Below, in pieces: positions 1-64,000 of a stretch of DNA of 64,000 nt. The notes beneath the pieces were generated by a model. That model searched no databases, was not told where the DNA came from, and was given only the letters and a program-made list of their open reading frames with translations. The stretch is taken from contig JALHQT010000006.1 of NCBI GenBank assembly GCA_022841825.1, positions 371,378-435,377 on the forward strand, read 5' to 3'. Numbering within the stretch: the stretch's first letter is position 1; the number at the start of each line of letters is the position of its first letter. Both the position numbers and the translations under genes were made by a program. The stretch is from Anaerolineae bacterium (GTDB lineage Bacteria; Chloroflexota; Anaerolineae; Aggregatilineales; Phototrophicaceae).

Positions 1-1207
1 CCGCCACTCCACTCCCCATCCACAACGCCATGCCGACCTGCGCGGGCAGGAGGAACTTGAGGTTGTTCTCGCGGAAAAGCCCCTGCGCCAGGAAGACGCC
101 GACCGAGACGGTCACCCAGGCGGCAGGCAGGAACGCCAGTCTGGGAAGCCTCACCAGCCCGAACAGGAGCAGCAGCCACGCTACCGCGAGCAGTTCGTTG
201 CGCGCCGTCACGCCATAGATCAGCCAGTTGAGAATGACGTTCAGCGCCTGTGCCAGTTCGACCGGCTGACCGGTGTTGGGCCAGCCCCGGATCTGGATGA
301 GCGCCGTCGGCAGCCAGGGCACGAAGAGGATGAACGCCAGCGCCTGCGCCCCAATCACCGCCACCAACCTGCTGTAGGGACGAGGCGTGCCTTGTCCGCG
401 GCTGGAATCCCCCCGCACGTCCGCGTTCCACGCAGCGACCATCCACAGCGCCACCACGACCGTCTGCGTCAGCAGCACGTAGAAGTAGGCGTACTGCGTG
501 TACAAACCCGCCGCATTGACGAGACCCAGCGCAAGCGCCAGGCGAAGATGTGGGGCGGACGGCATGAATGCCGTCCCTACAACCCGCAATTTCGTAGGGA
601 CGGCATTCATGCCGTCCCTTCTGGAATTACCCTCCGCGCTCTCCGTGCCCTCGCGGTTCCGCTCGCTAAGCGTCCTCGCGAGCAGCCACAGACTCATTAC
701 GCCCCACAGCGCCAGCAGCGCGTACATGCGCGCTTCCTGCGCGTAGTAGATGCTGAAGCTGTTGAGTGCGACGAACAACGCCGCCGCCAGCGCCCCAACA
801 CTCCCGACGAGCCGCCGTGCCAGCGCCGCCGTGAACGCGACCGTCAGGACACTGGCAAAGGTCGAGAGCAGGCGCAGCGCGTATTCGCTTTCGCCCGCCA
901 GCGCGCGCCAGCCCGCCAGCAGCCAGTAGTAGCCCGGCGGATGAATGTCGCGCCCGGCATGATACGCGATGTCCGTGAACGAGCGTGTCGCCTGCACGTA
1001 GGCATTGCCTTCGTCATTCCACAACGACTGCCCGCCGAGCAGGTGGGCGCGCAGACCGAAGGCTAGAAGAAGGAGAGTGATGAGTAATGCGTAGCGAGTA
1101 ACGAGTGAAAAGTGCGCGGTGCGCGGTGCGTGGTGCGAAAATGCGTGTACCTGTAGGGACGAGGCATGCCTCGTCCGAGAATCCGCGTTGCCCTCGCCTT
1201 CGATCAT
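1..1207 (-). CDS. GT-C fold membrane glycosyltransferase (ArnT/PMT, GT39-like), partial: 3' end lies beyond the left window edge; start codon uncertain
   Basis: The reverse frame (codons 2-4, 5-7 ...) is open from 1207 down to position 1. It is missing from the ORF track only because it has no stop in the window. My own translation reads ...RYALLITLLLLAFGLRAHLLGGQSLWNDEGNAYVQATRSFTDIAYHAGRDIHPPGYYWLLAGWRALAG..., followed by many hydrophobic helices. That is TM1 followed by a D-E loop, as in ArnT/PMT enzymes. The only in-frame ATGs upstream of TM1 are at 1207 and 1255, and both lie inside repeat DNA. Confidence 0.6.
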   Translation of the reverse strand, partial: MIEGEGNADSRTRHASSLQVHAFSHHAPRTAHFSLVTRYALLITLLLLAFGLRAHLLGGQSLWNDEGNAYVQATRSFTDIAYHAGRDIHPPGYYWLLAGWRALAGESEYALRLLSTFASVLTVAFTAALARRLVGSVGALAAALFVALNSFSIYYAQEARMYALLALWGVMSLWLLARTLSERNREGTESAEGNSRRDGMNAVPTKLRVVGTAFMPSAPHLRLALALGLVNAAGLYTQYAYFYVLLTQTVVVALWMVAAWNADVRGDSSRGQGTPRPYSRLVAVIGAQALAFILFVPWLPTALIQIRGWPNTGQPVELAQALNVILNWLIYGVTARNELLAVAWLLLLFGLVRLPRLAFLPAAWVTVSVGVFLAQGLFRENNLKFLLPAQVGMALWMGSGVA

Positions 1208-1254
1208 GCGCCGTAGGGGACGACCCGTGTGTCCCGTATCGCGTGCCCCATCCA

Positions 1255-2982
1255 TCACCGTTTACGCCCCCGTGCACGCCACACCAGCCACCCGCCCCCC
1301 ACCAACACGACCGCCGCGCCGATCAGCGCGTTCATTGCCGTGCGATCGATGACAGTCACGCTGTCCAGCTCGAACGGACCCGGTGACGAGAAGCTGATCG
1401 TGCGCGTCTGCGCGTTAAGCGAGAGGAAGAGATGCCCACTCTGCCATTCCGTACCCTCGCGGCTTTCGCCAATCGAAAGCGGCGGGTCATTGCCGACACG
1501 CACGCTGATTGGCTCAACGCCGCGCCAGCGCAGGGCGATCTCGGTGCCGTGCATCATCACGGACAGCGCGGTCGTCCGCATGGCGCGATTGAACTGCGCC
1601 TCCGCAACTTCGACCTGTTCGGCATCTGCGTCAAAGCTCAGAAAACGGTGGTTCTCCTGATGTGTGCCCTGGTAGAGGATGGGCTGCTCATCGGCGATGT
1701 ACTGGCGCATGGCGTCGTAAATCGGCAGCGGTGTAAAGTCCGGCTCGACCATGCGGAAGTAATAGAATGCCTGATTGCGCTCGCCGTCCGACGCGCGCTT
1801 GAAGAACCAATAGTTAATCACCCCCAGCCAGCTCCATTCCTCGCGCGCTCGCTGGTATGCCAGCGGCATGTAACGCGCTGCTTCATCCGGCGTGACGATG
1901 CCGAATTGACCGTACTGCGAGGTGACGACGCTGGGGTCTTCCGGCTGCGCATTCCATGCCGCTTCCGCCAACCAGATCGGCTTATGCGAATCGCCGTTGG
2001 CGACCATGATGTCGCGGATGTAGAGGTGATGGCTGAAGGTGAGCGTCGTCGGGCGCATCCGGCGGTCGGTCGGTCCGCTGAAGAAGCCGTAGCCCTGGGT
2101 CGAAAGCACGTCGAAGCATTCCCCCGCGCCGGCGTCGTACATGCGCTGCAAGAAGATCAGGTCGCTCAGGTTGCGGTCGGTCAGGTTGATGGTCGGCGCG
2201 AGCGCGGCGGAGATGACCACGATGTTCGGGTCAACGTCCTTGAGCGCGCGGTACGTACGGCAGAGCATGTCGGTGTATGCCTCAGGATCGACCGCCTGCT
2301 CGCCCCATTCGGGGTAGATGTTCGGCTCATTCCAGATCTGGTAATGCAGGATGCGTCCGCGATAACGTTCGGCGACGGCGACCGCGTAATTGACGAAATC
2401 CTGTAGATTATCCGGCGGCGCTTTTTCGCCTATCGCCGGGTCGGCATGCGTCCAGCTTGGCGGGTTGCTCAGGCGGACTTGCAGACGCACCCCATACTCC
2501 TCGGCAACATCGACAATGTGGTCATACTTCGCCCAGGCGTCGATGGTATCGATAGTGCCGTCGCCGTTCACGTCGTTGCGCCGGTCGGTGAAATCGCCGC
2601 GCGCGTGGATTTCGATGTCTTCCCAGGGGAACTCCTGGCGTATCCAACCGAAGCCCGCCTCGGCGATCATCTGCACCTGCAAATCACGCTTGGCGACTTC
2701 GACCTCCTGCTCCAGAAAGGTGTTGATGCCGTAGGGCGACATGCCGACGTTGGCGATGGGGGCGAGCGCGTCGGTGCGCGGCTGCGGGCGGATGAACGCG
2801 CCCGGAAGCTCGATCAGAGCGCGCATCTGCGCCAGCGGCGCTTCCTCGCCGGTCACCGACCATAACGCCTGCCACACCAGCCCACGATTGGCGAGATCGA
2901 GCACGCCGAGGAAGGCGAAGACAAACAGGATGCCGCCCACGATCAACCAGCGGCGAACGAGAGGAAAGGATGTCCACAACAT
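1255..2982 (-). CDS. Membrane-anchored clan GH-A (GH5/GH39-like) glycoside hydrolase
   Basis: 575-aa ORF with an N-terminal TM (WLIVGGILFVFAFLGVL). The core carries HYQIWNEPN (acid/base Glu of the NEP motif) and IWLAEAAW (candidate nucleophile Glu). There is a C-terminal TM (ALIGAAVVLVGGGWLVW). Overlapping ORFs on the opposite strand are Arg/Ala-rich noise. Confidence 0.7.
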   Translation of the reverse strand: MLWTSFPLVRRWLIVGGILFVFAFLGVLDLANRGLVWQALWSVTGEEAPLAQMRALIELPGAFIRPQPRTDALAPIANVGMSPYGINTFLEQEVEVAKRDLQVQMIAEAGFGWIRQEFPWEDIEIHARGDFTDRRNDVNGDGTIDTIDAWAKYDHIVDVAEEYGVRLQVRLSNPPSWTHADPAIGEKAPPDNLQDFVNYAVAVAERYRGRILHYQIWNEPNIYPEWGEQAVDPEAYTDMLCRTYRALKDVDPNIVVISAALAPTINLTDRNLSDLIFLQRMYDAGAGECFDVLSTQGYGFFSGPTDRRMRPTTLTFSHHLYIRDIMVANGDSHKPIWLAEAAWNAQPEDPSVVTSQYGQFGIVTPDEAARYMPLAYQRAREEWSWLGVINYWFFKRASDGERNQAFYYFRMVEPDFTPLPIYDAMRQYIADEQPILYQGTHQENHRFLSFDADAEQVEVAEAQFNRAMRTTALSVMMHGTEIALRWRGVEPISVRVGNDPPLSIGESREGTEWQSGHLFLSLNAQTRTISFSSPGPFELDSVTVIDRTAMNALIGAAVVLVGGGWLVWRARGRKR

Positions 2983-2990
2983 AGCGCGAG

Positions 2991-2996
2991 ATTATA
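2991..2996 (-). promoter_or_regulatory. Perfect TATAAT -10 hexamer only 8 nt upstream of the ATG of the GH gene (possible leaderless mRNA)
   Basis: The plus strand reads attata at 2991-2996, which is TATAAT on the minus strand. The start codon is at 2980-2982. No Shine-Dalgarno sequence fits in the 8-nt gap. Confidence 0.3.
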
Positions 2997-3043
2997 GGAG
3001 CGATATGCACCTACGGAAAGTGACGACATACAAACGGCGTACA

Positions 3044-3067
3044 GATGAGCAAAATTGGCTAAAATAG
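3044..3067 (+). repeat. Left copy of an imperfect direct repeat bracketing the low-GC island
   Basis: gatgagcaaaattggctaaaatag (3044-3067) compared with gatgagggagttggttagaatag (5547-5569). They share GATGAG, TTGG and TA-AATAG blocks in the same order, about 17-18 identical positions with one 1-nt gap. Confidence 0.3.
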
Positions 3068-3093
3068 TGATGAGTGAGATGAGGAGCACATGG

Positions 3094-3342
3094 ATGGCAC
3101 TCCACGAACTGATACGCGCTGTGGATGAGCTTTCGAGTGAGGATTTCGAAGCGCTCTACATTCATATCCACGAACAGCGGGAATATCGCCAACACAGTGG
3201 GTCAGTTGATCGACACAATGACCCTATCGACATGCACGATCTGAGGCAAATTCTTGCTGAACTTCGTGAGGGATTCAGTGAGAGCGATCTTGACGAACTC
3301 AAGTGGGCGATGAATGTGGAGTATGTTGACAGGGCTGGGTGA
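3094..3342 (+). CDS. Small acidic helical protein (82 aa), antitoxin-like, function unknown
   Basis: GAGGAG Shine-Dalgarno (3081-3086) lies 7 nt upstream of the ATG at 3094, which is internal to track ORF 3055..3342. Sequence: MALHELIRAVDELSSEDFEALYIHIHEQRE...LRQILAELREGFSESDLDELKWAMNVEYVD. The pattern resembles the small partner proteins that usually precede PIN/VapC toxins, but this is recollection, not a search result. It lies in the low-GC island. Confidence 0.45.
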   Translation: MALHELIRAVDELSSEDFEALYIHIHEQREYRQHSGSVDRHNDPIDMHDLRQILAELREGFSESDLDELKWAMNVEYVDRAG

Positions 3343-3413
3343 CCACGCTAGTTCCCAGAAGACATGCTAATAAGCCGTGCTAAATTTCATAGTGTATGCA
3401 TATCATACATCAC

Positions 3414-3441
3414 TTATTAAGCGTCCGTTGTATGTTAAAAT
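3414..3441 (+). promoter_or_regulatory. Candidate sigma70-type promoter for the NERD-helicase gene
   Basis: TTATTA (3414-3419), a 16-nt spacer, then TAAAAT (3436-3441), in a very AT-rich spacer about 60 nt upstream of the ATG at 3504. The -35 is weak. Confidence 0.25.
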
Positions 3442-3503
3442 AGCTCAATCGAAGAAATGATGGTTTATAGAGGCAGAACGTTGCCTTGTAATAAGGTATC
3501 GAG

Positions 3504-5534
3504 ATGGCTACCTACGGAGAAAACCTTGTTGCGAGCTTGATTGAGAAATTGCCAAAAGATGAGTTTGAAGGTTTTTCAGAAGTACACATATCAACCACAA
3601 CAGCAGCCCACAAGTCACCTGACTTTGTAATTCTTTCCATTACAAGGGGACTATTTGTTGTCGAAGTTAAGGATTACAAGGAAATCCTTGACATCAATCA
3701 TGAATTCATCAGGATACGTCGAAATTCGGGTGAAATTGTTCAGGAGTCAAATCCTCTGGGTATAGCCGAAAAATATGCCCACAATTTGGTCAAACAGTTC
3801 GAAAAGTTTGACGAACTACTTCGAACCCATCAAGGGAAGCGCAAGTTAAAGTTTCCTTGGATACCTACGGCTTTTCTACCGCACATACCTCAGCACATTA
3901 TTGGAGTTATTGAAGACGGTGGCGTCTTCCCTAAGAATACGGTTCTCGGGAAAGAATCTCTTACACCTAATACTTTTGAGTCCGCACTAAGGACGATACC
4001 TAGTCGGTGGAAAATGGAAAACCAGCTTGGAGACGAAACTCGCAAAGTAGTGCGTGGCGTTCTCAAGCCACACCTCGTACTGTCAGACATCAGTACAGGA
4101 AGACCAATAGGTGTCATGAGTCGTCAACAAGAGGAAGAAGTTTACAGACCTATCCAACGTGAGCCACAAAAAGACCAGTATCAACAAACCCTGATACAGT
4201 TTGATGAGTCTGTTTCAGATGAACTGCTTTCTGCTGAAGCAAAAACAACGATCCACGATACCGGCATTCGCTTGGTAAGAGGAGTTGCTGGGAGCGGAAA
4301 ATCATTAGTTTTGGCAAAACGCGCCGAATTTCTAGCCAGTACATATCCAGAAAAGCAACTCTTGCTCTTAGCATTCAACAAAGACCTAATCCTTGATTTT
4401 AAGCGACGCATAAAAGGTGTTCCTCACATCGAGATTAGGACTTTTCACCAACTATGCCATGACATACTTGGGAAGAATTGGCATGAACCCGTTAGTCCTG
4501 AAGGATGGATTGCTCATTTCTTCAACGACTCCTTAATAGAACATGATCTCGACAGCCACTATGTAGCAGAAGAATTCGAATGGCGCGAAGAAACGAATCT
4601 TCATGATAGTGCTAAGTATCTGAATGCAAAGCGCGAAGGGCGACAACGCCCGCTCAGTAAGGCAAAACGCGAAGCTATCAATCAAATCTATGTGAAATAC
4701 CAAGCCTATTTAAAGGAGAATAACAGATTTGATTGGGCAACTGTATCTCAAAAAGCCCTTGAACTGTTGCAGCCTGCAAGCCCATTCTGGCAACGTTACG
4801 ATATTGTGTTAATCGATGAAGCTCAGGATTTCGCTCCAAGCTGGATTTCAGTCGTGAAGAAAGTCCTAAAGCCCGACGGCATTCTATTCATGTGTGATGA
4901 CCCATCACAAGCACTATTTCGCTCCTTCTCGTGGAAACGCAAAGGCATTGATGTCATGGGGCGTACCAGGGTCCTTAAAGTCCCATTCCGCAATACCGAG
5001 CAAATCACAGTCGCAGCTGTCAGCTTAATAGAAGCGAATCAAAAAATCCAAAAAAACGATGACTATGTATTGCCTGACCTAAAGGCAACCGAACTACGAC
5101 AAGGGGAAAAACCAATTCTTGTTGGCTTCAATGACGCCGTAGTAGAGAATGAATTTATGGAGAAATTCATTTACAAGATGCTCAGTATGGGGATACAGCC
5201 TCACAATATCGCAATTCTTTGTCATGACTCCAATCATGTACACTTCTGGAAAAAGTATACAGTTAAGCACAAGATATATGTTGAGTCATTCCGCAAAATG
5301 AAAGGGCTTGAGTTTGAAGTTGTCATTATCCCCGGTTTACATACCGCCTTCAAGGATTACCTTTCGTCGCCAGAAGAGATAATGGAAAGAAGGCGCCATA
5401 TGTATACAGCGATGACTCGCGCCCGAGAAATACTCATCATGACTTTTCAAGGTATTTTTCCTCCAGAGCTAGAACCTATATTACCCTATGTAAGCATGCA
5501 GGAGCCATTCACATCTAGCAGTAGCAAACTTTAG
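3504..5534 (+). CDS. NERD (PD-(D/E)xK nuclease-like) domain fused to a UvrD/PcrA-like SF1 helicase
   Basis: 676-aa ORF. The N-terminus carries PDFVILSITRGLFVVEVKDY, a D...ExK nuclease motif typical of NERD. Walker A is GVAGSGKS (aa ~260), Walker B is VLIDEAQDF (aa ~435), and the C-terminal UvrD_C-like motifs are KGLEFEVVIIPG and YTAMTRAREIL. GC is about 38-43% in spot counts, against about 67% in the flanking genes. Confidence 0.85.
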   Translation: MATYGENLVASLIEKLPKDEFEGFSEVHISTTTAAHKSPDFVILSITRGLFVVEVKDYKEILDINHEFIRIRRNSGEIVQESNPLGIAEKYAHNLVKQFEKFDELLRTHQGKRKLKFPWIPTAFLPHIPQHIIGVIEDGGVFPKNTVLGKESLTPNTFESALRTIPSRWKMENQLGDETRKVVRGVLKPHLVLSDISTGRPIGVMSRQQEEEVYRPIQREPQKDQYQQTLIQFDESVSDELLSAEAKTTIHDTGIRLVRGVAGSGKSLVLAKRAEFLASTYPEKQLLLLAFNKDLILDFKRRIKGVPHIEIRTFHQLCHDILGKNWHEPVSPEGWIAHFFNDSLIEHDLDSHYVAEEFEWREETNLHDSAKYLNAKREGRQRPLSKAKREAINQIYVKYQAYLKENNRFDWATVSQKALELLQPASPFWQRYDIVLIDEAQDFAPSWISVVKKVLKPDGILFMCDDPSQALFRSFSWKRKGIDVMGRTRVLKVPFRNTEQITVAAVSLIEANQKIQKNDDYVLPDLKATELRQGEKPILVGFNDAVVENEFMEKFIYKMLSMGIQPHNIAILCHDSNHVHFWKKYTVKHKIYVESFRKMKGLEFEVVIIPGLHTAFKDYLSSPEEIMERRRHMYTAMTRAREILIMTFQGIFPPELEPILPYVSMQEPFTSSSSKL

Positions 5535-5546
5535 CACCACTTCATG

Positions 5547-5569
5547 GATGAGGGAGTTGGTTAGAATAG
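5547..5569 (+). repeat. Right copy of the imperfect direct repeat bracketing the low-GC island
   Basis: See 3044-3067. It lies between the helicase stop (5534) and the methyltransferase start (5589). Confidence 0.3.
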
Positions 5570-5588
5570 GGATGAACTAAGACACACC

Positions 5589-6236
5589 ATGACCTGCTGC
5601 CGTCAGTGCGAAGGACTGGAAAACCTGTTTAACAGCAAGGTCGCGCGCGAAGACCTGGATGCATACCGCAAGCGCGGCGTGACGGGCACCACCCGTGCGC
5701 TGCTCGATCAGCTGCGCGCGGCGGGTGTTCAGGACATGTCGCTGCTCGATATCGGCGGCGGTGTCGGCGCTATCCAACATGAACTCTTCAAGAGCGGCAT
5801 CGGCAGCAGCCTGGCGGTCGATGCGTCCTCCGCCTATCTCGCGGCGGCGAAGTCCGAGGCGGTGCGGCAGGGTTATGCTGACCGCGCCGAGTATCGCTTC
5901 GGCGACTTCGTGCAAATCGCCCCAGAGCTTGAGCCGCACGACATCGTCACGCTCGACCGCGTCATCTGCTGCTTCCCGGATATGCCCAACATGGTAAGCC
6001 TGTCCGCCGCACGCGCAAAGCGGCTGTACGGCGTCGTCTATCCGCAGGATGGCTGGTGGCTGCGCGGCGCGCAGCACATCGCGGGTGCGGCGCTGGCGCT
6101 CGTGCGCAGCAAATACCGCTTCTACATCCACTCGACGCGCGAAATCGACGCGCTCATCCAAGCAGAGGGGCTGCGCCCACGCTTTCATACCCGCGCGGGG
6201 TTGGTCTGGCAGGTGTCTGTCTACGCGCGGGAGTGA
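5589..6236 (+). CDS. Class I SAM-dependent methyltransferase
   Basis: 215 aa. Motif I is LLDIGGGVGAI, followed by an acidic residue at the end of beta-2 (AVDAS). An N-terminal CCRQC cysteine cluster is present. GC is native. Confidence 0.75.
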   Translation: MTCCRQCEGLENLFNSKVAREDLDAYRKRGVTGTTRALLDQLRAAGVQDMSLLDIGGGVGAIQHELFKSGIGSSLAVDASSAYLAAAKSEAVRQGYADRAEYRFGDFVQIAPELEPHDIVTLDRVICCFPDMPNMVSLSAARAKRLYGVVYPQDGWWLRGAQHIAGAALALVRSKYRFYIHSTREIDALIQAEGLRPRFHTRAGLVWQVSVYARE

Positions 6237-6253
6237 ATCCGCCATAAGACCGA

Positions 6254-6282
6254 TTGACACCATCGCACAATCTGTGATACGT
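6254..6282 (+). promoter_or_regulatory. Candidate promoter (perfect TTGACA -35) ahead of the mini-ORF / RIO kinase leader
   Basis: TTGACA at 6254-6259, with weak -10 candidates (gatacg/tacgtt) 17-18 nt downstream. Confidence 0.25.
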
Positions 6283-6320
6283 TATCCTCGGTTCTGACCC
6301 GTTGTGCGTTATTGAACACG

Positions 6321-6350
6321 CTGTAGGGACGCAATATATTGCGCCCCTGC
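6321..6350. repeat. REP-like palindromic element, GTAGGG(G/A)CG family
   Basis: ctgtagggacgcaatatattgcgcccctgc. The arms gggacgcaa and ttgcgcccc pair with one mismatch. Confidence 0.7.
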
Positions 6351-6387
6351 CCAAACGGCAACACCAGTACTTCATTAAGGAGGCGTC

Positions 6388-6450
6388 ATGTCTGCAACCA
6401 TCACCCACAAAGCCCTTGTGGCATCCGCGCCTGTGGAGACTCTGCGTTAG
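6388..6450 (+). CDS. 20-codon mini-ORF with a strong Shine-Dalgarno (MSATITHKALVASAPVETLR); possible leader peptide or small protein
   Basis: AAGGAGG (6378-6384) lies 3 nt upstream of the ATG at 6388, and the stop TAG is at 6448-6450. It sits in the 380-nt spacer upstream of the RIO kinase gene. Confidence 0.3.
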   Translation: MSATITHKALVASAPVETLR

Positions 6451-6618
6451 GTCAGCAACGCCCGTTCCATCCCCGACCTCGCAACTGCATCTCGTCTCCA
6501 CCGCGCGGCACATCAGCACTGCCCTGCGGAGGCGTCTTCGTGCGCCTGTGACACATGTCGCGCTCGAACTGCGCGCGGCGACACATCATGAGAGACATGC
6601 ATTTGACGAGGAAACCCC

Positions 6619-7653
6619 GTGTTGTACGACACGAATGATCACGACGACCATACCGACCGCTATTCCGAATACGAAGATCGCTTCGACCCCCTGATGACCG
6701 ACCGCCAGGCGCGGCGCAAGCGTAAACCCAAAGCGAAACATGCGCCGAAAAAGGCGGAGGCAGCCCTGCGCGAAGAGGTCGCCGAACTCTCTGGGCTGGA
6801 AGGCGGTTTTCGCACCACCTACAAACCGACGTTGTTTGAGGAGAGCTGGCTGCCCGCGTCGCTCGGTCAATTCTACGACCAGACTCTGATCACCGATGTG
6901 CTGGCGCGCGTGCGCGGAGGCAAAGAAGCGAATGTCTACCGCTGCGCCGCGCACCCGCTGACCGGGCAGATGCTGCTGGCGGCGAAAGTTTATCGCCCGC
7001 GCATGTTCCGCCAAATCCGCGACGACTCGCTCTATCGTGACGGGCGTGCAGTGCTGGATGGCGCGGGGAAAGAAGTGCGCGCGCGCGACTGGCGTCTGCG
7101 CAAAGCGCTGGAAAACCGCAGCGACCTGGGCGTGCAGGCAGCGCAGACCTCCTGGCTGATGTACGAGTACAGTGCGCTGATGACGCTGCATAAGGCGGGC
7201 GCGCGCGTGCCACAGCCGTTCGCCATCAGTCCCAACGCGCTGTTGATCAGCTACGTCGGAGATGAGACGCTCGCCGCGCCCTCCCTGAGCGATGTGTCGC
7301 TTGATGCAAGCGAGGCACGTTACCTGCGCGACGTGGCGCTTGGCAACATCGAACTGATGCTCCAGCACGACATGATTCACGGCGACCTTTCGCCCTACAA
7401 CATCCTGTACTGGGAAGGCGAGATCACGCTGATCGACTTCCCGCAGGTGGTGGCACTGCGCGGCAACCAGCAGGCGGCGGCGCTGCTGCGGCGCGATGTG
7501 ACGCGCGTGTGCGCGTACTTCACCGCCCAGGGCGCGCCGTGCGATGCCGAACGCGAGTTCGCGCGGCTGTGGCAGCGCTACCTACCCTTCACGGCGAAGG
7601 AGATCGAGGCGGAGATGTCGCGCTACGATGTGGAGGAAGACGAGGATCGCTAG
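6619..7653 (+). CDS. RIO-type atypical serine protein kinase
   Basis: 344 aa. Motifs GGKEANVYRC (P-loop-like STGKEANVY equivalent), IHGDLSPYNILYW (catalytic loop) and LIDFPQVV (metal-binding D). N-terminal basic/acidic extension. GTG start. Confidence 0.85.
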   Translation: MLYDTNDHDDHTDRYSEYEDRFDPLMTDRQARRKRKPKAKHAPKKAEAALREEVAELSGLEGGFRTTYKPTLFEESWLPASLGQFYDQTLITDVLARVRGGKEANVYRCAAHPLTGQMLLAAKVYRPRMFRQIRDDSLYRDGRAVLDGAGKEVRARDWRLRKALENRSDLGVQAAQTSWLMYEYSALMTLHKAGARVPQPFAISPNALLISYVGDETLAAPSLSDVSLDASEARYLRDVALGNIELMLQHDMIHGDLSPYNILYWEGEITLIDFPQVVALRGNQQAAALLRRDVTRVCAYFTAQGAPCDAEREFARLWQRYLPFTAKEIEAEMSRYDVEEDEDR

Positions 7654-7693
7654 GTCTGTAATGCAAATTGAGTCATTCTACCGATGAAAGACA

Positions 7694-7758
7694 ACCGCGA
7701 AGACGCGAAGGGCGCGAAGAAAACTGTCCGTTCTTCGCGCCCTTCGTGTCTTCGTGGT
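7694..7758. terminator. 28-bp hairpin built from CGAAG heptamer repeats between convergent genes
   Basis: The left arm accgcgaagacgcgaagggcgcgaagaa (7694-7721) pairs with ttcttcgcgcccttcgtgtcttcgtggt (7731-7758). This gives 26 Watson-Crick pairs plus 2 G-U pairs in the plus-sense RNA, and those two positions become C-A mismatches in the minus-sense RNA. The loop is 9 nt. It sits between the RIO stop (7653) and the TIR gene stop (7789). Confidence 0.6.
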
Positions 7759-7788
7759 TCATTGGATAACGATCAAGTACAGGGCATC

Positions 7789-10230
7789 TTACGCCCCGTC
7801 CGTTTCCTCACTTGCCTTCTTGCGCCTGGGCTTGGCGGCGACTTTCGCCTTGGCGGGCGCGGCAAGCTTGTTCGCACGCACTGGCGGCGGCTTTGTGGAC
7901 ACCTCAGGCTTGGCGACTGGGGGTGACTTGTCCTCGACCGGCGCGGTATCGGCTGTCTGGGTTGCTTCCACCGCCACAACCTCGGCGGTCGCCGCCGCAC
8001 CGGGGCGCTGCAAGGTCACTTTGACCGTCGAACGATCCTTGTCCTCCTCGATGATCGCCGTCGGCAGCTCCGCCTCTTTCATCGCCTCCTGCATCCGGCT
8101 GACGCCGCTGCCGTTCAGCTCCATATAGGACATATACTGGAACACGGAGGCGACCGCCGGATTGCGGCGGATCGAGAGCGCTTTCTCCGGGTTCTCGTTC
8201 AGAGTCTCCACCGAAATCCCCTCCGGCAGTTCGCCAAAACTGGTGAACTCTACACGGTCTGGGTAGACCTCGATTACAGTCGGCTGTTCGCGCAGCACCG
8301 GATCTTCATAATCACGATGCACCAGCGCGTTGGCGAACGCCTCGCGCAGCGCAATGTCTGGCACTTCCAGCGCGTCGCGCGCCTCGGTGCCGACGATTCC
8401 ATTGCGCTTGAGACCGCTGCGATAACGCAGGAAGTCCAACCCCGCATCCCACAGGTGGAGCAGGTTGTCACTGGCGATATCGATCTCCGCCTTCGACGAC
8501 GCGCGCTTGACATCGCTGTAGACGACCATTTGCAGCGAGCAGGCGGGGTACTTGTTGGCGATCAGACGGATCGGCGCGAAGCACAAAAATGCCGCCAGAG
8601 TGATCTTTCCCTCTTCCATCAAGCCCAGCAGTTCGAGATGCGCCGCAGGATTCGGGAGATCGAGCTTGGCGCGCCGCGCCAGTTCGCGCGCCAGCGGGCG
8701 GTTGAGCAGCCGCTCGATCAACGCCTGATCGAGGTCTTCAAGATCATACATCTCCAGCCGTCGGCGGTCATAGCTCTTGTGACTCTCATCGTCACCGCTG
8801 AAGAATGAGTTACTGCGCGGCTCTAATGTTGTGGGCGCGGCGGCAGGCGTGGGCTGTGGCTCGGCAGTGGGTGCAGGCTTGGCGTAGTCGCGCAGCGCCG
8901 TGCGCAGGCGGTTGATCAGGTCGGTCGGCGTTTGCGCCTCGAAGACATCCAGCTTCCCCGCATCGGCGCTCGACGAGCGGCGCAGCGCCAGCATGTCCTT
9001 CACCGCGCCGCCATGCTCGGCAAGAAACTCGATAGTGATGCCGGGCGGAATATTGGGCGGAACCAGGCATACTAACCCCGGTCGCCCCCGCACGCGTGCC
9101 TGCCTGAGCGTATAGGCGAGCAGGCTGGTCGTCTCTGATTCCAGCGGATGACCGTAGAAGACGCCGAGGAGCGCCAGATAATAATCGCAGCCTGCGATGG
9201 TGTCATTCAGTACGCTGGCGCTGGCGCTCGTCATCATCGACTGCGCCGAGATCTCCCATTCATCCTTGAAGTCACTTCCCACCATCGATATCACAGCATC
9301 ACGGTAAGGCTCGACCGCCGGGTCATCCGCGAAAGACGCCAGGAACAGGCAGTGCTTCGGCGGTTCAGCGGGAGTGGCGGGGCTGGTTCCAGGCGCGTCG
9401 GTTTCGCGTGGAGCGACCGTCGCCAGGCGCGTGAGGAAGGCTTCCGGCGGCATCCGGTCGTCGGTCACATCAAGCACCTGCGTGGTGCCAAGCTGAAACC
9501 AGATTTTACCGGAGCGCAGCAGCGGGAAGATTGGCTTTTCGAGTTCTTCGGCGTAATGCAGTTCGCGCTGCACCCACTGCGAATTCTCAGAGTCCGGCGA
9601 CATCACCACCACGTAAGCGGCGCAGCCTTCCAACGCCAGCTTGATCTGGCGCATCCACTGGTCGCCGTAGCTGATCGCCCCCTTGTCGATCCAGACGGAA
9701 AAGCCGTTGCTCTCCAGGTATGCCTCCAGCCGCTTGACGTAATCCTCGTCGTTGCGACTGTAGCTGATGAAGACCATACTCTGGCGCATCGCCTGCGCAG
9801 GCGTCCCGGTCGGGTTTTCCGGAATGGTGGGGAGGTCGCTCAAGTTCAGCTTGAGCGGGTTGTAGAGGCTGTTGACCAACTGCGCGGCAGCAGCCGGGGT
9901 CGGACCCTCGCTAAAATCGGCATACTCGTGCTGGCTGAACGGCTCAGGCAGATCTGCCAGGGCTTGCAGCAGGACGATCACGACAGGTTTGCCCGCTTTG
10001 ACCGCCTCGCCCAGGCACCATTGGCACCACTGTGAGGTCACCGAGTAGCCAGAGATCAGATGCAGAAACACATCCGATTGGGCGATGAAGTCCTGGAGTT
10101 GGCTCTTCCATTCTGGTTGCTTATTGAGTGTCGCGTCAAACCAGACCTCGTGATTACCGGTCTTGAGGATTTCGACGACCGACTCCGCTTCAGCTTTATC
10201 GACATGCGCGTAATTGATGAAGACCCGCAT
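7789..10230 (-). CDS. Multidomain TIR protein: TIR - TIR - TIR/DUF4062-like - HATPase_c_4/wHTH (Schlafen-regulator C-terminal half) - K/A/P-rich basic tail
   Basis: 813 aa.
- aa 1-~125: MRVFINYAHVD...SQWCQWCLGEAVKAGKPVVIVLL.
- aa ~153-265: MVFISYSRNDEDYVKRLE...SQWVQRELHYAEELEKPIFPLL. Both have TIR_2-like patterns.
- aa ~295-400: CLFLASFADDPAVEPYRDAV...CDYYLALLGVFYG.
- aa ~500-770: REAFANALVHRDYEDP, DRVEFTSFGELP, RRNPAVASVF, LNGSGVSRM.
- Tail: KPPPVRANKLAAPAKAKVAAKPRRKK. Confidence 0.85.
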   Translation of the reverse strand: MRVFINYAHVDKAEAESVVEILKTGNHEVWFDATLNKQPEWKSQLQDFIAQSDVFLHLISGYSVTSQWCQWCLGEAVKAGKPVVIVLLQALADLPEPFSQHEYADFSEGPTPAAAAQLVNSLYNPLKLNLSDLPTIPENPTGTPAQAMRQSMVFISYSRNDEDYVKRLEAYLESNGFSVWIDKGAISYGDQWMRQIKLALEGCAAYVVVMSPDSENSQWVQRELHYAEELEKPIFPLLRSGKIWFQLGTTQVLDVTDDRMPPEAFLTRLATVAPRETDAPGTSPATPAEPPKHCLFLASFADDPAVEPYRDAVISMVGSDFKDEWEISAQSMMTSASASVLNDTIAGCDYYLALLGVFYGHPLESETTSLLAYTLRQARVRGRPGLVCLVPPNIPPGITIEFLAEHGGAVKDMLALRRSSSADAGKLDVFEAQTPTDLINRLRTALRDYAKPAPTAEPQPTPAAAPTTLEPRSNSFFSGDDESHKSYDRRRLEMYDLEDLDQALIERLLNRPLARELARRAKLDLPNPAAHLELLGLMEEGKITLAAFLCFAPIRLIANKYPACSLQMVVYSDVKRASSKAEIDIASDNLLHLWDAGLDFLRYRSGLKRNGIVGTEARDALEVPDIALREAFANALVHRDYEDPVLREQPTVIEVYPDRVEFTSFGELPEGISVETLNENPEKALSIRRNPAVASVFQYMSYMELNGSGVSRMQEAMKEAELPTAIIEEDKDRSTVKVTLQRPGAAATAEVVAVEATQTADTAPVEDKSPPVAKPEVSTKPPPVRANKLAAPAKAKVAAKPRRKKASEETDGA

Positions 10231-10392
10231 CGTTACAGCTTTCTGTAAAAAGGCGACGGCATAGCCATCAGATCAGGACTACTATAGCGCCATCAGACGC
10301 ACAGAGATACATCTACATAGGCTGTCTTTATCTAGGACAGATCGCCAGCAAGATGCAAAAGAAGAAAAGCATCCCCGGCAAGAGTCCTCACT

Positions 10393-10432
10393 TTAAGCAC
10401 GGTTAAGATTTCCCCCACCTGTGTTAAGCACG
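10393..10432 (+). repeat. Direct repeats TTAAGCACG (x2) and TGTGTTA(A/G) (x2) in the divergent promoter region
   Basis: ttaagcacg occurs at 10393-10401 and 10424-10432. tgtgttaag occurs at 10420 and tgtgttaga at 10441. The region lies between the TIR gene start (10230) and the ABC operon start (10536). Confidence 0.3.
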
Positions 10433-10535
10433 CTGGCAATTGTGTTAGAGCGCGCTACCGTATGCGGGCATCGGGTGTCCCTAACCCGATGTTATTGTGT
10501 ATCCCGCTGTCGTGTTTAATGAGGGAGACTCCTGA

Positions 10536-12047
10536 ATGTTGCGGAAACTGCTGATTGTCGTCGGTATCGCCCTGTTGGCGGTGCTGCCTGTCCAGGCGCA
10601 GGACGCGCCCATGCTGGTGATTTCGCTGGCAAACGACCCCACGTCGCTTTTCCCGCCGCGCGGCGCAGACATCACCGCGGGCAACGCGGCAAGCCCGCTC
10701 TATGACACCCTCGTCACCTATGATGTGGATGGCAACATCGTCCCGGAACTCGCCGAAAGCTGGGAGATCAGCGAAGATGGCACGGTCTATACCTTCGTGC
10801 TGCGCCAGGGCGTGACCTTCCACAACGGCGAAACCTTCAATGCCGATGCGGTCATCGCCACCTGGGAGACCGGCTCGGACGATAGCAACGATTACGCTCA
10901 GGACTACCAGGTCGCCACCAGTGTCGAAGCGGTGGATGAGTACACGGTGCAGATCACGACCGACGGTCCCAAGCCGCTGTTCATGAATCAGCTCACCGGT
11001 TGGGGCATCGTCCCACCTGCGTACATCCGCGAAGTCGGCATTGACGCCTTCGAGCAGGCTCCAGTGGGCGCAGGTCCCTTCCGCTTCGTCGAGCGCATCG
11101 CGGGCGACCGGATTGTGTATGAGGCGTTTGAGGATTACTGGCAGGAAGGGCTGCCGCTGGTCGGCGGCGTCACCTTCCGCATCATCCCCGAACCGACGAC
11201 TCGCCTTGCCGCCATCCAAACGGGTGAGATCGACATCGCCAACCGCCTGAGCATCGACGAAGCCGCCCTGCTGGAAGGCAGCGACGCTGTCACCCTCGTC
11301 TCGTACCCGAACGACCGCGTCTACTACGTTGCATTCAAGAACATCGGCAACGGCGAAGGCAGCCCGCTGCTCGACGAGCGCGTCCGTCAGGCGCTGAACT
11401 ACGCAGTCAACCGCCAGGGCATCATCGACGGAATCTTCGGCGGTGGCGCGAGCCTGGTGGACAGCTTCATCATCTCGACCAACCTCGGTCACAATCCCGA
11501 AATCCAACCCTATGCCTACGACCCCGAACGCGCCAGCGCACTGCTGGCAGAAGCGGGTTTCGCCGACGGATTCGCCATCAGCATGGGCTGCCCGACCGAC
11601 GCTTATCTGAGCATCAACGAAGTCTGCCTCGCCGTCCAGCGTGACCTGGGCGCGATTGGCATTGACCTGACCGTCGAGTTCAAGACCAGCAACAGCTTCT
11701 GGAGCGAAGCCGAGTACGGCGCGGTCGGTCCCATGTACGTCGATAGCTGGTCGAGCGGCACGGGCGAGGCGCTCGGTCGTCTCGAAGGCGCGCTCGTCCC
11801 TGGCAACTACTACAACACCTGGCACGACGACACCATCACCGACCTGATCAACCAGATTTCGGTCACGGTGGATCGTGACGAACGCGCCGCGCTGTACAGC
11901 GAAATCCAGACGTACATGCACGAAAATCCGCCCTTCATTTACCTGTACGCACCGCAGATCTTCGAAGCAACGAGCGCGAGCATCGAAGGCTACGCGCCGC
12001 GCGCCAACGAAGGCTACGACCTGACCAACGTCTCCAAGGCAGGGTGA
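10536..12047 (+). CDS. ABC transporter substrate-binding protein, family 5 (peptide/nickel, DppA/OppA-like)
   Basis: 503 aa. Signal peptide MLRKLLIVVGIALLAVLPVQAQ. The core is typical of SBP_bac_5 (TFHNGETFNADAV, YEAFEDYW, RLAAIQTGEIDIA). GAGGGAG Shine-Dalgarno. Confidence 0.9.
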   Translation: MLRKLLIVVGIALLAVLPVQAQDAPMLVISLANDPTSLFPPRGADITAGNAASPLYDTLVTYDVDGNIVPELAESWEISEDGTVYTFVLRQGVTFHNGETFNADAVIATWETGSDDSNDYAQDYQVATSVEAVDEYTVQITTDGPKPLFMNQLTGWGIVPPAYIREVGIDAFEQAPVGAGPFRFVERIAGDRIVYEAFEDYWQEGLPLVGGVTFRIIPEPTTRLAAIQTGEIDIANRLSIDEAALLEGSDAVTLVSYPNDRVYYVAFKNIGNGEGSPLLDERVRQALNYAVNRQGIIDGIFGGGASLVDSFIISTNLGHNPEIQPYAYDPERASALLAEAGFADGFAISMGCPTDAYLSINEVCLAVQRDLGAIGIDLTVEFKTSNSFWSEAEYGAVGPMYVDSWSSGTGEALGRLEGALVPGNYYNTWHDDTITDLINQISVTVDRDERAALYSEIQTYMHENPPFIYLYAPQIFEATSASIEGYAPRANEGYDLTNVSKAG

Positions 12048-12059
12048 AGCCATAGGAAC

Positions 12060-12178
12060 GAGTGATGAGTAACGAGTGACGAGTCATGAGGAAAACGGAG
12101 TGCGTGGCAGTAATGCACGTTCGCACCACGCACTCCGCACACGTCTAGAGACTCGTTACCCGTCACTGGAAATCACTC
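12060..12178. repeat. Composite heptamer-repeat hairpin (GAGTNAN arms plus an inner GGAGTGCGTGG hairpin)
   Basis: gagtgat gagtaac gagtgac gagtcat at 12060-12087. The inner perfect 11-bp stem pairs ggagtgcgtgg (12097-12107) with ccacgcactcc (12126-12136). The imperfect complementary outer arm is gagactcgttacccgtcactggaaatcactc (12148-12178). It lies between the SBP and permease genes. Confidence 0.6.
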
Positions 12179-12190
12179 CCGGAGCGTGCC

Positions 12191-13108
12191 ATGTCTGCCT
12201 ACATTTTTCGTCGGATATTCCAATCGCTCCTGTTGATTCTGGGCGTGCTCGTCCTGGTCTTCTTCATGGTGCGCCTGACGGGCGACCCGGTCGCGCTGAT
12301 GGTCTCGCGCGAGGCGACCAACGAACAGCGCGAGGCGATGCGCGTCGCCCTCGGCTTGGATCGTCCGCTGATTGTGCAGTTCGGCGACTACATGGGCGGG
12401 GTGCTGACGGGCAATCTTGGTCAGTCTCTCAGCCTCGGCTTGCCGAACGCCACCTTGATCGGGCAGCGCCTGCCCGCCACCTTTGAACTCGCGCTCACCT
12501 CACTGATCGTCGCGCTCGCCCTGTCGATCCCGCTCGGCGTTCTGGGCGGGATGCACCCCGGCTCCCCTGTCGATTGGCTGGGGCGCACGGTCGGCTTGGC
12601 GGGACAGACGATTCACAGCGTCTGGCTGTCGATGATCCTGATCCTGATCTTCGCCGTGCAGCTCCGCTGGCTGCCCTCGTTCGGGCGTGATGGCTGGGAG
12701 TCGCTCATCCTGCCGACCATCGCGCTCAGTCTGGGCAGCATCGGGCAGTTGGTGCGCCTGGCGCGCTCAACCGTACTGGAAGTGCGGCGCGAAAACTTTG
12801 TGCGCACCGCCCACGCCAAAGGCATGAGCGGGCAGCGCGTCGCCTTTTCGCACATCGCGCCCAATGTCGCCATCCCGCTCATCAGCGTGATCGGCATCGG
12901 CTTCACCTATTCGCTCGGCGGCTCGGTCTATATCGAGTCGGTCTTCTCATGGCCCGGTCTTGGCTCGCTGTTGAGCAATGCCATCGGCGACAGCGACTTC
13001 CCACTCGTGCAGTCGATCACGATTTTTATCGCCCTCTTCGCCATTACGATCAACCTGGTCACCGACATCCTGTATGGCGTCTTCGATCCACGTATCCGAC
13101 AGAGGTAA
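12191..13108 (+). CDS. ABC transporter permease (DppB/OppB-like)
   Basis: 305 aa, about 6 TM helices, BPD_transp_1 EAA-like loop (VRTAHAKGMSGQRVAFSHIAPN). GGAG Shine-Dalgarno. Confidence 0.9.
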   Translation: MSAYIFRRIFQSLLLILGVLVLVFFMVRLTGDPVALMVSREATNEQREAMRVALGLDRPLIVQFGDYMGGVLTGNLGQSLSLGLPNATLIGQRLPATFELALTSLIVALALSIPLGVLGGMHPGSPVDWLGRTVGLAGQTIHSVWLSMILILIFAVQLRWLPSFGRDGWESLILPTIALSLGSIGQLVRLARSTVLEVRRENFVRTAHAKGMSGQRVAFSHIAPNVAIPLISVIGIGFTYSLGGSVYIESVFSWPGLGSLLSNAIGDSDFPLVQSITIFIALFAITINLVTDILYGVFDPRIRQR

Positions 13109-13114
13109 ATCGAC

Positions 13115-14041
13115 ATGACCGACGCCGTACTCGCCACACGCAAAATCGCCCTGATGGAGCCAAGCGCGCCTTCACAGACACAATGGCGTAAAGTCCTGCG
13201 CGCCTTCCTGCGCTCGCCCAGTGCGATGTTTGGCGTCGTCGTCCTGCTCATCCTCGTCGCCTGCGCTCTGTTTGCCGAACGCATCGCGCCCTTCGCACCC
13301 ACCTACGGCGATTTCGCCGCATCACGTCTCCCACCCGCCTGGATAGAGGGCGGCACATGGACACACCCCTTCGGCACCGACCGCCTGGGGCAGGACATCT
13401 TCACGCGCATCGTCTACGGAGCGCGCGTCTCGCTGCTGGTCGGCTTTTTCGGCGCGCTGCTCGCCAGCACCCTCGGTGTGCTGCTCGGCATCCTGGCAGG
13501 CTATTTCGGCGGTTGGATCGATACGGTCATCAGCGCCTTCGTCAACATCATTCTCTCAGTCCCGTACCTGGTGCTGGTCGTGGTCGTGGCGACGATCTTT
13601 GGGCGCAGCCTGCTGAATGTGATCCTCATTTTCGGCGTCACCGGCTCCCCCGTCTTCGTGCGGCTGGTGCGCGGGGAAGTGCTGCGCCTGCGTGCGCAGG
13701 AATACGTCGAGGCGGCGCGGTCACTGGGCGCAGGCTCCGGGCGAATCATCGGCGCGCATCTGCTGCCAAACCTGGTCGGACCGCTGATCACGGTGGCGAC
13801 TTACGAGATGTCCGCGATGATCTTTTACGAGGCGGGCTTGTCCTATCTGGGGTTAAGCGTGCCGCCGGAAGTGCCAAGCTGGGGCAACATGCTCCAGGCG
13901 GGGCAAAGCCTGCTGCCCGTCCTGCCCTGGATCGCCATCTTCCCCGGCTTGGCGATTGCGCTCACGGCGCTGGCGATGAACTTCGTGGGAGATCGTCTAA
14001 GGGACATCCTCGACCCCAGAGTGCGGGAGGGCAGCGGATAG
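13115..14041 (+). CDS. ABC transporter permease (DppC/OppC-like)
   Basis: 308 aa. OppC N-terminal pattern (HPFGTDRLGQDIFTRIVYGAR) and EAA loop (YVEAARSLGAGSGRIIGAHLLPN). Confidence 0.9.
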   Translation: MTDAVLATRKIALMEPSAPSQTQWRKVLRAFLRSPSAMFGVVVLLILVACALFAERIAPFAPTYGDFAASRLPPAWIEGGTWTHPFGTDRLGQDIFTRIVYGARVSLLVGFFGALLASTLGVLLGILAGYFGGWIDTVISAFVNIILSVPYLVLVVVVATIFGRSLLNVILIFGVTGSPVFVRLVRGEVLRLRAQEYVEAARSLGAGSGRIIGAHLLPNLVGPLITVATYEMSAMIFYEAGLSYLGLSVPPEVPSWGNMLQAGQSLLPVLPWIAIFPGLAIALTALAMNFVGDRLRDILDPRVREGSG

Positions 14042-14111
14042 TCGGCGCGCAATCTCACGCCTCACGGGCGACCGTCCTCACCTACACTGGTAGGGATAAA
14101 GCCGATGACTT

Positions 14112-15274
14112 GTGAGACGCAGCATGACCACTATCGCGCCCGCGCAACCGACACGCCAGACATCAACGCAGCCCGTGATGCTGGCAGCGTTCGCCATCCT
14201 ACTGGTCGGCGTCGCTGCCTATCTTTTCCTCAGCCGCGCAAATCTGGGCGCGTGGGACTTCCGCAATAACCTGTGGGCACCGGCACACCTACTCGTGGGC
14301 GGGCGCAGCCCTTACCTGATCGAATCCCTGTTTCCTGGCAGCAACGCCGTCTGGATGCCGACGGTGATCGGCGCGTTCTTCCCGCTCGGCTGGCTCACGG
14401 AAAGCCAGGCGACCGCCCTCTGGGTCGTCATCAGCGCGGGCGCATACCTGTCGCTGATTATTCTATCGAGCGGCAAAGCGCGTCCAGCCCGCTGACGCTT
14501 GGCATCAGTATTGGCATGATGCTGATCTTCCCGCCCTTCATATCAGGGATGCAGTTGGGGCAGTTCAGCGTCATTGCCGCGCTGCTGATGCTCCTCGCAG
14601 GTCGTCTGGTCGTTCGCGCCGCATCGCCGATCTGGATCGGGCTGCTCGTCGCGCTCGCCAGCGCCAAGCCACAGCTTATCCTACTGCCCGTGCTGGGGCT
14701 GCTATGGTACACTTGGCGCACACAGGGCGCGGCGCGCGTGGCACAGATGCTGCTGGCAAGCATCGTGTGGTCGCTGCTGCTCACGCTGCCGCTCTGGCTC
14801 GGCGCTCCCAATTGGCTTGAGGGCTTTCTTGAGGCGCAGGCACGGCGGGGTAGCTGGTCGCAGCCATCCGCCTATGTGCTGCTGCCTCTCCATCTGGGCG
14901 ACGTCGGCGTCGCGCTGTGGGCGCTCCTGGCGCTGGTCGTCCTCGCCTTCAGCCTGTGGCGGTGGCGAAAGCTGCCTCCGCAGCAGGCGCTCGCCTGGAG
15001 TTTGGCACTCAACGTGCTGATCACGCCCTACGTCTGGAGCTGGGATTTCGTTCTGCTCGTCCCATTGTTTGTCGGCACCTTCTTTGGGCTGCGTTTGCGC
15101 CTGCACAGGATCGCGCTGCTGCTGGGTTACATGGTGATCTGGTACGTGATGGTGGCGCAGCGCCTGACGACGAACAACGACGACTCCCTCTACTGGTGGC
15201 TCCCCTGGGCGATCATCGCACTGATCGCGCTCGTGCAGGCGCTGAATCGCCGCGCACCTCAGCCAGCAGCCTGA
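14112..15274 (+). pseudogene. GT87/DUF2029-like polytopic membrane glycosyltransferase split by a frameshift near 14470-14495
   Basis: ORF 14112..14495 (...AYLSLIILSSGKARPAR*) and ORF 14273..15274 (meaningful part ...SPLTLGISIGMMLIFPPFISGMQLGQFSVIAALLML...) are both hydrophobic and together form one membrane protein. The second frame is offset by -1. The first ~65 codons of the second ORF are Arg/Gly-rich out-of-frame noise. Confidence 0.55.
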
Positions 15275-16101
15275 TTCACCCACTCCGCAATGATTTGCCC
15301 TGCTGCTTCTGGCGCGCTCTGCGGGAAGAGATGCCCATGACCGGCAATCTCGGCATACGCCATCTCCGGCAGCGCGGCACGCAGGCGGGCAGCGGCGGTC
15401 GGCGTCAGGGTCGTGCTCGTCCCGCCGCGTATCGTCAGGATCGGCAGCTTACTGCCAGCCTGCACCAGGATGCGCGCACTGATGGGATGCGGCGACGAGA
15501 AGATACGCGCCTCCCACGCCGGTAACCAGCGGAGCGTATAGCCGCCCTCCGTCGCAGGGCGCAGCGCACTTTCTGTGTAGACCCGCAGCGCCGCATCCGA
15601 CCAATCGCTGAACAGGCGTTTCGGTCGCCAATAAGCGAACGCCTCATCGAGCGTCGCAAAGCGCGCCTTGCGATTGAGCGCCTGCTTCGCCAGCGGTATA
15701 CGATGCGACTGCCCCAGCCAACGCATCACCTGTGACGCGAAGGTAATCCGCCGGGGCAGTAGCGTCGGGTCGAGCAGCACGAGCGCGCGAAAGCGCGACG
15801 CATCGCGTGACGCCGCGATCAGCGAGGTCAGCGCGCCGAGCGAATGCCCGACGGCAACGACATCCCGCAGGTCATGGTCGCGCAATCCCACCAGCAGATC
15901 GTCCGCCAGGTCGCCCCAGGTGCGGATGCTTTCCGGTGGCGGCGGGTTCTCCCACAGCGGGCGCGGCGGCAGGCTGATCATCCGAAAACGCTGGCTCAGT
16001 GAGGCAAGCATGGGGAGATACGTGTCCGGTGCAAAGCCATTGGCGACGGCGATATGCAGCGGTTTACCGCGCCCGCCGAATTCGAGCAAGGGTTGTGGCA
16101 T
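15259..16101 (-). CDS. Alpha/beta hydrolase
   Basis: 280 aa. Nucleophile elbow VGHSLGA, C-terminal GHGHLFP (catalytic His). Its 3' end overlaps the convergent gene by 16 nt. Confidence 0.8.
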   Translation of the reverse strand: MPQPLLEFGGRGKPLHIAVANGFAPDTYLPMLASLSQRFRMISLPPRPLWENPPPPESIRTWGDLADDLLVGLRDHDLRDVVAVGHSLGALTSLIAASRDASRFRALVLLDPTLLPRRITFASQVMRWLGQSHRIPLAKQALNRKARFATLDEAFAYWRPKRLFSDWSDAALRVYTESALRPATEGGYTLRWLPAWEARIFSSPHPISARILVQAGSKLPILTIRGGTSTTLTPTAAARLRAALPEMAYAEIAGHGHLFPQSAPEAAGQIIAEWVNQAAG

Positions 16102-16110
16102 TGTGGGAAC

Positions 16111-16587
16111 TTACCTCAATAGCAGCTTGTATTCGGGTTGATCTGCCGGATGGTGCTTGAAACCCATCGATTCGTACATCGCCAGACCATCGGGCGTGGC
16201 GAACAATCGCACGAGCGAGACACTACGCTCCCTGCAAAGGGTGACTACACGCTCGACAAGCCGCCGTGCCAGCCCCTGGCGGCGATGGGCAGGGTCAGTA
16301 TAAACATTGGTCAGGTAGGCGTAATGTCCGTGAATATCGGAGGTGTTGGGGAACCAATCGTAGAGATATGCCCCCGCTCCGGCGACGACAGCATCTTCGT
16401 GACTGGCTAGCGCGGCGACGTAAAGTCCCTCTGCGATAGCAGTGCGCGCCCAGGCAGCGAAGGCTCGTTGCACAGGTGCGTAGCTCTCGACCGTTGAGTA
16501 ACCTGTCTCGACATTCAGTAGGCAGCGATGCAGTGCCACCAACGCTCCATCATCCGGTGTGGCGTCGCGGAATGTGTAATATGGCAT
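16111..16587 (-). CDS. GNAT family N-acetyltransferase
   Basis: 158 aa. Acetyl-CoA motif HRRQGLARRLVERVV. Confidence 0.8.
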   Translation of the reverse strand: MPYYTFRDATPDDGALVALHRCLLNVETGYSTVESYAPVQRAFAAWARTAIAEGLYVAALASHEDAVVAGAGAYLYDWFPNTSDIHGHYAYLTNVYTDPAHRRQGLARRLVERVVTLCRERSVSLVRLFATPDGLAMYESMGFKHHPADQPEYKLLLR

Positions 16588-16765
16588 ATTGATTTCCTGA
16601 CTACGCGATCATGATGAGGCAGTGCGCGCGATGACGAGGCATTGCGCGAACGTTTTGTGCTGCGTGTATGTTACCCGAATACGTTGTGGAAATGCTGTTA
16701 AACTCTGCCGAGACTCCCCGTATTTTCGTCTATAATCGCCAACATCAGCCATTCGGAGAACACAT

Positions 16766-17251
16766 ATGACCCCTGACCTGCTCTACGTCCGCGATAAGCA
16801 CCTCCAGATGCTCGAAAAGACCCTTCAAACCTGGCACAGCATTCTCGCCCATGTCTCTCAGGAGACGGCGACCACCCTGCGCGATGGCACGGACGGGTGG
16901 ACGAGTCTCGAAATCCTCTGCCACGTCCATGAATTCGACCTGATCTTCTTGCAGCGCGCACAGTCCGTGCTGGGCGGCGAAACACCCACTTTCGCCTCTT
17001 ATGATGTGGATGCGCTGGCGCGCGAGCGCGACTACAATGCGCGCGACCTGCGGCAGGCGCTGGCAGCGCTTGACGAGTCCCGCGCTGTGCTCCTCACGTT
17101 CTATCGCGCTGTTGCCGATGATCAATGGGGTATGGCGGGTTTGCACCCCGAGTATGGTGAGCAAACGCTGATGAAAATGCTGGTACAGGCGGCGCATCAC
17201 AACATCGACCACATCGAGCAGATGACTCGCGTTCTGGCACAGGCATCGTGA
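16766..17251 (+). CDS. DinB/YfiT-like metal-dependent four-helix-bundle protein
   Basis: 161 aa. His triad candidates LCHVHEFD and AAHHNIDHIEQM. A perfect TATAAT lies about 30 nt upstream and GGAGAA serves as the Shine-Dalgarno. Confidence 0.7.
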   Translation: MTPDLLYVRDKHLQMLEKTLQTWHSILAHVSQETATTLRDGTDGWTSLEILCHVHEFDLIFLQRAQSVLGGETPTFASYDVDALARERDYNARDLRQALAALDESRAVLLTFYRAVADDQWGMAGLHPEYGEQTLMKMLVQAAHHNIDHIEQMTRVLAQAS

Positions 17252-17254
17252 ATC

Positions 17255-18109
17255 GTGCCCGCCGTCTCCATCGTCATCGTCAACTACAACACCCGCGATG
17301 ACCTGCGACTCTGCCTGGAATCGCTGCGACGCAGCCACGCCCCCGCAGAGGTGATCGTGGTCGATAATGCGTCCAGCGACGGGAGCGTGGAGATGGTGTG
17401 CGCCGATTTCCCGGAAGTCCGGTTGATCGAGCCGGGGCGCAACACCTGGTACTGCGGTGGCAACAATCTGGGCATTGACGCAGCGCGCGGCGATTACGTG
17501 CTGCTGCTCAATCCTGACACGATTGTGCAGCCAGGTTCGGTCGGGACGATGTTGTCGTACCTGGCGTCCCATCCCGCCTGTGCGGGCGTGACGATGCAGC
17601 TTCGTTATGCGGATGGCGGCATCCAGCGCACCTGCGCGCGCGCGACAACCTATGGGTATCTCCTGCTGACCCATACGCCGCTGACATATCTTCTGCCCGG
17701 TCTGCGTGCCCAGGCAGAAGATGAGCACTGGTACGCGGGCTGGCGGCGCGACCAAGACTATGATGTCGAGTCAGTCCCCGGCTCCTGCATGATGATGCGC
17801 CGCGCCGACCTACACTATGATGACCGACTGCTGCTCTACTTCCCGGAGGACGATCTGGCACGGCGGCTGCAAGGGCGCAGATTTCGCTTTCTCGCCACGC
17901 CGCACATCATTCACCGCGAAAAGTCCGCGACGAAGAGTTGGCACGCGGTCAGTCTCTACTATCGTGATATGTTCGTCTTTGCGCGGGCGCATTTCGGTGG
18001 GTGGCGTAGCGCGCTGCTGTGGCTGCTCTCGCGCCCGCTCTATTGGAGTATGGCGCTGCGCTGGCGCACCTCGCCGCCAAGCGACGCGCAGATCCGCCGC
18101 GAGTCATGA
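17255..18109 (+). CDS. Family 2 glycosyltransferase
   Basis: 284 aa. VSIVIVNYNTRDDLRLCLESL, VIVVDNASSDGS, LLLNPDT (DxD-like). Confidence 0.85.
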   Translation: MPAVSIVIVNYNTRDDLRLCLESLRRSHAPAEVIVVDNASSDGSVEMVCADFPEVRLIEPGRNTWYCGGNNLGIDAARGDYVLLLNPDTIVQPGSVGTMLSYLASHPACAGVTMQLRYADGGIQRTCARATTYGYLLLTHTPLTYLLPGLRAQAEDEHWYAGWRRDQDYDVESVPGSCMMMRRADLHYDDRLLLYFPEDDLARRLQGRRFRFLATPHIIHREKSATKSWHAVSLYYRDMFVFARAHFGGWRSALLWLLSRPLYWSMALRWRTSPPSDAQIRRES

Positions 18110-18189
18110 GTTTCCAGCGCGCCCAGGTTCGGATCACGGTGATTTACGCGGCTTTTTCACCGTTGCAGATCACGATCAGGGTGCGCAGA

Positions 18190-19224
18190 TCATGCCGCGC
18201 CGCCCGCAGCCGCCCACTTGAGCGCGCGCAGTGCCCGCAGGGTCACCCACTTGTTGGGCTGCCCTTTGCGCCCGTAAGCGCCCCAGGTCTTGCTGCCGTA
18301 GGCATAATCGAGCGCCCAACGACCCTCAGTATCCTGTTTCTCACGCACAAGCGTCAGTGTGTTCGCCAGGCGCGGATCACCGCCACAACCGAGCAGTGCC
18401 AACGCCTCGACCACCTGGAGCAAGTCGGTGACGTAGAATACCGGGAAGCCAAACTTCCACCAGTTCCCGCTCGGCGTTTGCCCATCGGCAGTCGGATACT
18501 CGGCTGTCGCAGGATCGACACTCAATAGAAAACCAACACCCACCTCAATCGCGCGTTCAATGAGCGGAGTGCGTCGCGCCGCAGGCAGCTTGCCGAACCC
18601 CAGCATGACCTTCGCAGCGCCCCATGCGCACGACATGCGATTGTTAGCAGAGCAGGCGAACAAAGGACCACATTTGTAGGTGGAGTAGCGCAAAGACGCG
18701 CCGCGCTCCCCTACTGGGGACATCCCCTCGCCTGTCACGGTCCGCGCCATCCACTCGAACGCCTCATCCAATCGCGGGTCATCGCAGCCAAGATCGAGCA
18801 GCGCCGCGCACAGATTGCCCTGTAAGCAGTCGAACGTCCCCGTGGGCTTGCCGTTATAGGAAAACCTGCCACCTTCCGCGAGCGTGTGATCCAGGACGTA
18901 ATTCACCGCAGTGGCGATACGCGCATCTTCGTGCAGCGACGCGCCCAACTGCGCCAGCAGAATGATCGACCACACGGTCCCATGATACTTGGGTCCGTAG
19001 CCAGGACCATGTTTGACCCAGTAGCCATCCGGATGCATGGCATCGAGGACGTGCGGGATCGCGCCACGTCTGTGAGCAGCAGTCCGAGCTTCAATAAGGT
19101 CGGCATCGTCGGATGGGGTATCAAGCAGGTCACGGAGGGCGAGATAACGAACATCTGCGGTGTCTGGCTCCAGGAGCCAATCGAACACTGAGGGTTTGAC
19201 ATGCGCTCGCAGGATCATCGCCAC
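18190..19224 (-). CDS. Prenyltransferase / squalene-cyclase-like alpha-alpha toroid repeat protein
   Basis: 344 aa. Repeated aromatic/Gly-rich motifs (DGYWVKHGPGYGPKYHGTVW, GRWALDYAYGSKTWG) as in terpenoid cyclase/prenyltransferase repeats. The function is not specific. Confidence 0.55.
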   Translation of the reverse strand: MAMILRAHVKPSVFDWLLEPDTADVRYLALRDLLDTPSDDADLIEARTAAHRRGAIPHVLDAMHPDGYWVKHGPGYGPKYHGTVWSIILLAQLGASLHEDARIATAVNYVLDHTLAEGGRFSYNGKPTGTFDCLQGNLCAALLDLGCDDPRLDEAFEWMARTVTGEGMSPVGERGASLRYSTYKCGPLFACSANNRMSCAWGAAKVMLGFGKLPAARRTPLIERAIEVGVGFLLSVDPATAEYPTADGQTPSGNWWKFGFPVFYVTDLLQVVEALALLGCGGDPRLANTLTLVREKQDTEGRWALDYAYGSKTWGAYGRKGQPNKWVTLRALRALKWAAAGGAA

Positions 19225-19344
19225 ACCTCCTTATTGGCAGACGAAACGCAACTGTCTTTCTTTCATTGTACACCCGTTCGATTTCTCAGAGGTGGGCTGG
19301 CAGAGTATCATCCAGAGGAGTTTAGCCGCTCACGGGAGAATGCA

Positions 19345-19857
19345 ATGACCGACGCCGTCCAGCAATTTTGGGATTTTTACCGTGCGACGCTGCCAGAGGA
19401 TGCGCGCCCGCCTGCCGATGACTACGACGCTTGGGGATTTGGCGACAGTACCGAGATGGCGAATGAGTTGGGCGATCTCGTCCGGCGGGGTGTCAAAACT
19501 GCAACCGCTAGCTTGTATTGGGAGTACGAAGCAGAAGATGAACCGCTGCCAGAAGTCGGGCGTCACAGCGTCATCCTCGATGGGCGCGGCGTGCCGTTGT
19601 GCATCATCCGGACGACCGAGGTCATCGTGCAGCCGTTCAACGCCTTCGACGCCCAGTTCGCCCATGACGAAGGCGAAGGGGATCGCTCACTGGACTTCTG
19701 GCGGGATGCGCACTGGCGTTTCTTTTCGCGCGCCTGCGCCGCCATCGGTCGCACGCCGGACGAGGCGATGCTCGTGGTAGGAGAGCGGTTTACGCTGGTG
19801 TGGAATCCGAGCGGCTCTCCGGCGGCTGGCAATGGAGCCGCATTGTCGATTCTCTAG
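19345..19857 (+). CDS. ASCH domain protein
   Basis: The internal ATG at 19345 is preceded by GGGAGA. Sequence: MTDAVQQFWDFY...AWGFGDS...LVRRGVKTATASL...VGRHSVILDGRGVPLCIIRTTEV...FAHDEGEGD, the pattern of the YqfB/ASCH family. Confidence 0.6.
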   Translation: MTDAVQQFWDFYRATLPEDARPPADDYDAWGFGDSTEMANELGDLVRRGVKTATASLYWEYEAEDEPLPEVGRHSVILDGRGVPLCIIRTTEVIVQPFNAFDAQFAHDEGEGDRSLDFWRDAHWRFFSRACAAIGRTPDEAMLVVGERFTLVWNPSGSPAAGNGAALSIL

Positions 19858-20013
19858 CCACAACGACAAAGTTCACATGCTACAGTGACATTGTGGTATA
19901 GCATTATCTATGCTGGCATGGCGTCTGAATCGTGCCCAATGCGATGACACAGCACGGGCTGATAGAATGCCCATGTCTCCGTTATTCCTTCCTACACCTG
20001 GAGAAATCCCCTT

Positions 20014-21813
20014 ATGCCAAAACGTAACCTTGCCTTTGTCGCGCTTGCAGTATGGATGCTGGTCCTCATCGGTGCAACCTCTGCCCACGCGCAGCCACTC
20101 AGCCAGACCGTCACGCTCGACGGTTACACCTTTAGCATTCCCGCAGATTGGGCAGCCCAAGTGATCCCCAATTCCGGTGTCGGTATCGTCTCCAATCCGG
20201 CGCTGCTGGCACAGATTGAAGACTCCGACGCCAATTTTGCGCCGGGAGATCTTGCCATCGTCATTTCCAACCTGGACGAACTGGGACCGATCGTCGAAGA
20301 AGGGGGAACCGCGCGGGATCTCATGGACACCTTCATTGGCTTCCTCAGCCCAGGTGCTGAGGTTGTCGAAGTCGAAGGGCTGCCCTTTGAGGCATATCGG
20401 GTCGAAGTAGAAACTGAAGAATTCCCCAGCGGTCGTGCGCTCCTCTATACCCTCGATCTGAATGGCTTCCTGGTTTTCGTCGCAGTGGTCAGCGGCGGCC
20501 CGTTGAACGAAGTGAGCGGTCTCGCCGAGGACATCCTGGCGACCCTCAGCTACGAAGTCCCACCGCGCCCCGAACCCGTCGGCGCACTGGTCTATGGTGA
20601 CGAAGTCACGGGCGAAATCGGCGGCGAAAGCGAGACCCAGGTGTGGACGTTCGAGGGTCAGGCAGGCGACCGCGTAACCATCACCATGATCGCCGACGAG
20701 GAGAGCAGCCTGGATACCACGCTGACGCTCTACACGCTGCCAGAATACGAAATTGACGGCGCGCCCATCGCCTTTAATGACGATGCGATGAGCGAAGATG
20801 TGATCGGTTTTAACTCGCAGATCGCGGCGTTCGAGCTGTTTGAAGACGCGACTTACGCCATCGAAGCATCCAGCTTCGGCTCGTCCGGCGGCGCGTATAC
20901 GCTGTCGCTGGTGCTGGCAGACGAGGATGCCGCCACGCCAGTGCCGGAAGCGACGACCGAAGCAGTTGGAACGGGCGGCGGCGAAATCGCCTATGGCGAC
21001 ACTGTGACAGGCGCGGTGAACGACGAGGGGACCAACTCGGAGTACTGGACGTTCAGCGGGCAGGCAGGCGATGTGGTGACCATCACCATGATCGCCGACG
21101 ATACCAACGAAGTCGATCCACGCTTGTATCTGTATGCGGAGGGTGAGGTTTCGGCGTTCGACATTCTCGCCGAAAACGACGATGCCGAAGACAGCTCGAT
21201 TGGCCGTCTGAACTCGCAGATCTTCGAATTCGAGCTGCCGGTAGATGGCGAATACGTGATCGAAGCGACGCAGTTCGGCTTTGGCGCGGGAACCTATTCT
21301 CTGACGCTGGAAAGCGGAGCGGCAGGCAGCGCTGGCGAAGGCAAGCCAACGGCTGCGCAGTCGGGTGACGAACTCCGCCAATGGGCATCCGACGCGACGG
21401 GCAGCAGCCAGTATGGCACGGACAGTTGGAGCTTCCTCCAGGCGACGGGCGAGCCGAACACCGACGAATGCGGCGACATAACGACCGCCTGGGCATCCGC
21501 CACGTCGAGCGGCAAGGACGACCTCAGTCTGACCTACGAAGTCCCTGTGATTCCGTCGCAGATCAGCATCTATCAGACCTACAATCCCGGCTCAATCATC
21601 CGTGTCGAAGTCAGCAACAGCGGCACGGAAGAGACAGCGGAACTGCCCAACAGCGCGGATGACTCCGGCAATACCGTTTGCCCCGGCGTCTTCGTGCTGG
21701 AGGTCGAAGACATCGGCTTCGCCATCGATACCGTCACGATCTACCTGGATCAGACTATCGGCGGCAGTTGGAACGAGATCGACGCGGTCGAACTGGTCGG
21801 CGTCGTGCCGTAG
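20014..21813 (+). CDS. Secreted protein with two pre-peptidase C-terminal (PPC) domains and an uncharacterised C-terminal beta-rich module
   Basis: 599 aa. Signal peptide LAFVALAVWMLVLIGATSAHA. There are two clear PPC-like repeats (GDEVTGEIGGESETQVWTFEGQAGDRVTITMIAD...AYTLSL and GDTVTGAVNDEGTNSEYWTFSGQAGDVVTITMIAD...TYSLTL). The C-terminus reads SSQYGTDSWSFLQATGEPNTDECGDITTAWAS.... Confidence 0.75.
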   Translation: MPKRNLAFVALAVWMLVLIGATSAHAQPLSQTVTLDGYTFSIPADWAAQVIPNSGVGIVSNPALLAQIEDSDANFAPGDLAIVISNLDELGPIVEEGGTARDLMDTFIGFLSPGAEVVEVEGLPFEAYRVEVETEEFPSGRALLYTLDLNGFLVFVAVVSGGPLNEVSGLAEDILATLSYEVPPRPEPVGALVYGDEVTGEIGGESETQVWTFEGQAGDRVTITMIADEESSLDTTLTLYTLPEYEIDGAPIAFNDDAMSEDVIGFNSQIAAFELFEDATYAIEASSFGSSGGAYTLSLVLADEDAATPVPEATTEAVGTGGGEIAYGDTVTGAVNDEGTNSEYWTFSGQAGDVVTITMIADDTNEVDPRLYLYAEGEVSAFDILAENDDAEDSSIGRLNSQIFEFELPVDGEYVIEATQFGFGAGTYSLTLESGAAGSAGEGKPTAAQSGDELRQWASDATGSSQYGTDSWSFLQATGEPNTDECGDITTAWASATSSGKDDLSLTYEVPVIPSQISIYQTYNPGSIIRVEVSNSGTEETAELPNSADDSGNTVCPGVFVLEVEDIGFAIDTVTIYLDQTIGGSWNEIDAVELVGVVP

Positions 21814-21822
21814 CACGAGTAC

Positions 21823-21850
21823 GGAGGGGTGCAGTCAACTGCGCCCCTCC
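21823..21850 (+). terminator. 12-bp GC-rich hairpin downstream of the PPC protein gene
   Basis: ggaggggtgcag tcaa ctgcgcccctcc: 11 Watson-Crick pairs plus 1 G-U, with a 4-nt loop. There is no clear T tract. Confidence 0.45.
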
Positions 21851-21978
21851 GATTGAAAGTACTACACTCTGTCGCATTCCCGTGCCAAAACTCCCTACCT
21901 TGTGAGCGATGACGTCTATGTAACGTTCGTGCATAATGACGAACATTATCCACTAGACTCTGACCAAACAGGTTCGCC

Positions 21979-23139
21979 ATGCGCAACTTCATCGCCCACA
22001 GCGTCCAGCAGCTCCGCCCTTCCGGCATCCGCCGCTTCTTCGACATCGCCGCCAGCATGGACGACGTGGTCACCCTCGGCATCGGCGAACCCAACTTCGT
22101 CACTCCTCAGCACATCATGGATGCGGGCATCGCTTCGCTCCAGCGCGGCAATACTGCCTACACCTCGAACAGCGGCTTGATCGAGCTGCGCAGCGCCATC
22201 AGCAAGCACATCAACCGCTTGTATGGCGTCCATTACGAAGCCGATTCACAAATCCTCGTCACCGTCGGCGTCAGCGAAGCGCTCTGGCTCGCCCTGCGCG
22301 CCATCCTCAACCCCGGCGATGAGGTGCTGGTCGTCCAACCATGCTTCGTCGCCAACGCGGCGGCGGTCGAGATGGCGGGCGGCGTCCCCGTCCCTGTTCA
22401 TGCCTACGTCGAGGACGAGTTCCAGATCACCGGCGAAGCGCTCGAACGCGCCATCACGCCGCGCACCAAAGCGATCCTGATCAGCTATCCGAATAACCCG
22501 ACGGGTGCCATCCTGACCTGCGAGCACATGCAGCAGGTCGCCGCCGTCGCGCGCAAGCACGACCTGGTCGTCATCTCCGACGAGATCTATGAGCGCCTCG
22601 TCTACGGTTTCGACCACATCAACTTCGCCTCGCTGCCAGAGATGTACGAGCGCACGATCCTCCTCAGCGGCATGAGCAAGTCGTACGCCATGACCGGATG
22701 GCGCATCGGTTATGCCGCCGCGCCGCGCCCGCTGATGGAGGCGATGCATAAGCTGCATCAGTACCTGATCATGTCCGCGCCAACCATCGGGCAGCACGCC
22801 GCCCTGGAGGCAATCGTGCATGGCGAAGATGATGTCGAATTTATGCGCCAGGAATACGACAAGCGCCGTCGGCTGATCGTCGATGGCTTTAACGCAGTCG
22901 GCTTGACCTGCTTCGAGCCGCGTGGCGCGTTTTACGCCTTCCCCAGCGTCGCCGTGACAGGCATGAGCGATGAGGAATTCTGCGAAAGGCTGCTTCAGGA
23001 AGAGCGCGTAGCGGTCGTCCCCGGCAGCGCCTTTGGTGCCAGCGGCGCTGGCTTTGTGCGCGCCTCTTACGCCACCAGCGAAGCGAACATCGAGCGCGCG
23101 CTGGAACGGATGCGCCGCTTCATGCAGCGGCATGGCTGA
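21979..23139 (+). CDS. Class I/II PLP-dependent aminotransferase (aspartate/aromatic type)
   Basis: 386 aa. SGMSKSYAMTGWRIGY (PLP lysine), NPTG and YPNNPTGA motifs. Confidence 0.9.
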   Translation: MRNFIAHSVQQLRPSGIRRFFDIAASMDDVVTLGIGEPNFVTPQHIMDAGIASLQRGNTAYTSNSGLIELRSAISKHINRLYGVHYEADSQILVTVGVSEALWLALRAILNPGDEVLVVQPCFVANAAAVEMAGGVPVPVHAYVEDEFQITGEALERAITPRTKAILISYPNNPTGAILTCEHMQQVAAVARKHDLVVISDEIYERLVYGFDHINFASLPEMYERTILLSGMSKSYAMTGWRIGYAAAPRPLMEAMHKLHQYLIMSAPTIGQHAALEAIVHGEDDVEFMRQEYDKRRRLIVDGFNAVGLTCFEPRGAFYAFPSVAVTGMSDEEFCERLLQEERVAVVPGSAFGASGAGFVRASYATSEANIERALERMRRFMQRHG

Positions 23140-23173
23140 TCGCAGCGAAGTCACCCCAACGACTTTCTAACCA

Positions 23174-25177
23174 TTGTTCGTTAAACCTGAAGACTCCATC
23201 GCTTCGCTTTGCCGCATAATCGAACATAGGGAGAGGCGCACATCAGCCTCCCCTGCGGCGAAGAGGGAAGTGCTGTTGAACGCCAAAATTACACCTGCGT
23301 CACTCGCCCTGGTGGTCGATGCTGATAATGCATCGCGCCTGGAACGCTGCGCCCACCTCCTGCAGATGGGGTGCGGCGTGATCGAGGCGCGCGACGCAGT
23401 GGCTGCGATGCACCTGGTGGAGACGCGCAAGCCGCATCTCGTCATCATCAATTACGATCTCGCCGACGAAGAAGGCACCGAGCTGTGCGCCCGTCTCCGG
23501 CGGGGGGCAGAAAATGCCGCGCTTCCCATCCTGATGCTCCTCCCGGACACGCGGCAGATCATCGATCTCGCCTACACGGTGGGTGCCGATGATGTGCTGC
23601 ACCATGCAGCGACAGCGCTCGACTTTCAACGACGTGTCACCCTCCTCCTCAAATTGAGCGCCCAGGCACAGCGTGCTGCTAGGAGCGAACAGCGCGCCCA
23701 TCAGATGTTCCATGAAACCCGTGCGCCGATGCTCATGATCGAGCCGCACAGCGGGCGGATCATCGATGCCAACCGAGCAGCCTGTAGTTTTTATGGCTAT
23801 CGCTACGACGAGTTCATCCGAATGGTGCTGTCAGATCTGGATGCGCCCGTCAACCCGGAGATGGATTTCACCCTGAAAACCACCAACCTCGTCATGCGTC
23901 ATCAACGTGCCAATGGTGAAATTCGTGACGTGGCAATGTTTTCCGGACCCATTGATGTTGAAGGCAGTAAGCACGTCTGCATGGTGATCCATGATGTCAC
24001 CAAGCGCAAAATCGCAGAAGTGGGCGAACAAACGCAGCGCTCGCTCGCCGAGAAACTTCGCCTGACCGCCAACCAGCTCGAACGAGAACGCGCTCAACTG
24101 CGTGGCATTCTCGACTCGATGCAGGAAGGCGTGATGTACGGCGAATTTGATAAGGCTGACGGCGACCGCCTCAGGCTTCGCTACGTCAATCGCGCGCTGG
24201 AGGCACTCACGGGCTTCGAGGAATCGGAGTGGCTGCAACAAGGTCTCTCCCTCATCCGCAAGCCCGACACGCCAATCGAGCATTATGAAATGCTCTATGT
24301 GGAAGCTCGCCAGTATCTGACGAAGCGCGGGACGTGGATGGCGGAAATCCACCTGCCCCGCAAAGACGGCACGACCTTCACCGCCTCCTTTTCGCTTGTC
24401 CAGCTCCAGAGCGCCGATGGGCAGCCCTTCGGCATCGTGGGGGTCATTCGTGACATCAGCCAGGAGAAAGCCCTTGCCGAGGAGAGGTCGCTTTTCGTGG
24501 CACACGCCTCGCATGAACTGCGAACGCCGCTGACGAATGCCAAGACTCGGCTCTACCTGTTGAGAAAACAACCTGAACGCACTGCACAGCACCTGGACGT
24601 GCTCGAAGGTGTGATCGACCGGATGCGGCGCCTGGTGGAAAGCCTGCTTGATCTCAGCAAGCTGGAGCGCGGCACCACCGAGATGCGTTATCAGGATACC
24701 GATCTCGTCCATCTTGTGCGCGAAGTCTGGGCAGTGCAGCTCGCAGAAGCAGACCGCAAGCATCTCCAACTCCACTGCGCTCTGCCCCAACAGCGGCTGA
24801 TGGCGCAGGTCGATCGCGAACAATTGACGCAGGTCTTGATCAACCTGATCACCAACGCCATCAACTACACCCAGCAGGGCAGCATCCACTTGCGGCTTTA
24901 CAGCCAGCAGTGTGCTTTTGAAACCGGTTTATGTGCCATCATCGAGGTTGAAGATACCGGAGTCGGCATCGCCGTGGAAGAACTGCCTAACATCTTCCAA
25001 CCCTTCTATCGCGTGACCAGCGATGTCCAGGGGACCGGGCTTGGCTTGAGCATAGCGAGAGAGATCGTATCCCGGCACGGGGGAGAAATCACGGTGCGCA
25101 GTACGCTGGGACAAGGCAGTACATTCACTGTCGTACTGCCGCTTTCGGTTCGCAGCGCAGAATTGACGGAGGCATGA
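23174..25177 (+). CDS. Hybrid sensor: receiver domain - PAS - PAS - HisKA - HATPase_c histidine kinase (start uncertain; TTG 23174 or TTG 23276)
   Basis: REC-like LALVVDADN...[15 protein letters not shown] box [15 protein letters not shown] box [10 protein letters not shown]1 [10 protein letters not shown]2 GTGLGLSIA. Confidence 0.85.
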
Positions 25178-26001
25178 TTGTGACCTACACCCCATTTCAA
25201 CGGGCGCAGGCGTTTGTAGAGGCGGGCGACCTGGATGAAGCGCTCACGGCGTTGCACGAAGCCGTTGCGACCGACGCCAATGACGATGTCTATCGTCTGC
25301 GCGCCGCCGTACAGCGCCGCCTGCGGTCGGAGGAATACCTGCGTGCCGCCGCGCTCGACCTGGAAAAGCTGGGCAATCCAACCAGCACCGACTATGTCGA
25401 GCAGTCGATCATCTTCGAGCAGCTCGGCGATTTCTCCGCCGCGATCCGCGCGATGATGGTCGCCACCGACCTGGCGGGCGGACCCAGCGAGCGCAATCGC
25501 CTCGTCGAGCAGCACGTTCGCCTGCTGCTGACGCGCGGTGACACCGAAAAAGCGCTGGAACTGGCGCAAAAGCAGCCCAAGACCTGGCGCTGGATGCAGT
25601 GGATGGGCGACATTGCCGCCCAATCGGATGACAGCGTCGCGGCAGCGCGATACTACAGCGCCGCGATTTCGCTCCTCACCAGCGCAACCGAGCGCGACGA
25701 CCGCTTCGCCGATGCCTTTCGCGCGCGGCTGCTGCTGGCGCGTGCCGACGCGCATCGTAAGAGTGGGCAGTTCGAGTTTGCCGATGCGGACTATGTCACC
25801 GCCGAGCAGCTCACGCCGGGCGACCCGATGATTCCGTTCTATCGTGGGATCATTGCCTGGCAGCGCGGCGATAGGGACGAGGCGGTTGGACTGGTGCGCA
25901 ACGCGATGGATCATGCCAATGATATGGTGCAGGACACGATGCGCCGTGTGCTGGTCGATGGGGAATCGTTCAGCGGCTTGCTCGACTCGATGGACGCCTG
26001 A
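25174..26001 (+). CDS. TPR repeat protein
   Basis: 275 aa. ATGA overlap with the upstream kinase stop. Alanine-rich helical repeats ([29 protein letters not shown]). Confidence 0.65.
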
Positions 26002-26029
26002 GCCAAGAACTCATCGCGGAAACATCCCC

Positions 26030-26084
26030 TTGACCATTCTCATTATTGAGAATAGAATGATCCTATCATTCTCAATATTGAGAA
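26030..26084. promoter_or_regulatory. Promoter/operator cluster: TTGACC -35 plus three overlapping palindromes upstream of the ArsR-like regulator
   Basis: ttgacc lies at 26030-26035. The palindromes are attctca-ttat-tgagaat (26036-26053), agaatgat-cct-atcattct (26054-26072) and attctca-atat-tgagaa (26068-26084). This is an AT-rich patch in GC-rich DNA, 10 nt upstream of the ATG at 26094. Confidence 0.6.
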
Positions 26085-26093
26085 CGGCTCATC

Positions 26094-26636
26094 ATGGCAA
26101 GCGAACGTGCAAATCTCATTCTGCATCCCATCCGACTGCGCATCCTCGGCGAGCTTGCCGGGCGCGCCTTGACGACGGCGCAGCTTGGGCAGCTCCTGCC
26201 CGACCTGCCGCAGGCAACTCTTTACCGACACGTCAAGACGCTGCTGGATAATGGTCTCATCGCCGTCCATGCCGAAACGCGCATCAACGGTGCAACCGAA
26301 CGCACCTACTCACTTGCCCGCCAGGACTTGCGCCTAGAACCCGAAGATCTGCGCAGCATGACGCACGAAGATCATCGCCAGGCATTTGGGGTCTACACTG
26401 CCACGCTGCATCAGACTTTCGAGCGATTCGTCTCCAACGTACCTCAGGAACAGCTTGGGAGCGGCAAGCTGCGCTACAACTGGGGTGCTGTGTACATGAC
26501 CGACGAAGAATTCGCCGCATTCTCAACACGCTTTGCCGAACTGACCCACGAACTGTTCACACAGACCCCCGCGCCAGGACGCAAACGCTATGTCCTGGCA
26601 TCGGTCGTCATTCCCGAAGAGGAGAAGGAACTATGA
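26094..26636 (+). CDS. ArsR/SmtB-like winged-helix transcriptional regulator
   Basis: 180 aa. HPIRLRILGELAGRALTTAQLGQLLPDLPQATLYRHVKTLLDNGLI. Confidence 0.7.
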   Translation: MASERANLILHPIRLRILGELAGRALTTAQLGQLLPDLPQATLYRHVKTLLDNGLIAVHAETRINGATERTYSLARQDLRLEPEDLRSMTHEDHRQAFGVYTATLHQTFERFVSNVPQEQLGSGKLRYNWGAVYMTDEEFAAFSTRFAELTHELFTQTPAPGRKRYVLASVVIPEEEKEL

Positions 26637-27418
26637 CACTCAGCTTAGAAAGCTATGGCGATCCCACCAAAGACACGATTGTCTTCCTGCACGGTCTCGG
26701 CGTCAGCAGTTGGATGTGGGCACCGCAGATCGAGGCGCTCAAATCCGACTTTCACTGCATCACTATTGATATGCCAGGCAACGGCGAAAGCTACCAGGTC
26801 GCGTGGAACTCATTCGCAGATACGGGTGCTCACGTCGTAGCCATCATTCGTGAGCGCGCATCAGGCGGGCAAGCGCATCTCGTCGGTTTATCGTTGGGTG
26901 GCTATGTCGCGCTCGCCATCCTGCGCGATCACCCGGATGTCGTGAAATCGGTGCTCATTAGCGGCGTCAGCGCACGTCCATTGGAGAACCCCCTGCTGAT
27001 GAAGGCAATGATACGTATTCTGGGTCCACTGAATCGCTATGACTTCATGGTCAACCTCAACAGCAAGCTGATGAGTCTGCCGGACGACGCGCGCGAGCTG
27101 ATGCGACGCGACAGTAAACGCCTACCGACTGACGTGCTGATCCGCGCCTATGATGAGGTTCTTGCACACAAGGTGCCGAACGAACTGGCGAAGCGCAGCC
27201 AACCATTGCTGGCAGTCGCGGGCGATGCCGAAGTCAAGGCGATCCTGGAGACGTTGGCAGATTATCCAACACTGATGCCGAATGCGCGCGCCTATCGTGT
27301 TCCGAAAGCGCACCACGCCTGGAACGGCGAGCATCCGCAGTTGTTCACGGACATGATTAACGCCTGGGTGAGTGGAAAGCCGCTGCCTTCCGCATTGCAG
27401 CCTGTTGCGAATGCTTAA
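26633..27418 (+). CDS. Alpha/beta hydrolase
   Basis: 261 aa. ATGA overlap with the regulator gene. HGLGVSSWMW, nucleophile elbow VGLSLGG, C-terminal AHHAWNGEHP. Confidence 0.8.
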   Translation: MTLSLESYGDPTKDTIVFLHGLGVSSWMWAPQIEALKSDFHCITIDMPGNGESYQVAWNSFADTGAHVVAIIRERASGGQAHLVGLSLGGYVALAILRDHPDVVKSVLISGVSARPLENPLLMKAMIRILGPLNRYDFMVNLNSKLMSLPDDARELMRRDSKRLPTDVLIRAYDEVLAHKVPNELAKRSQPLLAVAGDAEVKAILETLADYPTLMPNARAYRVPKAHHAWNGEHPQLFTDMINAWVSGKPLPSALQPVANA

Positions 27419-27561
27419 GCGGAGAAGATGCTGCCGACGGCAAGCGTGAAGCCCGGCAGCACTTCGCCCCCGTCCAGCGTGTCATCCATGCCGCGCTCAA
27501 TCACATCGGCATCAGGCGTATAGACTTCGACCTGCCGCGTATCCGGGAAGACCAACCAGCG
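27415..27561 (-). pseudogene. 3'-terminal remnant (about 49 codons) of a Uma2/DUF820-family endonuclease gene
   Basis: My own translation of the reverse strand gives [48 protein letters not shown]. This matches the C-terminal pattern of Uma2 proteins (YW-V-P..R.VEVY ... LPGF.L.V..IF). The frame is closed by a TAG immediately upstream, there is no start codon, and hairpin repeat 27575-27636 abuts the break. Confidence 0.4.
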
Positions 27562-27574
27562 CTACGCCCTTTAC

Positions 27575-27636
27575 TTGGCGTCCTTCGCGGCTTGGCGGTT
27601 CAATCAAATCAACCGCCAAGCCGCGAAAGACGCCAG
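27575..27636. repeat. 26-bp-stem hairpin repeat (GGCG/TTCGCGG word family)
   Basis: ttggcgtccttcgcggcttggcggtt (27575-27600) pairs with aaccgccaagccgcgaaagacgccag (27611-27636), 24 of 26 positions complementary, with a 10-nt loop. Related elements lie at 36109-36152 and about 37352-37410. Confidence 0.65.
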
Positions 27637-27751
27637 ACATATGTGTTTCCGTAAAGCTTTTTTTCATCGGCACTCTGCACCCATTTATGCACGATATGGT
27701 ATAGTTGCGCGCGTTGGTACGCCATTCATGTGCATCGCAGGTGATCGTTAT

Positions 27752-29203
27752 ATGTCCGATTGGAAACCCATCATCGGCTTGGAAGTCCACGCCGAACTCC
27801 TGACGCAAAGCAAGATGTTCTCCAACTGCCCGGTCGTCGATAGCGTGACCGCCGCGCCCAACACGGCGGTCGATCCGGTCTCGCTGGGGCTGCCCGGCAC
27901 ACTGCCCGTCATCAATATGCAGGCGGTCGAATACGCGATGATGGTCGGCTTGGCGCTCGGCTGCGAAATCCCACCGATCAACCAGTTCGCCCGCAAGAGT
28001 TACTTCTATCCCGACCTACCCAAAGGCTACCAGATCAGTCAGTACGACCGACCGCTGTGCGTCAATGGCAAGGTCGAAATCGAACTGAGCGACGGCAGCA
28101 CCCAGGTCATCCGCGTCCGCCGCGCGCATCTCGAAGAAGACACTGGCAAGCTGACGCACATCGACGGCGAAAGCCTGGTCGATTACAACCGCGCGGGCGT
28201 GCCGCTGCTGGAGATCGTGACCGAGCCGGATCTCTTCAGCGCCGAAGCTGCCGAGGCATACGCACGCAAGCTGCGTACCATCCTTCAGTACCTCGGCGTC
28301 AACACGGGCGACATGAGCAAGGGTGTGCTGCGCGTCGAAGCGAACATCAGCGTCATGCACAAGGACGACACAGGCTACCGGACGCGCACCGAAGTCAAGA
28401 ACCTCAACAGCATTCGCAGCATGTACCGCGCTATCGAGTACGAAGTCGCGCGCCAGATCAAAGCGTGGGAAAACGGCGAGGGCGTGCGCCAGGCGACGAT
28501 GGGCTGGGACGAAAACAAGCAGCGCACCGTCGTCCAGCGCTACAAAGAGAGCGCCGACGAGTACCGTTACTTCCCGGAACCCGACCTGCCGATCATCGAA
28601 GTGAGCCGCGAGTGGGTTGAGCAGGTGCGCGCCACACTGCCAGAGCTGCCCGACGCCAAGCGCGACCGCTTCCAGCGCGAACTGGGCTTGAGCCATTACG
28701 ACGCCAGCGTCATCACCGCCGAGCAGGAAGTCGCGCACTATTACGAGGATGCGCTGGCGGCGGGCGCGAACGCCAAGACGACCGCCAACACCCTGATCGG
28801 CACACTGTTCGCGCTCTGCAACCGTGACAGCATCGAGCGTGAGGCGATTTCGTCCAAGGTGAGCGCGCGGGAGTTCGCGTCACTGGTCAAGCTGGTCGAT
28901 GGCGGCACGATCAACAAGCAAACCGGGACGGCTGTCCTGACCGAGATGTGGGAGACGGGCGCAACCGCCGAGGGCATCGTCAAAGACAAGGGGCTAGCGC
29001 AGGTCAGCGACACGGGGGTGCTGGAAGAAAGCATCAACGGCGCAATGGCGGCGAATCAGGAGCTTGTCAACCGCTACGCGGCAGGCGAGGACAAACTGCT
29101 CGGCGTGATCATGGGCAAGGTGATGGCGGAACTGAAAGGGCGCGGCAACCCACAGCTCGTCAAGCAGCTTCTGACGGATAAGCTGAACGCGCTGCGGGGG
29201 TAG
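27752..29203 (+). CDS. gatB: Asp-tRNA(Asn)/Glu-tRNA(Gln) amidotransferase subunit B
   Basis: Starts at the internal ATG 27752 ([26 protein letters not shown]). [11 protein letters not shown] and the C-terminal YqeY-like tail are present. The 59 codons upstream in the track ORF run through the hairpin repeat. Confidence 0.92.
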
Positions 29204-29214
29204 ACACGGGGGTC

Positions 29215-30795
29215 CTATGTGCCACGCGCGGCACATGCCCCGGTTGCCCCAGGAACATAGATCGAGAGATGGTTCGAATATCCCGCCGACAACCTTTGCT
29301 CATCCTCGAAATCCAGTACATACCCTGCGGACTCCAAGACGGGGATCAGCAGGGTAGTGGTCTGTGGGGTATAGAAGTCGTCGAGAATCACCGCGTCCAG
29401 CGCACAATCCTGAACCGCCATCAGCATCCCTTCTTCTCCCCAAACGCCGTTGTAATCAAAGCCCCAGGTGTCACGCCACCCATTCGGATCGGGCTGATCG
29501 GGAAACAGATAAGTCTCGTAAACGGTGGCAGCAGACGCCAGGACAAAAGCCTCAGGTCGAAGCTGCAAATAACGCTCCAGGTGGTTGATCACGGGCGCGG
29601 CGTTGAGCCAGCTTGAACGGAAGGTACGGTTGCTGACCCAAGCGCTGCCCACGAGCAAAAGACCGCCTGCAACCAGCACCGACGCGATTGTCCCCCACCG
29701 GATCAGATTGCCGCGCTCCAGCGCCTCCCACAGGCTCCTCAACAGGCGAGACAGCGCTAACCCAGCGACTGGCGCAAGAAACACCAGCGTGAACACCTCA
29801 TGCTTCCAGAGTGCGCGTCCATTGCTCGTCAGAATGTGATAGACCGGCAGCACGAAGATGCTCAAAGCGAGCAGCAGCACCAACGCAGCAGGCACGAGGC
29901 GCTGTGGCGGCTGCCCAGGCTTACGCGACAACAGCACCAGACCGACCAGCGCCAGCAGACTGCTCAAGCCGAGGTTCAACAAGAGCGCCTGCGCGATCTG
30001 TTCGGGCGGCATGAACTGGCTGGAGTACTGCCCGGTGAATACCTGCTGAATGGCTGGCATGTTCATAGAGAAATAGGGGACAAGCACGAGCACGGCAGCG
30101 CCGACCCCCAGCATCCATCCGGGGCGGCTGAAGACATCGAGTCTTCCGCTGGCGCGCAGACGCCCCACCACTGCATAGGCGGCTAAGGCGGGCAGCATGG
30201 CGACCGCGATATATTTGGCGAGAACTGCCAGAGCGAAGCAGACGCCCGCCAGAACGAAAAAACGCGCAGCATGCTGCGCACGATGGGCAGCGACCAGCGT
30301 GTAATAGAGCGAAGCGGCGAGCAGCGCGACCGCAAGAACGTCGTACACGGCGTGCTGTCCCAGATTGATGCTGGAACCGCTGAAAAGGAACAGGAATACA
30401 CCGCCCAGACCGGCAGTTTCGCCGAACAGACGACGAGCGGACAGACAGACATAAATCGCCGCAATGAGCGACAACACGACACTGAGAGCACGCATCCCCA
30501 CCACGCCGCCTGCATCCATGGCAAAAGCGGCGATGGCAGGGTAGAAGAACGACCCAAACATGTAACTGAGCGCATTGCTGGGGTCTCTGCCCACCAGGAA
30601 TGCCTCGCCCACACGCGCGTAAACCGATTCATCCACGAACAAGGTGTTGTAATCGAGCCAGCCAGCGCGCCACAGAAATCCCAGCCCCAGCAAGATCAGA
30701 GTGGCGGCATCAAGGACGCGCAGCCGCAGCGTGATTTCCACCGGTCGCCCCTGGCGCAGCGCTTCTCGCACCTCGTCCAGCAGCATCATCGGCAC
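29215..30795 (-). CDS. GT-C fold membrane glycosyltransferase (GT39/ArnT-like)
   Basis: 526 aa with at least 10 predicted TM helices. The first loop reads NTLFVDESVYARVGEAF (the DE motif after TM1). A soluble C-terminal domain follows. Confidence 0.7.
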   Translation of the reverse strand: MPMMLLDEVREALRQGRPVEITLRLRVLDAATLILLGLGFLWRAGWLDYNTLFVDESVYARVGEAFLVGRDPSNALSYMFGSFFYPAIAAFAMDAGGVVGMRALSVVLSLIAAIYVCLSARRLFGETAGLGGVFLFLFSGSSINLGQHAVYDVLAVALLAASLYYTLVAAHRAQHAARFFVLAGVCFALAVLAKYIAVAMLPALAAYAVVGRLRASGRLDVFSRPGWMLGVGAAVLVLVPYFSMNMPAIQQVFTGQYSSQFMPPEQIAQALLLNLGLSSLLALVGLVLLSRKPGQPPQRLVPAALVLLLALSIFVLPVYHILTSNGRALWKHEVFTLVFLAPVAGLALSRLLRSLWEALERGNLIRWGTIASVLVAGGLLLVGSAWVSNRTFRSSWLNAAPVINHLERYLQLRPEAFVLASAATVYETYLFPDQPDPNGWRDTWGFDYNGVWGEEGMLMAVQDCALDAVILDDFYTPQTTTLLIPVLESAGYVLDFEDEQRLSAGYSNHLSIYVPGATGACAARGT

Positions 30796-30807
30796 ACGCG
30801 CTTCATC

Positions 30808-31890
30808 CTATGCGCCAAGCAGCACCGGATCACGGTCACGGTATTCGCGGTACGCCTTAATCCAGTCCTTGTCGCATTCGGCGATGAACTGCTCCGCCAT
30901 CTCGACCGGCGCGCGATTGCCGATGAATACGGGTACGCGCTGATGCAGTTGGTGTGGTTGAATATCCAGAATATCGCCCAAGCCATCCGACGCGTAACCC
31001 CCCGCCTGCTGCGCGATGAATGCGAGCGCCTGCGCCTCGAACAACAGACGAAGTTTGCCGTAAGGTTTGTCAGGCACCTTCATGTCGCCGGGATAAAAGA
31101 AGACACCGCCTTCGATCAGGTTGCGATGAAAGTCGGCGATCATCGAGCCAATGTAACGCTGTGAAAGCGGCGTATGTCCCTCGCCATCAATGCCTTGCAG
31201 CCACTTGCAGAAGCGCCGCACCCCAGCCGTCCAGTACTTTTCGTAGCCCTGGTTTGCGCTGTAATAGAGGGGCGGTTCTGGGATGCGAATGTTGGGGTGA
31301 GTGAGGATGAATTCGCCAATACTGGCATCGAGCGTGAATCCGTGAACGCCCTGCCCGGTCGTGTAGATCATCATCGTGCTCGGACCGTAGAACATATAGC
31401 CCGCCGCGACCAGGCTGCGTCCTTTTTGCAGCACATCGGTTAGCGTACCGCGCTCGCCATGCGTGATCTTGCGATGGATGGCGAAGATCGTGCCGACGGC
31501 GACATTCACGTCGATGTTGGACGAGCCGTCGAGCGGATCGTAGAGCAGCACATACTTGCCAGTGCCGAATGAGGTCGGAATATCGATCAGGTCTTCGTGT
31601 TCTTCGGATGCCATCGCGCACAGGCGCTCGGTGTGGTCATTCATCTTGAAGATGATGTCATCGGCGAAAACATCGAGCTTCTTCTGCGTTTCGCCATAGC
31701 TGTTGATGCTTTCGGTTGCCCCCAGGATGTTCACCAGTCCCGCGCGCGTCGTCGCGTCGGCGATGATCTTGCCCGCCAGCGCCATATCATAGAGCAGGCG
31801 TGTCAGTTCACCCGTCGCGCCGGGGTGCTTACGCTCCTGGTCGAGGATATGGCGTTCTATCGTATAGAGGGTTTTGGGCATCGGCAGCAT
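30808..31890 (-). CDS. fbp: Fructose-1,6-bisphosphatase class 1
   Basis: The ATG at 31890 is preceded by GGAGA. Motifs: [39 protein letters not shown]. Confidence 0.9.
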
Positions 31891-31970
31891 GGCAGCGTCT
31901 CCAAGGAACAAAGCAACGTTTGTTTTAGGTTACCCAGACCGCCATACAACATGCTAAAGGATCACGTAAT

Positions 31971-32001
31971 GTGAGGGGCGACCCACGAATCGCCCGCTCA
32001 C
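31971..32001. repeat. REP-like palindromic element (GGGGCG family) between the NTPase gene stop and the fbp start
   Basis: gtgaggggcgacccacgaatcgcccgctcac: about 11 bp of stem with one bulged base. Confidence 0.6.
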
Positions 32002-32015
32002 GGTTCAAGGGCTCC

Positions 32016-34742
32016 CTACGCCGGCACTGCATTCAGTGCGGGCAGCAGCAGCGTCTGCCCGTTCACGTTGCCGTACCAGAAAGGCAGCCAGCCAATGCCG
32101 AACAGATCGACCGAAATATCCTTCTTGTAGGGCTGAATGGTGAACTCTTCGACCTGCGTCGCCACCTTCGCCCAGCGCTCATTCACCTCTCGGACGACAC
32201 CCTGGAACTCCTCTTGCAGCGACGCAGCCTCCTGCTCCAGGTCCGCCAGCATCTGCTCAAACTCATCGATGTCCGACTTGGACTGCTTACGATACAGCGA
32301 CGCGCGGCTCATGCGCGACAGGGTGTACGCCGTCCGGCGGTTGAGCAAACTCAGGATCGCTTCGCCCGTCGTGAAGAGTTCCTCGCGCTTGCGTTCCGCC
32401 AGCTCCTGCTTTTCGGCATCCAGGCGGCGCGTCTTGGCGCGCATCTTCTCTTCCAGCTTGTCTAGCGCCGACTGGTACTTGCCCGTCACCTGATCCACTT
32501 CGGCATCGCGGCGTTCGCGTGCCGCCTGCTGCGCTGCCGCGCGGAACATGCTGAAGTCCTGGTCGGGGTTGCCATAGACATCCAGCGTCGAGTTAAACGG
32601 GATCTTGAGCGCTGCGGTCGCGTACAACACATCGGCAAGCTCACGCTTGAGCGCTGCCAGCCGCTGCTGGTCGGTCAAACCTGGCGACAAATCCGCATAT
32701 AAGCCTTGCTCTAACGGGGCACCGGATACCCGACGCGGATCGACCGGCGCAGCCTGATGCTGCTCCCAATGCACCAGCCCCGACCGCTCCAGCCCCGGCA
32801 CCTGATACGCCATCACGCGCGAGGTGTAGATGCGGCGCTTGGCATCCTGATAACGCACCGTCGCCTGTGCCAGCAGCACAGGCTTGTAGGCAGTCTGCAA
32901 TCCGCCATAACCCTGCGCGGTGAAGTTCGTCCGCTGCTCCCACGCCCCCAACGCCTGCTGCGATGAAATCTCGGCGGGCAGATAGTACTGCGAAACCGCG
33001 CCAGAAAGCGGCGGTGGGTTTGCCGAGTAGCCGGATGGCGCGTTGGTGCTGCGCATCGTCATGTTGGTCGAACCGGACGGAACCGGCGGCGGGGTCGCGG
33101 AGGCGGAGACAGTCGCCCCATATGCGGCATAAGCGGCATCGGGATAGGCGGTCTGCGTCGGGAACTCCGGCAGATGCGGCGGCATTTCCGGCAGCGTCAT
33201 CGGCGGCAGGGATGGATCATGCGCCGGCATCTTTGGATTATGGAGCGGCGCGCTGCCCGTCTGCACATAGGCATAACTCGGCGTCGACGACACGTAGGCA
33301 CCGGACGATGCCAGAAGTTGTGCCCGCTGCTCCGCCATCAGCACCTGCACCTGCTGCCGCGTCAAGGGACCACGCAGGTAGCTCATCGCCCAGCGCGTAT
33401 GCACGAAGACGGGTCCGCCCTGGTCGTGGATATTGTGCATGAGGAAGACTCGCGGCTCGATGTCCGAGATCAGGGTTCGCACATCACGCAGACTCAGGTC
33501 ATCGCTGACGGTCGCGAGCGACTGCAACCCCGACGCCACGCGCTCTTTGTCCTGGTCGGACTGTAAGCGCCCGATGAACCATGTCCCCGCGTTGCTCAAC
33601 CCCTTGTAATCCAGATCTGCCGGATTCTGCGTCGCCAGGATCAAGCCAATGCCGAAAGCGCGCGCCTGCTTGAGTAAGCGAAGGATCGGTTCTTTCGTCG
33701 GTGGGTTGCGCGGGTAGGGTGGAAAGTAGCCGAACATCTCGTCGATGTACAGCAGGCAGCGCAGGCTGGTCGTGCCGCTCAAGCCGCGCATCCACCCATG
33801 CATCGTCTCCAGCAGCAGCGTGATGACAAACTGACGCTCTGCCTCGCTCAGATGCGCGGTATAAAAAATCGACACGCGCGCTTTGCCGTCGGGCTGGTAG
33901 AGCAGGTTCTGGATGTCCAACGGGTCGCCGTTGATCCACGACTGGAAAGACGGCGCGGCGACGATGCTGTTCATCTCCATCGCCAGCTTCAGGCGCGCCT
34001 TTTCCGAGATGTACTCGTCCAGCGGAAAGACGCCGAGCTTGTGGAAGGGCGGCTTCTGCACCTGGAGGATGATGTCCTCCAGCGTCAGATCCTGCCCGCT
34101 GCGCCACGCCGCCTCGAAGATGTTGGCGATCAACACATGCTCGCGATCCTGCACAGGCTGCGCGTCGCGCCCGACCAACGCCAGCAGCGCGGTTGTGACG
34201 CCGTTGATCTTCTCACGCAGCCCCTCTTCATTGCCCGGCTGCCAGCCTTCGCGCGGGGCGCGCAGCGACGCCAGGATGCTCACAGGCAATCCCGCGTCCG
34301 AGCCGGGGGTATAAATGCTGTAGCGCGCGGCGTACTTCAGCCAGGCGACGCGCTCCGGCACCATGCCCCAACTCGCCAGACCTTCCTTCCAGCGATGGGC
34401 GGTGTCGGCGGCGTAGTCCTCCACGCTCATCTTGGCGCGGCGGGCGTCATCGACATTCACCCAGGGGACGAAATCTTCCGCGCGGAAGTCGGGGAAGGTC
34501 AGCATCAGATTGGTGATGTCGCCCTTCGGGTCGATCACTATCGACGGGATGTTATCCAACACGGCTTCTTCGAGCAGGCTGATGCACAAGCCTGTCTTGC
34601 CGCTGCCCGTCATGCCGACGACGACGGCGTGCGTCGTCAGATCGCGCGAGTCGTAGTAGACGACTTCATCCGTCAGCTTGTGTTCGGCGGGGTCGTAACG
34701 CCGACCCATATAGAATGTCGTGGGCGCTTCGATAAACGGCAT
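32016..34742 (-). CDS. YjgR/DUF853-type HerA-like P-loop NTPase with a ~450-aa C-terminal extension (Pro-rich linker, beta-rich region, coiled coil)
   Basis: 908 aa. Walker A VVVGMTGSGKTGLCISLLEE...IVIDPKGDITNL, Walker B CLLYIDEMFGYF, then GIGLILATQNPADLDYKGLSNAGTWFIGRLQSDQDKERV. The C-terminal half is low-complexity (PPHLPEFPTQTAYPDAAYAAYG...) followed by the coiled coil RERRDAEVDQVTGKYQSALDKLEEKMRAKTRRLDAEKQELAERKREE. Confidence 0.8.
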   Translation of the reverse strand: MPFIEAPTTFYMGRRYDPAEHKLTDEVVYYDSRDLTTHAVVVGMTGSGKTGLCISLLEEAVLDNIPSIVIDPKGDITNLMLTFPDFRAEDFVPWVNVDDARRAKMSVEDYAADTAHRWKEGLASWGMVPERVAWLKYAARYSIYTPGSDAGLPVSILASLRAPREGWQPGNEEGLREKINGVTTALLALVGRDAQPVQDREHVLIANIFEAAWRSGQDLTLEDIILQVQKPPFHKLGVFPLDEYISEKARLKLAMEMNSIVAAPSFQSWINGDPLDIQNLLYQPDGKARVSIFYTAHLSEAERQFVITLLLETMHGWMRGLSGTTSLRCLLYIDEMFGYFPPYPRNPPTKEPILRLLKQARAFGIGLILATQNPADLDYKGLSNAGTWFIGRLQSDQDKERVASGLQSLATVSDDLSLRDVRTLISDIEPRVFLMHNIHDQGGPVFVHTRWAMSYLRGPLTRQQVQVLMAEQRAQLLASSGAYVSSTPSYAYVQTGSAPLHNPKMPAHDPSLPPMTLPEMPPHLPEFPTQTAYPDAAYAAYGATVSASATPPPVPSGSTNMTMRSTNAPSGYSANPPPLSGAVSQYYLPAEISSQQALGAWEQRTNFTAQGYGGLQTAYKPVLLAQATVRYQDAKRRIYTSRVMAYQVPGLERSGLVHWEQHQAAPVDPRRVSGAPLEQGLYADLSPGLTDQQRLAALKRELADVLYATAALKIPFNSTLDVYGNPDQDFSMFRAAAQQAARERRDAEVDQVTGKYQSALDKLEEKMRAKTRRLDAEKQELAERKREELFTTGEAILSLLNRRTAYTLSRMSRASLYRKQSKSDIDEFEQMLADLEQEAASLQEEFQGVVREVNERWAKVATQVEEFTIQPYKKDISVDLFGIGWLPFWYGNVNGQTLLLPALNAVPA

Positions 34743-34758
34743 GGCAATTCTCCATGAT

Positions 34759-34795
34759 CAGTGCTGAGAACTGGGTACTGAGTGCTGAGACTGAA
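34759..34795. repeat. Heptamer tandem array (AGTGCTG / AGNACTG word)
   Basis: c agtgctg agaactg ggtactg agtgctg agactga. It lies in the divergent spacer between the NTPase gene and the sugar kinase gene. Confidence 0.5.
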
Positions 34796-34903
34796 ATCCT
34801 AGTATAGCACAAATGCTCTAAAACCAACTGTAATCTGGCAGATTCTCCACATGAACGGTTACATTATGCCGCGAAATCATCTTCTGCGGAAAAGGACTCT
34901 TGC

Positions 34904-35839
34904 ATGTCGGTCGTAAGCATGGGCGAACTCCTGATCGATTTTGTCGCGCTGGAAAGCGGTGTCACCGTCGGCGAGGCGAGCGGCTTCATCAAAGCGCCGG
35001 GCGGCGCGCCCGCCAATGTCGCGGTCGCCGTCGCGCGGCTGGGCGTGCCTTCGTCCTTCCTGGGGCAGGTCGGCGATGACCCGTTCGGGCATCATCTGGC
35101 GGAGGTGCTGCGGCATGACAACATCGACGTGAGCGGGCTGCGCTTTTCGGCGGAGGCGCGCACCATGCTGGCGTTCGTCTCGCTGCGTGCCGATGGCGAG
35201 CGCAGCTTCAGCTTCTACCGCAACCCCAGCGCCGACATGCTCATGCGACCGGAAGATGTCGCCTATGACGTGATCGACCGCGCGAAGATCTTCCATTATG
35301 GTTCGATCACGCTGATCGACGAGCCGTGCCGCTCCGCCCTGCTCGCCGCCCTGCGCCATGCACGAGACAAAGGGCTGATGATCTCCTACGATCCCAACCT
35401 GCGGCTGTCGCTGTGGCGCAGCGCCGAGGACGCCAAAGCGGGGATGCTCGAAGGCTTGGAGTTCGCCACGATCCTGAAGGTGAGCGAAGAAGAGCTGGAA
35501 TTCCTGACGGGCGGGCAGGACGTGACCCCGCTCTGGCGCGACGCCCTCAGGCTGATCGTCGTCACGCGCGGGTCGGGTGGCTCGTCGGCGTACACGCGCA
35601 CGCACTCGGTCGATGTGCCGGGCTACAGCGTCACGGCGGTGGATACGACGGGCGCGGGCGATGGCTTCGTCGCCGGGCTGCTGGCGGGCATCCTCGAACA
35701 GGGCATTGACGACCCGCCGCTGGAGCAAATGCTGCGCTTCGCCAACGCCGTCGGCGCGATTGCCACGCTGCAAAAAGGGGCGATTCCCGCGCTGCCGACG
35801 CGCGCGGCAGTCGAGACGTTTATGAAGGCACAAGGATAG
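34904..35839 (+). CDS. PfkB-family carbohydrate kinase (fructokinase-like)
   Basis: 311 aa. GGAPANVAVAVARLG, and a C-terminal DTTGAGDGFVAGLL anion hole/catalytic Asp motif. Confidence 0.88.
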   Translation: MSVVSMGELLIDFVALESGVTVGEASGFIKAPGGAPANVAVAVARLGVPSSFLGQVGDDPFGHHLAEVLRHDNIDVSGLRFSAEARTMLAFVSLRADGERSFSFYRNPSADMLMRPEDVAYDVIDRAKIFHYGSITLIDEPCRSALLAALRHARDKGLMISYDPNLRLSLWRSAEDAKAGMLEGLEFATILKVSEEELEFLTGGQDVTPLWRDALRLIVVTRGSGGSSAYTRTHSVDVPGYSVTAVDTTGAGDGFVAGLLAGILEQGIDDPPLEQMLRFANAVGAIATLQKGAIPALPTRAAVETFMKAQG

Positions 35840-35842
35840 ATT

Positions 35843-36097
35843 ATGGCAAAACTGAAACTCGACCTGCACGCGATCTACAACGACAGCGCGAAGATCGACC
35901 GCGAGTTGGAGCGCATCATCAACGAGGCGGTCGAAAAGAAGATCGAGCTGGTCGAGATCATCCCCGGCAAGGGCAGCGGGCAGCTCAAGAAGAAGGTGCT
36001 GCGCTTCCTCAACCAGCCGCACGTCAAAAAGGTCTTCCATCGCATCGAGAAGGACGACAAGAACTTCGGGCGCATCTTCGTCCACTTCCGCTTCTAA
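35843..36097 (+). CDS. Stand-alone Smr (small MutS-related) domain protein
   Basis: 84 aa. LKLDLHA and IIPGKGSGQLKKKV correspond to the LDLHG and HGxG motifs of Smr domains. The gap after the kinase gene is 3 nt. Confidence 0.65.
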   Translation: MAKLKLDLHAIYNDSAKIDRELERIINEAVEKKIELVEIIPGKGSGQLKKKVLRFLNQPHVKKVFHRIEKDDKNFGRIFVHFRF

Positions 36098-36108
36098 CAT
36101 TGGCGTCC

Positions 36109-36152
36109 CTGGCGTCATGGCGGCTGAACGTATTGAACCGCCATGACGCCAG
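36109..36152. terminator. Perfect 15-bp hairpin between convergent genes
   Basis: ctggcgtcatggcgg (36109-36123) pairs with ccgccatgacgccag (36138-36152), with a 14-nt loop. It uses the same word family as 27575-27636. Confidence 0.6.
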
Positions 36153-36176
36153 AATCACCAGGGATAAACCGCTCGC

Positions 36177-37232
36177 CTAAGAAATCTGGACAGGGGCATC
36201 GCTGAGAGCGCCATCCCGTCCCGCGACCAGCAGCAAACTTATCAACAACCCGACCATGCCCGCCAGGAAGACCGCGCCCGACCAGACGTGAATGCTCCAC
36301 GTCACGCGCGCCGCAGCTTCGATGGTGACGAAGTAGAGCGCGTAGTAGACCGCAGGCACGGCATACGCAAATACGCGAAATGCGTTCGGGCGTGCCAGTG
36401 ACGGGCGCAGTGACAACACCAGCACATCGGCGATCAACCCCGCGACCAGCGCGCCGGGGATGAGCAGAAAAAAGTCGTTGAGAATTGTCATCAGCAGCGC
36501 ATGAAGCCCGAACATCACGGTAAACGCGCCGAACGGCAGCTTCCAGCGCGAGACGAGCAGCAGAGACGCGCCCGCCAGCAGCGCCGCCTGCCACAGCACC
36601 GCGATCACGCCCAAATCCTGCGTCTCGCCGCGCCCAAAGCTCGCCGCCTGCACCTGAAGCATCGGGTTGGCGTAGCTGGTGAAGAACGCCGCCAGCGCAA
36701 AGACCATCGTCACCGCCAGGATCGAAGGACCCAGTTCGCGCCATCCGCGCCCGCCCGTCCGTGCCCACGCCGCCCGCAGCGGACCCGTGAAGACCAGCGC
36801 CATCCCGATGGCGAGCATGATGTGCGTCGGACTGGTGAGTGCTTCGCTCCCATCTTCAATACCGAACAGCGTATGCCAGATCATGTCACCCAATCCGCCG
36901 ACGGCGAACAGCGCCACGCCCAGCAGCGACAGCCAGTATCCAACAGGCAGCGCCTGCGTGAAGGCGTGTCCCTTCTGCACATTGCGCCACTGATGCCAGC
37001 CCGTAAACAACGCGACCAGACCAAACGCGCTGTAAAAGAGGAAGTGCCAGGGCGTGAAGAAGCTGTCGTCAACCAACCCGTGAAAGTGCGCCCAGCCATC
37101 CACCCACAAGCCCGCGATGAAGATCCCAGACAGAATGATAAACGCCCAGTCGAACCCCAGTCCGCCAGCAGGATGCCCCGAAATCCGTCGGACAGCCGCC
37201 GTCTGCCCGCCCGTCTGTGTCATCGTCGCCAT
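36177..37232 (-). CDS. Polytopic membrane protein of unknown function
   Basis: 351 aa with about 9-10 hydrophobic helices. His/Trp-rich loops (WVDGWAHFHGLVDDSFFTPWHF, GDMIWHTLFGIEDGSE). GC3-rich. Confidence 0.6.
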   Translation of the reverse strand: MATMTQTGGQTAAVRRISGHPAGGLGFDWAFIILSGIFIAGLWVDGWAHFHGLVDDSFFTPWHFLFYSAFGLVALFTGWHQWRNVQKGHAFTQALPVGYWLSLLGVALFAVGGLGDMIWHTLFGIEDGSEALTSPTHIMLAIGMALVFTGPLRAAWARTGGRGWRELGPSILAVTMVFALAAFFTSYANPMLQVQAASFGRGETQDLGVIAVLWQAALLAGASLLLVSRWKLPFGAFTVMFGLHALLMTILNDFFLLIPGALVAGLIADVLVLSLRPSLARPNAFRVFAYAVPAVYYALYFVTIEAAARVTWSIHVWSGAVFLAGMVGLLISLLLVAGRDGALSDAPVQIS

Positions 37233-37495
37233 ACTTCCCCCATCATGAACATCAAGTCATCAATATAACGGACACGCACTGTATACGCGAAAGAGCAGAC
37301 GAATGTTGCGATTGCTCAGAAAGACAACATCTGCTCAATATATCTTCTCTTGGCGCCCTTTGCGTGATGGCGGTTCAGTCCAATCAACCGCTATGACGCC
37401 ATGAACGCCAGGCATACGTTACCCGATATAATTGGCATTCGTGGGCGGTTTGCGGTTCAATTGCCCAGCATTTCTATCTGGACTTCCTTAAGTTT

Positions 37496-38785
37496 ATGCC
37501 GTCTGTCCCAAAACCCGACCAGGCGACCGCCAACCATGCGCTGCGCCTGATGCTCCGTGAGCGCAGCATCATGAGCGCGCTCGTCGCCTTCCACAGAGGA
37601 ACAGGCGATGTCTTTCGCCTGTCACTTCCCGGCTTTTCACCCATCATCGTCGCCAGCCCCGATGCCAACCGTTTCGTGCTGGTGACCGCCAAAGACAATT
37701 TCGCCTGGCGTACCGAAGGCGATCCGGTCGCGCAGCTTCTGGGGCATGGGATGCTGGTCGAAGATGGCGCCGTTCACGATGACGCCCGCGCGCTGGCGAA
37801 CCCGCTGCTGCACAAGCGCGCGATCGGCGGCTATCTGGCGACCATGTCCGCGCTGACCGACCGCGCGATTGCCGGATGGGCGGACGAAGCGGTGCTCGAC
37901 ATGGCGGTCGAGATGCGCAGGATCACGCTGAACATCGTCATGAAGACGCTGTTCGAGGTCGATTTCGCGCCGGAAATCGCGCGCCTGTGGAATCCGCTGC
38001 TGCGGCTGCTGCGCTTCATTTCGCCGGGCTGGTGGATGGTCTTGCCGGGTATCCCGCAGCCCGGTGTCGCCCGCGCCCGCGCCCTGTTCGATGAATATCT
38101 CTACCGCATCATCCGCGCCCGCCGCGAGATGCCGCAGGGAGAAGACCTGCTCGGCGTCCTCGTCCGTACGCCTGGCTTGCGCGACGAGCAGGTGCGCGAC
38201 CAGGTCATGACGATGATCGTCGCCGGACACGACACCATCGCCGCGCTGCTGTCGTGGGCGGTCTATGTCCTCAGCCAGCGGCAGGACATCCAGGCGCAGG
38301 CGCGCGACGAAGTGCGCGCCGTCCTGGGCGACGCCGCACCGGACATGGCAGCCCTGGGCAAACTGACGTATCTCGGCTGCGTGGTTGATGAGACGCTGCG
38401 CCTGTACCCGCCCGCGCACCTCGGCAACCGCCGCGTAGTCGAGCCAACCAACTTCAACGGCTACGCCTTCGAGGCGGGCGAGCGGCTCGGCTATTCAATT
38501 TACCTCTCCCATCGGCATCCGGAGTTCTGGGACGCGCCGGAAGACTTCAAACCGGAGCGCTTTCTCGAAAGCCACGAGGCGTTCAGCTTCGTGCCGTTTG
38601 GCGGCGGCGAACGCACCTGCATCGGCATGAATTACGCGCTCTACGAGGCGAAAGTCGTCCTTGCGCGGCTGCTGCAGAAAGTCGATCTGCTGCCCGTGCC
38701 CGGCGCGGTCCGCCAATCGATGATGGTCACGCTCCAGCCAAAGGCGCGCGGCGGCGGGGCGTTCGTACGGGTACAGTGTCGGTGA
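37496..38785 (+). CDS. Cytochrome P450
   Basis: 429 aa. I-helix VAGHDT, ExxR (DETLRL), heme loop FGGGERTCIGMNYA. Confidence 0.9.
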   Translation: MPSVPKPDQATANHALRLMLRERSIMSALVAFHRGTGDVFRLSLPGFSPIIVASPDANRFVLVTAKDNFAWRTEGDPVAQLLGHGMLVEDGAVHDDARALANPLLHKRAIGGYLATMSALTDRAIAGWADEAVLDMAVEMRRITLNIVMKTLFEVDFAPEIARLWNPLLRLLRFISPGWWMVLPGIPQPGVARARALFDEYLYRIIRARREMPQGEDLLGVLVRTPGLRDEQVRDQVMTMIVAGHDTIAALLSWAVYVLSQRQDIQAQARDEVRAVLGDAAPDMAALGKLTYLGCVVDETLRLYPPAHLGNRRVVEPTNFNGYAFEAGERLGYSIYLSHRHPEFWDAPEDFKPERFLESHEAFSFVPFGGGERTCIGMNYALYEAKVVLARLLQKVDLLPVPGAVRQSMMVTLQPKARGGGAFVRVQCR

Positions 38786-38817
38786 ACCCTGCGTGGATGC
38801 ATATGCTCGAAAGGTAT

Positions 38818-38925
38818 GTGCGAGGTGCGCAGTGCGAGGTGCGAAAAAGCATTTCTCGGGCGGGCTGAATGCCGCCTCGACACACCGGTCGTGTTTGTTC
38901 GCACTGCGCACTTCGCACCTCGCAC
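38818..38925. repeat. Heptamer-repeat hairpin: 4 x GTGCGNN, ~52-nt spacer, 4 x NNCGCAC (likely bidirectional terminator)
   Basis: gtgcgag gtgcgca gtgcgag gtgcgaa (38818-38845) and ttcgcac tgcgcac ttcgcac ctcgcac (38898-38925). The arms are complementary apart from about 3 mismatches. It lies between the P450 stop (38785) and the rimI stop (38927). Confidence 0.6.
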
Positions 38926-38926
38926 T

Positions 38927-39535
38927 CTAATTTCGCGGTCTCTCTGCCAGCGTGTAATGGTCGCTGTGCGGAATGCGCTGACGCAGGGCGCTGTGACGCT
39001 CATGGAACGCGCGGACGACGGATGCATCTTTGAATTCCAGCCGCATGTCATAGGCGTCTTCGCCGTTGTTGTGGTAGTAACCCTTTTTCGTATCGACAAT
39101 CCTGAAGCCGTACTTGTGGTAGAGGTTCTGCGCCGTAACGTTGCTGACGCGCACCTCCAGCACCACATACGCCGCCTGATAGTGGAGGGCTTTCGCGACC
39201 ATCGCCGCCAATACCACCTCGCCCAGCCCGCGCCCACGATAGGACGGATGAGTGGCGATGGTGCTGATGTGTGCCTCGTCCACGATATTCCACAAGCCGC
39301 CATATGCCAGGATACGATGCACAGCCGTTGGGCGCGTGCCAAACCAGCGCTGCCAGACCGGCAGCCTGGACGAGTTCTCGACCTGCTCCAGCACGATCAT
39401 GTGGCTGTACTGCGACTCGCGGATTTCGTAATCATACGAACGCGCCGTCCAGGGTGGATTGAATGACTGCTGGTCAATTGAGACGACCTGCGCAATATCC
39501 GAGGTGCGCATATAGCGCAGATTGAGCGAGGTCAT
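38927..39535 (-). CDS. rimI: Ribosomal-protein-alanine N-acetyltransferase (GNAT)
   Basis: 202 aa. SYRGRGLGEVVL acetyl-CoA motif. It is the last gene of the tsaE-tsaB-rimI arrangement. Confidence 0.7.
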   Translation of the reverse strand: MTSLNLRYMRTSDIAQVVSIDQQSFNPPWTARSYDYEIRESQYSHMIVLEQVENSSRLPVWQRWFGTRPTAVHRILAYGGLWNIVDEAHISTIATHPSYRGRGLGEVVLAAMVAKALHYQAAYVVLEVRVSNVTAQNLYHKYGFRIVDTKKGYYHNNGEDAYDMRLEFKDASVVRAFHERHSALRQRIPHSDHYTLAERPRN

Positions 39536-39538
39536 CGT

Positions 39539-40216
39539 TCAGGGCAGGTCTTTCGTTTTGATGTAGGCAGGAACCAACCGCGCCGCCGGGAAATCCGTCT
39601 CGTGACCGCGCAGGCGCGTCCACGCTTCCTCCGCCATAAACCCGGCACGTCGCAGGCGATGGGCAGCAGACGCTATCGTCACCGGGACGCCCTCCCCCTG
39701 AGCCGCGATCAGCGCGGCGTGTCCGTCGTGGTCAATCTCGCCAGTAATCGTCGCGGGACCATCAATCGTGGCGATCAGCGTATCCCACGTCATCAGCAGC
39801 GGCTCGTTGCGCGCCTTCCAGCGCCCCTTACGCCATTGGTACGCCCCGGCGATCACGCGCCCGCGCCCCGCCTGGATGACCGTGACCAATCCGCCCGGCA
39901 CCTGCGGATGACCATAAGCGAGGATGTCGAGCGACGCGACGCCGACCAGTGGCAGCTTGCGCGCGGACGCGATCCCTTTCGCCAGCGCGACGCCGATGCG
40001 CAAGCCTGTGTAAGAGCCAGGACCGCTGCAAACCGCCAGTGCGGTCAGATCAGGCACGCCCACGCCGCAGCGCCCCAACAGGTGCTGGATCGACGGCGCG
40101 AGTTCCGTCGCGTGGCTGTTGCCGGGGGAGCGCCATGCTTCTTCGCCCACAAGCGCGTGTCCATCATGCAGCGCCAGCGTAGAGATGTTCGTTGCAGTAT
40201 CGATAGCAAGCAGCAT
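39539..40216 (-). CDS. tsaB: tRNA t6A37 threonylcarbamoyl transfer protein TsaB
   Basis: 225 aa. MLLAIDTATN...GPGSYTGLRIGVA. Confidence 0.85.
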   Translation of the reverse strand: MLLAIDTATNISTLALHDGHALVGEEAWRSPGNSHATELAPSIQHLLGRCGVGVPDLTALAVCSGPGSYTGLRIGVALAKGIASARKLPLVGVASLDILAYGHPQVPGGLVTVIQAGRGRVIAGAYQWRKGRWKARNEPLLMTWDTLIATIDGPATITGEIDHDGHAALIAAQGEGVPVTIASAAHRLRRAGFMAEEAWTRLRGHETDFPAARLVPAYIKTKDLP

Positions 40217-40244
40217 TTCGGATCACTTTTGCCGTCGAACGGCG

Positions 40245-40790
40245 TTATGGCTTTAAGCTTTTGTCTTTGCTGCCCAATGCAGCCGCACGAAACAGTCCGA
40301 TCAGCGTTTGATAGCGCTTCCCCGCGCCTTCCAGCACGATGCTGCGGCGCGTTGTCTCCACGATGCGGATGTCTATCCACAAACGTTCGGTAGGCAGCGC
40401 TTCCTTGATATGCTCGGGCCACTCGAAGATGGAGATGGTCGCACCGTTTAGAATGTCGTCCAACCCGATGGTCTCGGCTTCCAGCACATCTGACAGGCGG
40501 TAGCAATCCAGATGGAAGAGCTTGACCGTATCTTTCTTGCGGCGATGCACATGCACGAGGTTGTAGGTCGGGCTGGTCAGCGGCGGCTCTGCGCCCCAAC
40601 CTTTACCAACGCCACTGGCAAACATGGTCTTGCCCGCGCCCATGTCGCCCGACAAACAGATAACATCGCCAACCTCCAGCAGCGCGCCAAGACGCATGCC
40701 AAGACGCGCGGTCTGCTGCGGGTTATAGCTGATGATATCGAGTTGGTCGTCACGAATTATGGTCACGGCGCACCCTTCGTGCGGAAACAT
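40245..40790 (-). CDS. tsaE: tRNA t6A37 ATPase TsaE
   Basis: Starts at the internal ATG 40790 (MFPHEGCAV...). LSGDMGAGKTMFASGVGKGWG and SPTYNLVHV motifs. The upstream 49 codons of the track ORF are probably not translated. Confidence 0.8.
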   Translation of the reverse strand: MFPHEGCAVTIIRDDQLDIISYNPQQTARLGMRLGALLEVGDVICLSGDMGAGKTMFASGVGKGWGAEPPLTSPTYNLVHVHRRKKDTVKLFHLDCYRLSDVLEAETIGLDDILNGATISIFEWPEHIKEALPTERLWIDIRIVETTRRSIVLEGAGKRYQTLIGLFRAAALGSKDKSLKP

Positions 40791-40927
40791 CCTGATGATT
40801 ATAGCCTGATGTGCCAGTGTTGGAAGTCCACAGAGAGTCCCGATCATTAAACCCTTAATGCGCCGTAACACCGTCTTGACTTTAGAATCACATAAGGTTT
40901 CATCACCAGTGGATTGAGGCGGGTAGG

Positions 40928-42766
40928 ATGCCTTCATTTTTACAACGCAAACTCAGTGAACAAGCACAGCGCGAAGCCGCCTTGCATGCGTCAGCAGCGG
41001 ACCGCGAAGCCGACTCGTTTGAGCTGGAGGAGCCGTCGTTCGACGACGACCCGCCCTTTGACGATGTTCCTTCTCCCAGCCACTTCGCCGTGACCGCCCC
41101 GATAGGCGGCGGCGTATCCGCCGACGACTTCTACAACCCCGCCGACGATCCGGACGCGGGCAATCCCTATGCTGCTTATCCCCCACCAGCGCCAGAGTCC
41201 GCTGGAGATGCGTCGAAACGCGATGCTGCCCATCGCAGCGATGTGCCGGAGACGCGCATGAGCGAACCGGAAGCCCGTGGCAGCGGCTTCGCAGAAACAC
41301 CGACCGCGCCCGCCCCACCCCCTACAGTCACGACGACAAACGGCAAACACAACGGCAGCGGCAAATCGGCTGCGCAAGAGTTCGCGCCGGCTCCCGTGTC
41401 GTCCAAAAAGCGCAATGTGCCCGATGATGGAAAGCGGCGGCTGCCCTCAAAACTGTCGGCGCTGCGCAAGGTACTGCGTGGCAAAGTCCTGCGTCACCCG
41501 GACGAAGCCGATAGCTGGGAGCGCGGCGAAGCAGACCGCGAGCATCTGATCGTGGATCGACTGCGTCGCATCTTTGAGCAGATGTCGAAGGAGAATACGG
41601 GGCTGCGCCTTTCGGATGACGAATTCGAGCAGTTGAGCGAGGCAATCCTGGATGATGTCCTCGGTTTTGGCGCGATAGACTCGCTCGTGCGCGACCGTTC
41701 CTGCGCCGAGATCATGGTCAACGGACCCGACACCATCTATGCCGAACACAAGGGCAAGCTAACCGAGACCGACCTGGTCTACGACGACGAAGAGCATGTG
41801 CTGTGGACAGCGCAGCGTATCATTCGCCCGCTCCAGCGCACGCTCGACCGCCAGCATCCGATGGTCGATGCGCGTCTGCCGGATGGCTCGCGCGTACACA
41901 TCGTCTCACAGCCTTCCGCGCTGAATGGCACGACCATCACCATCCGCAAGTTCCCGGAGAAGCGCCTGACGATTCAAGATCTGGTCAGCTTTGGGTCGAT
42001 CACCAAAGATGTCGCCGATTTCCTGGAAGCCTGCGTCATTTCGCGCCTGAACTGCGTCGTCAGCGGCGGCACCGGCAGCGGTAAGACGACCCTGCTCAAC
42101 ATCCTGAGCAGCTTCATCCCGGACAGCGAACGCATCCTCACCATCGAAGACGCTGCGGAACTGCAACTCAACCAGCGGCATGTTGTCCGTCTGGAAACCG
42201 CTCCGCCCGTCCCGAACGGCGACGGCAAGATCGGCTCGCTCTCGATCCGCGAACTGGTGCGAGGCTCCCTGCGCATGCGCCCCGACCGCATCGTCGTCGG
42301 CGAATGCCGAGGGGGTGAAGCGCTCGATATGCTCCAGGCAATGAACACCGGGCACGATGGCTCGCTGACGACCGTCCACAGCAACAACCCGCGCGATTGC
42401 GTCGGGCGACTGGAAACCCTGTGCCTGATGGCGGGCATGGATCTGCCGCTCAATGTCGTCCGCCGTCAGATCGTCAGCGCGGTCGATCTCATCATCCAGC
42501 AGGCGCGCCTGCGCGATGGCAGCCGCAAAGTCGTGCAGATCTCGGAGATTCAGGGCATGGAAGGCGAACAAGTCATCATCCAGGATGTCTTCGTCTACCG
42601 CACACCGGGCTTCACCGGGCAGGGTTATTCACACGAAGGCGGCGGCAAGCTGGAGCCGACTGGCTTCCGTCCCAAGTTCGTGGATCGCTTTGAGCAGTAC
42701 GGCATTAAGTTGCCGGGGCGCATCTTCGGTGCAGGCGGAAACAACTTCAACAAGAACGGCAGTTAG
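40928..42766 (+). CDS. CpaF/TadA-family type II/IV secretion ATPase with a ~230-aa disordered acidic/Pro-rich N-terminal extension
   Basis: 612 aa. Walker A VSGGTGSGKTTLLNIL, Asp box ILTIEDAAEL, Walker B RPDRIVVGECRGGEA, His box GHDGSLTTVHSN. Confidence 0.88.
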   Translation: MPSFLQRKLSEQAQREAALHASAADREADSFELEEPSFDDDPPFDDVPSPSHFAVTAPIGGGVSADDFYNPADDPDAGNPYAAYPPPAPESAGDASKRDAAHRSDVPETRMSEPEARGSGFAETPTAPAPPPTVTTTNGKHNGSGKSAAQEFAPAPVSSKKRNVPDDGKRRLPSKLSALRKVLRGKVLRHPDEADSWERGEADREHLIVDRLRRIFEQMSKENTGLRLSDDEFEQLSEAILDDVLGFGAIDSLVRDRSCAEIMVNGPDTIYAEHKGKLTETDLVYDDEEHVLWTAQRIIRPLQRTLDRQHPMVDARLPDGSRVHIVSQPSALNGTTITIRKFPEKRLTIQDLVSFGSITKDVADFLEACVISRLNCVVSGGTGSGKTTLLNILSSFIPDSERILTIEDAAELQLNQRHVVRLETAPPVPNGDGKIGSLSIRELVRGSLRMRPDRIVVGECRGGEALDMLQAMNTGHDGSLTTVHSNNPRDCVGRLETLCLMAGMDLPLNVVRRQIVSAVDLIIQQARLRDGSRKVVQISEIQGMEGEQVIIQDVFVYRTPGFTGQGYSHEGGGKLEPTGFRPKFVDRFEQYGIKLPGRIFGAGGNNFNKNGS

Positions 42767-42770
42767 CAGG

Positions 42771-42800
42771 ACGGGGGCAAATGCCCCCGTTTTCTATTTC
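42771..42800 (+). terminator. Intrinsic terminator after the CpaF-like gene
   Basis: acgggggc aaat gcccccgt: an 8-bp GC stem with a 4-nt loop, followed by tttctatttc. Confidence 0.7.
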
Positions 42801-43549
42801 GGGTAATCGACCGCCAATTCCATGCCCGCCAGCGCCGCGCCGACGATGCCCGCGTCATTAAACATCTGCGCCGGGACAATCGGCGTGCGGATGGACAGGA
42901 ACGGGATGAACTTCTCGTGGTTCTTGCTCGCGCCGCCGCCGACGATGATCAGGTCGGGCCAGAACAGCCGCTCGACCACAACCAGATACTCATCCAGCCG
43001 TTTCGCCCAATCCTTCCACGACAGGTCTTTCTTGACGCGCGCGCGGTCGCTGGCGCGCAGCTCGGCGTCTTTGCCGCGCACTTCCAGGTGTCCCAGCTCG
43101 GTATTCGGCACCAGCTTGCCATCCACAAACAGCGCAGTGCCAATGCCTGTGCCGAGCGTGATCATCATCACCAGCCCTTTTACCTCGCGCCCCGCCCCAA
43201 AGCGGATCTCGGCAAGCCCGGCGGCGTCGGCATCATTCACGATGCTGGTCTTACACTGCGTCGCATGTTCGATCAGCGTCTTGGCGTCCAGGTTGATCCA
43301 CCCTTCATCCACGTTCGCCGCCGTCAGCGTCACGCCATTCTTGACCACGCCGGGGTAGCCGCAGCCAATGCGGGCATCCCAATGGAAGTGTTTGGCGATC
43401 TCGGCGATACAGTCCGCACATGCCTTTGGCGTCGAAGGATCGGGGGTGATCAGTCGGAGACGCTCGGCGAGGAGCTGCCCCGTCTCAATGTCAACAGGCG
43501 CGCCCTTGATGCCGCTGCCACCAATGTCGATGCCTAAAACCTGCGTCAT
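42794..43549 (-). CDS. ppgK: Polyphosphate/ATP glucokinase (ROK family)
   Basis: 251 aa. [61 protein letters not shown]. Confidence 0.88.
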
Positions 43550-43602
43550 AATTTCGCCTCCTACAATAACAACAGAATCGCATAACGCATTGCTCTATTT
43601 TT

Positions 43603-43690
43603 AACACGAAGGCACGAAGAAAACGAAGGAACACGAAGGATTTGAGCAGATTTTCTCCGTGCACCTCCGTTACCTTCGTCACTTCGTGTT
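43603..43690. repeat. Imperfect hairpin built from ACGAAGG heptamer/octamer repeats
   Basis: aacacgaaggcacgaagaaaacgaaggaacacgaagga (43603-43640) faces tccgtgcacctccgttaccttcgtcacttcgtgtt (43656-43690). Confidence 0.5.
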
Positions 43691-43745
43691 TCAATTTTCT
43701 TCACGCGCATTGCACGTTACAATGACAATCTGCCTACTCGACATC

Positions 43746-44675
43746 ATGAACAGAAAGCGTCGCGCGCTCATGCAGTACCTCCCGTTCGACAAACCGGGTC
43801 GCTTTTATCGCGGCAATCTGCATACACACTCAACACGTTCCGATGGGCGCAAATCGCCCGACGAGGTCTGCCGTTTCTACCGTGAAATGGGTTACCACTT
43901 CCTCTCGATTACCGACCACTTCCTCGATCAGTATGGCTATCCGATCACCGATACCAGCCTGTGCTGGGACGATAACTTCATCACCATCCTGGGTGCGGAA
44001 CTGCACGCGGGCAAGACCGAGATCGGCGAAATGTGGCACATCCTCGCCAATGGTCTGCCGAGCGATTTCGCCCGCCCGCTGCCGGGAGAAACAGGACCCG
44101 AGATCGCCAAACGCGCGCTCGATGCCGGGGCGTTCGTCACCGCCGCCCATCCCGCCTGGTACGACCTGGGCGAGGCGGACATCCTCTCGCTCGGTCCCGT
44201 CCACGCCATCGAGATCGTCAATGGTATCTCCGCCGACCACAACGACCGACTCTACTCATGGCACATCGTGGATCGATTGGCGGCGCTCGGACATCGCTAC
44301 AGCGCGCTCGCGACGGACGATGCCCATTTTCACGACCGCCATCAGGACTTGCTGCGCGGTTGGGTGTGGGTCAAGGCGCAAGAGCTGACGCCGCAGGCGA
44401 TCCTCGATGCGCTCAAGGCGGGCGACACCTACAACAGCACGGGTCCACAGTTTTTCGATGTCCAGATCATTCCCGGCGACAAAGTCCATGTGCGCTGCTC
44501 GCCTGCCCAGCAGATCATGGTCACCGGCAAGGGACCCGAAGCGCACACGCTGCACGGCAATGGCTTGATCGAGGGCGAGATTTCGCTCAAGCGCTGGCGC
44601 AGCCCCTACTGCCGCGTCACCATCCGCGACCGTCACGGCGAACTCGCCTGGACGAACATCATCTGGTTTGATTAG
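43746..44675 (+). CDS. PHP-domain (polymerase/histidinol phosphatase-like) metal-dependent phosphoesterase
   Basis: GNLHTHSTRSDG near the N-terminus and later AAHPAWY and DDAHF. The start is ATG 43746 or 43770. Confidence 0.7.
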   Translation: MNRKRRALMQYLPFDKPGRFYRGNLHTHSTRSDGRKSPDEVCRFYREMGYHFLSITDHFLDQYGYPITDTSLCWDDNFITILGAELHAGKTEIGEMWHILANGLPSDFARPLPGETGPEIAKRALDAGAFVTAAHPAWYDLGEADILSLGPVHAIEIVNGISADHNDRLYSWHIVDRLAALGHRYSALATDDAHFHDRHQDLLRGWVWVKAQELTPQAILDALKAGDTYNSTGPQFFDVQIIPGDKVHVRCSPAQQIMVTGKGPEAHTLHGNGLIEGEISLKRWRSPYCRVTIRDRHGELAWTNIIWFD

Positions 44676-44677
44676 CC

Positions 44678-44777
44678 GTGCGAAGTGTGTACGTGCATTA
44701 CATGAGCGACAGGCGGGGTTTGTTTTTTCGCACTACGCACCTCGCACGTCGCACCACGCACCATGCACCACGCACCC
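44678..44777. repeat. Heptamer array: 7 x CGCACNN preceded by a short complementary GTGCG block
   Basis: gtgcgaagtgtgtacgtgca (44678-44697) ... cgcacta cgcacct cgcacgt cgcacca cgcacca tgcacca cgcaccc (44729-44777). Confidence 0.6.
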
Positions 44778-44806
44778 GCAGCAGTATTGAGAATGGACTC
44801 AACGCA

Positions 44807-45970
44807 ATGCCTGTTTACGATTTCACTCAGAATGTTGACCGCAGCGGCACCCACAGCGTCAAGTGGACGATGTACGGCGAGGATGTGCTGCCGATGTGGG
44901 TGGCGGATATGGAATTCGGCGTCCCGCCCGCCATCATGGAGGCGCTGCGCGCCCGGCTCGAACACCCCGTCTTCGGCTACCAGGAAGATTCGCCCTCGCT
45001 GCGCGCAGCCATCGCCGAACGCCAGGCGGCGCGCTACGGTTGGCAGGTCAACCCCGATTGGATCGTGCTGCTGCCTGGGTTGGTCGCCGGGCTGAATCTC
45101 GTCGCGCATGTCGTCGGCGAACGCGGTGATGGCGTCGTCATCACGCCGCCGATCTATCCGCCATTCCTGCATGTCTGTCACTTGCACGACCGCCAGCAGC
45201 AGGACGCGCCGCTGACTCTGCACCGCGAGGGGCAGTTGATGCATTACACGCTGGACGCGGACGTCCTGCGCGCAGCCATCACTGAACGCTCGCGCCTGCT
45301 GCTGTTCTGCAATCCGCATAACCCGGCAGGGCGCACCTTCACCCGCGAGGAACTGCTGCAGGTGGCGGCGGTCGCCGAGCAGCACAACCTGATCCTGGGC
45401 TCCGATGAAATCCATGCCGAACTGACCCTGGGGGAGTCGCAGCACATCCCGCTTGCCTCGCTCGCGCCAGAGATCGAAGCGCGCAGCATCACACTGGTCG
45501 CGCCGAGCAAGGCATTCAATATCCCTGGCTTGGGCTGCGCCGCCGCCATCATCCCCGACGCCGAACTGCGTCAAAAGCTGCGCATGGCAAAGTTCGGTTT
45601 CGGCGCGCTGACGAACAATCTTGGCTACGTGGCGGCAGAGGCGGCTTTTCGTCACGGCGACGAATGGCTGACGGCACTCCTGGCACAACTCACGATCAAT
45701 CGAGACATGATGGTGGAATTCGTCCAGACGCATCTGCCGGGTGTCGCCGTCACGCGCCCACAGGCGACTTATCTGTCCTGGCTGGATTTCCGCGAGATCG
45801 GGATCGAGAAACCTGCCGCGTTCTTCCTGGAGAAGGCAAAGGTGGCATTGAACGAAGGTGAAACCTTTGGGCAAGGGGGCGCGGGCTTTGCGCGGCTCAA
45901 CTTCGGTTGTTCGCCAGGGATGCTGATGGAGGGGTTGGGGCGGTTGGAACAGGCGATTCAGACGCGCTAG
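44807..45970 (+). CDS. MalY/PatB-type PLP-dependent cystathionine beta-lyase / aminotransferase
   Basis: Starts at the internal ATG 44807 (MPVYDFTQNVDRSGTHSVKWTMYG). NPHNPAGR, and SKAFNIPGL (PLP lysine). Confidence 0.85.
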   Translation: MPVYDFTQNVDRSGTHSVKWTMYGEDVLPMWVADMEFGVPPAIMEALRARLEHPVFGYQEDSPSLRAAIAERQAARYGWQVNPDWIVLLPGLVAGLNLVAHVVGERGDGVVITPPIYPPFLHVCHLHDRQQQDAPLTLHREGQLMHYTLDADVLRAAITERSRLLLFCNPHNPAGRTFTREELLQVAAVAEQHNLILGSDEIHAELTLGESQHIPLASLAPEIEARSITLVAPSKAFNIPGLGCAAAIIPDAELRQKLRMAKFGFGALTNNLGYVAAEAAFRHGDEWLTALLAQLTINRDMMVEFVQTHLPGVAVTRPQATYLSWLDFREIGIEKPAAFFLEKAKVALNEGETFGQGGAGFARLNFGCSPGMLMEGLGRLEQAIQTR

Positions 45971-45975
45971 GGACG

Positions 45976-46112
45976 TTATCCCAAATTATCCCAAATTTAA
46001 CCCTAGTTAATGATCATGATTGATCATGATCCGAATACGCCCCCCTAACGATCTTCTGACGATTCCTGAACCATGATCACCCCCCTATGGTGATCGTGAG
46101 TGATCGCGGATC
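45976..46112. repeat. Tandem TTATCCCAAAT x2 followed by an AT-rich TGATC-heptamer block carrying 8 GATC sites
   Basis: ttatcccaaa occurs at 45976-45985 and 45987-45996. GATC sites lie at 46012, 46022, 46028, 46050, 46075, 46092, 46102 and 46109. Confidence 0.6.
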
Positions 46113-46274
46113 GTCATGCGCCGATGCGAATCGCGCTTTTTTGTGGGCGATTCGGCGGTAAAACGTCAGCCGGGGTAGGGAGCGCACCACGCCAGGCTAT
46201 GCTACAATCGGCGCACCATCTGAGACCGCCGATGCCCGCCAATGGCAGGCATCCCAAAGCAAAAGGAGTATCGC

Positions 46275-47318
46275 GTGAACAAGCGTTTTTGGAACGCGAT
46301 CATCATCCTCGTCGTTCTGGTCATGATCGCAGCGCCGGTGTCGGCACAGGAAAACGCCAACAGCGTCCAGATCAACTATGTCGCCTGCGGCGATGCGGGT
46401 GTCATCAACGTCAGCGGCACGCTGCTGGCAGGCTGGGATATTTATTACCAGCTCTTCGATAGTGCCGGCGGCGCAGGCAACGCGCTCTCGTCCTTGCGCC
46501 AGCTCTCGGTGGATGGCAGTTATGCCGTCAGCGAGCGCCTGCCGTATGCCAACGGGGCGACCCTCGGCGCGGGCGCGACGGGCAGCGCGCGCGTGCTAAT
46601 TGCGCGGGACACCAACAGCAGCAGCGTCGACTTCCAGACGACCGTCAACGACGTGAATGACGGCTGTTCCAACCCGCAGAATGCCGCCGCGTCCAGCGTC
46701 GATACCGGGTCAGGCGCGCCCTCCGGCAGCGGAGCAAGCGCAGCGGTGCGCATCCTCGCGCCGGGCAGCGGTTTCCTCAACCCGAACCTGGAACAAGAAG
46801 AGGTGGTCTTCGTCGGCGCGCGCCCCAGCTTGCAGTTCCGTTCGCAAACGCCGGGGCTGGTCTTCGCCGAATGCGATGGCTTCCAACTGGCGACCCCGGG
46901 TCTCGTCTATGACACCGACAGCGTGACGATCTTTTGGTCGTGGTTCACACGCACCAGCGCCCAGATGGATCAGCACCTGGCGACCGCGCAGTACTCGGTA
47001 CGCCTGAATACCGCGCTGCTGGATAACGTCACGCGCAGCGAGCCGGGTCGGCGCGGCGGCGTGAATACCTGGGTCTTCTTCCAATCGACGGTCGGCAATT
47101 TGCAGCCGGGGCATTACGAAGTCGAGTATAAGCTGTCGTGGAGCGAGCCACATTTTGACGGCTATGATGACTACGGACCCGGCACGGAGAACCCCGAACT
47201 GACGGGACGCTGCAACTTCAACATTCTGCGCAATCCCGACGGGGTCAACGTCACGACCTATAACTTAAAGTACTTCCCGACGGATTACCCGGTTCACGAC
47301 CTGCTGCCTGGGCAGTAA
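46275..47318 (+). CDS. Secreted/anchored protein of unknown function
   Basis: AAGGAG lies 7 nt upstream of the GTG at 46275. Signal/anchor KRFWNAIIILVVLVMIAAPVSAQ. I recognise no motif. Confidence 0.55.
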   Translation: MNKRFWNAIIILVVLVMIAAPVSAQENANSVQINYVACGDAGVINVSGTLLAGWDIYYQLFDSAGGAGNALSSLRQLSVDGSYAVSERLPYANGATLGAGATGSARVLIARDTNSSSVDFQTTVNDVNDGCSNPQNAAASSVDTGSGAPSGSGASAAVRILAPGSGFLNPNLEQEEVVFVGARPSLQFRSQTPGLVFAECDGFQLATPGLVYDTDSVTIFWSWFTRTSAQMDQHLATAQYSVRLNTALLDNVTRSEPGRRGGVNTWVFFQSTVGNLQPGHYEVEYKLSWSEPHFDGYDDYGPGTENPELTGRCNFNILRNPDGVNVTTYNLKYFPTDYPVHDLLPGQ

Positions 47319-47355
47319 CGCATTTGTGAATTAATTCACAACTATAGGTTCGACA

Positions 47356-47421
47356 GTAGGGGCGACCCATGGGCGACCGCGCGCGGAGCAGCGCGGAAGT
47401 CCCTTTAGGGGTCGCCCCTAC
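47356..47421. repeat. Extended REP-like element: 12-bp perfect outer stem GTAGGGGCGACC / GGTCGCCCCTAC
   Basis: gtaggggcgacc (47356-47367) pairs with ggtcgcccctac (47410-47421). It lies between convergent genes, and the TAG stop of the minus-strand gene (47418-47420) lies inside the right arm. Confidence 0.65.
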
Positions 47422-48164
47422 GGATTCCAATCATCAAGGTTTCGTCGCAGCGGATGAATGATGCTGTAGTAGAGCGCCGCACCCAGAGCCGCCAGCGCAA
47501 TCCCGACCCACGCCACGACCCAGACGACGGGCGGAATCAAGGGCGCGACGGCTGCGCTGAAGGCTGCCGCGTCGTTCCGCGCCGCGCCTAGTCTGGCGTC
47601 CGCATTGCCGATCAGCCCGACCAGATCGAGGACGGCATTCAACGCGGTCGCAACGGCAAGCGTGTTCAGGACGAGCAGGTTAAGCACCCCGCCACCCTTC
47701 CAGCCCAGCAAGCCCAACAGCGCGCCGCTGACCAAACCGACCAGCAGCGCGATCGGCGACGACCACGTATAGAACAGCGTCAACACGATCAACCCGATGC
47801 CCAGCGCGAAGGCGATGACCCGCGTATAGCGCACGGTATTCGTCAGATAAAACAGCAGCGCGCCAAAGAACGCCGCGCCCAGGTATCCCGCGGGCAGAAT
47901 CGCGGCGAGGCTGCCACCCGACGTGAGTGCGTAGCCGCTGCCGTTCGAATTGACGACGAAGCTGTTGAGCGACCCGCTCGTCAAAATCGCGGCAAGCCCG
48001 TGCCCGCTTTCGTGGACAAACGTCACGAACAAACGCAGCGGATAGAGAAGAAAGCTGACCGCCTCGACATTCCACAGGACAAAGACCAGCAGAAAAGCGA
48101 CGAAACTGGTCAGCAGCGCGTTGCGCCGAAAATGGCGCGATTCAGACATCTTCAGGGTGTCCAC
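47418..48164 (-). CDS. M50B-like integral membrane metallopeptidase
   Basis: 248 aa. HExxH in a TM context (FVHESGHGLAA) and about 6 TM helices. Confidence 0.65.
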   Translation of the reverse strand: MDTLKMSESRHFRRNALLTSFVAFLLVFVLWNVEAVSFLLYPLRLFVTFVHESGHGLAAILTSGSLNSFVVNSNGSGYALTSGGSLAAILPAGYLGAAFFGALLFYLTNTVRYTRVIAFALGIGLIVLTLFYTWSSPIALLVGLVSGALLGLLGWKGGGVLNLLVLNTLAVATALNAVLDLVGLIGNADARLGAARNDAAAFSAAVAPLIPPVVWVVAWVGIALAALGAALYYSIIHPLRRNLDDWNP

Positions 48165-48250
48165 TTGTCAGTCTGCACTTTCAACTTTTGACGGCTCGCC
48201 TACAATTGGCAGAATTGTGCGCGATGTGAAAAGACTCAAATGAGCTTTTT

Positions 48251-48278
48251 CGTACTGCGCACCACGCACTTCGCACGG
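48251..48278. repeat. Heptamer array 4 x CG(C/T)ACNN
   Basis: cgtactg cgcacca cgcactt cgcacgg, preceded by ttttt. Confidence 0.5.
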
Positions 48279-48315
48279 CTTTCTGTAGAGTATACGCAAA
48301 CAAGGACGGTTTCGT

Positions 48316-49197
48316 TTGGAAACAGATGCCATCCGCTTTGGGACAGTCGGTTCACCACAGACGACGCGCGAAAGCGGCACCATTGCCGCCATCCATCACA
48401 TCCGCGAGCTGGGCTTGCAGCATCTGGAGATCGCCTGGGTGCAGAGTGTGCGCGTCAGCGATGAGATGTGCGCGCAGATCAAAGCTGCGGGCGAGAAAGC
48501 TGGGATCACCCTCAGCATCCACGCGCCCTACTTCATCAACCTGAACAGCCAGACGGCGGAACTGATGGAAAAGAGCGACGCGCGTCTGCTGGCGGCGGCG
48601 CGCAAAGGCTATCTGGCAGGCGCGCGCGACATCGTTTTTCACCCCGGCAGTTATCACAGTCAGCCGCCGGAGCAGGTTTACGAGCGCGCGAAGCAGAAGA
48701 TGATCGAGATCACGGGCATCCTGCGCGAAGAAGGCGTCCAGGTCAATCTGCGCCCGGAGACGATGGGCAAAGGCGCGATGTTCGGCAACCTGGACGAAGT
48801 CGTCCAACTCAGCAAGGAAGTCCCTGGCGTGCTGCCCTGCATCGATTGGGCGCATCTGCACGCCCGCGCGGGCGATGGGAGCTTCAACAGCTATGCCGAA
48901 TTCGCCGACGCGCTCGGACGGGTGCGGGATACACTGGGTGAAGAAGGCATGAAGCGGCTGCACTTTCACATCAGCGGCATTGCCTACACCGCCAAAGGCG
49001 AGAAGGAGCATCTGCCGCTCAACGAAGCAGACCTGCGCTACCGCGAGCTGCTGCAAGCGTTCATCGATTACGGTGTAGCGGGCACAGCAGCCATCGAAGC
49101 GCCGGAGCCATTTCACACCGCCGACGCGCTCACCTTCCAGGCGACCTATCGCCGCCTGCTCGGCGCAGGCGAAGACAGCAAAGACGAAGAGGGATAA
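48316..49197 (+). CDS. Endonuclease IV (Nfo)-like TIM-barrel protein
   Basis: 293 aa. TTG start. IHAPYFINLNS, VFHPGSY, RPETMGKGAMFGNLDEV and CIDWAHLHA parallel the Nfo metal-binding motifs. Confidence 0.6.
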   Translation: METDAIRFGTVGSPQTTRESGTIAAIHHIRELGLQHLEIAWVQSVRVSDEMCAQIKAAGEKAGITLSIHAPYFINLNSQTAELMEKSDARLLAAARKGYLAGARDIVFHPGSYHSQPPEQVYERAKQKMIEITGILREEGVQVNLRPETMGKGAMFGNLDEVVQLSKEVPGVLPCIDWAHLHARAGDGSFNSYAEFADALGRVRDTLGEEGMKRLHFHISGIAYTAKGEKEHLPLNEADLRYRELLQAFIDYGVAGTAAIEAPEPFHTADALTFQATYRRLLGAGEDSKDEEG

Positions 49198-49212
49198 CCG
49201 CGATGACACGAT

Positions 49213-49267
49213 GAACGCGAAGATTAATCAGATCTTCTTCGCGTTCTTCGCGCCTTCGCGGTTTCGC
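49213..49267. repeat. CGAAG/TTCGCG heptamer hairpin at the 5' end of the next gene
   Basis: gaacgcgaagat taatca gatcttcttcgcgttc ttcgcgccttcgcggtttc. Confidence 0.45.
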
Positions 49268-49291
49268 ATATTTTTCAATCAAAGGGCGATT

Positions 49292-51205
49292 ATGCCGTTA
49301 CTGGTCTGGTTCATTTTTGCTGCCGTCATCGTCGGCGCGGGCGCGATGCTCTCGCCCGCCTGGGTCACGCGGCAGCCGCGCATCGGTCTCGCCGCCGCGC
49401 TTTCGCTGGCGCTCGTCATCGGCGGGTCGCTCTTCATTGCCGCCCTCTTTGGCTGGCAAAGCATCGTCGTCGATTACCTGCTGTTCGCGCTGGTGACGAG
49501 CATCTTTCTCTTCGGCACGCTCACCCTGGGGCAAAAGCGCGCCGAAGAACGCGGCGTCGCCATCGGGGATTTCCTGGAAGGCTGGACGGGACCGCGAGAC
49601 CTGCTGCTGTTCGCGTTTGTCGCGCTGGTCTTTCTTGCACCCGTGTTAATCTTTCCAACCCCCCTGGGAACGGACGCGCAGGGTTTCGGCTATCTGGCGC
49701 TGATGATGCGCCAGGGCGGGACGCTCGACACACTCGCGCCCTGGCAGCCCAGCGTCGATTATCTCTACGCACCGGGCTTCTCGTCGCTGACCGCCTACCT
49801 CAACCAGCAGCTCGACATCGGCTTGCACACCATCCAGTTCGCGATTAGCGCGGTGCTGTGTACTCTGCTCGTCTGGCTGGCGTATGACTTTGGCAGCGAA
49901 ATGCGCGATAAGCGCCTGGGGCGCGCGATGGCGCTGGCGACGCTGATCGGCACAGGGCTACTGACCGCCTATCTCGACTCCCACTTCACCACGCTGCTCG
50001 CGCTGGTCTTCGCCTTCGCCTTCCTGATCTACGTCATGCGCTACCTGCGTGAAGGCAAACGGGCGGATGCCATCGCTGGCGGGCTGATGCTCGGCGCGGT
50101 CATCATCTGCCATCCCGATACGACGATCATCCTCGCGCTCGGCTACGCGCCATGGCTGGTCACGATGTGGTTTGGCAAGCCGCGCCCCACGCCGCGAGTC
50201 TGGCTCATGCTCGCCGTCGCCGTTCCCCTGATCGCCCTGCTCGCCATCGCACCCTGGCTGTGGAGCATCCGCGATCTGCTTGGCGCAGAGATCGTTTCGC
50301 CATTCGCGCGCAATCTGGAGTACTGGCGGTTGATGGTCATCTACCAGGGCGTCATCATCGTGCCGCTGGCGCTGCTCGGCGCGCTCGTCGGCATACGCGA
50401 CCGTGACCAGGCGGCGATCCTGTCGCTGGGATGGGTGATCGTCGCGCTGGACTTTGCCACGACCGGGCTGCTGCCCACCCTCCTCGGCGGGCTGCTCGCG
50501 CCGATCCTGCGCTACGACTATCCGTTCAGCATCGCCTGGCACGCGCCCATCATCCCCTACAGCATCCTCGGCGGCATGGGTTTGCTGTGGCTGTGGGATC
50601 GCTTCGCACAGGCGCGCTTCGGCGCGGCGCTGCATCGCTTTGCGCCGGCGCTGCTCGTGGGCGGCATCCTCGTCGTGCTGGCGGTGATCGCCCTGCGCGA
50701 GCCAATCCTGCGCGCCAGCCGAGGCGTCGTCGGCATTTACGGCGCGTATTCATCGGCGGCGGATGTGGCGGCGATGGAGTGGCTTAAGCTGACCACCCCG
50801 GATGATGCACTCATCCTCAACCATCCGGGTCCCCATGAAGCAGATTGGGCACCGGTCATCAGCGAGCGCGAGGCGATCTACTTCCGTCCGCAGCCGTTCT
50901 TCCGCGATAACGACAGCGGCGAAGTCGGCACCGTCGATACGCTGTCGCCGACGCAGGAACGCCTGCTCGCCTTCTGGCGCGATCCAGCGGACACGGCGAA
51001 CGCCGCGCTGCTGCGCGCTGAAGGAGTCGATTTTGTGCTGGTACCGCAGATCATCAGCAATCCGGCGAGCATCGAAACGCTCTACCGCTGGCGTCCGCCG
51101 TTCATCAATGCGCGCGTCACGACCGAGTCCTGTGTCTGCGATGCGCCGTATCTGACGCGCGTCTTCGCGCAGGACGGAGCCGAGGTGTATGCGCTCAATC
51201 CATGA
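49292..51205 (+). CDS. Large polytopic membrane protein, GT-C-like putative glycosyltransferase
   Basis: Starts at the internal ATG 49292 (MPLLVWFIFAAVIVGAGAML). More than 12 TM helices are followed by a soluble C-terminal domain. The 27 codons upstream in the track ORF are repeat DNA. Confidence 0.55.
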   Translation: MPLLVWFIFAAVIVGAGAMLSPAWVTRQPRIGLAAALSLALVIGGSLFIAALFGWQSIVVDYLLFALVTSIFLFGTLTLGQKRAEERGVAIGDFLEGWTGPRDLLLFAFVALVFLAPVLIFPTPLGTDAQGFGYLALMMRQGGTLDTLAPWQPSVDYLYAPGFSSLTAYLNQQLDIGLHTIQFAISAVLCTLLVWLAYDFGSEMRDKRLGRAMALATLIGTGLLTAYLDSHFTTLLALVFAFAFLIYVMRYLREGKRADAIAGGLMLGAVIICHPDTTIILALGYAPWLVTMWFGKPRPTPRVWLMLAVAVPLIALLAIAPWLWSIRDLLGAEIVSPFARNLEYWRLMVIYQGVIIVPLALLGALVGIRDRDQAAILSLGWVIVALDFATTGLLPTLLGGLLAPILRYDYPFSIAWHAPIIPYSILGGMGLLWLWDRFAQARFGAALHRFAPALLVGGILVVLAVIALREPILRASRGVVGIYGAYSSAADVAAMEWLKLTTPDDALILNHPGPHEADWAPVISEREAIYFRPQPFFRDNDSGEVGTVDTLSPTQERLLAFWRDPADTANAALLRAEGVDFVLVPQIISNPASIETLYRWRPPFINARVTTESCVCDAPYLTRVFAQDGAEVYALNP

Positions 51206-51214
51206 GAAAATCAT

Positions 51215-51244
51215 GTGTAGGGGCGCAAGGCGTTGCGCCCCTGC
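51215..51244. repeat. REP-like palindromic element, perfect 9-bp stem
   Basis: gtgtaggggcgcaa ggcg ttgcgcccctgc, 10 nt after the stop at 51205. Confidence 0.7.
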
Positions 51245-51273
51245 TTGACAAACATATCTAACACTGTTAGATT
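51245..51273 (+). promoter_or_regulatory. Promoter (TTGACA - 17 nt - TAGATT) overlapped by a palindromic TetR operator
   Basis: ttgaca at 51245-51250. The palindrome is atctaac-act-gttagat at 51256-51272. tagatt at 51268-51273. The ATG of the TetR gene is at 51286. Confidence 0.55.
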
Positions 51274-51285
51274 ATAGGACATCGT

Positions 51286-51906
51286 ATGGGACTTAAAGAA
51301 CGACGCGAACGCGAACGCCTGGCGCTGCGCAGTGCAATTCTGACCGCAGCGCGGAAGCTGGCAGCCGAGCAAGGCTGGACGGCTGTTTCGATCCGCAAGA
51401 TCGCCGAGCAGATCGAGTACAGCCCGCCCATGATCTACGAGTACTTCGCAGATAAGGACAGCCTGCTCTGGGCGCTCAACGATGTCGGCTACCATGAGCT
51501 TCAGGCACGTTTACAACCTGTCATCGACGCCGCCCAGACTGCCGAAACCGCGCTGCGCGAAATGTCCGGCGAGTACTGGGACTATGCCCATCAGCACCCG
51601 GAAATGTTCCGCGTCATGAATGGGCTGGATGGCGCGTACCTGGGTCCGCTCGATAAGGACAATAAGCCCGCCGCCATGCTCAGTGCGATGGCGCAGGTGC
51701 TGGCGGTGATCGAGCGCTGGGGAGTCGAAAATCGCATGACCGTCCGCGACCCGGAAGGCACCTTCCTCAGCTACTGGTGCGCCGTCAACGGCATGGTGAC
51801 CACGTCGCTCGCTGGGCGCATCCCGCTCGATAAGGGTCATGGGCGTGCCCTGGTTCAGGATACCGTCACCGCCCTCCTCACCGGGTGGAAGGTGATGTGG
51901 ACGTAG
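51286..51906 (+). CDS. TetR/AcrR family transcriptional regulator
   Basis: 206 aa. HTH: AARKLAAEQGWTAVSIRKIAEQIEYSPPMIYEYFADKDSLL. Confidence 0.85.
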   Translation: MGLKERRERERLALRSAILTAARKLAAEQGWTAVSIRKIAEQIEYSPPMIYEYFADKDSLLWALNDVGYHELQARLQPVIDAAQTAETALREMSGEYWDYAHQHPEMFRVMNGLDGAYLGPLDKDNKPAAMLSAMAQVLAVIERWGVENRMTVRDPEGTFLSYWCAVNGMVTTSLAGRIPLDKGHGRALVQDTVTALLTGWKVMWT

Positions 51907-51930
51907 GGGCGAACCCATATGTGCGCCCGC
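51902..51930. repeat. REP-like element (GTAGGGGCG family, degenerate)
   Basis: cgtaggggcgaacccatatgtgcgcccgc. It overlaps the TetR gene stop. Confidence 0.5.
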
Positions 51931-51980
51931 ATCAAGCGAACCCATCGGCATCGCTATCGTCATTGCTGTACCCAAAGAAC

Positions 51981-52004
51981 CCTCATGTTGTGAGGCGTTT
52001 TTTT
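51981..52004 (+). terminator. Weak intrinsic terminator (5-bp stem plus T7 tract)
   Basis: cctca tgttg tgagg cg ttttttt. Confidence 0.35.
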
Positions 52005-52010
52005 GGCGAC

Positions 52011-52028
52011 ATCTTAACACTGTTCGAT
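52011..52028. promoter_or_regulatory. Second copy of the TetR operator-like motif, upstream of the SDR gene
   Basis: atcttaacactgttcgat compared with atctaacactgttagat at 51256-51272. It lies 28 nt upstream of the ATG at 52056. Confidence 0.5.
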
Positions 52029-52055
52029 AATTGACCATCTATACGGAGAGCAATC

Positions 52056-53057
52056 ATGAACACATTCGTCACAGGCGCAACCGGACTGCTGGGTGGAAAC
52101 CTCGTCCGCCTGCTCATCGCCCAGGGGCACACCGTCAAGGCGCTGGTCAGAAGCCAGGAAAAGGCGCGCAAGCTGTTCGGCACCACCCAGGGGATCACAT
52201 TTGTTCAGGGCGACATGGAGGACGTGGGCAAGTTCAGCGACGCGCTCGAAGGCTGCGACATCCTCTTCCACACCGCCGCCTATTTCCGCGAATACTATGG
52301 CGCAGGCGACGACCACTGGCACAGGCTGGAAGCGATCAACATCACGGGCACGATGCAGCTTCTCGATGCGGCGGAGCGCGCAGGCATACGCAAGACGATC
52401 TACGTCAGTTCCTCAGGCGTCATCGGCAAGCGCACCGACGGTCAGCCGGGCGACGAAAGCACGCCGCCCAACGGACTCAGCCTGGACAACCTCTACTTTC
52501 GCAGCAAGGTGATCGGCGAGGAACGGGTCGCGGAATTCGTCAAGACTCATGAGATGCCTGTCGTCCTCATCCTACCCACCTGGATGTACGGACCCTATGA
52601 CGCGGCACCCACCGGTGCCGGGCAGCTCGTGCAAAATTTCCTGCGCGGCAATCTTGCCGCCGCCTTCCCTGGTGGCTCGATGGTCGTGGATGCGCGTGAT
52701 GTCGCGCAGGCAATGATGACGGCGGTGGAGTGTGGAAAAAGCGGTGAACGATATATCATTGGGGGCGAGTTCCGGACGATTGCGGAAATCGCCGCCATGC
52801 TATCGCAGGTGACCGGGATGCCGGGACCGCGTCTGACGCTGCCACGCCCCGCTGCGCTCGCCTTTGGCTGGGTCAATCAACAGATCGCCCGCCTCACCGG
52901 GGGCGAACCGCTCATCACCGTCGAGGCAGTGCGGACGATTGGCAGCAACGTCAACGTGCGGTCGGATAAAGCGATCCGTGAACTGAATGTCCGTTTTCGT
53001 CCCTTCGACGAGACCATACGCGATACCGTCGCGTGGATGCGGCAGCACATGGCATAA
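52056..53057 (+). CDS. NAD(P)-dependent epimerase/dehydratase family SDR (dihydroflavonol-reductase-like)
   Basis: 333 aa. VTGATGLLGGNLV Rossmann motif and YFRSK (YxxxK). Confidence 0.88.
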   Translation: MNTFVTGATGLLGGNLVRLLIAQGHTVKALVRSQEKARKLFGTTQGITFVQGDMEDVGKFSDALEGCDILFHTAAYFREYYGAGDDHWHRLEAINITGTMQLLDAAERAGIRKTIYVSSSGVIGKRTDGQPGDESTPPNGLSLDNLYFRSKVIGEERVAEFVKTHEMPVVLILPTWMYGPYDAAPTGAGQLVQNFLRGNLAAAFPGGSMVVDARDVAQAMMTAVECGKSGERYIIGGEFRTIAEIAAMLSQVTGMPGPRLTLPRPAALAFGWVNQQIARLTGGEPLITVEAVRTIGSNVNVRSDKAIRELNVRFRPFDETIRDTVAWMRQHMA

Positions 53058-53070
53058 GAGGAGTAAGCGT

Positions 53071-53805
53071 GTGAAAGAGGCGATGGCGATCATCGAGCGC
53101 ATTCGGCAGGTCAACGAGACACATCAGCATCTTGAGTTGGCGGTCGAACCCTGGCTGGCGGAGATCAAACCGGGGCAATCGCTCCTGGCACGCACCACCA
53201 CCACCTGGGACCCGTATCTGCGCGAGCAGTGGTATCCCGTCGCAGCCACAAAAGCGCTGCTGACGATTGAGCGCCCGCTGACGACGGTGGTTAGCCCGGG
53301 GCAGGTCGTCAATCTTCTGGGGATCGTTGGCAAGCCCTATCGCTTCCGCAAGACTCTGCGCAATGTGCTGCTGCTCGCCTACAATACCGAGCCTACGCCG
53401 CTCATCATGATGATTGACATGCTGCTCAAGAATCGCGTCAGCGTCACGCTCGTCCTGCTTGGCGATGCCGCGAACTATGGCACGACCCATCTCCCGCCGG
53501 AAGTCGAAATCCTCAAGGGAGACCACGAGATGAACTGGGCAAATCGGGTGACGACGATTGGATGGGCGGATCAGGTCTTCGCGGTCGTGCCGCAGGCGGA
53601 TGAGCCTGGGCACTTCCGGCGGCTCTATGAGATGTTCACACAGCTCCGGGCAGACATCCCGCAGGGGCATCTGTGGGGGATATTTCGCCCGCCCCTCCCC
53701 TGCGGAATCGGTGCGTGTTCGTCATGTCTGGTGCGCGTGAAGGGAGAACATCTTGCAGCGTGTACCCAGGGTCCCGCATTCGATCTGGCGGCGGTCATGG
53801 GGTGA
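53071..53805 (+). CDS. PyrK-like electron-transfer subunit with a C-terminal [2Fe-2S] cysteine motif
   Basis: AAGAGGAG lies 7 nt upstream of the GTG at 53071. The C-terminal PCGIGACSSCLV...AACTQGP matches the DHOD-B Fe-S binding pattern. No catalytic partner gene is adjacent. Confidence 0.65.
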   Translation: MKEAMAIIERIRQVNETHQHLELAVEPWLAEIKPGQSLLARTTTTWDPYLREQWYPVAATKALLTIERPLTTVVSPGQVVNLLGIVGKPYRFRKTLRNVLLLAYNTEPTPLIMMIDMLLKNRVSVTLVLLGDAANYGTTHLPPEVEILKGDHEMNWANRVTTIGWADQVFAVVPQADEPGHFRRLYEMFTQLRADIPQGHLWGIFRPPLPCGIGACSSCLVRVKGEHLAACTQGPAFDLAAVMG

Positions 53806-53850
53806 AACCGTCCGGGCAACCCAATGGATCGCCCGGATACAACCGTCTGG

Positions 53851-55002
53851 CTACTGCCTGGGTGTGCGCTGATCCCACCCATCTTCGTCAAGGCGGCGGT
53901 GAGGAGCAGCCACGCGGGCTGGAACCAGCAGATCGCGGCGGGAAATCGCGCGTTCGCCGGGGTCGGGTTCCAGCAGCACGTCATCCATCAGCCATTGCAA
54001 TTGCAGCAGCCGCGCCCGCTTATCGAGCTGGTCGCGGTCGGGCAGCGTATCCGCCTGGTCATCACGCTCCGGCGATGGCGCAGCGCCCCCATCGACCGAG
54101 GGCAGCGCGCGCAGCATCTCCTCCAGTGGAGGCATCGGCGTGGTATCCAAGCCGTCCTCGTCCAGCCCATTTGGCGACACGACATTCACCAGCAGCGGCG
54201 TGTAATCGGGTCGATACTCACCATCGACCACCACAATAATCACGCTGACATTGTCTTCACCACCACGCTTATTGGCGAGATCGACCAACCGCTGGCAGGC
54301 AACCTCAGGCTCATCTTCTTCGAGCGCGATATCGCCGATCTCCGTGGGCTTGACATGGCGCGTCAGTCCGTCGGAACACAAGACGATCCGGTCACCAGGG
54401 CGCAGGCGCGTATGGTAAACGTCGATTTCAAGTTCTTCGATCTGTCCCAGCGCCCGATACAACACATGGCGCATCGGGTGCTCATCCGCCTGCTCCTGCG
54501 TCAGATGCCCCGCCATGACAAGCGCATCGACGAAACTGTGATCGGCGGTGACCTGTTGGATGCGCGGAAGGCTGTGATCACTGACAAGGTAGGCGCGGCT
54601 GTCGCCGACATGCGCGATCACGGCATGCGTCGCGCGGATATATGCCAGCGTCACGGTCGTCCCCATGCCGCGAAGCTGCGGGTTATCGGACGACCGCTGG
54701 ACGATGCTGTCATTGCCCTGGTGGATGGCAGCGCGCAAGCGCTGCGCGACCTGTTCGGTCTTCAGCGTGCCATCCGGGTCGTCTGCGGGTAGCCCCGCCA
54801 AACCACTCTTGACCGCTTCGACAGCCAGGCGACTCGCCTCTTCGCCAGCGACCGCTCCACCCATCCCATCTGCCACCACAGCAACGACATAGGTATCATT
54901 GGGGGGTGAGAGGTGGATGCTGTCTTCGTTGTTTTCACGCACCTGCCCCACACTGGTGCATGAACCACTGCGAAGACCGCGCTTTCGCCGAGGCGTTGGC
55001 AT
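53851..55002 (-). CDS. PP2C-family Ser/Thr phosphatase with an acidic C-terminal extension
   Basis: 383 aa. GQVRENNEDS, VADGMGG, LCSDGLT, GGEDNVSVIIV. Confidence 0.88.
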   Translation of the reverse strand: MPTPRRKRGLRSGSCTSVGQVRENNEDSIHLSPPNDTYVVAVVADGMGGAVAGEEASRLAVEAVKSGLAGLPADDPDGTLKTEQVAQRLRAAIHQGNDSIVQRSSDNPQLRGMGTTVTLAYIRATHAVIAHVGDSRAYLVSDHSLPRIQQVTADHSFVDALVMAGHLTQEQADEHPMRHVLYRALGQIEELEIDVYHTRLRPGDRIVLCSDGLTRHVKPTEIGDIALEEDEPEVACQRLVDLANKRGGEDNVSVIIVVVDGEYRPDYTPLLVNVVSPNGLDEDGLDTTPMPPLEEMLRALPSVDGGAAPSPERDDQADTLPDRDQLDKRARLLQLQWLMDDVLLEPDPGERAISRRDLLVPARVAAPHRRLDEDGWDQRTPRQ

Positions 55003-55115
55003 AAAGATGGCTCCAGACCGACACTGTATATGTCTTTATTCTATGCAAGCTGGCGATAGTTGCAAGCATGGCGTGCTCAACGCATCGTAGCAATACCACC
55101 GGATACAGGTCTTGA

Positions 55116-55157
55116 TATATCCCAAGAATCAGCGACAATTTTGGGATATACTAAAAT
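55116..55157. promoter_or_regulatory. 10-bp perfect inverted repeat TATATCCCAA / TTGGGATATA followed by a TAAAAT -10
   Basis: tatatcccaa (55116-55125), a 15-nt spacer, ttgggatata (55141-55150), then taaaat (55152-55157), 14 nt before the ATG at 55171. Confidence 0.4.
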
Positions 55158-55170
55158 ACTGGATAGCAGC

Positions 55171-56295
55171 ATGACCGATCTCGCCGAGCTGTACCGCGTT
55201 GATAACTACATCGACACCTTCGCCCTGGGGCATTATGCCCGCGTGATGGAGGCGGATGATCTACGCACCAGGCAGAGTATCGCGTTTAAGCTGCTGCGCC
55301 CGGAACACATCGCGGGTGACGGGGAAATCCGCTGGGAATTCCGTGCTTTTGCCAACGAAGCCGACCTGCTGCTCAAGCTCGACGCCGATCCACACATCGT
55401 CAAGCTGACCGACTGCGGCTATGTCGATGCCGTCGGCGAATCGCCCACACAGGGCGACGCCGTCTCCTATGGGCGCGATGTGATGAGTTTCATCCGCGAC
55501 ATGACCGGCTATGCGGAAAACGGCTGGCGTCCCTATCTGGGGCTGGAACATTTACCCCGCACGCACAATCTGTTCTATCTCATGCGCCCCGACCGCGCCG
55601 GGATGCGCTCGCGTCTCCCGACCGAGGAAGGCATCGCCCTGGCGCTCCAGTTTTCCGAGACGCTGCGCCGTGCCCACAAGATGGGCATCGTCTATCTCGA
55701 CCACAAGCTTGAGCATGTCTACTGGGATGGATTGGTGCTGCGCATCATCGACTTCAACAGCTCGCGGCAGCTTGAGGGCAGCCTGCGCGAGAACGCCCGT
55801 CACCTCCAGATGGACATCCACAATCTGTGTGTCGGCATCCTCTACTCCATCTTTACCGGGCTTTCGCCGCAGAAGTCGTCGCTGCGCCCACAACCCGGAT
55901 CGGTCAACGACGTAGAAGCGCGCTACCAGGATGTGACGACGCTCGATTTCGGCGTTGAGCCGACCCTCAGCACCGCGCTGCAAGCGCTGCTGCAACGGGG
56001 TGCTGCGATGCAGATCGAGACGATAGAAGAATTCATCGCCGGGCTGCAGCAGGTCGCCACGCTGCACGGCTGGGACTTCCCCAACCATTACACCAACCCC
56101 GCCAGCCGCGACGCCCGGACGCAGCTTCGCGCCGCGCTGTCCCAGCTTCGCCAGGGTGAGGAAGCGATGCGTTCCGCGCGCGACCTGCTGCGCGAGGCGG
56201 CGATTCAGGATGGCATCAGCGAGGATGTCGAGGCGGAGCTGCGCCGCCTGCTCAAAGCCGTCAACGAAATGCTCAACCTTCGCCCGATTCCGTGA
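55171..56295 (+). CDS. Divergent Hanks-type protein-kinase-fold protein (atypical kinase or pseudokinase)
   Basis: Lys in IAFKLL, Glu in NEADLLLKL. The catalytic loop is YLDHKLEHVYW (D and K kept, N replaced by H). DFG is replaced by DFN. There is no Gly-rich loop and no APE motif. Subdomain IX-like DIHNLCVGILYSIFTG. Confidence 0.6.
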   Translation: MTDLAELYRVDNYIDTFALGHYARVMEADDLRTRQSIAFKLLRPEHIAGDGEIRWEFRAFANEADLLLKLDADPHIVKLTDCGYVDAVGESPTQGDAVSYGRDVMSFIRDMTGYAENGWRPYLGLEHLPRTHNLFYLMRPDRAGMRSRLPTEEGIALALQFSETLRRAHKMGIVYLDHKLEHVYWDGLVLRIIDFNSSRQLEGSLRENARHLQMDIHNLCVGILYSIFTGLSPQKSSLRPQPGSVNDVEARYQDVTTLDFGVEPTLSTALQALLQRGAAMQIETIEEFIAGLQQVATLHGWDFPNHYTNPASRDARTQLRAALSQLRQGEEAMRSARDLLREAAIQDGISEDVEAELRRLLKAVNEMLNLRPIP

Positions 56296-56314
56296 CCCAC
56301 GTAATGCCCATGCA

Positions 56315-58855
56315 TCACAGCGTGTCCACCGGGTCGATCTCCAGATGCCAATCGCTCGGCAGGTCTAACCCGCGCAGGACTTCGACCGGATCGGGGCTGC
56401 GGACGAGCAGGTGCCAGCGATAGCGGGTATCCACCCGCGCGAAGAAACAAGGCGCGGGACCGATCAGGTCGGTCGCCGCGAAATCGTGCTGGCGAATGTG
56501 ACGCAGCAGGACACCCGCCGCGCGTTCGGCATCGGCGCGCGCGCGCCCTTCCTGCGCGTGGCTGAAGACCATGCGCGCTAAACGACGGAACGGGGGATAA
56601 CCCAGCTCCCGGCGATAGTTTAGCTCACGCTTGTAGAAGCCTTCGACATCATGCGCCGCCGCCGCCTGAATCACGTAGTGCTCTGGCTCATAAGTCTGCA
56701 CGATCACCCTGCCACCCAGCAAGCCGCGCCCGGCACGCCCCGCCATTTGCGTCAAGAGCTGGAAGCTGCGCTCCGACGCGCGGAAATCGGGCAGGTTGAG
56801 GCTGACATCCGCGCTGATGACGCCGACCAGCGTGACCAGCGGCAGGTCTAAGCCCTTGGCGATCATCTGCGTGCCGACGATGATGTCGGCGTAGTGGTCG
56901 ATGAAGTGCTGCAGGATCGCTTCGTGCGCGCCCGGGGTTGTCGCGCTGTCCGCATCCCAACGCAGCACCCGCGCTGTAGGAAATGCCGCCTTGACCGCCG
57001 CCTCGACCTGCTGCGTCCCTGCTCCAAAGAACTTGATGCGCTTTGAACCGCACGCCGGGCATTCGGTTGGCGCAGTCTGCGTATGACCGCAGTGATGGCA
57101 GCGGAGCACCTGGGACTCGCGGTGATGGGTCAGCGGCGTATCGCAGCGCGGGCAGTTCGCCACGTAGCCGCATTCGCGGCAGAAGACATAAGTCGCCTGC
57201 CCGCGACGGTTCATCAGGAGCAGCGCCTGCTCCCTGCGCGCCAGCACGCCCGCCATTTCGCTGTGCAGCGCTCGGCTGAAGATGCTGGTGTTGCCCGCTT
57301 TCAGTTCCACGCGCATATCGACGACATCGACCACCGGCAGCCCGATGCTCATCGCCTCCGGCGCATCCGCCCGCTCGTAGCGCGCCCGCAATCCCGTCTG
57401 CACCTCCTGTTCGCGGATGCGCATCTGGTGAGCGTGAATGCGGGTCGGCAAGACCAGCCGCTCGATTTCGCCCTGCTCCGCCCGATAGCGCGTTTCGAGC
57501 GAAGGGGTGGCGCTGCCCAACAGGACGACCGCATCGTTCAGGCGCGCCATCTCCTCCGCGACCGCCCGCGCGTGATACTGCGGAGGCTGCTGCTCGCCCC
57601 CCTGCTGGTAGCTGGAGTCGTGTTCTTCGTCGAGGATGATCAGCCCGACATCGCGCAGCGGCGTGAACAACGCCGAACGCGCACCGACGACCACATGCAC
57701 CTCGCCCTGCCGCGCGCGCCGCCAGGTATCAAAGCGCTCCCCTTCGCTCAGTTTGCTGTGGACGACGGCGACTTCGCCGGGGAAGCGCGCCGCGACGCGC
57801 TGCACGGTCTGAGCCGTCAGCGCGATTTCCGGCACCAGATAGATCGCGTCCCGCCCCAGCGCCAGCGTCCTGCCAATGGCGCGCAGATATAGCTCGGTCT
57901 TGCCACTGCCGGTCACGCCCTGGATGAGGAACGCTCTGCCCGGAACACCCGCCTCATGCCCCTGCTCGCGCCGGAGAGCGCGATCGGCGGGAAAACTGCG
58001 CGTGCGAATCGCCTCCTCGATCCTGTCCCACGCCTGCGACTGCTCCGGCGTCAGCGTGGGCGCGTAGCTGGGCACGAATTCGCGCCCCGCCAGCGAATCG
58101 CGGATCACCTCGCGTGCGCCCAGGGCGATCAGCCCGTGCTTTTGCAGCCGCTTCAGGTCTGCCAGTGTCGCGTCCGCCTGCGCGTAGATCACGCCGATAT
58201 CGACCGTGCCGCGCTCGCGCATCAGCAGATGCAGGATGCGGAGCAGCGCATCCGGGTTGCGCACTTTTGCCAGCGCAGTGTCGATCTGGGCGGGCGGGAT
58301 GGCGAGCGCAGCGACCTGCACCTGCCTGGGGCGCGCGCGTGGGGGCAGCAGAAAAGGCACCTTTTCGACCGCGCCCACGCGCGCCAGATCGTCCACTGCC
58401 GCGCGCCAGTTGCGTCCAGGCAGCGCGAGATCAAGCTGCTTGCCCTGCAGGCTGCCGCGCTTTTGCAGGAGCGCGACGATCTCCTGTTCGAGCTTGCCCT
58501 GCGCGGCGGCGGCATCGCGCAGGGTGACGCGCACATCGCGCGCCATCATCATACCCGGCGGGAGAAGCGACCAGACGCACATGCCAATGTGCGTCAGCGA
58601 GGTCGCGCTCATCCAGCGTGCGAGCGCGATCTGCTGTTCGCTCAACACTGGCTCAGGATGCAGCAGCGCGGTCAGCGTTTTGGGATCGGCGATCTCGATG
58701 TGATCGTGCAGCGCCAGGATGATGCCTGCCTGAACCGTCGTCCGGAACGGCGCTTCAACCATCTGTCCTGGCTGAACGCTAGCCGCCAGCGCAGGCGGAA
58801 CCGCATAGGCAAATGCCTTTTGCAGTGGAATATCGAAGACGACGGCAGCGTACAT
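56315..58855 (-). CDS. priA: Primosomal protein N' (replication restart helicase PriA)
   Basis: 846 aa. Walker A GVTGSGKTELYL, DEEHD, Cys-rich zinc module CRECGYVANCPRCDTPLTHH...CHHCGH...CPACGS. Confidence 0.92.
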   Translation of the reverse strand: MYAAVVFDIPLQKAFAYAVPPALAASVQPGQMVEAPFRTTVQAGIILALHDHIEIADPKTLTALLHPEPVLSEQQIALARWMSATSLTHIGMCVWSLLPPGMMMARDVRVTLRDAAAAQGKLEQEIVALLQKRGSLQGKQLDLALPGRNWRAAVDDLARVGAVEKVPFLLPPRARPRQVQVAALAIPPAQIDTALAKVRNPDALLRILHLLMRERGTVDIGVIYAQADATLADLKRLQKHGLIALGAREVIRDSLAGREFVPSYAPTLTPEQSQAWDRIEEAIRTRSFPADRALRREQGHEAGVPGRAFLIQGVTGSGKTELYLRAIGRTLALGRDAIYLVPEIALTAQTVQRVAARFPGEVAVVHSKLSEGERFDTWRRARQGEVHVVVGARSALFTPLRDVGLIILDEEHDSSYQQGGEQQPPQYHARAVAEEMARLNDAVVLLGSATPSLETRYRAEQGEIERLVLPTRIHAHQMRIREQEVQTGLRARYERADAPEAMSIGLPVVDVVDMRVELKAGNTSIFSRALHSEMAGVLARREQALLLMNRRGQATYVFCRECGYVANCPRCDTPLTHHRESQVLRCHHCGHTQTAPTECPACGSKRIKFFGAGTQQVEAAVKAAFPTARVLRWDADSATTPGAHEAILQHFIDHYADIIVGTQMIAKGLDLPLVTLVGVISADVSLNLPDFRASERSFQLLTQMAGRAGRGLLGGRVIVQTYEPEHYVIQAAAAHDVEGFYKRELNYRRELGYPPFRRLARMVFSHAQEGRARADAERAAGVLLRHIRQHDFAATDLIGPAPCFFARVDTRYRWHLLVRSPDPVEVLRGLDLPSDWHLEIDPVDTL

Positions 58856-58858
58856 CGC

Positions 58859-60154
58859 TCAGGGACAGGTCACGCCCTGGGGCAGCCGAGACTCTGCCCA
58901 GCGGCGGTCGAACTCGGCGATGTATTCGGCGGCAAGGTCGCGGTCGGTGATGATCAACAGATTTTCATCGTTGGATTCGACGGCGTTCTGCGAAATGTTG
59001 AACGAACCTGTGATCACTGTCTGATCGTCGATGATGATGACTTTGTGATGGAGGCGGAACGGGTTGCCATCCTGGCGCGCTTCCATCCCCGCGCAGAATA
59101 TCAGCGGCAGCTCGCTGAAGCGCGTCTCGCTGCCGGTCACTTCGAAGATGCCCTGCACGCGCGCGCCCGCCCGCCAGCGTGCGACCATCGCCTCGGCAAT
59201 CGAGTCAACCGTGAACGAAAAGACCATGAAGCGGATCGAGGTCTGCGCGCGTTCGACCTCCTGAAGGATGTTGGCAAGGACATCGTCTTCAGGGGCGAAG
59301 TATGTTTCAATCGGCACATTATCCTGCCGGATCTCCGGTCGCGGCGTCTGGCTGGGCGAGCTGGGACCGAACAGACGCAGGTCAAACATCTCGTTAAACT
59401 CTGCCTGGAAGTTTTCGACCACCGCCCGCGAGCGCAGGATGAGGATGTTATTGTTATTGCGATAGGTGTCGTTGACGGTGAAGTTCCACGAACCCGTCCA
59501 GACGGTCGTGCTGTCAAAGATGATGAACTTATCATGCATTAGCGCGCGGCGCGCATCGATGACCACGCGGACACGCGCCTCAACCAACTGGCGCAGCGTC
59601 GAATCTTCGTCGTCAAACCCCGCCGCGTCATCCGTGACGACGCGCACGACAACCCCGCGCGCCGCCGCATTGAGCAGCGCCTGGGTCACCGAAGGCAGAT
59701 TGAATTCATAGGCGGCGATGTCGATGGTGCGCTGCGCCGCGTCAACCGCGCGCACCAGCTCAGTATCGACGCCGCCCTGATAGAGCGCCCGGTTGCTGCT
59801 TCCTGTCGGCGCGCTGAAGAGCACCCGCCAGAACCCACGCTCCGCCCCGAACGCCTGCGGCAGTGTGAAGCGCGTCACCCCGCGCCCAGGCAGACTCACA
59901 ACCTGCGTCGGCAGCGGCTGAAAAATGACATCGGTAGCCGCGGGCGTGTTCCCGCTGACGTCGATCCCCAGCGTGCCCGCCAGCAGCCCGGCGATAGCCA
60001 GGATGACCGCCGCGAGGAAAGCGCCGACCACCTGGAGTGTGGACACCCAACCGGGAGTCTTGGGGCGCTGAGAAGTGCTGGTGGATTGGCTATCGCGTTT
60101 TGTCACCGGGTCATGTGCTCCACTGGATGTAGATCTGTATGATCTTAGGGGCAC
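58859..60154 (-). CDS. Membrane-anchored phospholipase D superfamily protein with two HKD motifs
   Basis: 431 aa. N-terminal TM VGAFLAAVILAIAGLLAG. The HKD motifs are MHDKFIIFDSTTVWTGSWNFT and HHKVIIIDDQTVITGSFNIS. It ends 4 nt before priA begins. Confidence 0.85.
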   Translation of the reverse strand: MPLRSYRSTSSGAHDPVTKRDSQSTSTSQRPKTPGWVSTLQVVGAFLAAVILAIAGLLAGTLGIDVSGNTPAATDVIFQPLPTQVVSLPGRGVTRFTLPQAFGAERGFWRVLFSAPTGSSNRALYQGGVDTELVRAVDAAQRTIDIAAYEFNLPSVTQALLNAAARGVVVRVVTDDAAGFDDEDSTLRQLVEARVRVVIDARRALMHDKFIIFDSTTVWTGSWNFTVNDTYRNNNNILILRSRAVVENFQAEFNEMFDLRLFGPSSPSQTPRPEIRQDNVPIETYFAPEDDVLANILQEVERAQTSIRFMVFSFTVDSIAEAMVARWRAGARVQGIFEVTGSETRFSELPLIFCAGMEARQDGNPFRLHHKVIIIDDQTVITGSFNISQNAVESNDENLLIITDRDLAAEYIAEFDRRWAESRLPQGVTCP

Positions 60155-60181
60155 ACGCTGTACCCGTCAACTTCTCGACGA

Positions 60182-63061
60182 TCAGGATTCCTTCCCATCC
60201 CCAGACACAGGTATCTCGAAGCCAAAGGTGCTCCCCACGCCTTCCAGACTGCGGAAGTGGATCTGTCCCTTATGGCGCTCGATGATTTTCTTGACCAGAT
60301 GCAGCCCCAAGCCTGTGCCCTCGATGTGACGGGTCGCCGCAATTTTGGCGCGATAAAAGGGTTGGAACAGCCGCGCCTGCTGTTCCGCCGGAATGCCATA
60401 GCCTGTGTCTTCAACCTCAAAATGGAGCCGGTCACGGTATTGATGAAGCCGAATGCAGACACGCCCGTTTTCCGGTGTGTACTTGATGGCATTGTGAAGC
60501 AGATTCTCAACCGCCTCACGAAGCTGCGCCTCGTCTCCCAGAAGATAGATCGGGGTCTCTTCGACTTCCAGTTGCAGCGTGATGGACTTCTTCGCCGCCT
60601 GCCATTCGTAGCGGTCGGACAATTCCCGCACGAGCAGGGTCATTTCGACAGGACTGGTCACGACATCGTCATGAATGGCTTCGATACGCTGCAAAGACAG
60701 AATTTCGCTGATGATGCGCTGCATGGATTGCGCAGTTTGTTCCATCATCATCAGATAATCCTGCTGGCGTGTCGTCAGCGTTTCACTCATATCGTGCGCG
60801 AGCAGTGTCAGATAGCCTTTGAGCGAGGTCAACGGATTTCTCAGATCGTGCGCAGCAATTCGGATCATATCTGTCTTGAGCTGTTCAAGCCCGCTCACTC
60901 GCTCGTAAAGCTGATTGAGATGCGAATACAGCCGCGCGTTTTCGAGCGCCGCTGCCGCGCGCAGCGTGATCGATTTCACAAATTCGAATGAATCCTCATC
61001 ATGACGGCGTGCGGTGGCATTCTCCAAGACGATGACTCCACTGATTTTCTCGCCATAGATGAGCGGCAGCACCATCCGCAGCCCCTGACCCGGAAGCATG
61101 TTCGAGGTGGCGTCGTGTCCATCCAGCGTGCGCACGCAGGCGCGCCCATCATCGAGCGCACGATCAAGGCAGACTTGAGCACGAACCAGCAGTGAGTCGC
61201 CCGGTATATCTCCCCAGACGCCGTGTACACGCAGCGCATCGCCATCCACCAGCGCCAGACAACCGTGAGTCGCGCCGCTTTCGGCAATCACACTGTCGAG
61301 CACAGTCTGGATGACATGTGCCTCATCCAGGCGCGCAGTCAGATCCGTATCGATCTTTCGCAGTTGGCTTAATCGCCCATTGATGCCAACCAGTGCGTCG
61401 CGCGCGCGCATCTGTTCCGTCACATCAATGCCGATAATGCGCACGCCCGTGACCTTGAACTCCTGTAAGTCCAGCGACGGAATGAAACGAAACTGGAATA
61501 CGGCATCCTGATAATCGAGGATGAAGTCGACCGTCTCGCCGACATATGCCGTTTGCAGACGGTGGACGAACTTACTGTCAGGGCTGGTCAGGCTGGTCAG
61601 ATACTGCATAAGATCTCTTCCGACCAGGTCCTGAGGTGCCAATCCCAGACGGCGAATGCCTTCACCCTCCGCGAGCGTCACCTGTGCATTCGCGTCCAAC
61701 TCCACCAGGATGACGGGCGCAATGTTGAGCAGTGTGCGCATCCGCGAATCGCTCTCGCGCAGGGCAGCTTCAGCATTCTTCATCCGTGTGATGTCCACCA
61801 CAGTGGCTACGATTTGGCGAACTGATCCATCATTATCGCGCTTAAAGACCGAGTGGCGGTGAAACAACCATCGGTATTCACCATTTCGGTGCCTCACGCG
61901 GTTTTCCAGGTCGAGCAGCTTGTTGTCCTCAAGCTGCGCGAGCTGCGCGAGGTGTTGGGGCAAATGTGCGTAGTCGTCCGGATGGATCAATGTCGCTGCA
62001 ACCTGGTCGTCCATCACCAACAGATCATCGGGGGTATAGCCGAGAACCTCATGCAGCGCGATACTGCTGTAGATGTTTCGCTGTTCCCGAAGATCGTAGA
62101 TAAAGATCATCGCGGCGCTGGTTGCGATAACCTTCTGAACGAATTCCTCGCGGTCGCGCAGTGCCTGTTCCGCCATCTTGCGTGCGGTGATGTCGCGGCT
62201 GATGCCGACCAACCCACGCACCGTGCCGTCCGCACCCACCAACGGCACTTTGCTCGTCAGCACCCATTTTCTGTCGCCATTTGGATCGAGCGTAAGTCGT
62301 TCGATATTGATCAGAGGCTCACCGGACTGCACTACCGACAGGTCGTCAGAGTTGAATTGTTCCGCAAGTTCCGCCGGGAACGTCTCCGATGCCGTCTTCC
62401 CGATCAGCAGGTCTGGGTCGGCGATGCCCGCCGCCTGAGCATGAGCGCGATTGCTGATGATGAATCGCCCGGCGCAGTCCTTGACGAAGATGTAGTCGGG
62501 CGATGTATCGATCAGAGTACGCAGAACTTCATGCTTATCGGCGAGCGCAGTCCTGACCTGTTCCAGTTCGAAGATTTTGGTCGTGAGTTCGACTTCTGTG
62601 ACGACAAGCTGGGCAAAATCGTTCATGATAACGTTTTCATCTTCGTCCCAGCGCCGCTCCTGGGTATCCAGCGCGCACAGGACCCCTAGGCGCTGCCCTT
62701 GCGAAGAGACCAGCGGAACGACGGACTGTCCGGCAGCATTCAAGCGGGAGGCGATTTTCAGATGAACCTGGCTTGATGGATCGCGAAGTTCCATCACCAT
62801 TGACGATGCCTGCTCCGCATTACGGTCAGATCGATTGGGCAGGATGATTTCTGCCAGTGCGAGGCGTGATATGCCAAACGTGCTGAGGGCGATCTGCCCG
62901 TGCAGGTCAACCATCAGCACATAGACCATCGGCACACGAAGGGTCTTGCCAACCAGTCGCGTCAATCGATCCAGATCAGGATTTGCTGACGGCGGAGGCG
63001 AGTACAGACCCGTCACTTCCGGTGATATCGGAGCCAACGGGGATGGAATAGTTGCAGGCAT
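60182..63061 (-). CDS. Multi-sensor histidine kinase (GAF - 3x PAS - GAF - HisKA - HATPase_c)
   Basis: 959 aa. H box IAAHDLRNPLTSL, N box LHNAIKYT, G boxes EDTGYGIP and GTGLGLHLV. Confidence 0.9.
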   Translation of the reverse strand: MPATIPSPLAPISPEVTGLYSPPPSANPDLDRLTRLVGKTLRVPMVYVLMVDLHGQIALSTFGISRLALAEIILPNRSDRNAEQASSMVMELRDPSSQVHLKIASRLNAAGQSVVPLVSSQGQRLGVLCALDTQERRWDEDENVIMNDFAQLVVTEVELTTKIFELEQVRTALADKHEVLRTLIDTSPDYIFVKDCAGRFIISNRAHAQAAGIADPDLLIGKTASETFPAELAEQFNSDDLSVVQSGEPLINIERLTLDPNGDRKWVLTSKVPLVGADGTVRGLVGISRDITARKMAEQALRDREEFVQKVIATSAAMIFIYDLREQRNIYSSIALHEVLGYTPDDLLVMDDQVAATLIHPDDYAHLPQHLAQLAQLEDNKLLDLENRVRHRNGEYRWLFHRHSVFKRDNDGSVRQIVATVVDITRMKNAEAALRESDSRMRTLLNIAPVILVELDANAQVTLAEGEGIRRLGLAPQDLVGRDLMQYLTSLTSPDSKFVHRLQTAYVGETVDFILDYQDAVFQFRFIPSLDLQEFKVTGVRIIGIDVTEQMRARDALVGINGRLSQLRKIDTDLTARLDEAHVIQTVLDSVIAESGATHGCLALVDGDALRVHGVWGDIPGDSLLVRAQVCLDRALDDGRACVRTLDGHDATSNMLPGQGLRMVLPLIYGEKISGVIVLENATARRHDEDSFEFVKSITLRAAAALENARLYSHLNQLYERVSGLEQLKTDMIRIAAHDLRNPLTSLKGYLTLLAHDMSETLTTRQQDYLMMMEQTAQSMQRIISEILSLQRIEAIHDDVVTSPVEMTLLVRELSDRYEWQAAKKSITLQLEVEETPIYLLGDEAQLREAVENLLHNAIKYTPENGRVCIRLHQYRDRLHFEVEDTGYGIPAEQQARLFQPFYRAKIAATRHIEGTGLGLHLVKKIIERHKGQIHFRSLEGVGSTFGFEIPVSGDGKES

Positions 63062-63259
63062 GTCGCCATCCTACATCGAACGTGTGAGCAATGTTATCAT
63101 CAACCAGGGCTATGAAACGCAGTATACCACAAGGACTGTAATATAAAATTGAATATTTCAAAATGGGCGAGCGCCAAGTCGTTTACGCCGAAAATCCCAA
63201 AAAGATGATAGTCTCAAACAAAACCGAGTGCGCAGCAGACGGCGCTGTGAAAGAAGGTT

Positions 63260-64000
63260 GTGTTGGACCCAGCACCCAAAGCCTCCGTCCTCTATATCGA
63301 AGATGATCCTGCCAGTCGCCTCCTGGTCGAGCGTACGCTGCGCTTCGCCGGCTATCACGTTCTCGTGGCGGAACGCGGCTTGCAAGGGATCGATATTGCA
63401 CGGCGCGAGCGCCCCGACATCATCCTGACCGACATCAACCTGCCGGATCTGAGCGGTCGTGAAGTCACCAGCATCCTTCGCAGCGATGCCTCATTCCAGT
63501 ACACCCCAATCGTGGCGCTGACCGCACAAACGCAAAGCGACCAACGTGAGATGACGATGGTCAGCGGGGTCAACGGTTATCTGACCAAGCCGATTGATGT
63601 CGAGGCGCTTCCCGGACAGGTCGCGGAGTACCTGGGTGGGATGCAGGATCTCCGTCCAGACAGCGACACCCTCGGCGAAGCGCGCGCCCGCTACATGTAC
63701 GAAGTCGTCGGACGACTGGAAGACCGCATCCGCGAACTGGAGACCTTTAATCAATCGCTTTATCATTTCGACAGAATAAAAGACACGTTTATCCAATTGA
63801 CCGCGCACGAGCTTCGCACGCCGCTGACGCTGGTCTATGGCTACAGCCGGCTGCTCGAAGATAGTCCTGCGATCAAGTCGTTGATGACACAAGCGCCGGA
63901 CATTCAGGCGCTCATGAAGGGGATGATCGAGTCTATCGGGCGCATGCAGCGCATCATCCATGAAATCCTGACGATGAGCCGCATCATCACCAACCAGATC
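63260..64000 (+). CDS. Hybrid response regulator / histidine kinase, partial (continues beyond the right window edge)
   Basis: The frame is open from the stop at 63248-63250 to the window end, with a GTG at 63260. Own translation: VLDPAPKASVLYIEDDPASRLLVERTLRFAGYHVLVAERGLQGID...DIILTDINLPDLSG...LTKPID...[10 protein letters not shown]. It is not in the ORF track because it is open-ended. Confidence 0.8.
   Translation, partial: MLDPAPKASVLYIEDDPASRLLVERTLRFAGYHVLVAERGLQGIDIARRERPDIILTDINLPDLSGREVTSILRSDASFQYTPIVALTAQTQSDQREMTMVSGVNGYLTKPIDVEALPGQVAEYLGGMQDLRPDSDTLGEARARYMYEVVGRLEDRIRELETFNQSLYHFDRIKDTFIQLTAHELRTPLTLVYGYSRLLEDSPAIKSLMTQAPDIQALMKGMIESIGRMQRIIHEILTMSRIITNQI

What the first reader, a model, noticed from the sequence alone, without database searches (positions are those of the whole stretch)
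7789..10230. Monocistronic 813-aa protein fusing a TIR-TIR-(TIR/DUF4062-like) array to the C-terminal half of a Schlafen-type regulator and a histone-H1-like tail: candidate single-gene immune or NAD-signalling system
**Seen.**
- The ORF stands alone. It has its own divergent 305-nt promoter region and a convergent hairpin terminator at 7694-7758.
- Residues 1-~125 and ~153-~265 each show the bacterial TIR_2 pattern: F-I-[NS]-Y-x-x-x-D at the start, then S-Q-W-[CV]-x-x-E-h and a P-[VI]-hydrophobic strand.
- Residues ~295-400 (CLFLASFADDPAVEPYRDAV...CDYYLALLGVFYG) look like a third, degenerate unit of the same fold.
- Residues ~500-770 carry REAFANALVHRDY, DRVEFTSFGELP, RRNPAVASVF and LNGSGVSRM. 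I recognise this as the HATPase_c_4 plus winged-helix half of AlbA_2/Schlafen-type regulators, but here the AlbA_2 domain is replaced by the TIR array.
- The last ~60 aa are K/A/P-rich (AAPAKAKVAAKPRRKK).

**Known.** Bacterial TIR domains act as NADases or signal synthases in Thoeris, in some CBASS/Pycsar effectors, and in retron- and pAgo-linked systems.

**Inference.** No partner typical of those systems (SIR2/SLOG/Macro ThsA, cyclase, pAgo, STING) is present within 10 kb. This may therefore be a self-contained TIR effector tethered to nucleic acid, with an architecture I cannot place in a named system.
Basis: partly seen in the sequence, partly recalled or inferred. Interest (0 to 1): 0.8.

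Follow-up and report, generated by a model that had tools for sequence, protein, structure and literature searches.

The report
TIR NADase fused to GHKL ATPase switch
This stand-alone gene encodes a likely NAD-degrading immune protein in which three TIR-type domains, only one still catalytic, take the place of the Schlafen nuclease in front of an ATP-driven assembly module recently shown to switch on another bacterial antiviral enzyme.

Summary
The 813-aa ORF at 7789-10230 (-) is real, monocistronic and under purifying selection.

**Domains**
- TIR1, residues 1-125. The catalytic Glu is replaced by Cys72.
- TIR2, residues 151-265. Catalytic Glu223 is kept, and this is the most constrained domain.
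- A DUF4062/NIR TIR-like domain, residues ~293-450. Both Glu of its catalytic motif are lost.
- A PF13749 GHKL ATPase module, residues 483-743. The ATP/Mg residues E630 and N634 are kept.
- A disordered K/A/P-rich tail.

It is essentially right. There is no winged helix, though, and the "regulator half" is the ATPase part of the recently named "Schlatpase" supradomain.

**Family.** The protein belongs to a rare family of 43 clusters among 1.84 billion representatives. In this family a TIR-like domain replaces Schlafen in front of the GHKL module. Most members are NLR-like proteins with caspase, TIR or EAD effectors and a STAND NTPase. The window lineage has lost the STAND part.

**Most likely function (inferred, not shown).** ATP-dependent GHKL oligomerisation brings the TIR domains together and switches on TIR2 NADase activity for abortive-infection-type defence. 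The trigger is unknown.

**Verdict.** New variant of known kinds, moderately interesting.

The parts
7789..10230 (-). Whole ORF, 813 aa plus stop; monocistronic
   Evidence: dN/dS is 0.11 against the 86%-identical orthologue P0001.
9856..10230 (-). TIR1 (residues 1-125), TIR_2-type. The catalytic Glu position holds Cys72 (codon 10015-10017).
   Evidence: Pfam TIR_2, two stretches. PADLOC ThsB model hits residues 2-86. In the MAFFT alignment with AbTir, BtTir and TLR fragments, Cys72 falls in the catalytic Glu column, where P0003 keeps Glu. dN/dS 0.10.
9436..9780 (-). TIR2 (residues 151-265), TIR_2-type. Catalytic Glu223 is kept (codon 9562-9564, motif SQWVQRE).
   Evidence: Pfam TIR_2 best stretch 153-259. 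PDB phmmer hits to BtTir, AbTir and SARM1, with E223 aligned to their W-x-x-x-E Glu. Foldseek hits to SARM1, AbTir and SPARTA TIR. dN/dS 0.010 with 98% aa identity.
8881..9354 (-). DUF4062/NIR TIR-like domain (residues ~293-450). The family motif S-Y-T-E-Y-E-Y reads S-L-L-A-Y-T-L here (Ala372 codon 9115-9117, Thr374 codon 9109-9111).
   Evidence: Pfam DUF4062 at 25.0 bits against a 24.7 cut-off. Family alignment. AF2 block-mean pLDDT is 64-92 over most of the domain, falling to 43-45 in disordered stretches at its edges. Foldseek hits to CMP N-glycosidase, 2-deoxyribosyltransferases and TIRs. dN/dS 0.17.
8785..8880 (-). Disordered P/A/T-rich linker (residues 451-482)
   Evidence: pLDDT below 50. 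dN/dS 0.25-0.45.
8356..8784 (-). N-terminal subdomain of the GHKL module (residues 483-625, called 'MID' in my notes)
   Evidence: hhalign to AlbA_2/HATPase_c_4 proteins at 99.95% probability, E 3.6e-38, covering this region plus the next. Foldseek hit to 3LMM, E 1e-13. PADLOC PDLC02402 hits residues 481-753. dN/dS 0.075.
8002..8355 (-). Bergerat-fold ATP-binding domain PF13749 HATPase_c_4 (residues 626-743). Motif residues: E630 (8341-8343), N634 (8329-8331), D658, S664-x-G666, G707-S-G709.
   Evidence: Pfam E 1.2e-17. E630, N634, D658, S664, G666 and G709 are invariant in 23 family members. E-x-x-x-N matches E314/N318 of RzAgo (bioRxiv 10.64898/2026.05.29.728809). dN/dS 0.09.
7792..8001 (-). 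Disordered K/A/P-rich tail (residues 744-813)
   Evidence: Composition. pLDDT about 30. dN/dS 0.23 against P0001 and 0.72 against P0002. P0003 has an NB-ARC module in its place.
7694..7758 (.). Long GC-rich inverted repeat between the convergent TIR and RIO1 genes; likely a bidirectional terminator
   Evidence: -50.7 kcal/mol, z -6.7.
10231..10535 (.). 305-nt divergent intergenic region. No sigma-70-like match was found in it.
   Evidence: Homology with the P0001 contig stops at about 10345, where the ABC-transporter block begins.

Best explanation
**What it is.** The gene encodes a single-polypeptide NAD+-targeting effector of the bacterial conflict/immunity type. Its core is a TIR-like (DUF4062/NIR) domain followed by a PF13749 GHKL ATPase module. 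This is the "Schlatpase" supradomain with the Schlafen nuclease swapped for a TIR-superfamily domain. In most relatives this core sits inside NLR-like proteins: caspase, TIR or EAD effectors at the N-terminus, and NB-ARC or NACHT plus TPR or HEAT repeats at the C-terminus.

**How this lineage differs.**
- It carries two extra canonical TIR domains at the N-terminus.
- It has lost the STAND module, which is replaced by a disordered basic tail.
- It has lost the catalytic Glu in TIR1 and in the NIR domain. TIR2 (Glu223) is the one catalytic centre left.

**Proposed mechanism (inferred).**
1. ATP binding to the GHKL module (E630, N634) drives dimer or tetramer formation, as shown for RzAgo.
2. 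This clusters the TIR-type domains. The two pseudo-catalytic ones act as scaffold or activator partners.
3. The composite TIR2 active site assembles.
4. NAD+ is cleaved, either depleted or converted to a nucleotide signal, and growth of an infected cell stops.

Shown here: the domain identities, the residue states, the family architecture and the purifying selection. Inferred: ATP-gated assembly, NADase activity and the immune role. Unknown: the trigger.
For: **Domains**
- Pfam TIR_2 x2, DUF4062 and HATPase_c_4; PADLOC ThsB/TIR models.
- hhalign to AlbA_2/HATPase_c_4 proteins: 99.95% probability, E 3.6e-38, covering only the ATPase module.
- AF2 model with pLDDT 84.8; Foldseek top hit 3LMM at E 1e-13, and TIR/N-glycosidase-type hits for the NIR part.
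- Full-length model: the TIRs match SARM1, AbTir and SPARTA.

**Residue states**
- Cys72, Glu223, and Ala372/Thr374.
- GHKL motif residues are invariant across the family.

**Selection**
- dN/dS is 0.11 overall and 0.010 on TIR2.

**Family**
- 43 clusters at E<=1e-30.
- Architectures with caspase, EAD8, TIR, NB-ARC, NACHT, TPR and HEAT.
- P0003 sits in a TIR/SIR2/STAND-rich defence island.
- P0004 is adjacent to a separate DUF4062 gene.
- P0020 (DUF4062-GHKL-TIR_2) is another stand-alone, STAND-less form.
- In the NJ tree the window clade is sister to NB-ARC-bearing P0003 and nested among STAND-bearing members.

**Literature**
- The PF13749 GHKL domain binds and hydrolyses ATP and drives tetramerisation that activates the fused effector (bioRxiv 10.64898/2026.05.29.728809).
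- DUF4062/NIR domains are Glu-dependent NADases in antiphage defence (bioRxiv 10.64898/2026.05.01.722283, 10.64898/2026.09.04.749371, 10.64898/2026.06.25.731849).
- A NERD+UvrD candidate defence gene lies 2.3 kb away in low-GC DNA.
Against: - No biochemical or phenotypic data exist for this protein or any member of its family.
- No recognisable sensor domain remains, so the trigger is unexplained.
- The locus looks chromosomal and is syntenic in three related genomes (RIO1 and GT87 flanks), not an obvious mobile defence island.
- Two of the three TIR-type domains have lost the canonical Glu.
- The adenine-contacting Asp of the classical D-x-G-x-G box is not obvious; the sequence reads S-F-G. 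ATP binding is therefore extrapolated from one characterised homologue that I could not align directly.
- The full-length model has pTM 0.42, so no domain arrangement can be claimed.
- The NJ tree has no support values.
Confidence: 0.5

Rival explanations
1. Thoeris-like signal producer. TIR2 makes a nucleotide signal (a cADPR isomer or His-ADPR type) that activates an effector encoded elsewhere in the genome. The protein would be a sensor/synthase rather than a self-contained killer.
For: The best TIR matches are ThsB-type PADLOC models and the NCBIfam Thoeris type III ThcB4 model. The relative P0003 lies next to a TIR-TIR-SIR2_2 gene and other TIR genes.
Against: No ThsA-like partner (SIR2, SLOG or Macro) was found among the ORFs scanned, which cover about 0.4-25 kb plus the largest ORFs of the 64-kb window. 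The ThcB4 score is 53 bits against a cut-off of 220. In the family, these domains sit in the position where NLR-like proteins carry their effectors.
Confidence: 0.15
2. Non-immune housekeeping or regulatory NAD+/ATP-linked enzyme, retained vertically in one bacterial clade.
For: The gene sits at the same chromosomal locus in three related genomes. Purifying selection is strong. The neighbours are housekeeping-type genes: RIO1, an ABC transporter and GT87. P0004 and P0016 also sit among metabolic genes.
Against: Relatives combine the same core with caspase, EAD8, TIR and STAND modules, and P0003 sits in a defence island. The family is very rare and patchy. The accessory parts are swapped quickly between relatives.
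Confidence: 0.2
3. One reading: a TIR effector tethered to DNA or RNA through a histone-H1-like tail and a winged-helix regulator half, activated on nucleic acid.
For: The last 45 residues carry net +7 on an otherwise acidic protein. Basic tails are also present in P0001 and P0002.
Against: There is no winged helix: homology ends before the regulators' HTH. The tail is disordered (pLDDT about 30). It is the fastest-evolving part (dN/dS 0.23 and 0.72). P0003 has NB-ARC in its place.
Confidence: 0.1
4. Decaying remnant of an NLR-like gene that lost its STAND module and is no longer functional.
For: The STAND module is lost, and so is the catalytic Glu in two of the three TIR-type domains.
Against: The 813-codon frame is intact. 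dN/dS is 0.11 overall and 0.010 for TIR2. The architecture is maintained in at least two related genomes, and in a third as far as its truncated contig shows.
Confidence: 0.05

Closest known systems
Schlatpase supradomain proteins (SLFN_AlbA_2 + PF13749 GHKL ATPase), e.g. RzAgo SLFN-pAgo and C. diphtheriae DIP2311 (PDB 3LMM)
   Same: The whole ~260-aa ATPase module is homologous (hhalign 99.95%; Foldseek 3LMM E 1e-13). The E-x-x-x-N Mg/gamma-phosphate motif is kept. An effector domain sits directly N-terminal of the module. Fusions of the supradomain to NACHT and APAZ are described in bioRxiv 10.64898/2026.05.29.728809.
   Different: There is no SLFN_AlbA_2 domain; a DUF4062/NIR TIR-like domain occupies its place. 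There is no C-terminal HTH and no pAgo. The expected effector chemistry is NAD+ cleavage, not tRNA cleavage.
DUF4062/NIR NADase defence systems (Swarozyc, Evangelion, Vulcan, Vesta, NIR-Avs2)
   Same: A DUF4062 fold precedes an auxiliary or oligomerisation region. Single-gene systems are common. Association with NLR-like proteins and with a short pAgo is reported in bioRxiv 10.64898/2026.09.04.749371.
   Different: The window's DUF4062 has lost the E-Y catalytic Glu residues. The auxiliary region is a PF13749 GHKL module, which is not mentioned in the main texts of those three preprints. Two canonical TIR_2 domains are added.
Bacterial NLR-like STAND proteins with N-terminal effectors (Avs, bNACHT, NB-ARC/TPR conflict systems of Kaur et al. 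2020, PMC7159879)
   Same: Relatives P0003, P0014, P0015, P0017, P0021, P0022 and P0024 have exactly this grammar, with the NIR-GHKL core between effector and STAND.
   Different: The window protein has no STAND NTPase and no repeat sensor. The GHKL insert is not described in the main text of PMC7159879, PMC8195603, PMC13581612 or 10.1101/2022.07.19.500537.
Thoeris ThsB and other TIR NADases (AbTir, BtTir, SARM1, SPARTA TIR-APAZ)
   Same: TIR_2 fold; the W-x-x-x-E catalytic motif in TIR2.
   Different: No ThsA, APAZ/pAgo, SAM or ARM partner. A tandem array in which only one unit is catalytic.
pAgo-associated SIR2-Schlafen-APAZ proteins (Ryazansky 2018, og_40; PADLOC Aga_SIR2-PNTD1-PNTD2 and Aga_SIR2-Kinase-PNTD1-PNTD2 models)
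   Same: An NADase domain is followed by the same GHKL-type module: PADLOC PDLC02402 hits residues 481-753 at 1.6e-12 and PDLC02418 hits 621-755.
   Different: No APAZ and no Argonaute nearby; TIR-type domains instead of SIR2. Reading 'Aga' as Ago-associated is my own interpretation.

Membership tests
TIR-domain NADase (Pfam TIR_2) | TIR fold recognised by a profile above the curated cut-off | tested here: met
   TIR_2 at 151 bits against a cut-off of 28, two stretches. Structural matches to SARM1, AbTir and SPARTA.
TIR-domain NADase (Pfam TIR_2) | Catalytic Glu of the W-x-x-x-E motif | tested here: met
   Met in TIR2 (Glu223). Not met in TIR1 (Cys72).
TIR-domain NADase (Pfam TIR_2) | NAD+ cleavage activity | not testable with these tools
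   Needs an enzyme assay.
Thoeris | ThsB-type TIR protein reaching the family model cut-off | tested here: not met
   NCBIfam ThcB4 at 53 bits against a cut-off of 220. PADLOC ThsB hits are domain-level only.
Thoeris | Adjacent ThsA-type effector (SIR2, SLOG or Macro) | tested here: not met
   None found among the ORFs scanned, which cover about 0.4-25 kb plus the largest ORFs of the window.
DUF4062/NIR NADase systems | DUF4062 domain | tested here: met
   25.0 bits against a 24.7 cut-off, which is borderline. 23 of 35 relatives hit the model, best E 1.7e-40. Model and Foldseek agree.
DUF4062/NIR NADase systems | Catalytic Glu of the E-Y motif, required for defence in Swarozyc, Vulcan, Vesta and Avs2 | tested here: not met
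   S-Y-T-E-Y-E-Y reads S-L-L-A-Y-T-L in the window, P0001 and P0002. It is kept in P0003 and most of the family. A compensating Glu366 in the preceding loop cannot be excluded.
Schlatpase supradomain | PF13749 GHKL ATPase module with the E-x-x-x-N motif | tested here: met
Schlatpase supradomain | SLFN_AlbA_2 (PF04326) domain N-terminal of the ATPase | tested here: not met
   No PF04326 hit. The hhalign match starts after the AlbA_2 columns.
Schlatpase supradomain | ATP binding and ATP-driven oligomerisation | not testable with these tools
   Inferred from RzAgo (bioRxiv 10.64898/2026.05.29.728809).
Bacterial NLR-like / STAND conflict proteins | STAND NTPase (NB-ARC, NACHT or nSTAND) domain | tested here: not met
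   None in the window protein, and none in the other window ORFs that were scanned. Present in relatives.
Linker histone H1 | Globular winged-helix H1/H5 domain | tested here: not met
   No Pfam hit. The tail is only K/A/P-rich and disordered.
Short pAgo systems (SPARTA/SPARSA) | APAZ domain and an adjacent short Argonaute | tested here: not met
   The PADLOC Aga models match only the TIR and GHKL parts. No pAgo among the neighbours.

The most novel reading that the evidence does not exclude
The PF13749 GHKL module may be a general ATP-gated assembly switch for many effector types, not only the Schlafen nuclease. In the exhaustive-search hits it occurs without AlbA_2 next to DUF4062/NIR, TIR_2, caspase and metallophosphoesterase domains, and PADLOC SIR2-containing models match the same module. 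On this reading the window protein is a sensor-less "TIR-ATPase". Its two pseudo-catalytic TIR-type domains would template a single active TIR2 within one chain, and its activity would be gated directly by cellular ATP or nucleotide state rather than by a phage-protein sensor.
Probability: 0.25. Interest if true: 0.7.

Novelty: new variant of a known kind. Interest (0 to 1): 0.55.

Why it matters
Two 2026 lines of work have not been connected in the papers I could read. One shows DUF4062/NIR domains to be TIR-like NADases. The other shows the PF13749 GHKL domain to be the ATP-driven assembly switch of Schlafen effectors.

This protein and its family join the two: a NADase-type domain sits exactly where the Schlafen nuclease sits. 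If the GHKL module gates TIR/NIR assembly, that gives a second, STAND-independent, nucleotide-dependent way to switch on NAD+-depleting immunity.

The window protein is also a compact 813-aa test case with one catalytic and two pseudo-catalytic TIR-type domains. It could be used to ask how inactive TIRs contribute to composite active sites.

Tried and rejected
- **Word-indexed homologue searches.** The three searches gave 3, 10 and 3 hits. The third, run with a family profile, added almost nothing.
- **Genome-contig scan.** The family profile was reduced to one generic motif ([AV]NA[LI][VI]HR[DN]Y), and the scan returned only ordinary AlbA_2/HATPase_c_4 regulators at about 30% identity. It gave neither taxonomy nor close relatives.
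- **Metagenome-contig scan.** One fragment only.
- **Plasmid tblastn.** One generic hit.
- **Source organism.** No rRNA, tRNA or Rfam hit in the window, and the exact protein is not on record. The organism remains unknown.
- **TIR1 against the PDB.** phmmer with TIR1 alone found nothing. I placed Cys72 through a MAFFT alignment instead.
- **Promoter.** The sigma-70 scan found none in the 305-nt upstream region.
- **PADLOC name "PNTD1".** A literature search was uninformative.
- **Rejected ideas.** A winged-helix/HTH in the C-terminal half, membership of Thoeris, and a pseudogene remnant.
Full report
**1.

The ORF runs from 10230 down to 7789 on the minus strand: ATG start, 813 codons. Its neighbours are as follows.
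- Upstream, a divergent SBP_bac_5 gene starts at 10536. This leaves a 305-nt intergenic region.
- Downstream, a RIO1 kinase gene (6619-7653, +) converges on it.
- Between the two convergent genes lies a 29-bp-stem inverted repeat at 7694-7758. It folds at -50.7 kcal/mol, against -29.7 +/- 3.1 for shuffles (z = -6.7).

So the gene is monocistronic. A sigma-70 consensus scan found no promoter in the upstream region. That says little for an unidentified organism.

**2. Domain content.**

Pfam finds four domains:
- TIR_2 twice: E 2.4e-44, best stretch 153-259.
- DUF4062 at 297-373: 25.0 bits against a gathering score of 24.7.
- HATPase_c_4 (PF13749) at 652-736: E 1.2e-17.

PADLOC ThsB/TIR models cover residues 2-86 and 145-242.

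The DUF4062 call is borderline. It was not reported when residues 285-765 were scanned alone. Three things back it:
- 23 of 35 family members hit DUF4062, down to E 1.7e-40.
- The window sequence aligns with them column by column.
- An AlphaFold2 model of residues 285-765 gives this segment an alternating strand-helix (beta-alpha) fold. The model used 16 sequences and has mean pLDDT 84.8. Foldseek matches for this segment are flavodoxin-like folds, CMP N-glycosidase BcmB, nucleoside 2-deoxyribosyltransferases and plant and SARM1 TIR domains. The NIR preprint reports the same spectrum for DUF4062 (10.64898/2026.09.04.749371).

The last 70 residues are 51% Ala+Pro+Lys and disordered (pLDDT about 30). 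The last 45 residues are basic, net +7, on a protein that is otherwise net -34. "Histone-H1-like" is a compositional resemblance only.

**3. What the C-terminal half is.**

I compared a profile of the family (A3) with a profile of ordinary ~460-aa AlbA_2/HATPase_c_4 "RecG-like" proteins (A5). The result was 99.95% probability and E 3.6e-38 over 260 columns.
- The match covers residues ~470-745 of the window protein.
- It covers columns 132-393 of 471 in the regulators. That is everything after their AlbA_2 domain and before their C-terminal helix-turn-helix.

Foldseek agrees. The best PDB match is DIP2311 (3LMM), E 1e-13 over about 270 columns. phmmer aligns residues 610-720 to 3LMM residues 282-386.

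There is no winged helix.

A 2026 preprint names AlbA_2 + PF13749 the "Schlatpase" supradomain (10.64898/2026.05.29.728809). For RzAgo it shows that:
- the PF13749 GHKL domain binds and hydrolyses ATP;
- E314 and N318 hold the gamma-phosphate and Mg;
- ATP binding drives the tetramerisation that builds the active Schlafen nuclease.

The window protein has the same E-x-x-x-N spacing, E630 and N634. These two residues, plus D658, S664, G666, E704, G709 and R712, are invariant in 23 aligned family members.

**4. Catalytic residues.**

I aligned the six TIR units of the window protein, P0001 and P0003 with other family TIRs and with the AbTir, BtTir and TLR stretches printed. In that MAFFT alignment:
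- TIR2 Glu223 falls in the W-x-x-x-E catalytic column.
- TIR1 has Cys72 there in the window protein and in P0001. P0003 keeps Glu.

In the DUF4062 domain the family motif is S-Y-T-E-Y-E-Y. This is the "E-Y region" of 10.64898/2026.06.25.731849. The catalytic Glu was shown to be required in KpSwz (E97), Vulcan (E98), VstA (E103) and PsAvs2 (E108).
- In the window protein the motif reads S-L-L-A-Y-T-L (Ala372, Thr374). P0001 and P0002 have likewise lost both Glu.
- P0003 and most of the family keep it.
- A Glu366 conserved in the preceding loop cannot be ruled out as a substitute.

So one of the three TIR-superfamily domains looks catalytic.

**5. Selection and synteny.**

Codon-level comparison with the P0001 gene (L003, 83% nucleotide identity) gives dN/dS 0.11 overall. 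By part:

| Part | dN/dS vs P0001 |
|---|---|
| TIR2 | 0.010 (98% aa identity) |
| GHKL N-subdomain | 0.075 |
| Bergerat domain | 0.09 |
| TIR1 | 0.10 |
| DUF4062 | 0.17 |
| Tail | 0.23 (0.72 vs P0002) |

The gene is maintained by selection. The constraint peaks on the one domain that keeps the catalytic Glu.

The locus is shared with related genomes:
- The P0002 contig has the same convergent RIO1 gene. Its ORF runs off the contig start, so it is truncated and not a shorter form.
- The P0001 contig has the GT87 gene that lies at 14.2-15.3 kb in the window. It lacks the ABC-transporter block at 10.4-14.2 kb.

The rest of the window is chromosomal housekeeping: GatB, PriA, histidine kinases, T2SSE. 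No SIR2, SLOG, Macro, cyclase, pAgo, STING or STAND gene was found in the ORFs I scanned.

A NERD+UvrD helicase at 3504-5534 lies 2.3 kb away in a low-GC stretch (0.48-0.53 against about 0.61). It matches a PADLOC candidate model at 6e-43.

**6. The family.**

An exhaustive phmmer search of 1.84 billion cluster representatives with residues 285-765 gave 4999 hits at E<=1e-3, 505 at <=1e-10 and 43 at <=1e-30.

The top tier consists mostly of 750-1640-aa proteins with a common core: a ~200-aa N-terminal domain followed by the GHKL module. That N-terminal domain is DUF4062 in most. In about a dozen it is a second domain unknown to Pfam ("type B").

| Protein | Architecture |
|---|---|
| P0014 | Caspase-DUF4062-GHKL-NB-ARC-APAF1_C |
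| P0017 | Caspase-DUF4062-GHKL-NB-ARC-TPR |
| P0015 | EAD8-DUF4062-GHKL-NACHT-HEAT |
| P0022 | DUF4062-GHKL-TIR_2-NB-ARC |
| P0021, P0024 | Caspase-GHKL-NACHT |
| P0003 | TIR-TIR-DUF4062-GHKL-NB-ARC |

The GHKL position in each was taken from the PF13749 hit and the local segment search. Of 35 members, all hit HATPase_c_4, 23 DUF4062, 12 NB-ARC, 5 NACHT, 6 caspase and 4 TIR_2.

P0003 is 45% identical to the window protein and the only other lineage with the TIR-TIR-DUF4062 order. Its locus is co-directional with three other TIR-containing genes:
- a TIR gene;
- a TIR-TIR-SIR2_2 gene;
- an nSTAND1/EAD8/TIR_2/FGE-sulfatase gene.

Next to these lie a PLD-SNF2/MmeI-type methyltransferase pair and an AAA_15/DUF4276 pair. 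This is a defence island.

Other contexts:
- P0004 (type B-GHKL, 449 aa) is followed directly by a separate DUF4062 gene.
- P0020 (DUF4062-GHKL-TIR_2, 609 aa) is a complete stand-alone gene on four contigs, near other TIR and TIR-STAND genes.

A rough NJ tree of the GHKL module, without support values, puts the window clade as sister to P0003. It is nested among members with 350-1065-aa C-terminal extensions. The simplest reading is that the STAND module was lost in the window lineage.

The next tier of hits shows the same AlbA_2-less module next to other effectors:
- TIR_2-caspase (P0057, P0065)
- caspase (P0066)
- TIR_2 (P0070)
- TIR_2 with DO-GTPase2 (P0067)
- metallophosphoesterase (P0059)
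- DUF4062 (P0063)

PADLOC models named Aga_SIR2-PNTD1-PNTD2 and Aga_SIR2-Kinase-PNTD1-PNTD2 match residues 481-753 and 621-755. This fits the SIR2-Schlafen-APAZ orthogroup og_40 of Ryazansky et al. (10.1101/366930). Reading "Aga" as Ago-associated is my own interpretation.

**7. Mechanism.**

*Shown:* the domain identities, the residue states, the family grammar and purifying selection.

*From established knowledge:* TIR NADases need self-association to form a composite active site. The examples I rely on are SARM1, AbTir and SPARTA, from my own knowledge of those systems. The PF13749 GHKL domain is an ATP-driven oligomerisation switch in RzAgo. DUF4062 domains are NADases in defence.

*Inferred:* ATP-bound GHKL modules bring several chains together. 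The three TIR-type domains per chain form a TIR cluster, in which TIR1 and the NIR domain act as non-catalytic partners. TIR2 then cleaves NAD+.

What starts this is unknown, because the STAND/repeat sensor of the relatives is gone. I put this reading at 0.5.

Rival readings:
- A Thoeris-like signal producer with a distant effector: 0.15.
- A non-immune clade-specific enzyme: 0.2. This is favoured by the stable chromosomal locus.
- A dead remnant: 0.05. The dN/dS values argue against this.

**8. Comparison and novelty.**

The protein works like a Schlatpase with a different effector, and like the effector end of an NLR-like protein without its NTPase. It is not a member of any of the families I tested:
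- Thoeris: no ThsA; ThcB4 model at 53 bits against 220.
- Schlatpase: no AlbA_2.
- Active NIR systems: catalytic Glu lost.
- STAND proteins: no NTPase.
- pAgo systems: no APAZ and no Argonaute.

I found no description of a DUF4062/TIR-PF13749 combination in the main text of:
- the three DUF4062 preprints;
- the SLFN-pAgo preprint;
- Kaur et al. 2020 and 2021;
- the bNACHT preprint;
- the 2026 STAND survey.

These were checked. I searched main texts only, not figures or supplements.

I rate this a new variant of known kinds. It is rare: only three or four close relatives turned up in very large collections.

**9. Limits.**
- The source organism is unknown.
- There are no experimental data.
- The full-length model has pTM 0.42, so inter-domain geometry is not interpretable.
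- The tree is distance-based.
- ATP binding is extrapolated from one homologue through shared motifs.

Noticed in passing
window 2000-6300 (NERD+UvrD ORF 3504-5534 +; methyltransferase ORF 5589-6236 +): A low-GC stretch (0.48-0.53 against about 0.61) holds a NERD-UvrD helicase that matches PADLOC candidate model PDLC01087 (6e-43) and GajB-type helicase models. A small SAM methyltransferase lies next to it. This is probably acquired DNA and a candidate defence gene 2.3 kb from the TIR gene.
   Followed up: partly
window 32016-34742 (-): A 908-aa HerA/DUF87-like ATPase with PADLOC HerA and mad8 hits. The adjacent ORFs 30808-31911, 34877-36118 and 36177-37232 have no PADLOC hit. It could be part of another defence-type system.
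   Followed up: no
proteins P0057, P0059, P0063, P0065, P0066, P0067, P0070, P0020 (exhaustive-search hits): PF13749 GHKL modules lacking SLFN_AlbA_2 are fused to TIR_2, caspase, calcineurin-like phosphoesterase, DUF4062 and DO-GTPase2 domains. This suggests the module is a general effector-coupling unit beyond Schlafen.
   Followed up: partly
L004 10001-12221; L089 8001-10692; family alignment A2: About a dozen family members carry a different ~200-aa N-terminal domain that Pfam does not recognise (motifs VRLWEW, GVGGQ, FVFKERIG, VTWxELE) in front of the GHKL module. P0004 of this type is followed by a separate DUF4062 gene. The C-terminus of P0016 starts a DUF4062 motif that continues in an overlapping ORF, which may be a frameshift or a fusion.
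   Followed up: partly
L001 3230-13222: The P0003 locus has four co-directional TIR-containing genes: TIR; TIR-TIR-SIR2_2; a gene hitting nSTAND1, EAD8, TIR_2 and FGE-sulfatase; and TIR-TIR-DUF4062-GHKL-NB-ARC. Beside them are a PLD-SNF2/MmeI-type methyltransferase pair and an AAA_15/DUF4276 pair. This is a dense defence island.
   Followed up: no
window 10345-14195 versus L003: The ABC-transporter block (SBP_bac_5 plus two permeases) between the TIR gene and the GT87 gene is absent from the related P0001 contig. There the GT87 gene lies directly upstream of the TIR gene. This is an indel or rearrangement between close relatives.
   Followed up: partly
window 10254-10270 (-): A small hairpin followed by a T-run lies 24-40 nt upstream of the ORF's start codon on the coding strand. 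It may be chance: 4 terminator-like sites were found against 2.6 expected.
   Followed up: no

What the first reader, a model, noticed from the sequence alone, without database searches (positions are those of the whole stretch)
38818..38925. Pervasive intergenic hairpins whose arms are tandem degenerate heptamers (word-specific 7-nt stutter repeats)
**Seen.** At least eleven spacers contain 3-7 tandem 7-mers, each locus using one word:
- GTGCGNN/NNCGCAC at 1112-1139, 38818-38845 with 38898-38925, 44678-44697 with 44729-44777, and 48251-48278.
- GAGTNAN at 1075-1109, and at 12060-12087 with the complementary 12148-12178.
- CGAAG-type at 7694-7758, 43603-43690 and 49213-49267.
- AGTGCTG at 34759-34795.
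- TGATC-type at 46011-46112.

A block is usually followed, after 10-50 nt, by a block of the complementary word, giving 25-30 bp imperfect stems. Most sit at gene 3' ends or between convergent genes. They generate spurious N-terminal extensions in the ORF track (for example HHAPRTRSS and FAPRTLISRS).

**Inference.** They may act as bidirectional terminators or mRNA stabilisers. The strict 7-nt periodicity and locus-specific words suggest slippage-driven growth or a dedicated binding factor. I do not know a described family with this architecture.
Basis: partly seen in the sequence, partly recalled or inferred. Interest (0 to 1): 0.65.

Follow-up and report, generated by a model that had tools for sequence, protein, structure and literature searches.

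The report
Heptamer-repeat hairpins between genes
The spacers between genes of this uncultured Chloroflexota (Anaerolineae) bacterium hold short tandem 7-letter repeats, often as mirror-image pairs that fold into long hairpins; this is a new example of a kind of repeat already described in cyanobacteria and Xanthomonas, and its function is still unproven.

Summary
**Observation: real, but overstated.**
- Six spacers hold degenerate tandem heptamers. All seven arrays lie in the 10% of the window that is non-coding; about 0.1 would be expected there by chance.
- GTGCGNN x3 occurs 14 times at 6 loci, against 0.03 expected.
- Three "CGAAG" loci have periods of 8-10, not 7.
- The "TGATC" locus is a conserved GATC-rich regulatory region, not a stutter repeat.
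- Five loci fold into strong 25-40 bp hairpins (z -6 to -11, one -3.9), two fold weakly, and two arrays have no partner.
- Three of the ten loci lie between divergent gene starts, not at 3' ends.

**What it is.** These are heptanucleotide long simple-sequence repeats. They resemble cyanobacterial STRRs and the Xanthomonas (GGGANTN)n inverted pairs, here in an Anaerolineae genome with several words.

**Comparison with relatives.**
- An 87%-identical relative has hairpins at the same two junctions, built from unrelated words.
- Relatives at 85% and 82% identity have no spacer there.
- The elements are therefore labile and dispensable.

**A rule seen across phyla.** The purine-rich arm is almost always the 5' arm (11 to 0 in an unbiased sample).

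**Best reading.** Slippage makes the arrays and inverted duplication makes the second arm. The resulting stem-loops probably act as terminators without a U-tract, or as protectors of RNA 3' ends. No RNA data exist to test this.

**Novelty.** New member of a known kind.

The parts
38818..38845 (+). 5' arm of the focal hairpin: GTGCGAG GTGCGCA GTGCGAG GTGCGAA. It starts 33 nt after the TGA stop of the cytochrome P450 gene (37496-38785).
   Evidence: P450 assignment
38846..38897 (.). 52-nt loop of the focal hairpin. It begins A-rich (AAAGC) and ends T-rich (TTTGTT), and holds a small inner GC hairpin (GGGCGG...CCGCC).
38898..38925 (+). 3' arm of the focal hairpin: TTCGCAC TGCGCAC TTCGCAC CTCGCAC. 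It ends 1 nt before the stop codon of the convergent rimI-like acetyltransferase gene (38927-39535, minus strand). It is complementary to the 5' arm at 25 of 28 positions.
   Evidence: whole hairpin -67.5 kcal/mol, z -6.9
1075..1111 (+). Direct array of the word AGTRAYG (GAGTGAT GAGTAAT GCGTAGC GAGTAAC GAGTGAA AA) with no complementary partner. It lies between two minus-strand genes.
   Evidence: (z +0.2)
1112..1139 (+). Direct array GTGCGCG GTGCGCG GTGCGTG GTGCGAA, immediately after the AGTRAYG array. Together they form a composite of two words.
12060..12178 (+). Nested hairpin 13 nt after the stop of an ABC-transporter substrate-binding protein gene (10536-12047). The outer arms are AGTRAYG-type (12060-12090 and 12151-12178). 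The inner stem is a perfect 11 bp, GGAGTGCGTGG / CCACGCACTCC (12097-12107 and 12126-12136), with CGCAC-type heptamers at 12120-12140.
   Evidence: (z -6.5)
44678..44775 (+). Weak hairpin 3 nt after the stop of a 318-aa gene. A short GTGCG-like left block (44678-44697) faces a 7-unit NNCGCAC array (44727-44775). It lies inside what looks like a two-gene operon.
   Evidence: (z -2.1)
48217..48276 (+). Small hairpin (GTGCGCGATGTGAAAAG / CTTTTTCGTACTGCGCAC) that runs on into a 4-unit NNCGCAC array (48249-48276). It lies between divergent genes, 40 nt upstream of the 48316 start.
   Evidence: (z -1.5)
34760..34796 (+). Direct array GTGCTGA GAACTGG GTACTGA GTGCTGA GACTGAA with no partner. It lies between divergent genes, starting 18 nt upstream of the start of the DUF87 ATPase gene (32016-34742, minus strand).
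   Evidence: (z +0.6)
7695..7757 (+). Near-perfect hairpin with 27-nt arms between convergent genes (RIO kinase 6619-7653 and TIR protein 7789-10230). The arms are CGCGAAG words at periods of 8-9. They agree at 25 of 27 positions, irregular spacers included.
   Evidence: (z -11.1)
43603..43690 (+). Hairpin with ACGAAGG-type arms (periods 8-10) between the divergent ROK gene and the 318-aa gene. Relative L121 has only the left arm.
   Evidence: (z -6.1)
49206..49267 (+). Hairpin plus CTTCGCG-type repeats (periods 8-9), 9-16 nt after the stop of a xylose-isomerase-like TIM-barrel gene (48316-49197). It is read through by a spurious N-terminal ORF extension.
   Evidence: (z -3.9)

Best explanation
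**What it is.** These are degenerate long simple-sequence repeats with units of 7 nt (some of 8-10 nt). They are the same kind of element as cyanobacterial STRRs and the Xanthomonas (GGGANTN)n arrays. The host here is an uncultured Anaerolineae (Chloroflexota) chromosome.

**Proposed mechanism**
1. Replication slippage creates and homogenises short tandem arrays. They persist only in non-coding DNA, because a 7-nt unit would shift the reading frame. *Inferred.*
2. An array is copied in inverted orientation next to itself, by intrastrand template switching or inverted duplication. The second arm reproduces even the irregular spacing of the first. *The pattern is shown; the mechanism is inferred.*
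3. The result is a long imperfect palindrome that fills the space after a stop codon. On either strand it is transcribed into a 25-40 bp stem-loop with a purine-rich 5' arm and a pyrimidine-rich 3' arm.
4. Such stem-loops most likely act as stops for transcription that need no U-tract, or as protectors of RNA 3' ends. The polarity fits this: a pyrimidine-rich nascent 3' arm forms a weak RNA:DNA hybrid that the hairpin can displace. *Inferred from general knowledge of hybrid stability.*
5. Arrays without a partner, and arrays in promoter or 5'-UTR spacers, are raw material or by-products of the same process.

The elements turn over quickly and are individually dispensable.
For: **Real and non-coding**
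- Period-7 arrays occur only in intergenic DNA, 7 against about 0.1 expected. Word enrichment is strong.

**Hairpins**
- Fold z-scores run from -3.9 to -11.1 at five loci.
- Arms agree at 25/28, 25/27 and 11/11 positions, irregular spacers included. This is the signature of an inverted copy, not of two independent arrays.

**Gain or loss of one arm**
- L121 keeps a homologous left CGAAG array, 85% identical over 82 nt. It lacks the roughly 80-nt stretch that holds the extra unit, the loop and the right arm.

**Turnover**
- At the P450/rimI and 318aa/aminotransferase junctions, the window and L121 (87% aa identity) both have heptamer-arm hairpins. The words are unrelated and no sequence homology remains.
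- L206 (85%) has a 5-nt spacer at the P450/rimI junction. L123 (82%) has overlapping genes there and a 20-nt spacer at the second junction.
- L123 has no period-7 array in 21 kb of synteny.

**Generality**
- In unbiased samples, period-7 arrays outnumber periods 4, 5, 8, 10 and 11: 31 against 7-16 in 841 kb, and 116 against 20-42 in 1.27 Mb. They are concentrated in a few genomes.
- Elsewhere the same cores occur as perfect arrays of up to 15 units, as slippage predicts.

**Polarity**
- The purine-rich arm comes first in 11 pairs against 0 (3 neutral) in the unbiased set, p about 0.001. In the seeded set the ratio is about 26 to 4. By inspection of the arm sequences it is 7 of 7 in the window and 2 of 2 in L121.

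**Context**
- Six loci start 3-41 nt after a stop codon.
- Other 3' ends in the window carry ordinary GC-rich hairpins, also without T-runs.
- More distant relatives carry ordinary hairpins at the substrate-binding-protein junction.

**Literature**
-.
Against: - No transcript data exist, so no 3' end has been mapped.
- There is no U-tract, and canonical terminators are not enriched.
- Two junctions carry no hairpin at all in close relatives, so any function there is not essential.
- One hairpin (44678-44775) sits inside a probable operon. Three loci sit in divergent promoter regions, where a terminator role makes no sense.
- Pure local slippage does not explain three things. The same few words recur at many loci: GTGCG at 6, CGAAG at 3, AGTRAYG at 2 plus L121. 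All six GTGCG arrays end with the unit GTGCGAA on the loop side. A 100-140-nt element appears where relatives have a 0-5-nt spacer.
- L121 and L122 are the same species in two samples and show no difference in unit number.
- Some lineages prefer period 8. The number 7 is therefore not universal.
Confidence: 0.6

Rival explanations
1. The arrays are binding sites for a lineage-specific nucleic-acid-binding factor, a protein that reads DNA or RNA with a roughly 7-nt footprint. That factor selects and maintains a small vocabulary of words.
For: - The vocabulary is limited and recurs: GTGCGNN at 6 loci, CGAAG at 3, and AGTRAYG at 2 loci plus the L121 hairpin.
- All six GTGCG arrays end with GTGCGAA followed by an A-rich run.
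- The usual array length is 4 units, as in Xanthomonas and Geobacter, although these words cannot form G-quadruplexes.
- Arrays are present in the window and L121 lineages and absent in L123 and L206. A factor gained or lost would give this pattern.
- Similar words (GAGTGAT, GTGATGG, CGTGAAA) turn up in unrelated phyla.
Against: - Orthologous junctions use unrelated words.
- At least four different words occur within 64 kb.
- Arrays occur in every context and on both strands.
- Units are degenerate at 2 of 7 positions.
- No candidate protein was found next to them.
Confidence: 0.15
2. The hairpins are small non-autonomous mobile elements (MITE-like or REP/REPIN-like) that insert between stop codons. 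The heptamer repeats are part of the element.
For: - Presence or absence at orthologous junctions: a 100-140-nt element in two genomes where two others have a spacer of 0-5 nt at one junction and one other has a 20-nt spacer at the second.
- The composite order AGTRAYG array, then GAAAA, then GTGCG array recurs at 1075-1139 and at 12060-12140.
- Metagenome contigs match only the arrays and have unrelated flanks.
Against: - Loops share no sequence, and the termini are not conserved.
- No target-site duplication is visible at the filled sites compared with the empty ones.
- No two copies can be aligned outside the repeated words.
- No transposase or RAYT-like gene was found among the ten window proteins scanned.
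- Elsewhere the arrays are perfect microsatellites of variable length.
Confidence: 0.1
3. The arrays and palindromes are neutral mutational debris with no function at all. They are tolerated only where they do no harm.
For: - Relatives do without them.
- Arms are degenerate, and some arrays have no partner.
- Their distribution across lineages is patchy.
- They are strictly excluded from coding DNA.
Against: - The strong polarity rule, purine-rich arm first at 11 to 0, is not expected from neutral inverted duplication.
- The architecture is kept at two junctions while the sequence has been entirely replaced.
- Six loci sit tightly against stop codons.
Confidence: 0.15

Closest known systems
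Xanthomonas G-rich heptamer repeats (GGGAATC / (GGGANTN)n), Rehm et al. 2015, PMC4692102
   Same: - Degenerate tandem heptamers with fixed and variable positions.
- 89-93% are intergenic, and most lie 0-50 nt from the stop codon of the upstream ORF.
- The commonest array has 4 units.
- There are 70-75 convergent inverted pairs able to form stem-loops.
- Between sister species the type (single or inverted) is kept, while length and sequence vary.
- The polarity is the same: the G-rich arm comes first.
   Different: - Xanthomonas uses one dominant word per genome, and that word can form G-quadruplexes. This window uses at least four words (GTGCGNN, AGTRAYG, CGAAG-type, GTGCTGA), none with the G-runs a quadruplex needs.
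- Here orthologous sites in a relative carry different words.
- The host phylum is different.
Cyanobacterial STRR (short tandemly repeated repetitive) sequences
   Same: They are 7-bp tandem units in intergenic DNA that can form hairpins, for example between hupS and hupL. Their function is unknown; transcript stability and translational coupling have been proposed (PMC2670836).
   Different: - They are described in filamentous cyanobacteria, with other words.
- The host here is Anaerolineae.
- Paired inverted arrays are more prominent here. In Nostoc, only a few paired repeats were reported for the G-rich class.
Heptanucleotide long simple-sequence repeats (LSSR), Mrazek et al. 2007
   Same: - Among 5-11-nt units, heptanucleotide repeats are the most abundant class in most repeat-rich genomes.
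- They favour large, GC-rich, non-pathogen genomes.
- Units that are not multiples of 3 stay out of genes.
- Polymerase slippage is the proposed cause (summaries in PMC4679880 and PMC4692102).
   Different: As summarised in the papers read here, that survey counted tandem arrays. It did not describe the hairpin architecture, the polarity of the arms, or the replacement of words at orthologous sites. The original paper could not be read.
TAACTGA direct repeats of marine Beggiatoaceae (PMC4679880) and the Geobacter metallireducens 4x/5x heptanucleotide elements (PMC2700814)
   Same: - Intergenic sets of 2-6 heptamers, dispersed over 16-169 loci per genome, with no established function.
- The window's 34760-34796 array (GTGCTGA / GTACTGA) shares the NNNCTGA form. 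It lies just upstream of a start codon.
   Different: - Those elements are almost all direct repeats of a single word. The BOGUAY genome has one indirect repeat.
- They lie mostly upstream of start codons.
- In this window most arrays are inverted pairs that follow stop codons.
REP/BIME elements and bidirectional intrinsic terminators of proteobacteria
   Same: They work alike in outline. Both are extragenic palindromes at 3' ends or between convergent genes, and as stem-loops they can stop transcription or protect mRNA (own knowledge).
   Different: - These hairpins share no genome-wide consensus sequence.
- They have no U-tract.
- Their arms are internally repetitive.

Membership tests
Heptanucleotide long simple-sequence repeats (LSSR) | Head-to-tail tandem copies of a 5-11-nt unit, longer than chance allows | tested here: met
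   TRF reports 3.7-7.6 copies at 72-94% matches. There are 7 period-7 regions against 1.1 in shuffles, and 14 word matches against 0.03 expected.
Heptanucleotide long simple-sequence repeats (LSSR) | Units that are not multiples of 3 are confined to non-coding DNA | tested here: met
   All 7 regions are intergenic although only 10% of the window is non-coding. Arrays of periods 3, 6, 9, 12 and 15 are all in coding DNA.
Heptanucleotide long simple-sequence repeats (LSSR) | Copy number varies between strains (slippage polymorphism) | tested here: inconclusive
   L121 and L122 (same protein, two samples) have identical hairpins. Metagenome contigs were too sparse, and they break at the arrays. 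Between species, arrays differ in presence and in word.
Xanthomonas-type heptamer inverted repeat pairs (Rehm 2015) | Two arrays of the same word in convergent orientation close together | tested here: met
   Pairs at 38818/38898, 12060/12151, 7695/7731 and 43603/43655, and more weakly at 44678/44727 and 48217/48245.
Xanthomonas-type heptamer inverted repeat pairs (Rehm 2015) | G-tracts that allow G-quadruplex formation | tested here: not met
   The words GTGCGNN, AGTRAYG and CGAAG have no runs of three or more G.
Cyanobacterial STRR | 7-bp tandem repeats in filamentous cyanobacteria | tested here: not met
   The unit length matches, but the host is Anaerolineae. GatB is 75% identical to an Anaerolineae MAG and 69% to Aggregatilineales. 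The words differ.
Intrinsic (Rho-independent) terminator | GC-rich stem-loop directly followed by a U-tract | tested here: not met
   Stems are present, but no T-run follows them. The scan of 30001-50000 finds 16 candidates against 16.1 expected, and none lies at these loci.
Intrinsic (Rho-independent) terminator | Transcript 3' ends map to the element | not testable with these tools
   No RNA run holds this sequence.
REP / BIME / REPIN | One conserved palindromic consensus repeated genome-wide, with an associated RAYT transposase | tested here: not met
   Copies share only the short words. Loops and flanks cannot be aligned. No transposase was found among the scanned window proteins. The rest of the genome was not available.
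MITE | Terminal inverted repeats with target-site duplication, and full-length alignable copies | tested here: not met
   Comparison of filled and empty sites shows no duplication. There are no alignable full-length copies.
CRISPR array | Identical repeats of 25-50 nt separated by unique spacers of similar size | tested here: not met
   Units are 7-10 nt and directly adjacent.
Known RNA families (Rfam) | Match to a curated covariance model | tested here: not met
   The whole window gives no hit at the gathering thresholds.

The most novel reading that the evidence does not exclude
Heptamer-arm hairpins may be a widespread, convergently built class of bidirectional transcription stops or 3'-end caps that need no U-tract. 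They would occur in Chloroflexota, Acidobacteriota, Planctomycetota, xanthomonads and others.

In this reading, slippage supplies the stem material and selection enforces a fixed polarity, with the purine-rich arm 5' and the pyrimidine-rich arm 3'. The architecture then persists at a junction while its sequence is wholly replaced.

Alternatively, a lineage-specific factor may write or read a small vocabulary of heptamers.
Probability: 0.2. Interest if true: 0.65.

Novelty: new member of a known kind. Interest (0 to 1): 0.4.

Why it matters
- **An old open question.** Heptanucleotide repeats are the commonest long microsatellite class in many bacterial genomes. They have had no accepted function or origin since they were first described. 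A 2015 paper states that no detailed literature on them was then available (PMC4692102), and a search of papers from 2016 on found no dedicated study.
- **What this window adds.** It shows the phenomenon in Anaerolineae. It also gives three testable observations:
  1. The architecture is kept at orthologous junctions while the word is replaced.
  2. The purine-rich arm is almost always the 5' arm, in several phyla.
  3. The usual four-unit length holds for words that cannot form G-quadruplexes, which weakens the quadruplex explanation.
- **Practical consequences.** These elements create spurious ORF extensions and break assemblies. Annotation pipelines for metagenome-assembled genomes should mask them.

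Tried and rejected
- **Global lag-7 autocorrelation** of all intergenic DNA gave only z 1.1. I replaced it with a local window test.
- **Exact look-up of the window's P450** found nothing on record.
- **L001** (Chloroflexota MAG, 73% identity) is not syntenic and has no arrays.
- **Sequencing runs.** Only low-coverage metagenomes hold the sequence, and no RNA runs do. Laying their contigs showed assembly breaks at the arrays and unrelated loci that match only the arrays. No usable polymorphism came out.
- **Metagenome scan with the substrate-binding protein** returned relatives no closer than 65-68% identity, too distant for spacer comparison. They show ordinary hairpins at that junction, and one (L129) shows another heptamer-arm hairpin.
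It says nothing about 7 against 8, and it revealed many octamer arrays, many of them in Longimicrobium.
- **Conserved end motif.** The GTGCGAA terminal unit is particular to this window and is not general.
- **Rfam** gave no match for the window or for the 45950-46260 region.
- **Canonical terminator scan** showed no enrichment.
- **Mrazek 2007** could not be read, so it is cited only through two papers that summarise it.
- **Rejected readings:** coding N-terminal extensions, G-quadruplex, CRISPR, and chance.
Full report
**1. The sequence and its host**

The window is a 61% GC bacterial chromosome segment with ordinary housekeeping genes, including gatB, tsaB, tsaE, rimI, priA, a P450 and an ABC transporter.
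- GatB is 75% identical to an Anaerolineae MAG and 69% identical to an Aggregatilineales MAG.
- P450 relatives are named Chloroflexota or Anaerolineae.
- The host is therefore an uncultured member of Chloroflexota, class Anaerolineae.
- There are no tRNA genes and no Rfam matches.

At the given coordinates the sequence reads GTGCGAG GTGCGCA GTGCGAG GTGCGAA, then 52 nt, then TTCGCAC TGCGCAC TTCGCAC CTCGCAC.

I built a rough gene map from codon usage and tested for local tandem structure, using 21 comparisons and requiring at least 15 matches.
- Period 7 gives seven regions, every one in the 10% of the window that is non-coding.
- Shuffles give 1.1 regions for the whole window.
- All other periods from 2 to 15 give 0-2 intergenic regions. 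Periods 3, 6, 9, 12 and 15 are found only in genes.
- GTGCGNN x3 with at most one mismatch occurs 14 times at six loci, against 0.03 expected.
- CGAAG x3 with variable gaps occurs five times at three loci, against 0.01 expected.

The phenomenon is therefore far beyond chance.

**3. Corrections to the description**
- The CGAAG loci (7695-7757, 43603-43690, 49206-49267) have periods of 8-10, not 7.
- The "TGATC-type" locus is not a stutter repeat. Its spacer (45971-46241) is 81% identical to that of a relative whose proteins are about 82% identical. The core (about 46038-46118) is nearly invariant and shows a compensatory change in its hairpin.
- Two loci combine two words. An AGTRAYG array is followed by GAAAA and then a GTGCG-type element, at 1075-1139 and at 12060-12140.

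| Locus | Fold z-score |
|---|---|
| 7690-7762 | -11.1 |
| 38813-38930 | -6.9 |
| 12053-12182 | -6.5 |
| 43600-43693 | -6.1 |
| 49206-49266 | -3.9 |
| 44676-44782 | -2.1 |
| 48215-48282 | -1.5 |
| 1070-1145 | +0.2 (no partner) |
| 34750-34800 | +0.6 (no partner) |

Gene context:
- two loci lie between convergent genes;
- three follow a stop codon closely (3-16 nt) in head-to-tail gene pairs;
- one (1075-1139) lies 116 nt downstream of a gene;
- three lie between divergent starts.

**4. Anatomy**
- *The arms are true inverted copies.* They agree at 25/28 positions (38818), 25/27 (7695, irregular 8-9-nt spacing included), 28/37 (43603) and 11/11 (inner stem at 12097).
- *A shared end.* All six GTGCG arrays end on the loop side with the unit GTGCGAA (once GTACGAA), and in four of the six an A-rich run follows.
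- *Array length.* Four of the six GTGCG arrays have four units.
- *No U-tract.* None of the hairpins is followed by a T-run, and canonical terminators are not enriched (16 against 16.1 expected).
- *Other 3' ends look similar.* They carry ordinary GC-rich hairpins, also without T-runs.

**5. Comparison with relatives**

The comparison uses syntenic contigs L121 (P450 87% identical), L206 (85%) and L123 (82%, 21 kb of synteny).

| Junction | Window | L121 (87%) | L206 (85%) | L123 (82%) |
|---|---|---|---|---|
| P450 / rimI | GTGCGNN hairpin | hairpin of GTGATGR / CCTCATCAC heptamers | 5-nt spacer | genes overlap by 4 nt |
| 318-aa gene / aminotransferase | GTGCG/CGCAC hairpin | hairpin of GAAAGTN / CACTTTN heptamers | not covered | 20-nt spacer |

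- The window and L121 spacers at these two junctions share no detectable homology. Local alignment scores are at or below the shuffle means.
- By contrast, the divergent ROK spacer is 85% identical over 82 nt.
- In that ROK spacer L121 has the left CGAAG array only. The window has about 80 extra nt that hold one more unit, the loop and the complementary arm.
- L123 has no period-7 array at all in 21 kb. L121 has two in 10.5 kb.
- L121 and L122 are the same species from two samples, and their hairpins are identical.
- The L121 word GTGATGR belongs to the AGTRAYG family seen at two other loci in the window. Related genomes therefore share a vocabulary but not the placement of words.

**6. How general is it?**
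Hits came from Streptomyces, Micromonospora, Chloroflexota, Gemmatimonadota, Acidobacteriota, Planctomycetota, Verrucomicrobiota and others.
- Most of those arrays are perfect microsatellites of up to 15 units, without a partner.
- The same loci hold 129 further period-7 arrays of other words, against 24-55 such arrays for each of periods 4, 5, 8, 10 and 11.
- In two samples not chosen for repeats, period-7 arrays again dominate the periods that are not multiples of 3: 31 against 7-16 in 841 kb, and 116 against 20-42 in 1.27 Mb.
- They are concentrated in a few genomes: Ardenticatenaceae 12 per 21 kb, Pyrinomonadaceae 11 and 8, and Anaerolineae 7 and 7. The nearest GatB relatives of the window have 0-1.
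- Many of these arrays are adjacent inverted pairs. One substrate-binding-protein homologue (L129) has a heptamer-arm hairpin directly after its stop codon, as the window does.
The collection scans therefore cannot rank 7 against 8, and some lineages favour octamers.

**7. A polarity rule**

A palindrome reads the same way on both strands, so the order "purine-rich arm first" is an intrinsic property of the element.
- In the unbiased loci, 11 inverted pairs are purine-first, none is pyrimidine-first and 3 are neutral (p about 0.001).
- In the seeded loci the ratio is about 26 to 4.
- By inspection of the arm sequences, the window gives 7 of 7 and L121 gives 2 of 2.
- The Xanthomonas pairs are described as convergent G-rich arrays, which is the same polarity.

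**8. What is already known**
- Mrazek et al. 2007 found heptanucleotide units to be the most abundant long simple-sequence repeats in most repeat-rich genomes and proposed polymerase slippage (summarised in PMC4679880 and PMC4692102).
- Cyanobacterial STRRs are 7-bp repeats that form hairpins, for example between hupS and hupL. Their function is unknown (PMC2670836).
- Xanthomonas has about 185 (GGGANTN)n arrays. They are mostly of four units, 89-93% intergenic, and mostly within 50 nt of a stop codon. They include 70-75 convergent inverted pairs. The type is conserved between species while length and sequence vary (PMC4692102).
- Beggiatoaceae have 169 TAACTGA sets (PMC4679880).
- Geobacter has families of four or five tandem heptanucleotides (PMC2700814).
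- A search from 2016 onward found no later dedicated study.

It remains unexplained.

**9. Interpretation**

*Shown:*
- the arrays are non-coding tandem repeats;
- the second arm is an inverted copy of the first;
- elements appear, disappear and change word among close relatives;
- the polarity is biased.

*Inferred:*
- Slippage makes the arrays. This fits their exclusion from genes and the perfect arrays seen elsewhere.
- Template switching or inverted duplication makes the partner arm.
- The stem-loops serve as stops for transcription that need no U-tract, or as protectors of RNA 3' ends.

The polarity fits the last point. From general knowledge, RNA:DNA hybrids with a pyrimidine-rich RNA strand are the least stable. 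A hairpin whose 3' arm is pyrimidine-rich can therefore displace the hybrid most easily, in both directions of transcription.

*Points against a necessary function:*
- relatives lack the hairpins;
- one hairpin lies inside an operon;
- three loci lie in promoter regions;
- no transcript data exist.

*Left unexplained by slippage alone:*
- the recurring vocabulary;
- the constant GTGCGAA end;
- the appearance of a 100-140-nt element where relatives have almost no spacer.

These points keep two rival explanations alive: a binding factor and a mobile element.

**10. Verdict**

This is a real feature, described with some overreach. It is a new member, in a new phylum and with several words, of the known class of heptameric repeats. 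Interest is moderate.

Noticed in passing
window 45971-46241 (core about 46038-46118); L123 20877-21170: The spacer upstream of 46242-47318 is conserved in the 82% relative: 81% identity overall and nearly invariant in the core. That gene has no Pfam domain and a signal-peptide-like N-terminus. The spacer holds about nine GATC sites and two TTATCCCAA(A) boxes (45976-45996). It also holds a hairpin, CCATGATCAC...GTGATCGTG (46071-46098), with a compensatory change in L123. No Rfam family matches. It is a candidate cis-regulatory site or leader RNA.
   Followed up: partly
window 2947-5588: Low-GC island (48-53% GC against 61%) holding ORF 3504-5534. The ORF combines a NERD nuclease domain with a UvrD/REP superfamily-1 helicase. 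It is probably horizontally acquired and looks like a defence gene.
   Followed up: partly
window 7789-10230 (minus strand): An 813-aa protein with two TIR_2 domains and a RecG-C-like HATPase_c_4 domain, plus a sub-threshold DUF4062 match. It looks like an anti-phage or NADase-type defence protein. It converges on a RIO1 kinase gene (6619-7653).
   Followed up: no
window 1112-1139, 12120-12140, 38818-38845, 38898-38925, 44727-44775, 48249-48276: All six GTGCGNN arrays end on the loop side with the unit GTGCGAA (once GTACGAA), and in four of the six an A-rich run follows. GTGCGNN arrays in other phyla do not share this end. It points to polar growth of the arrays or to a constraint particular to this genome.
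   Followed up: partly
L003-L120, L126-L287 (for example L214, L261, L275, L044, L004): In inverted heptamer-array pairs across several phyla, the purine-rich arm is almost always the 5' arm (11 to 0 in unbiased loci). Words such as GAGTGAT, GTGATGG, CGTGAAA and NNNCTGA recur in unrelated phyla.
   Followed up: partly
L288-L366 (for example L292, L337, L344): Octamer arrays (GTGCGNNN x4 or more) are very common in Longimicrobium (Gemmatimonadota) and in actinomycetes. The preferred repeat period therefore differs between lineages.
   Followed up: no
L027, L066, L088, L094, L120; run X4, contig ending at window 38821: Contigs in public assemblies often end inside or at the edge of heptamer arrays. 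These repeats break short-read assemblies.
   Followed up: no
window 29215-30795 and 36177-37232: Two genes present in the window are absent from the otherwise syntenic relative L123. L123 instead carries a glycoside-hydrolase gene between the T2SSE-family ATPase gene and the ROK gene. These are small gene gains and losses in a conserved neighbourhood.
   Followed up: no
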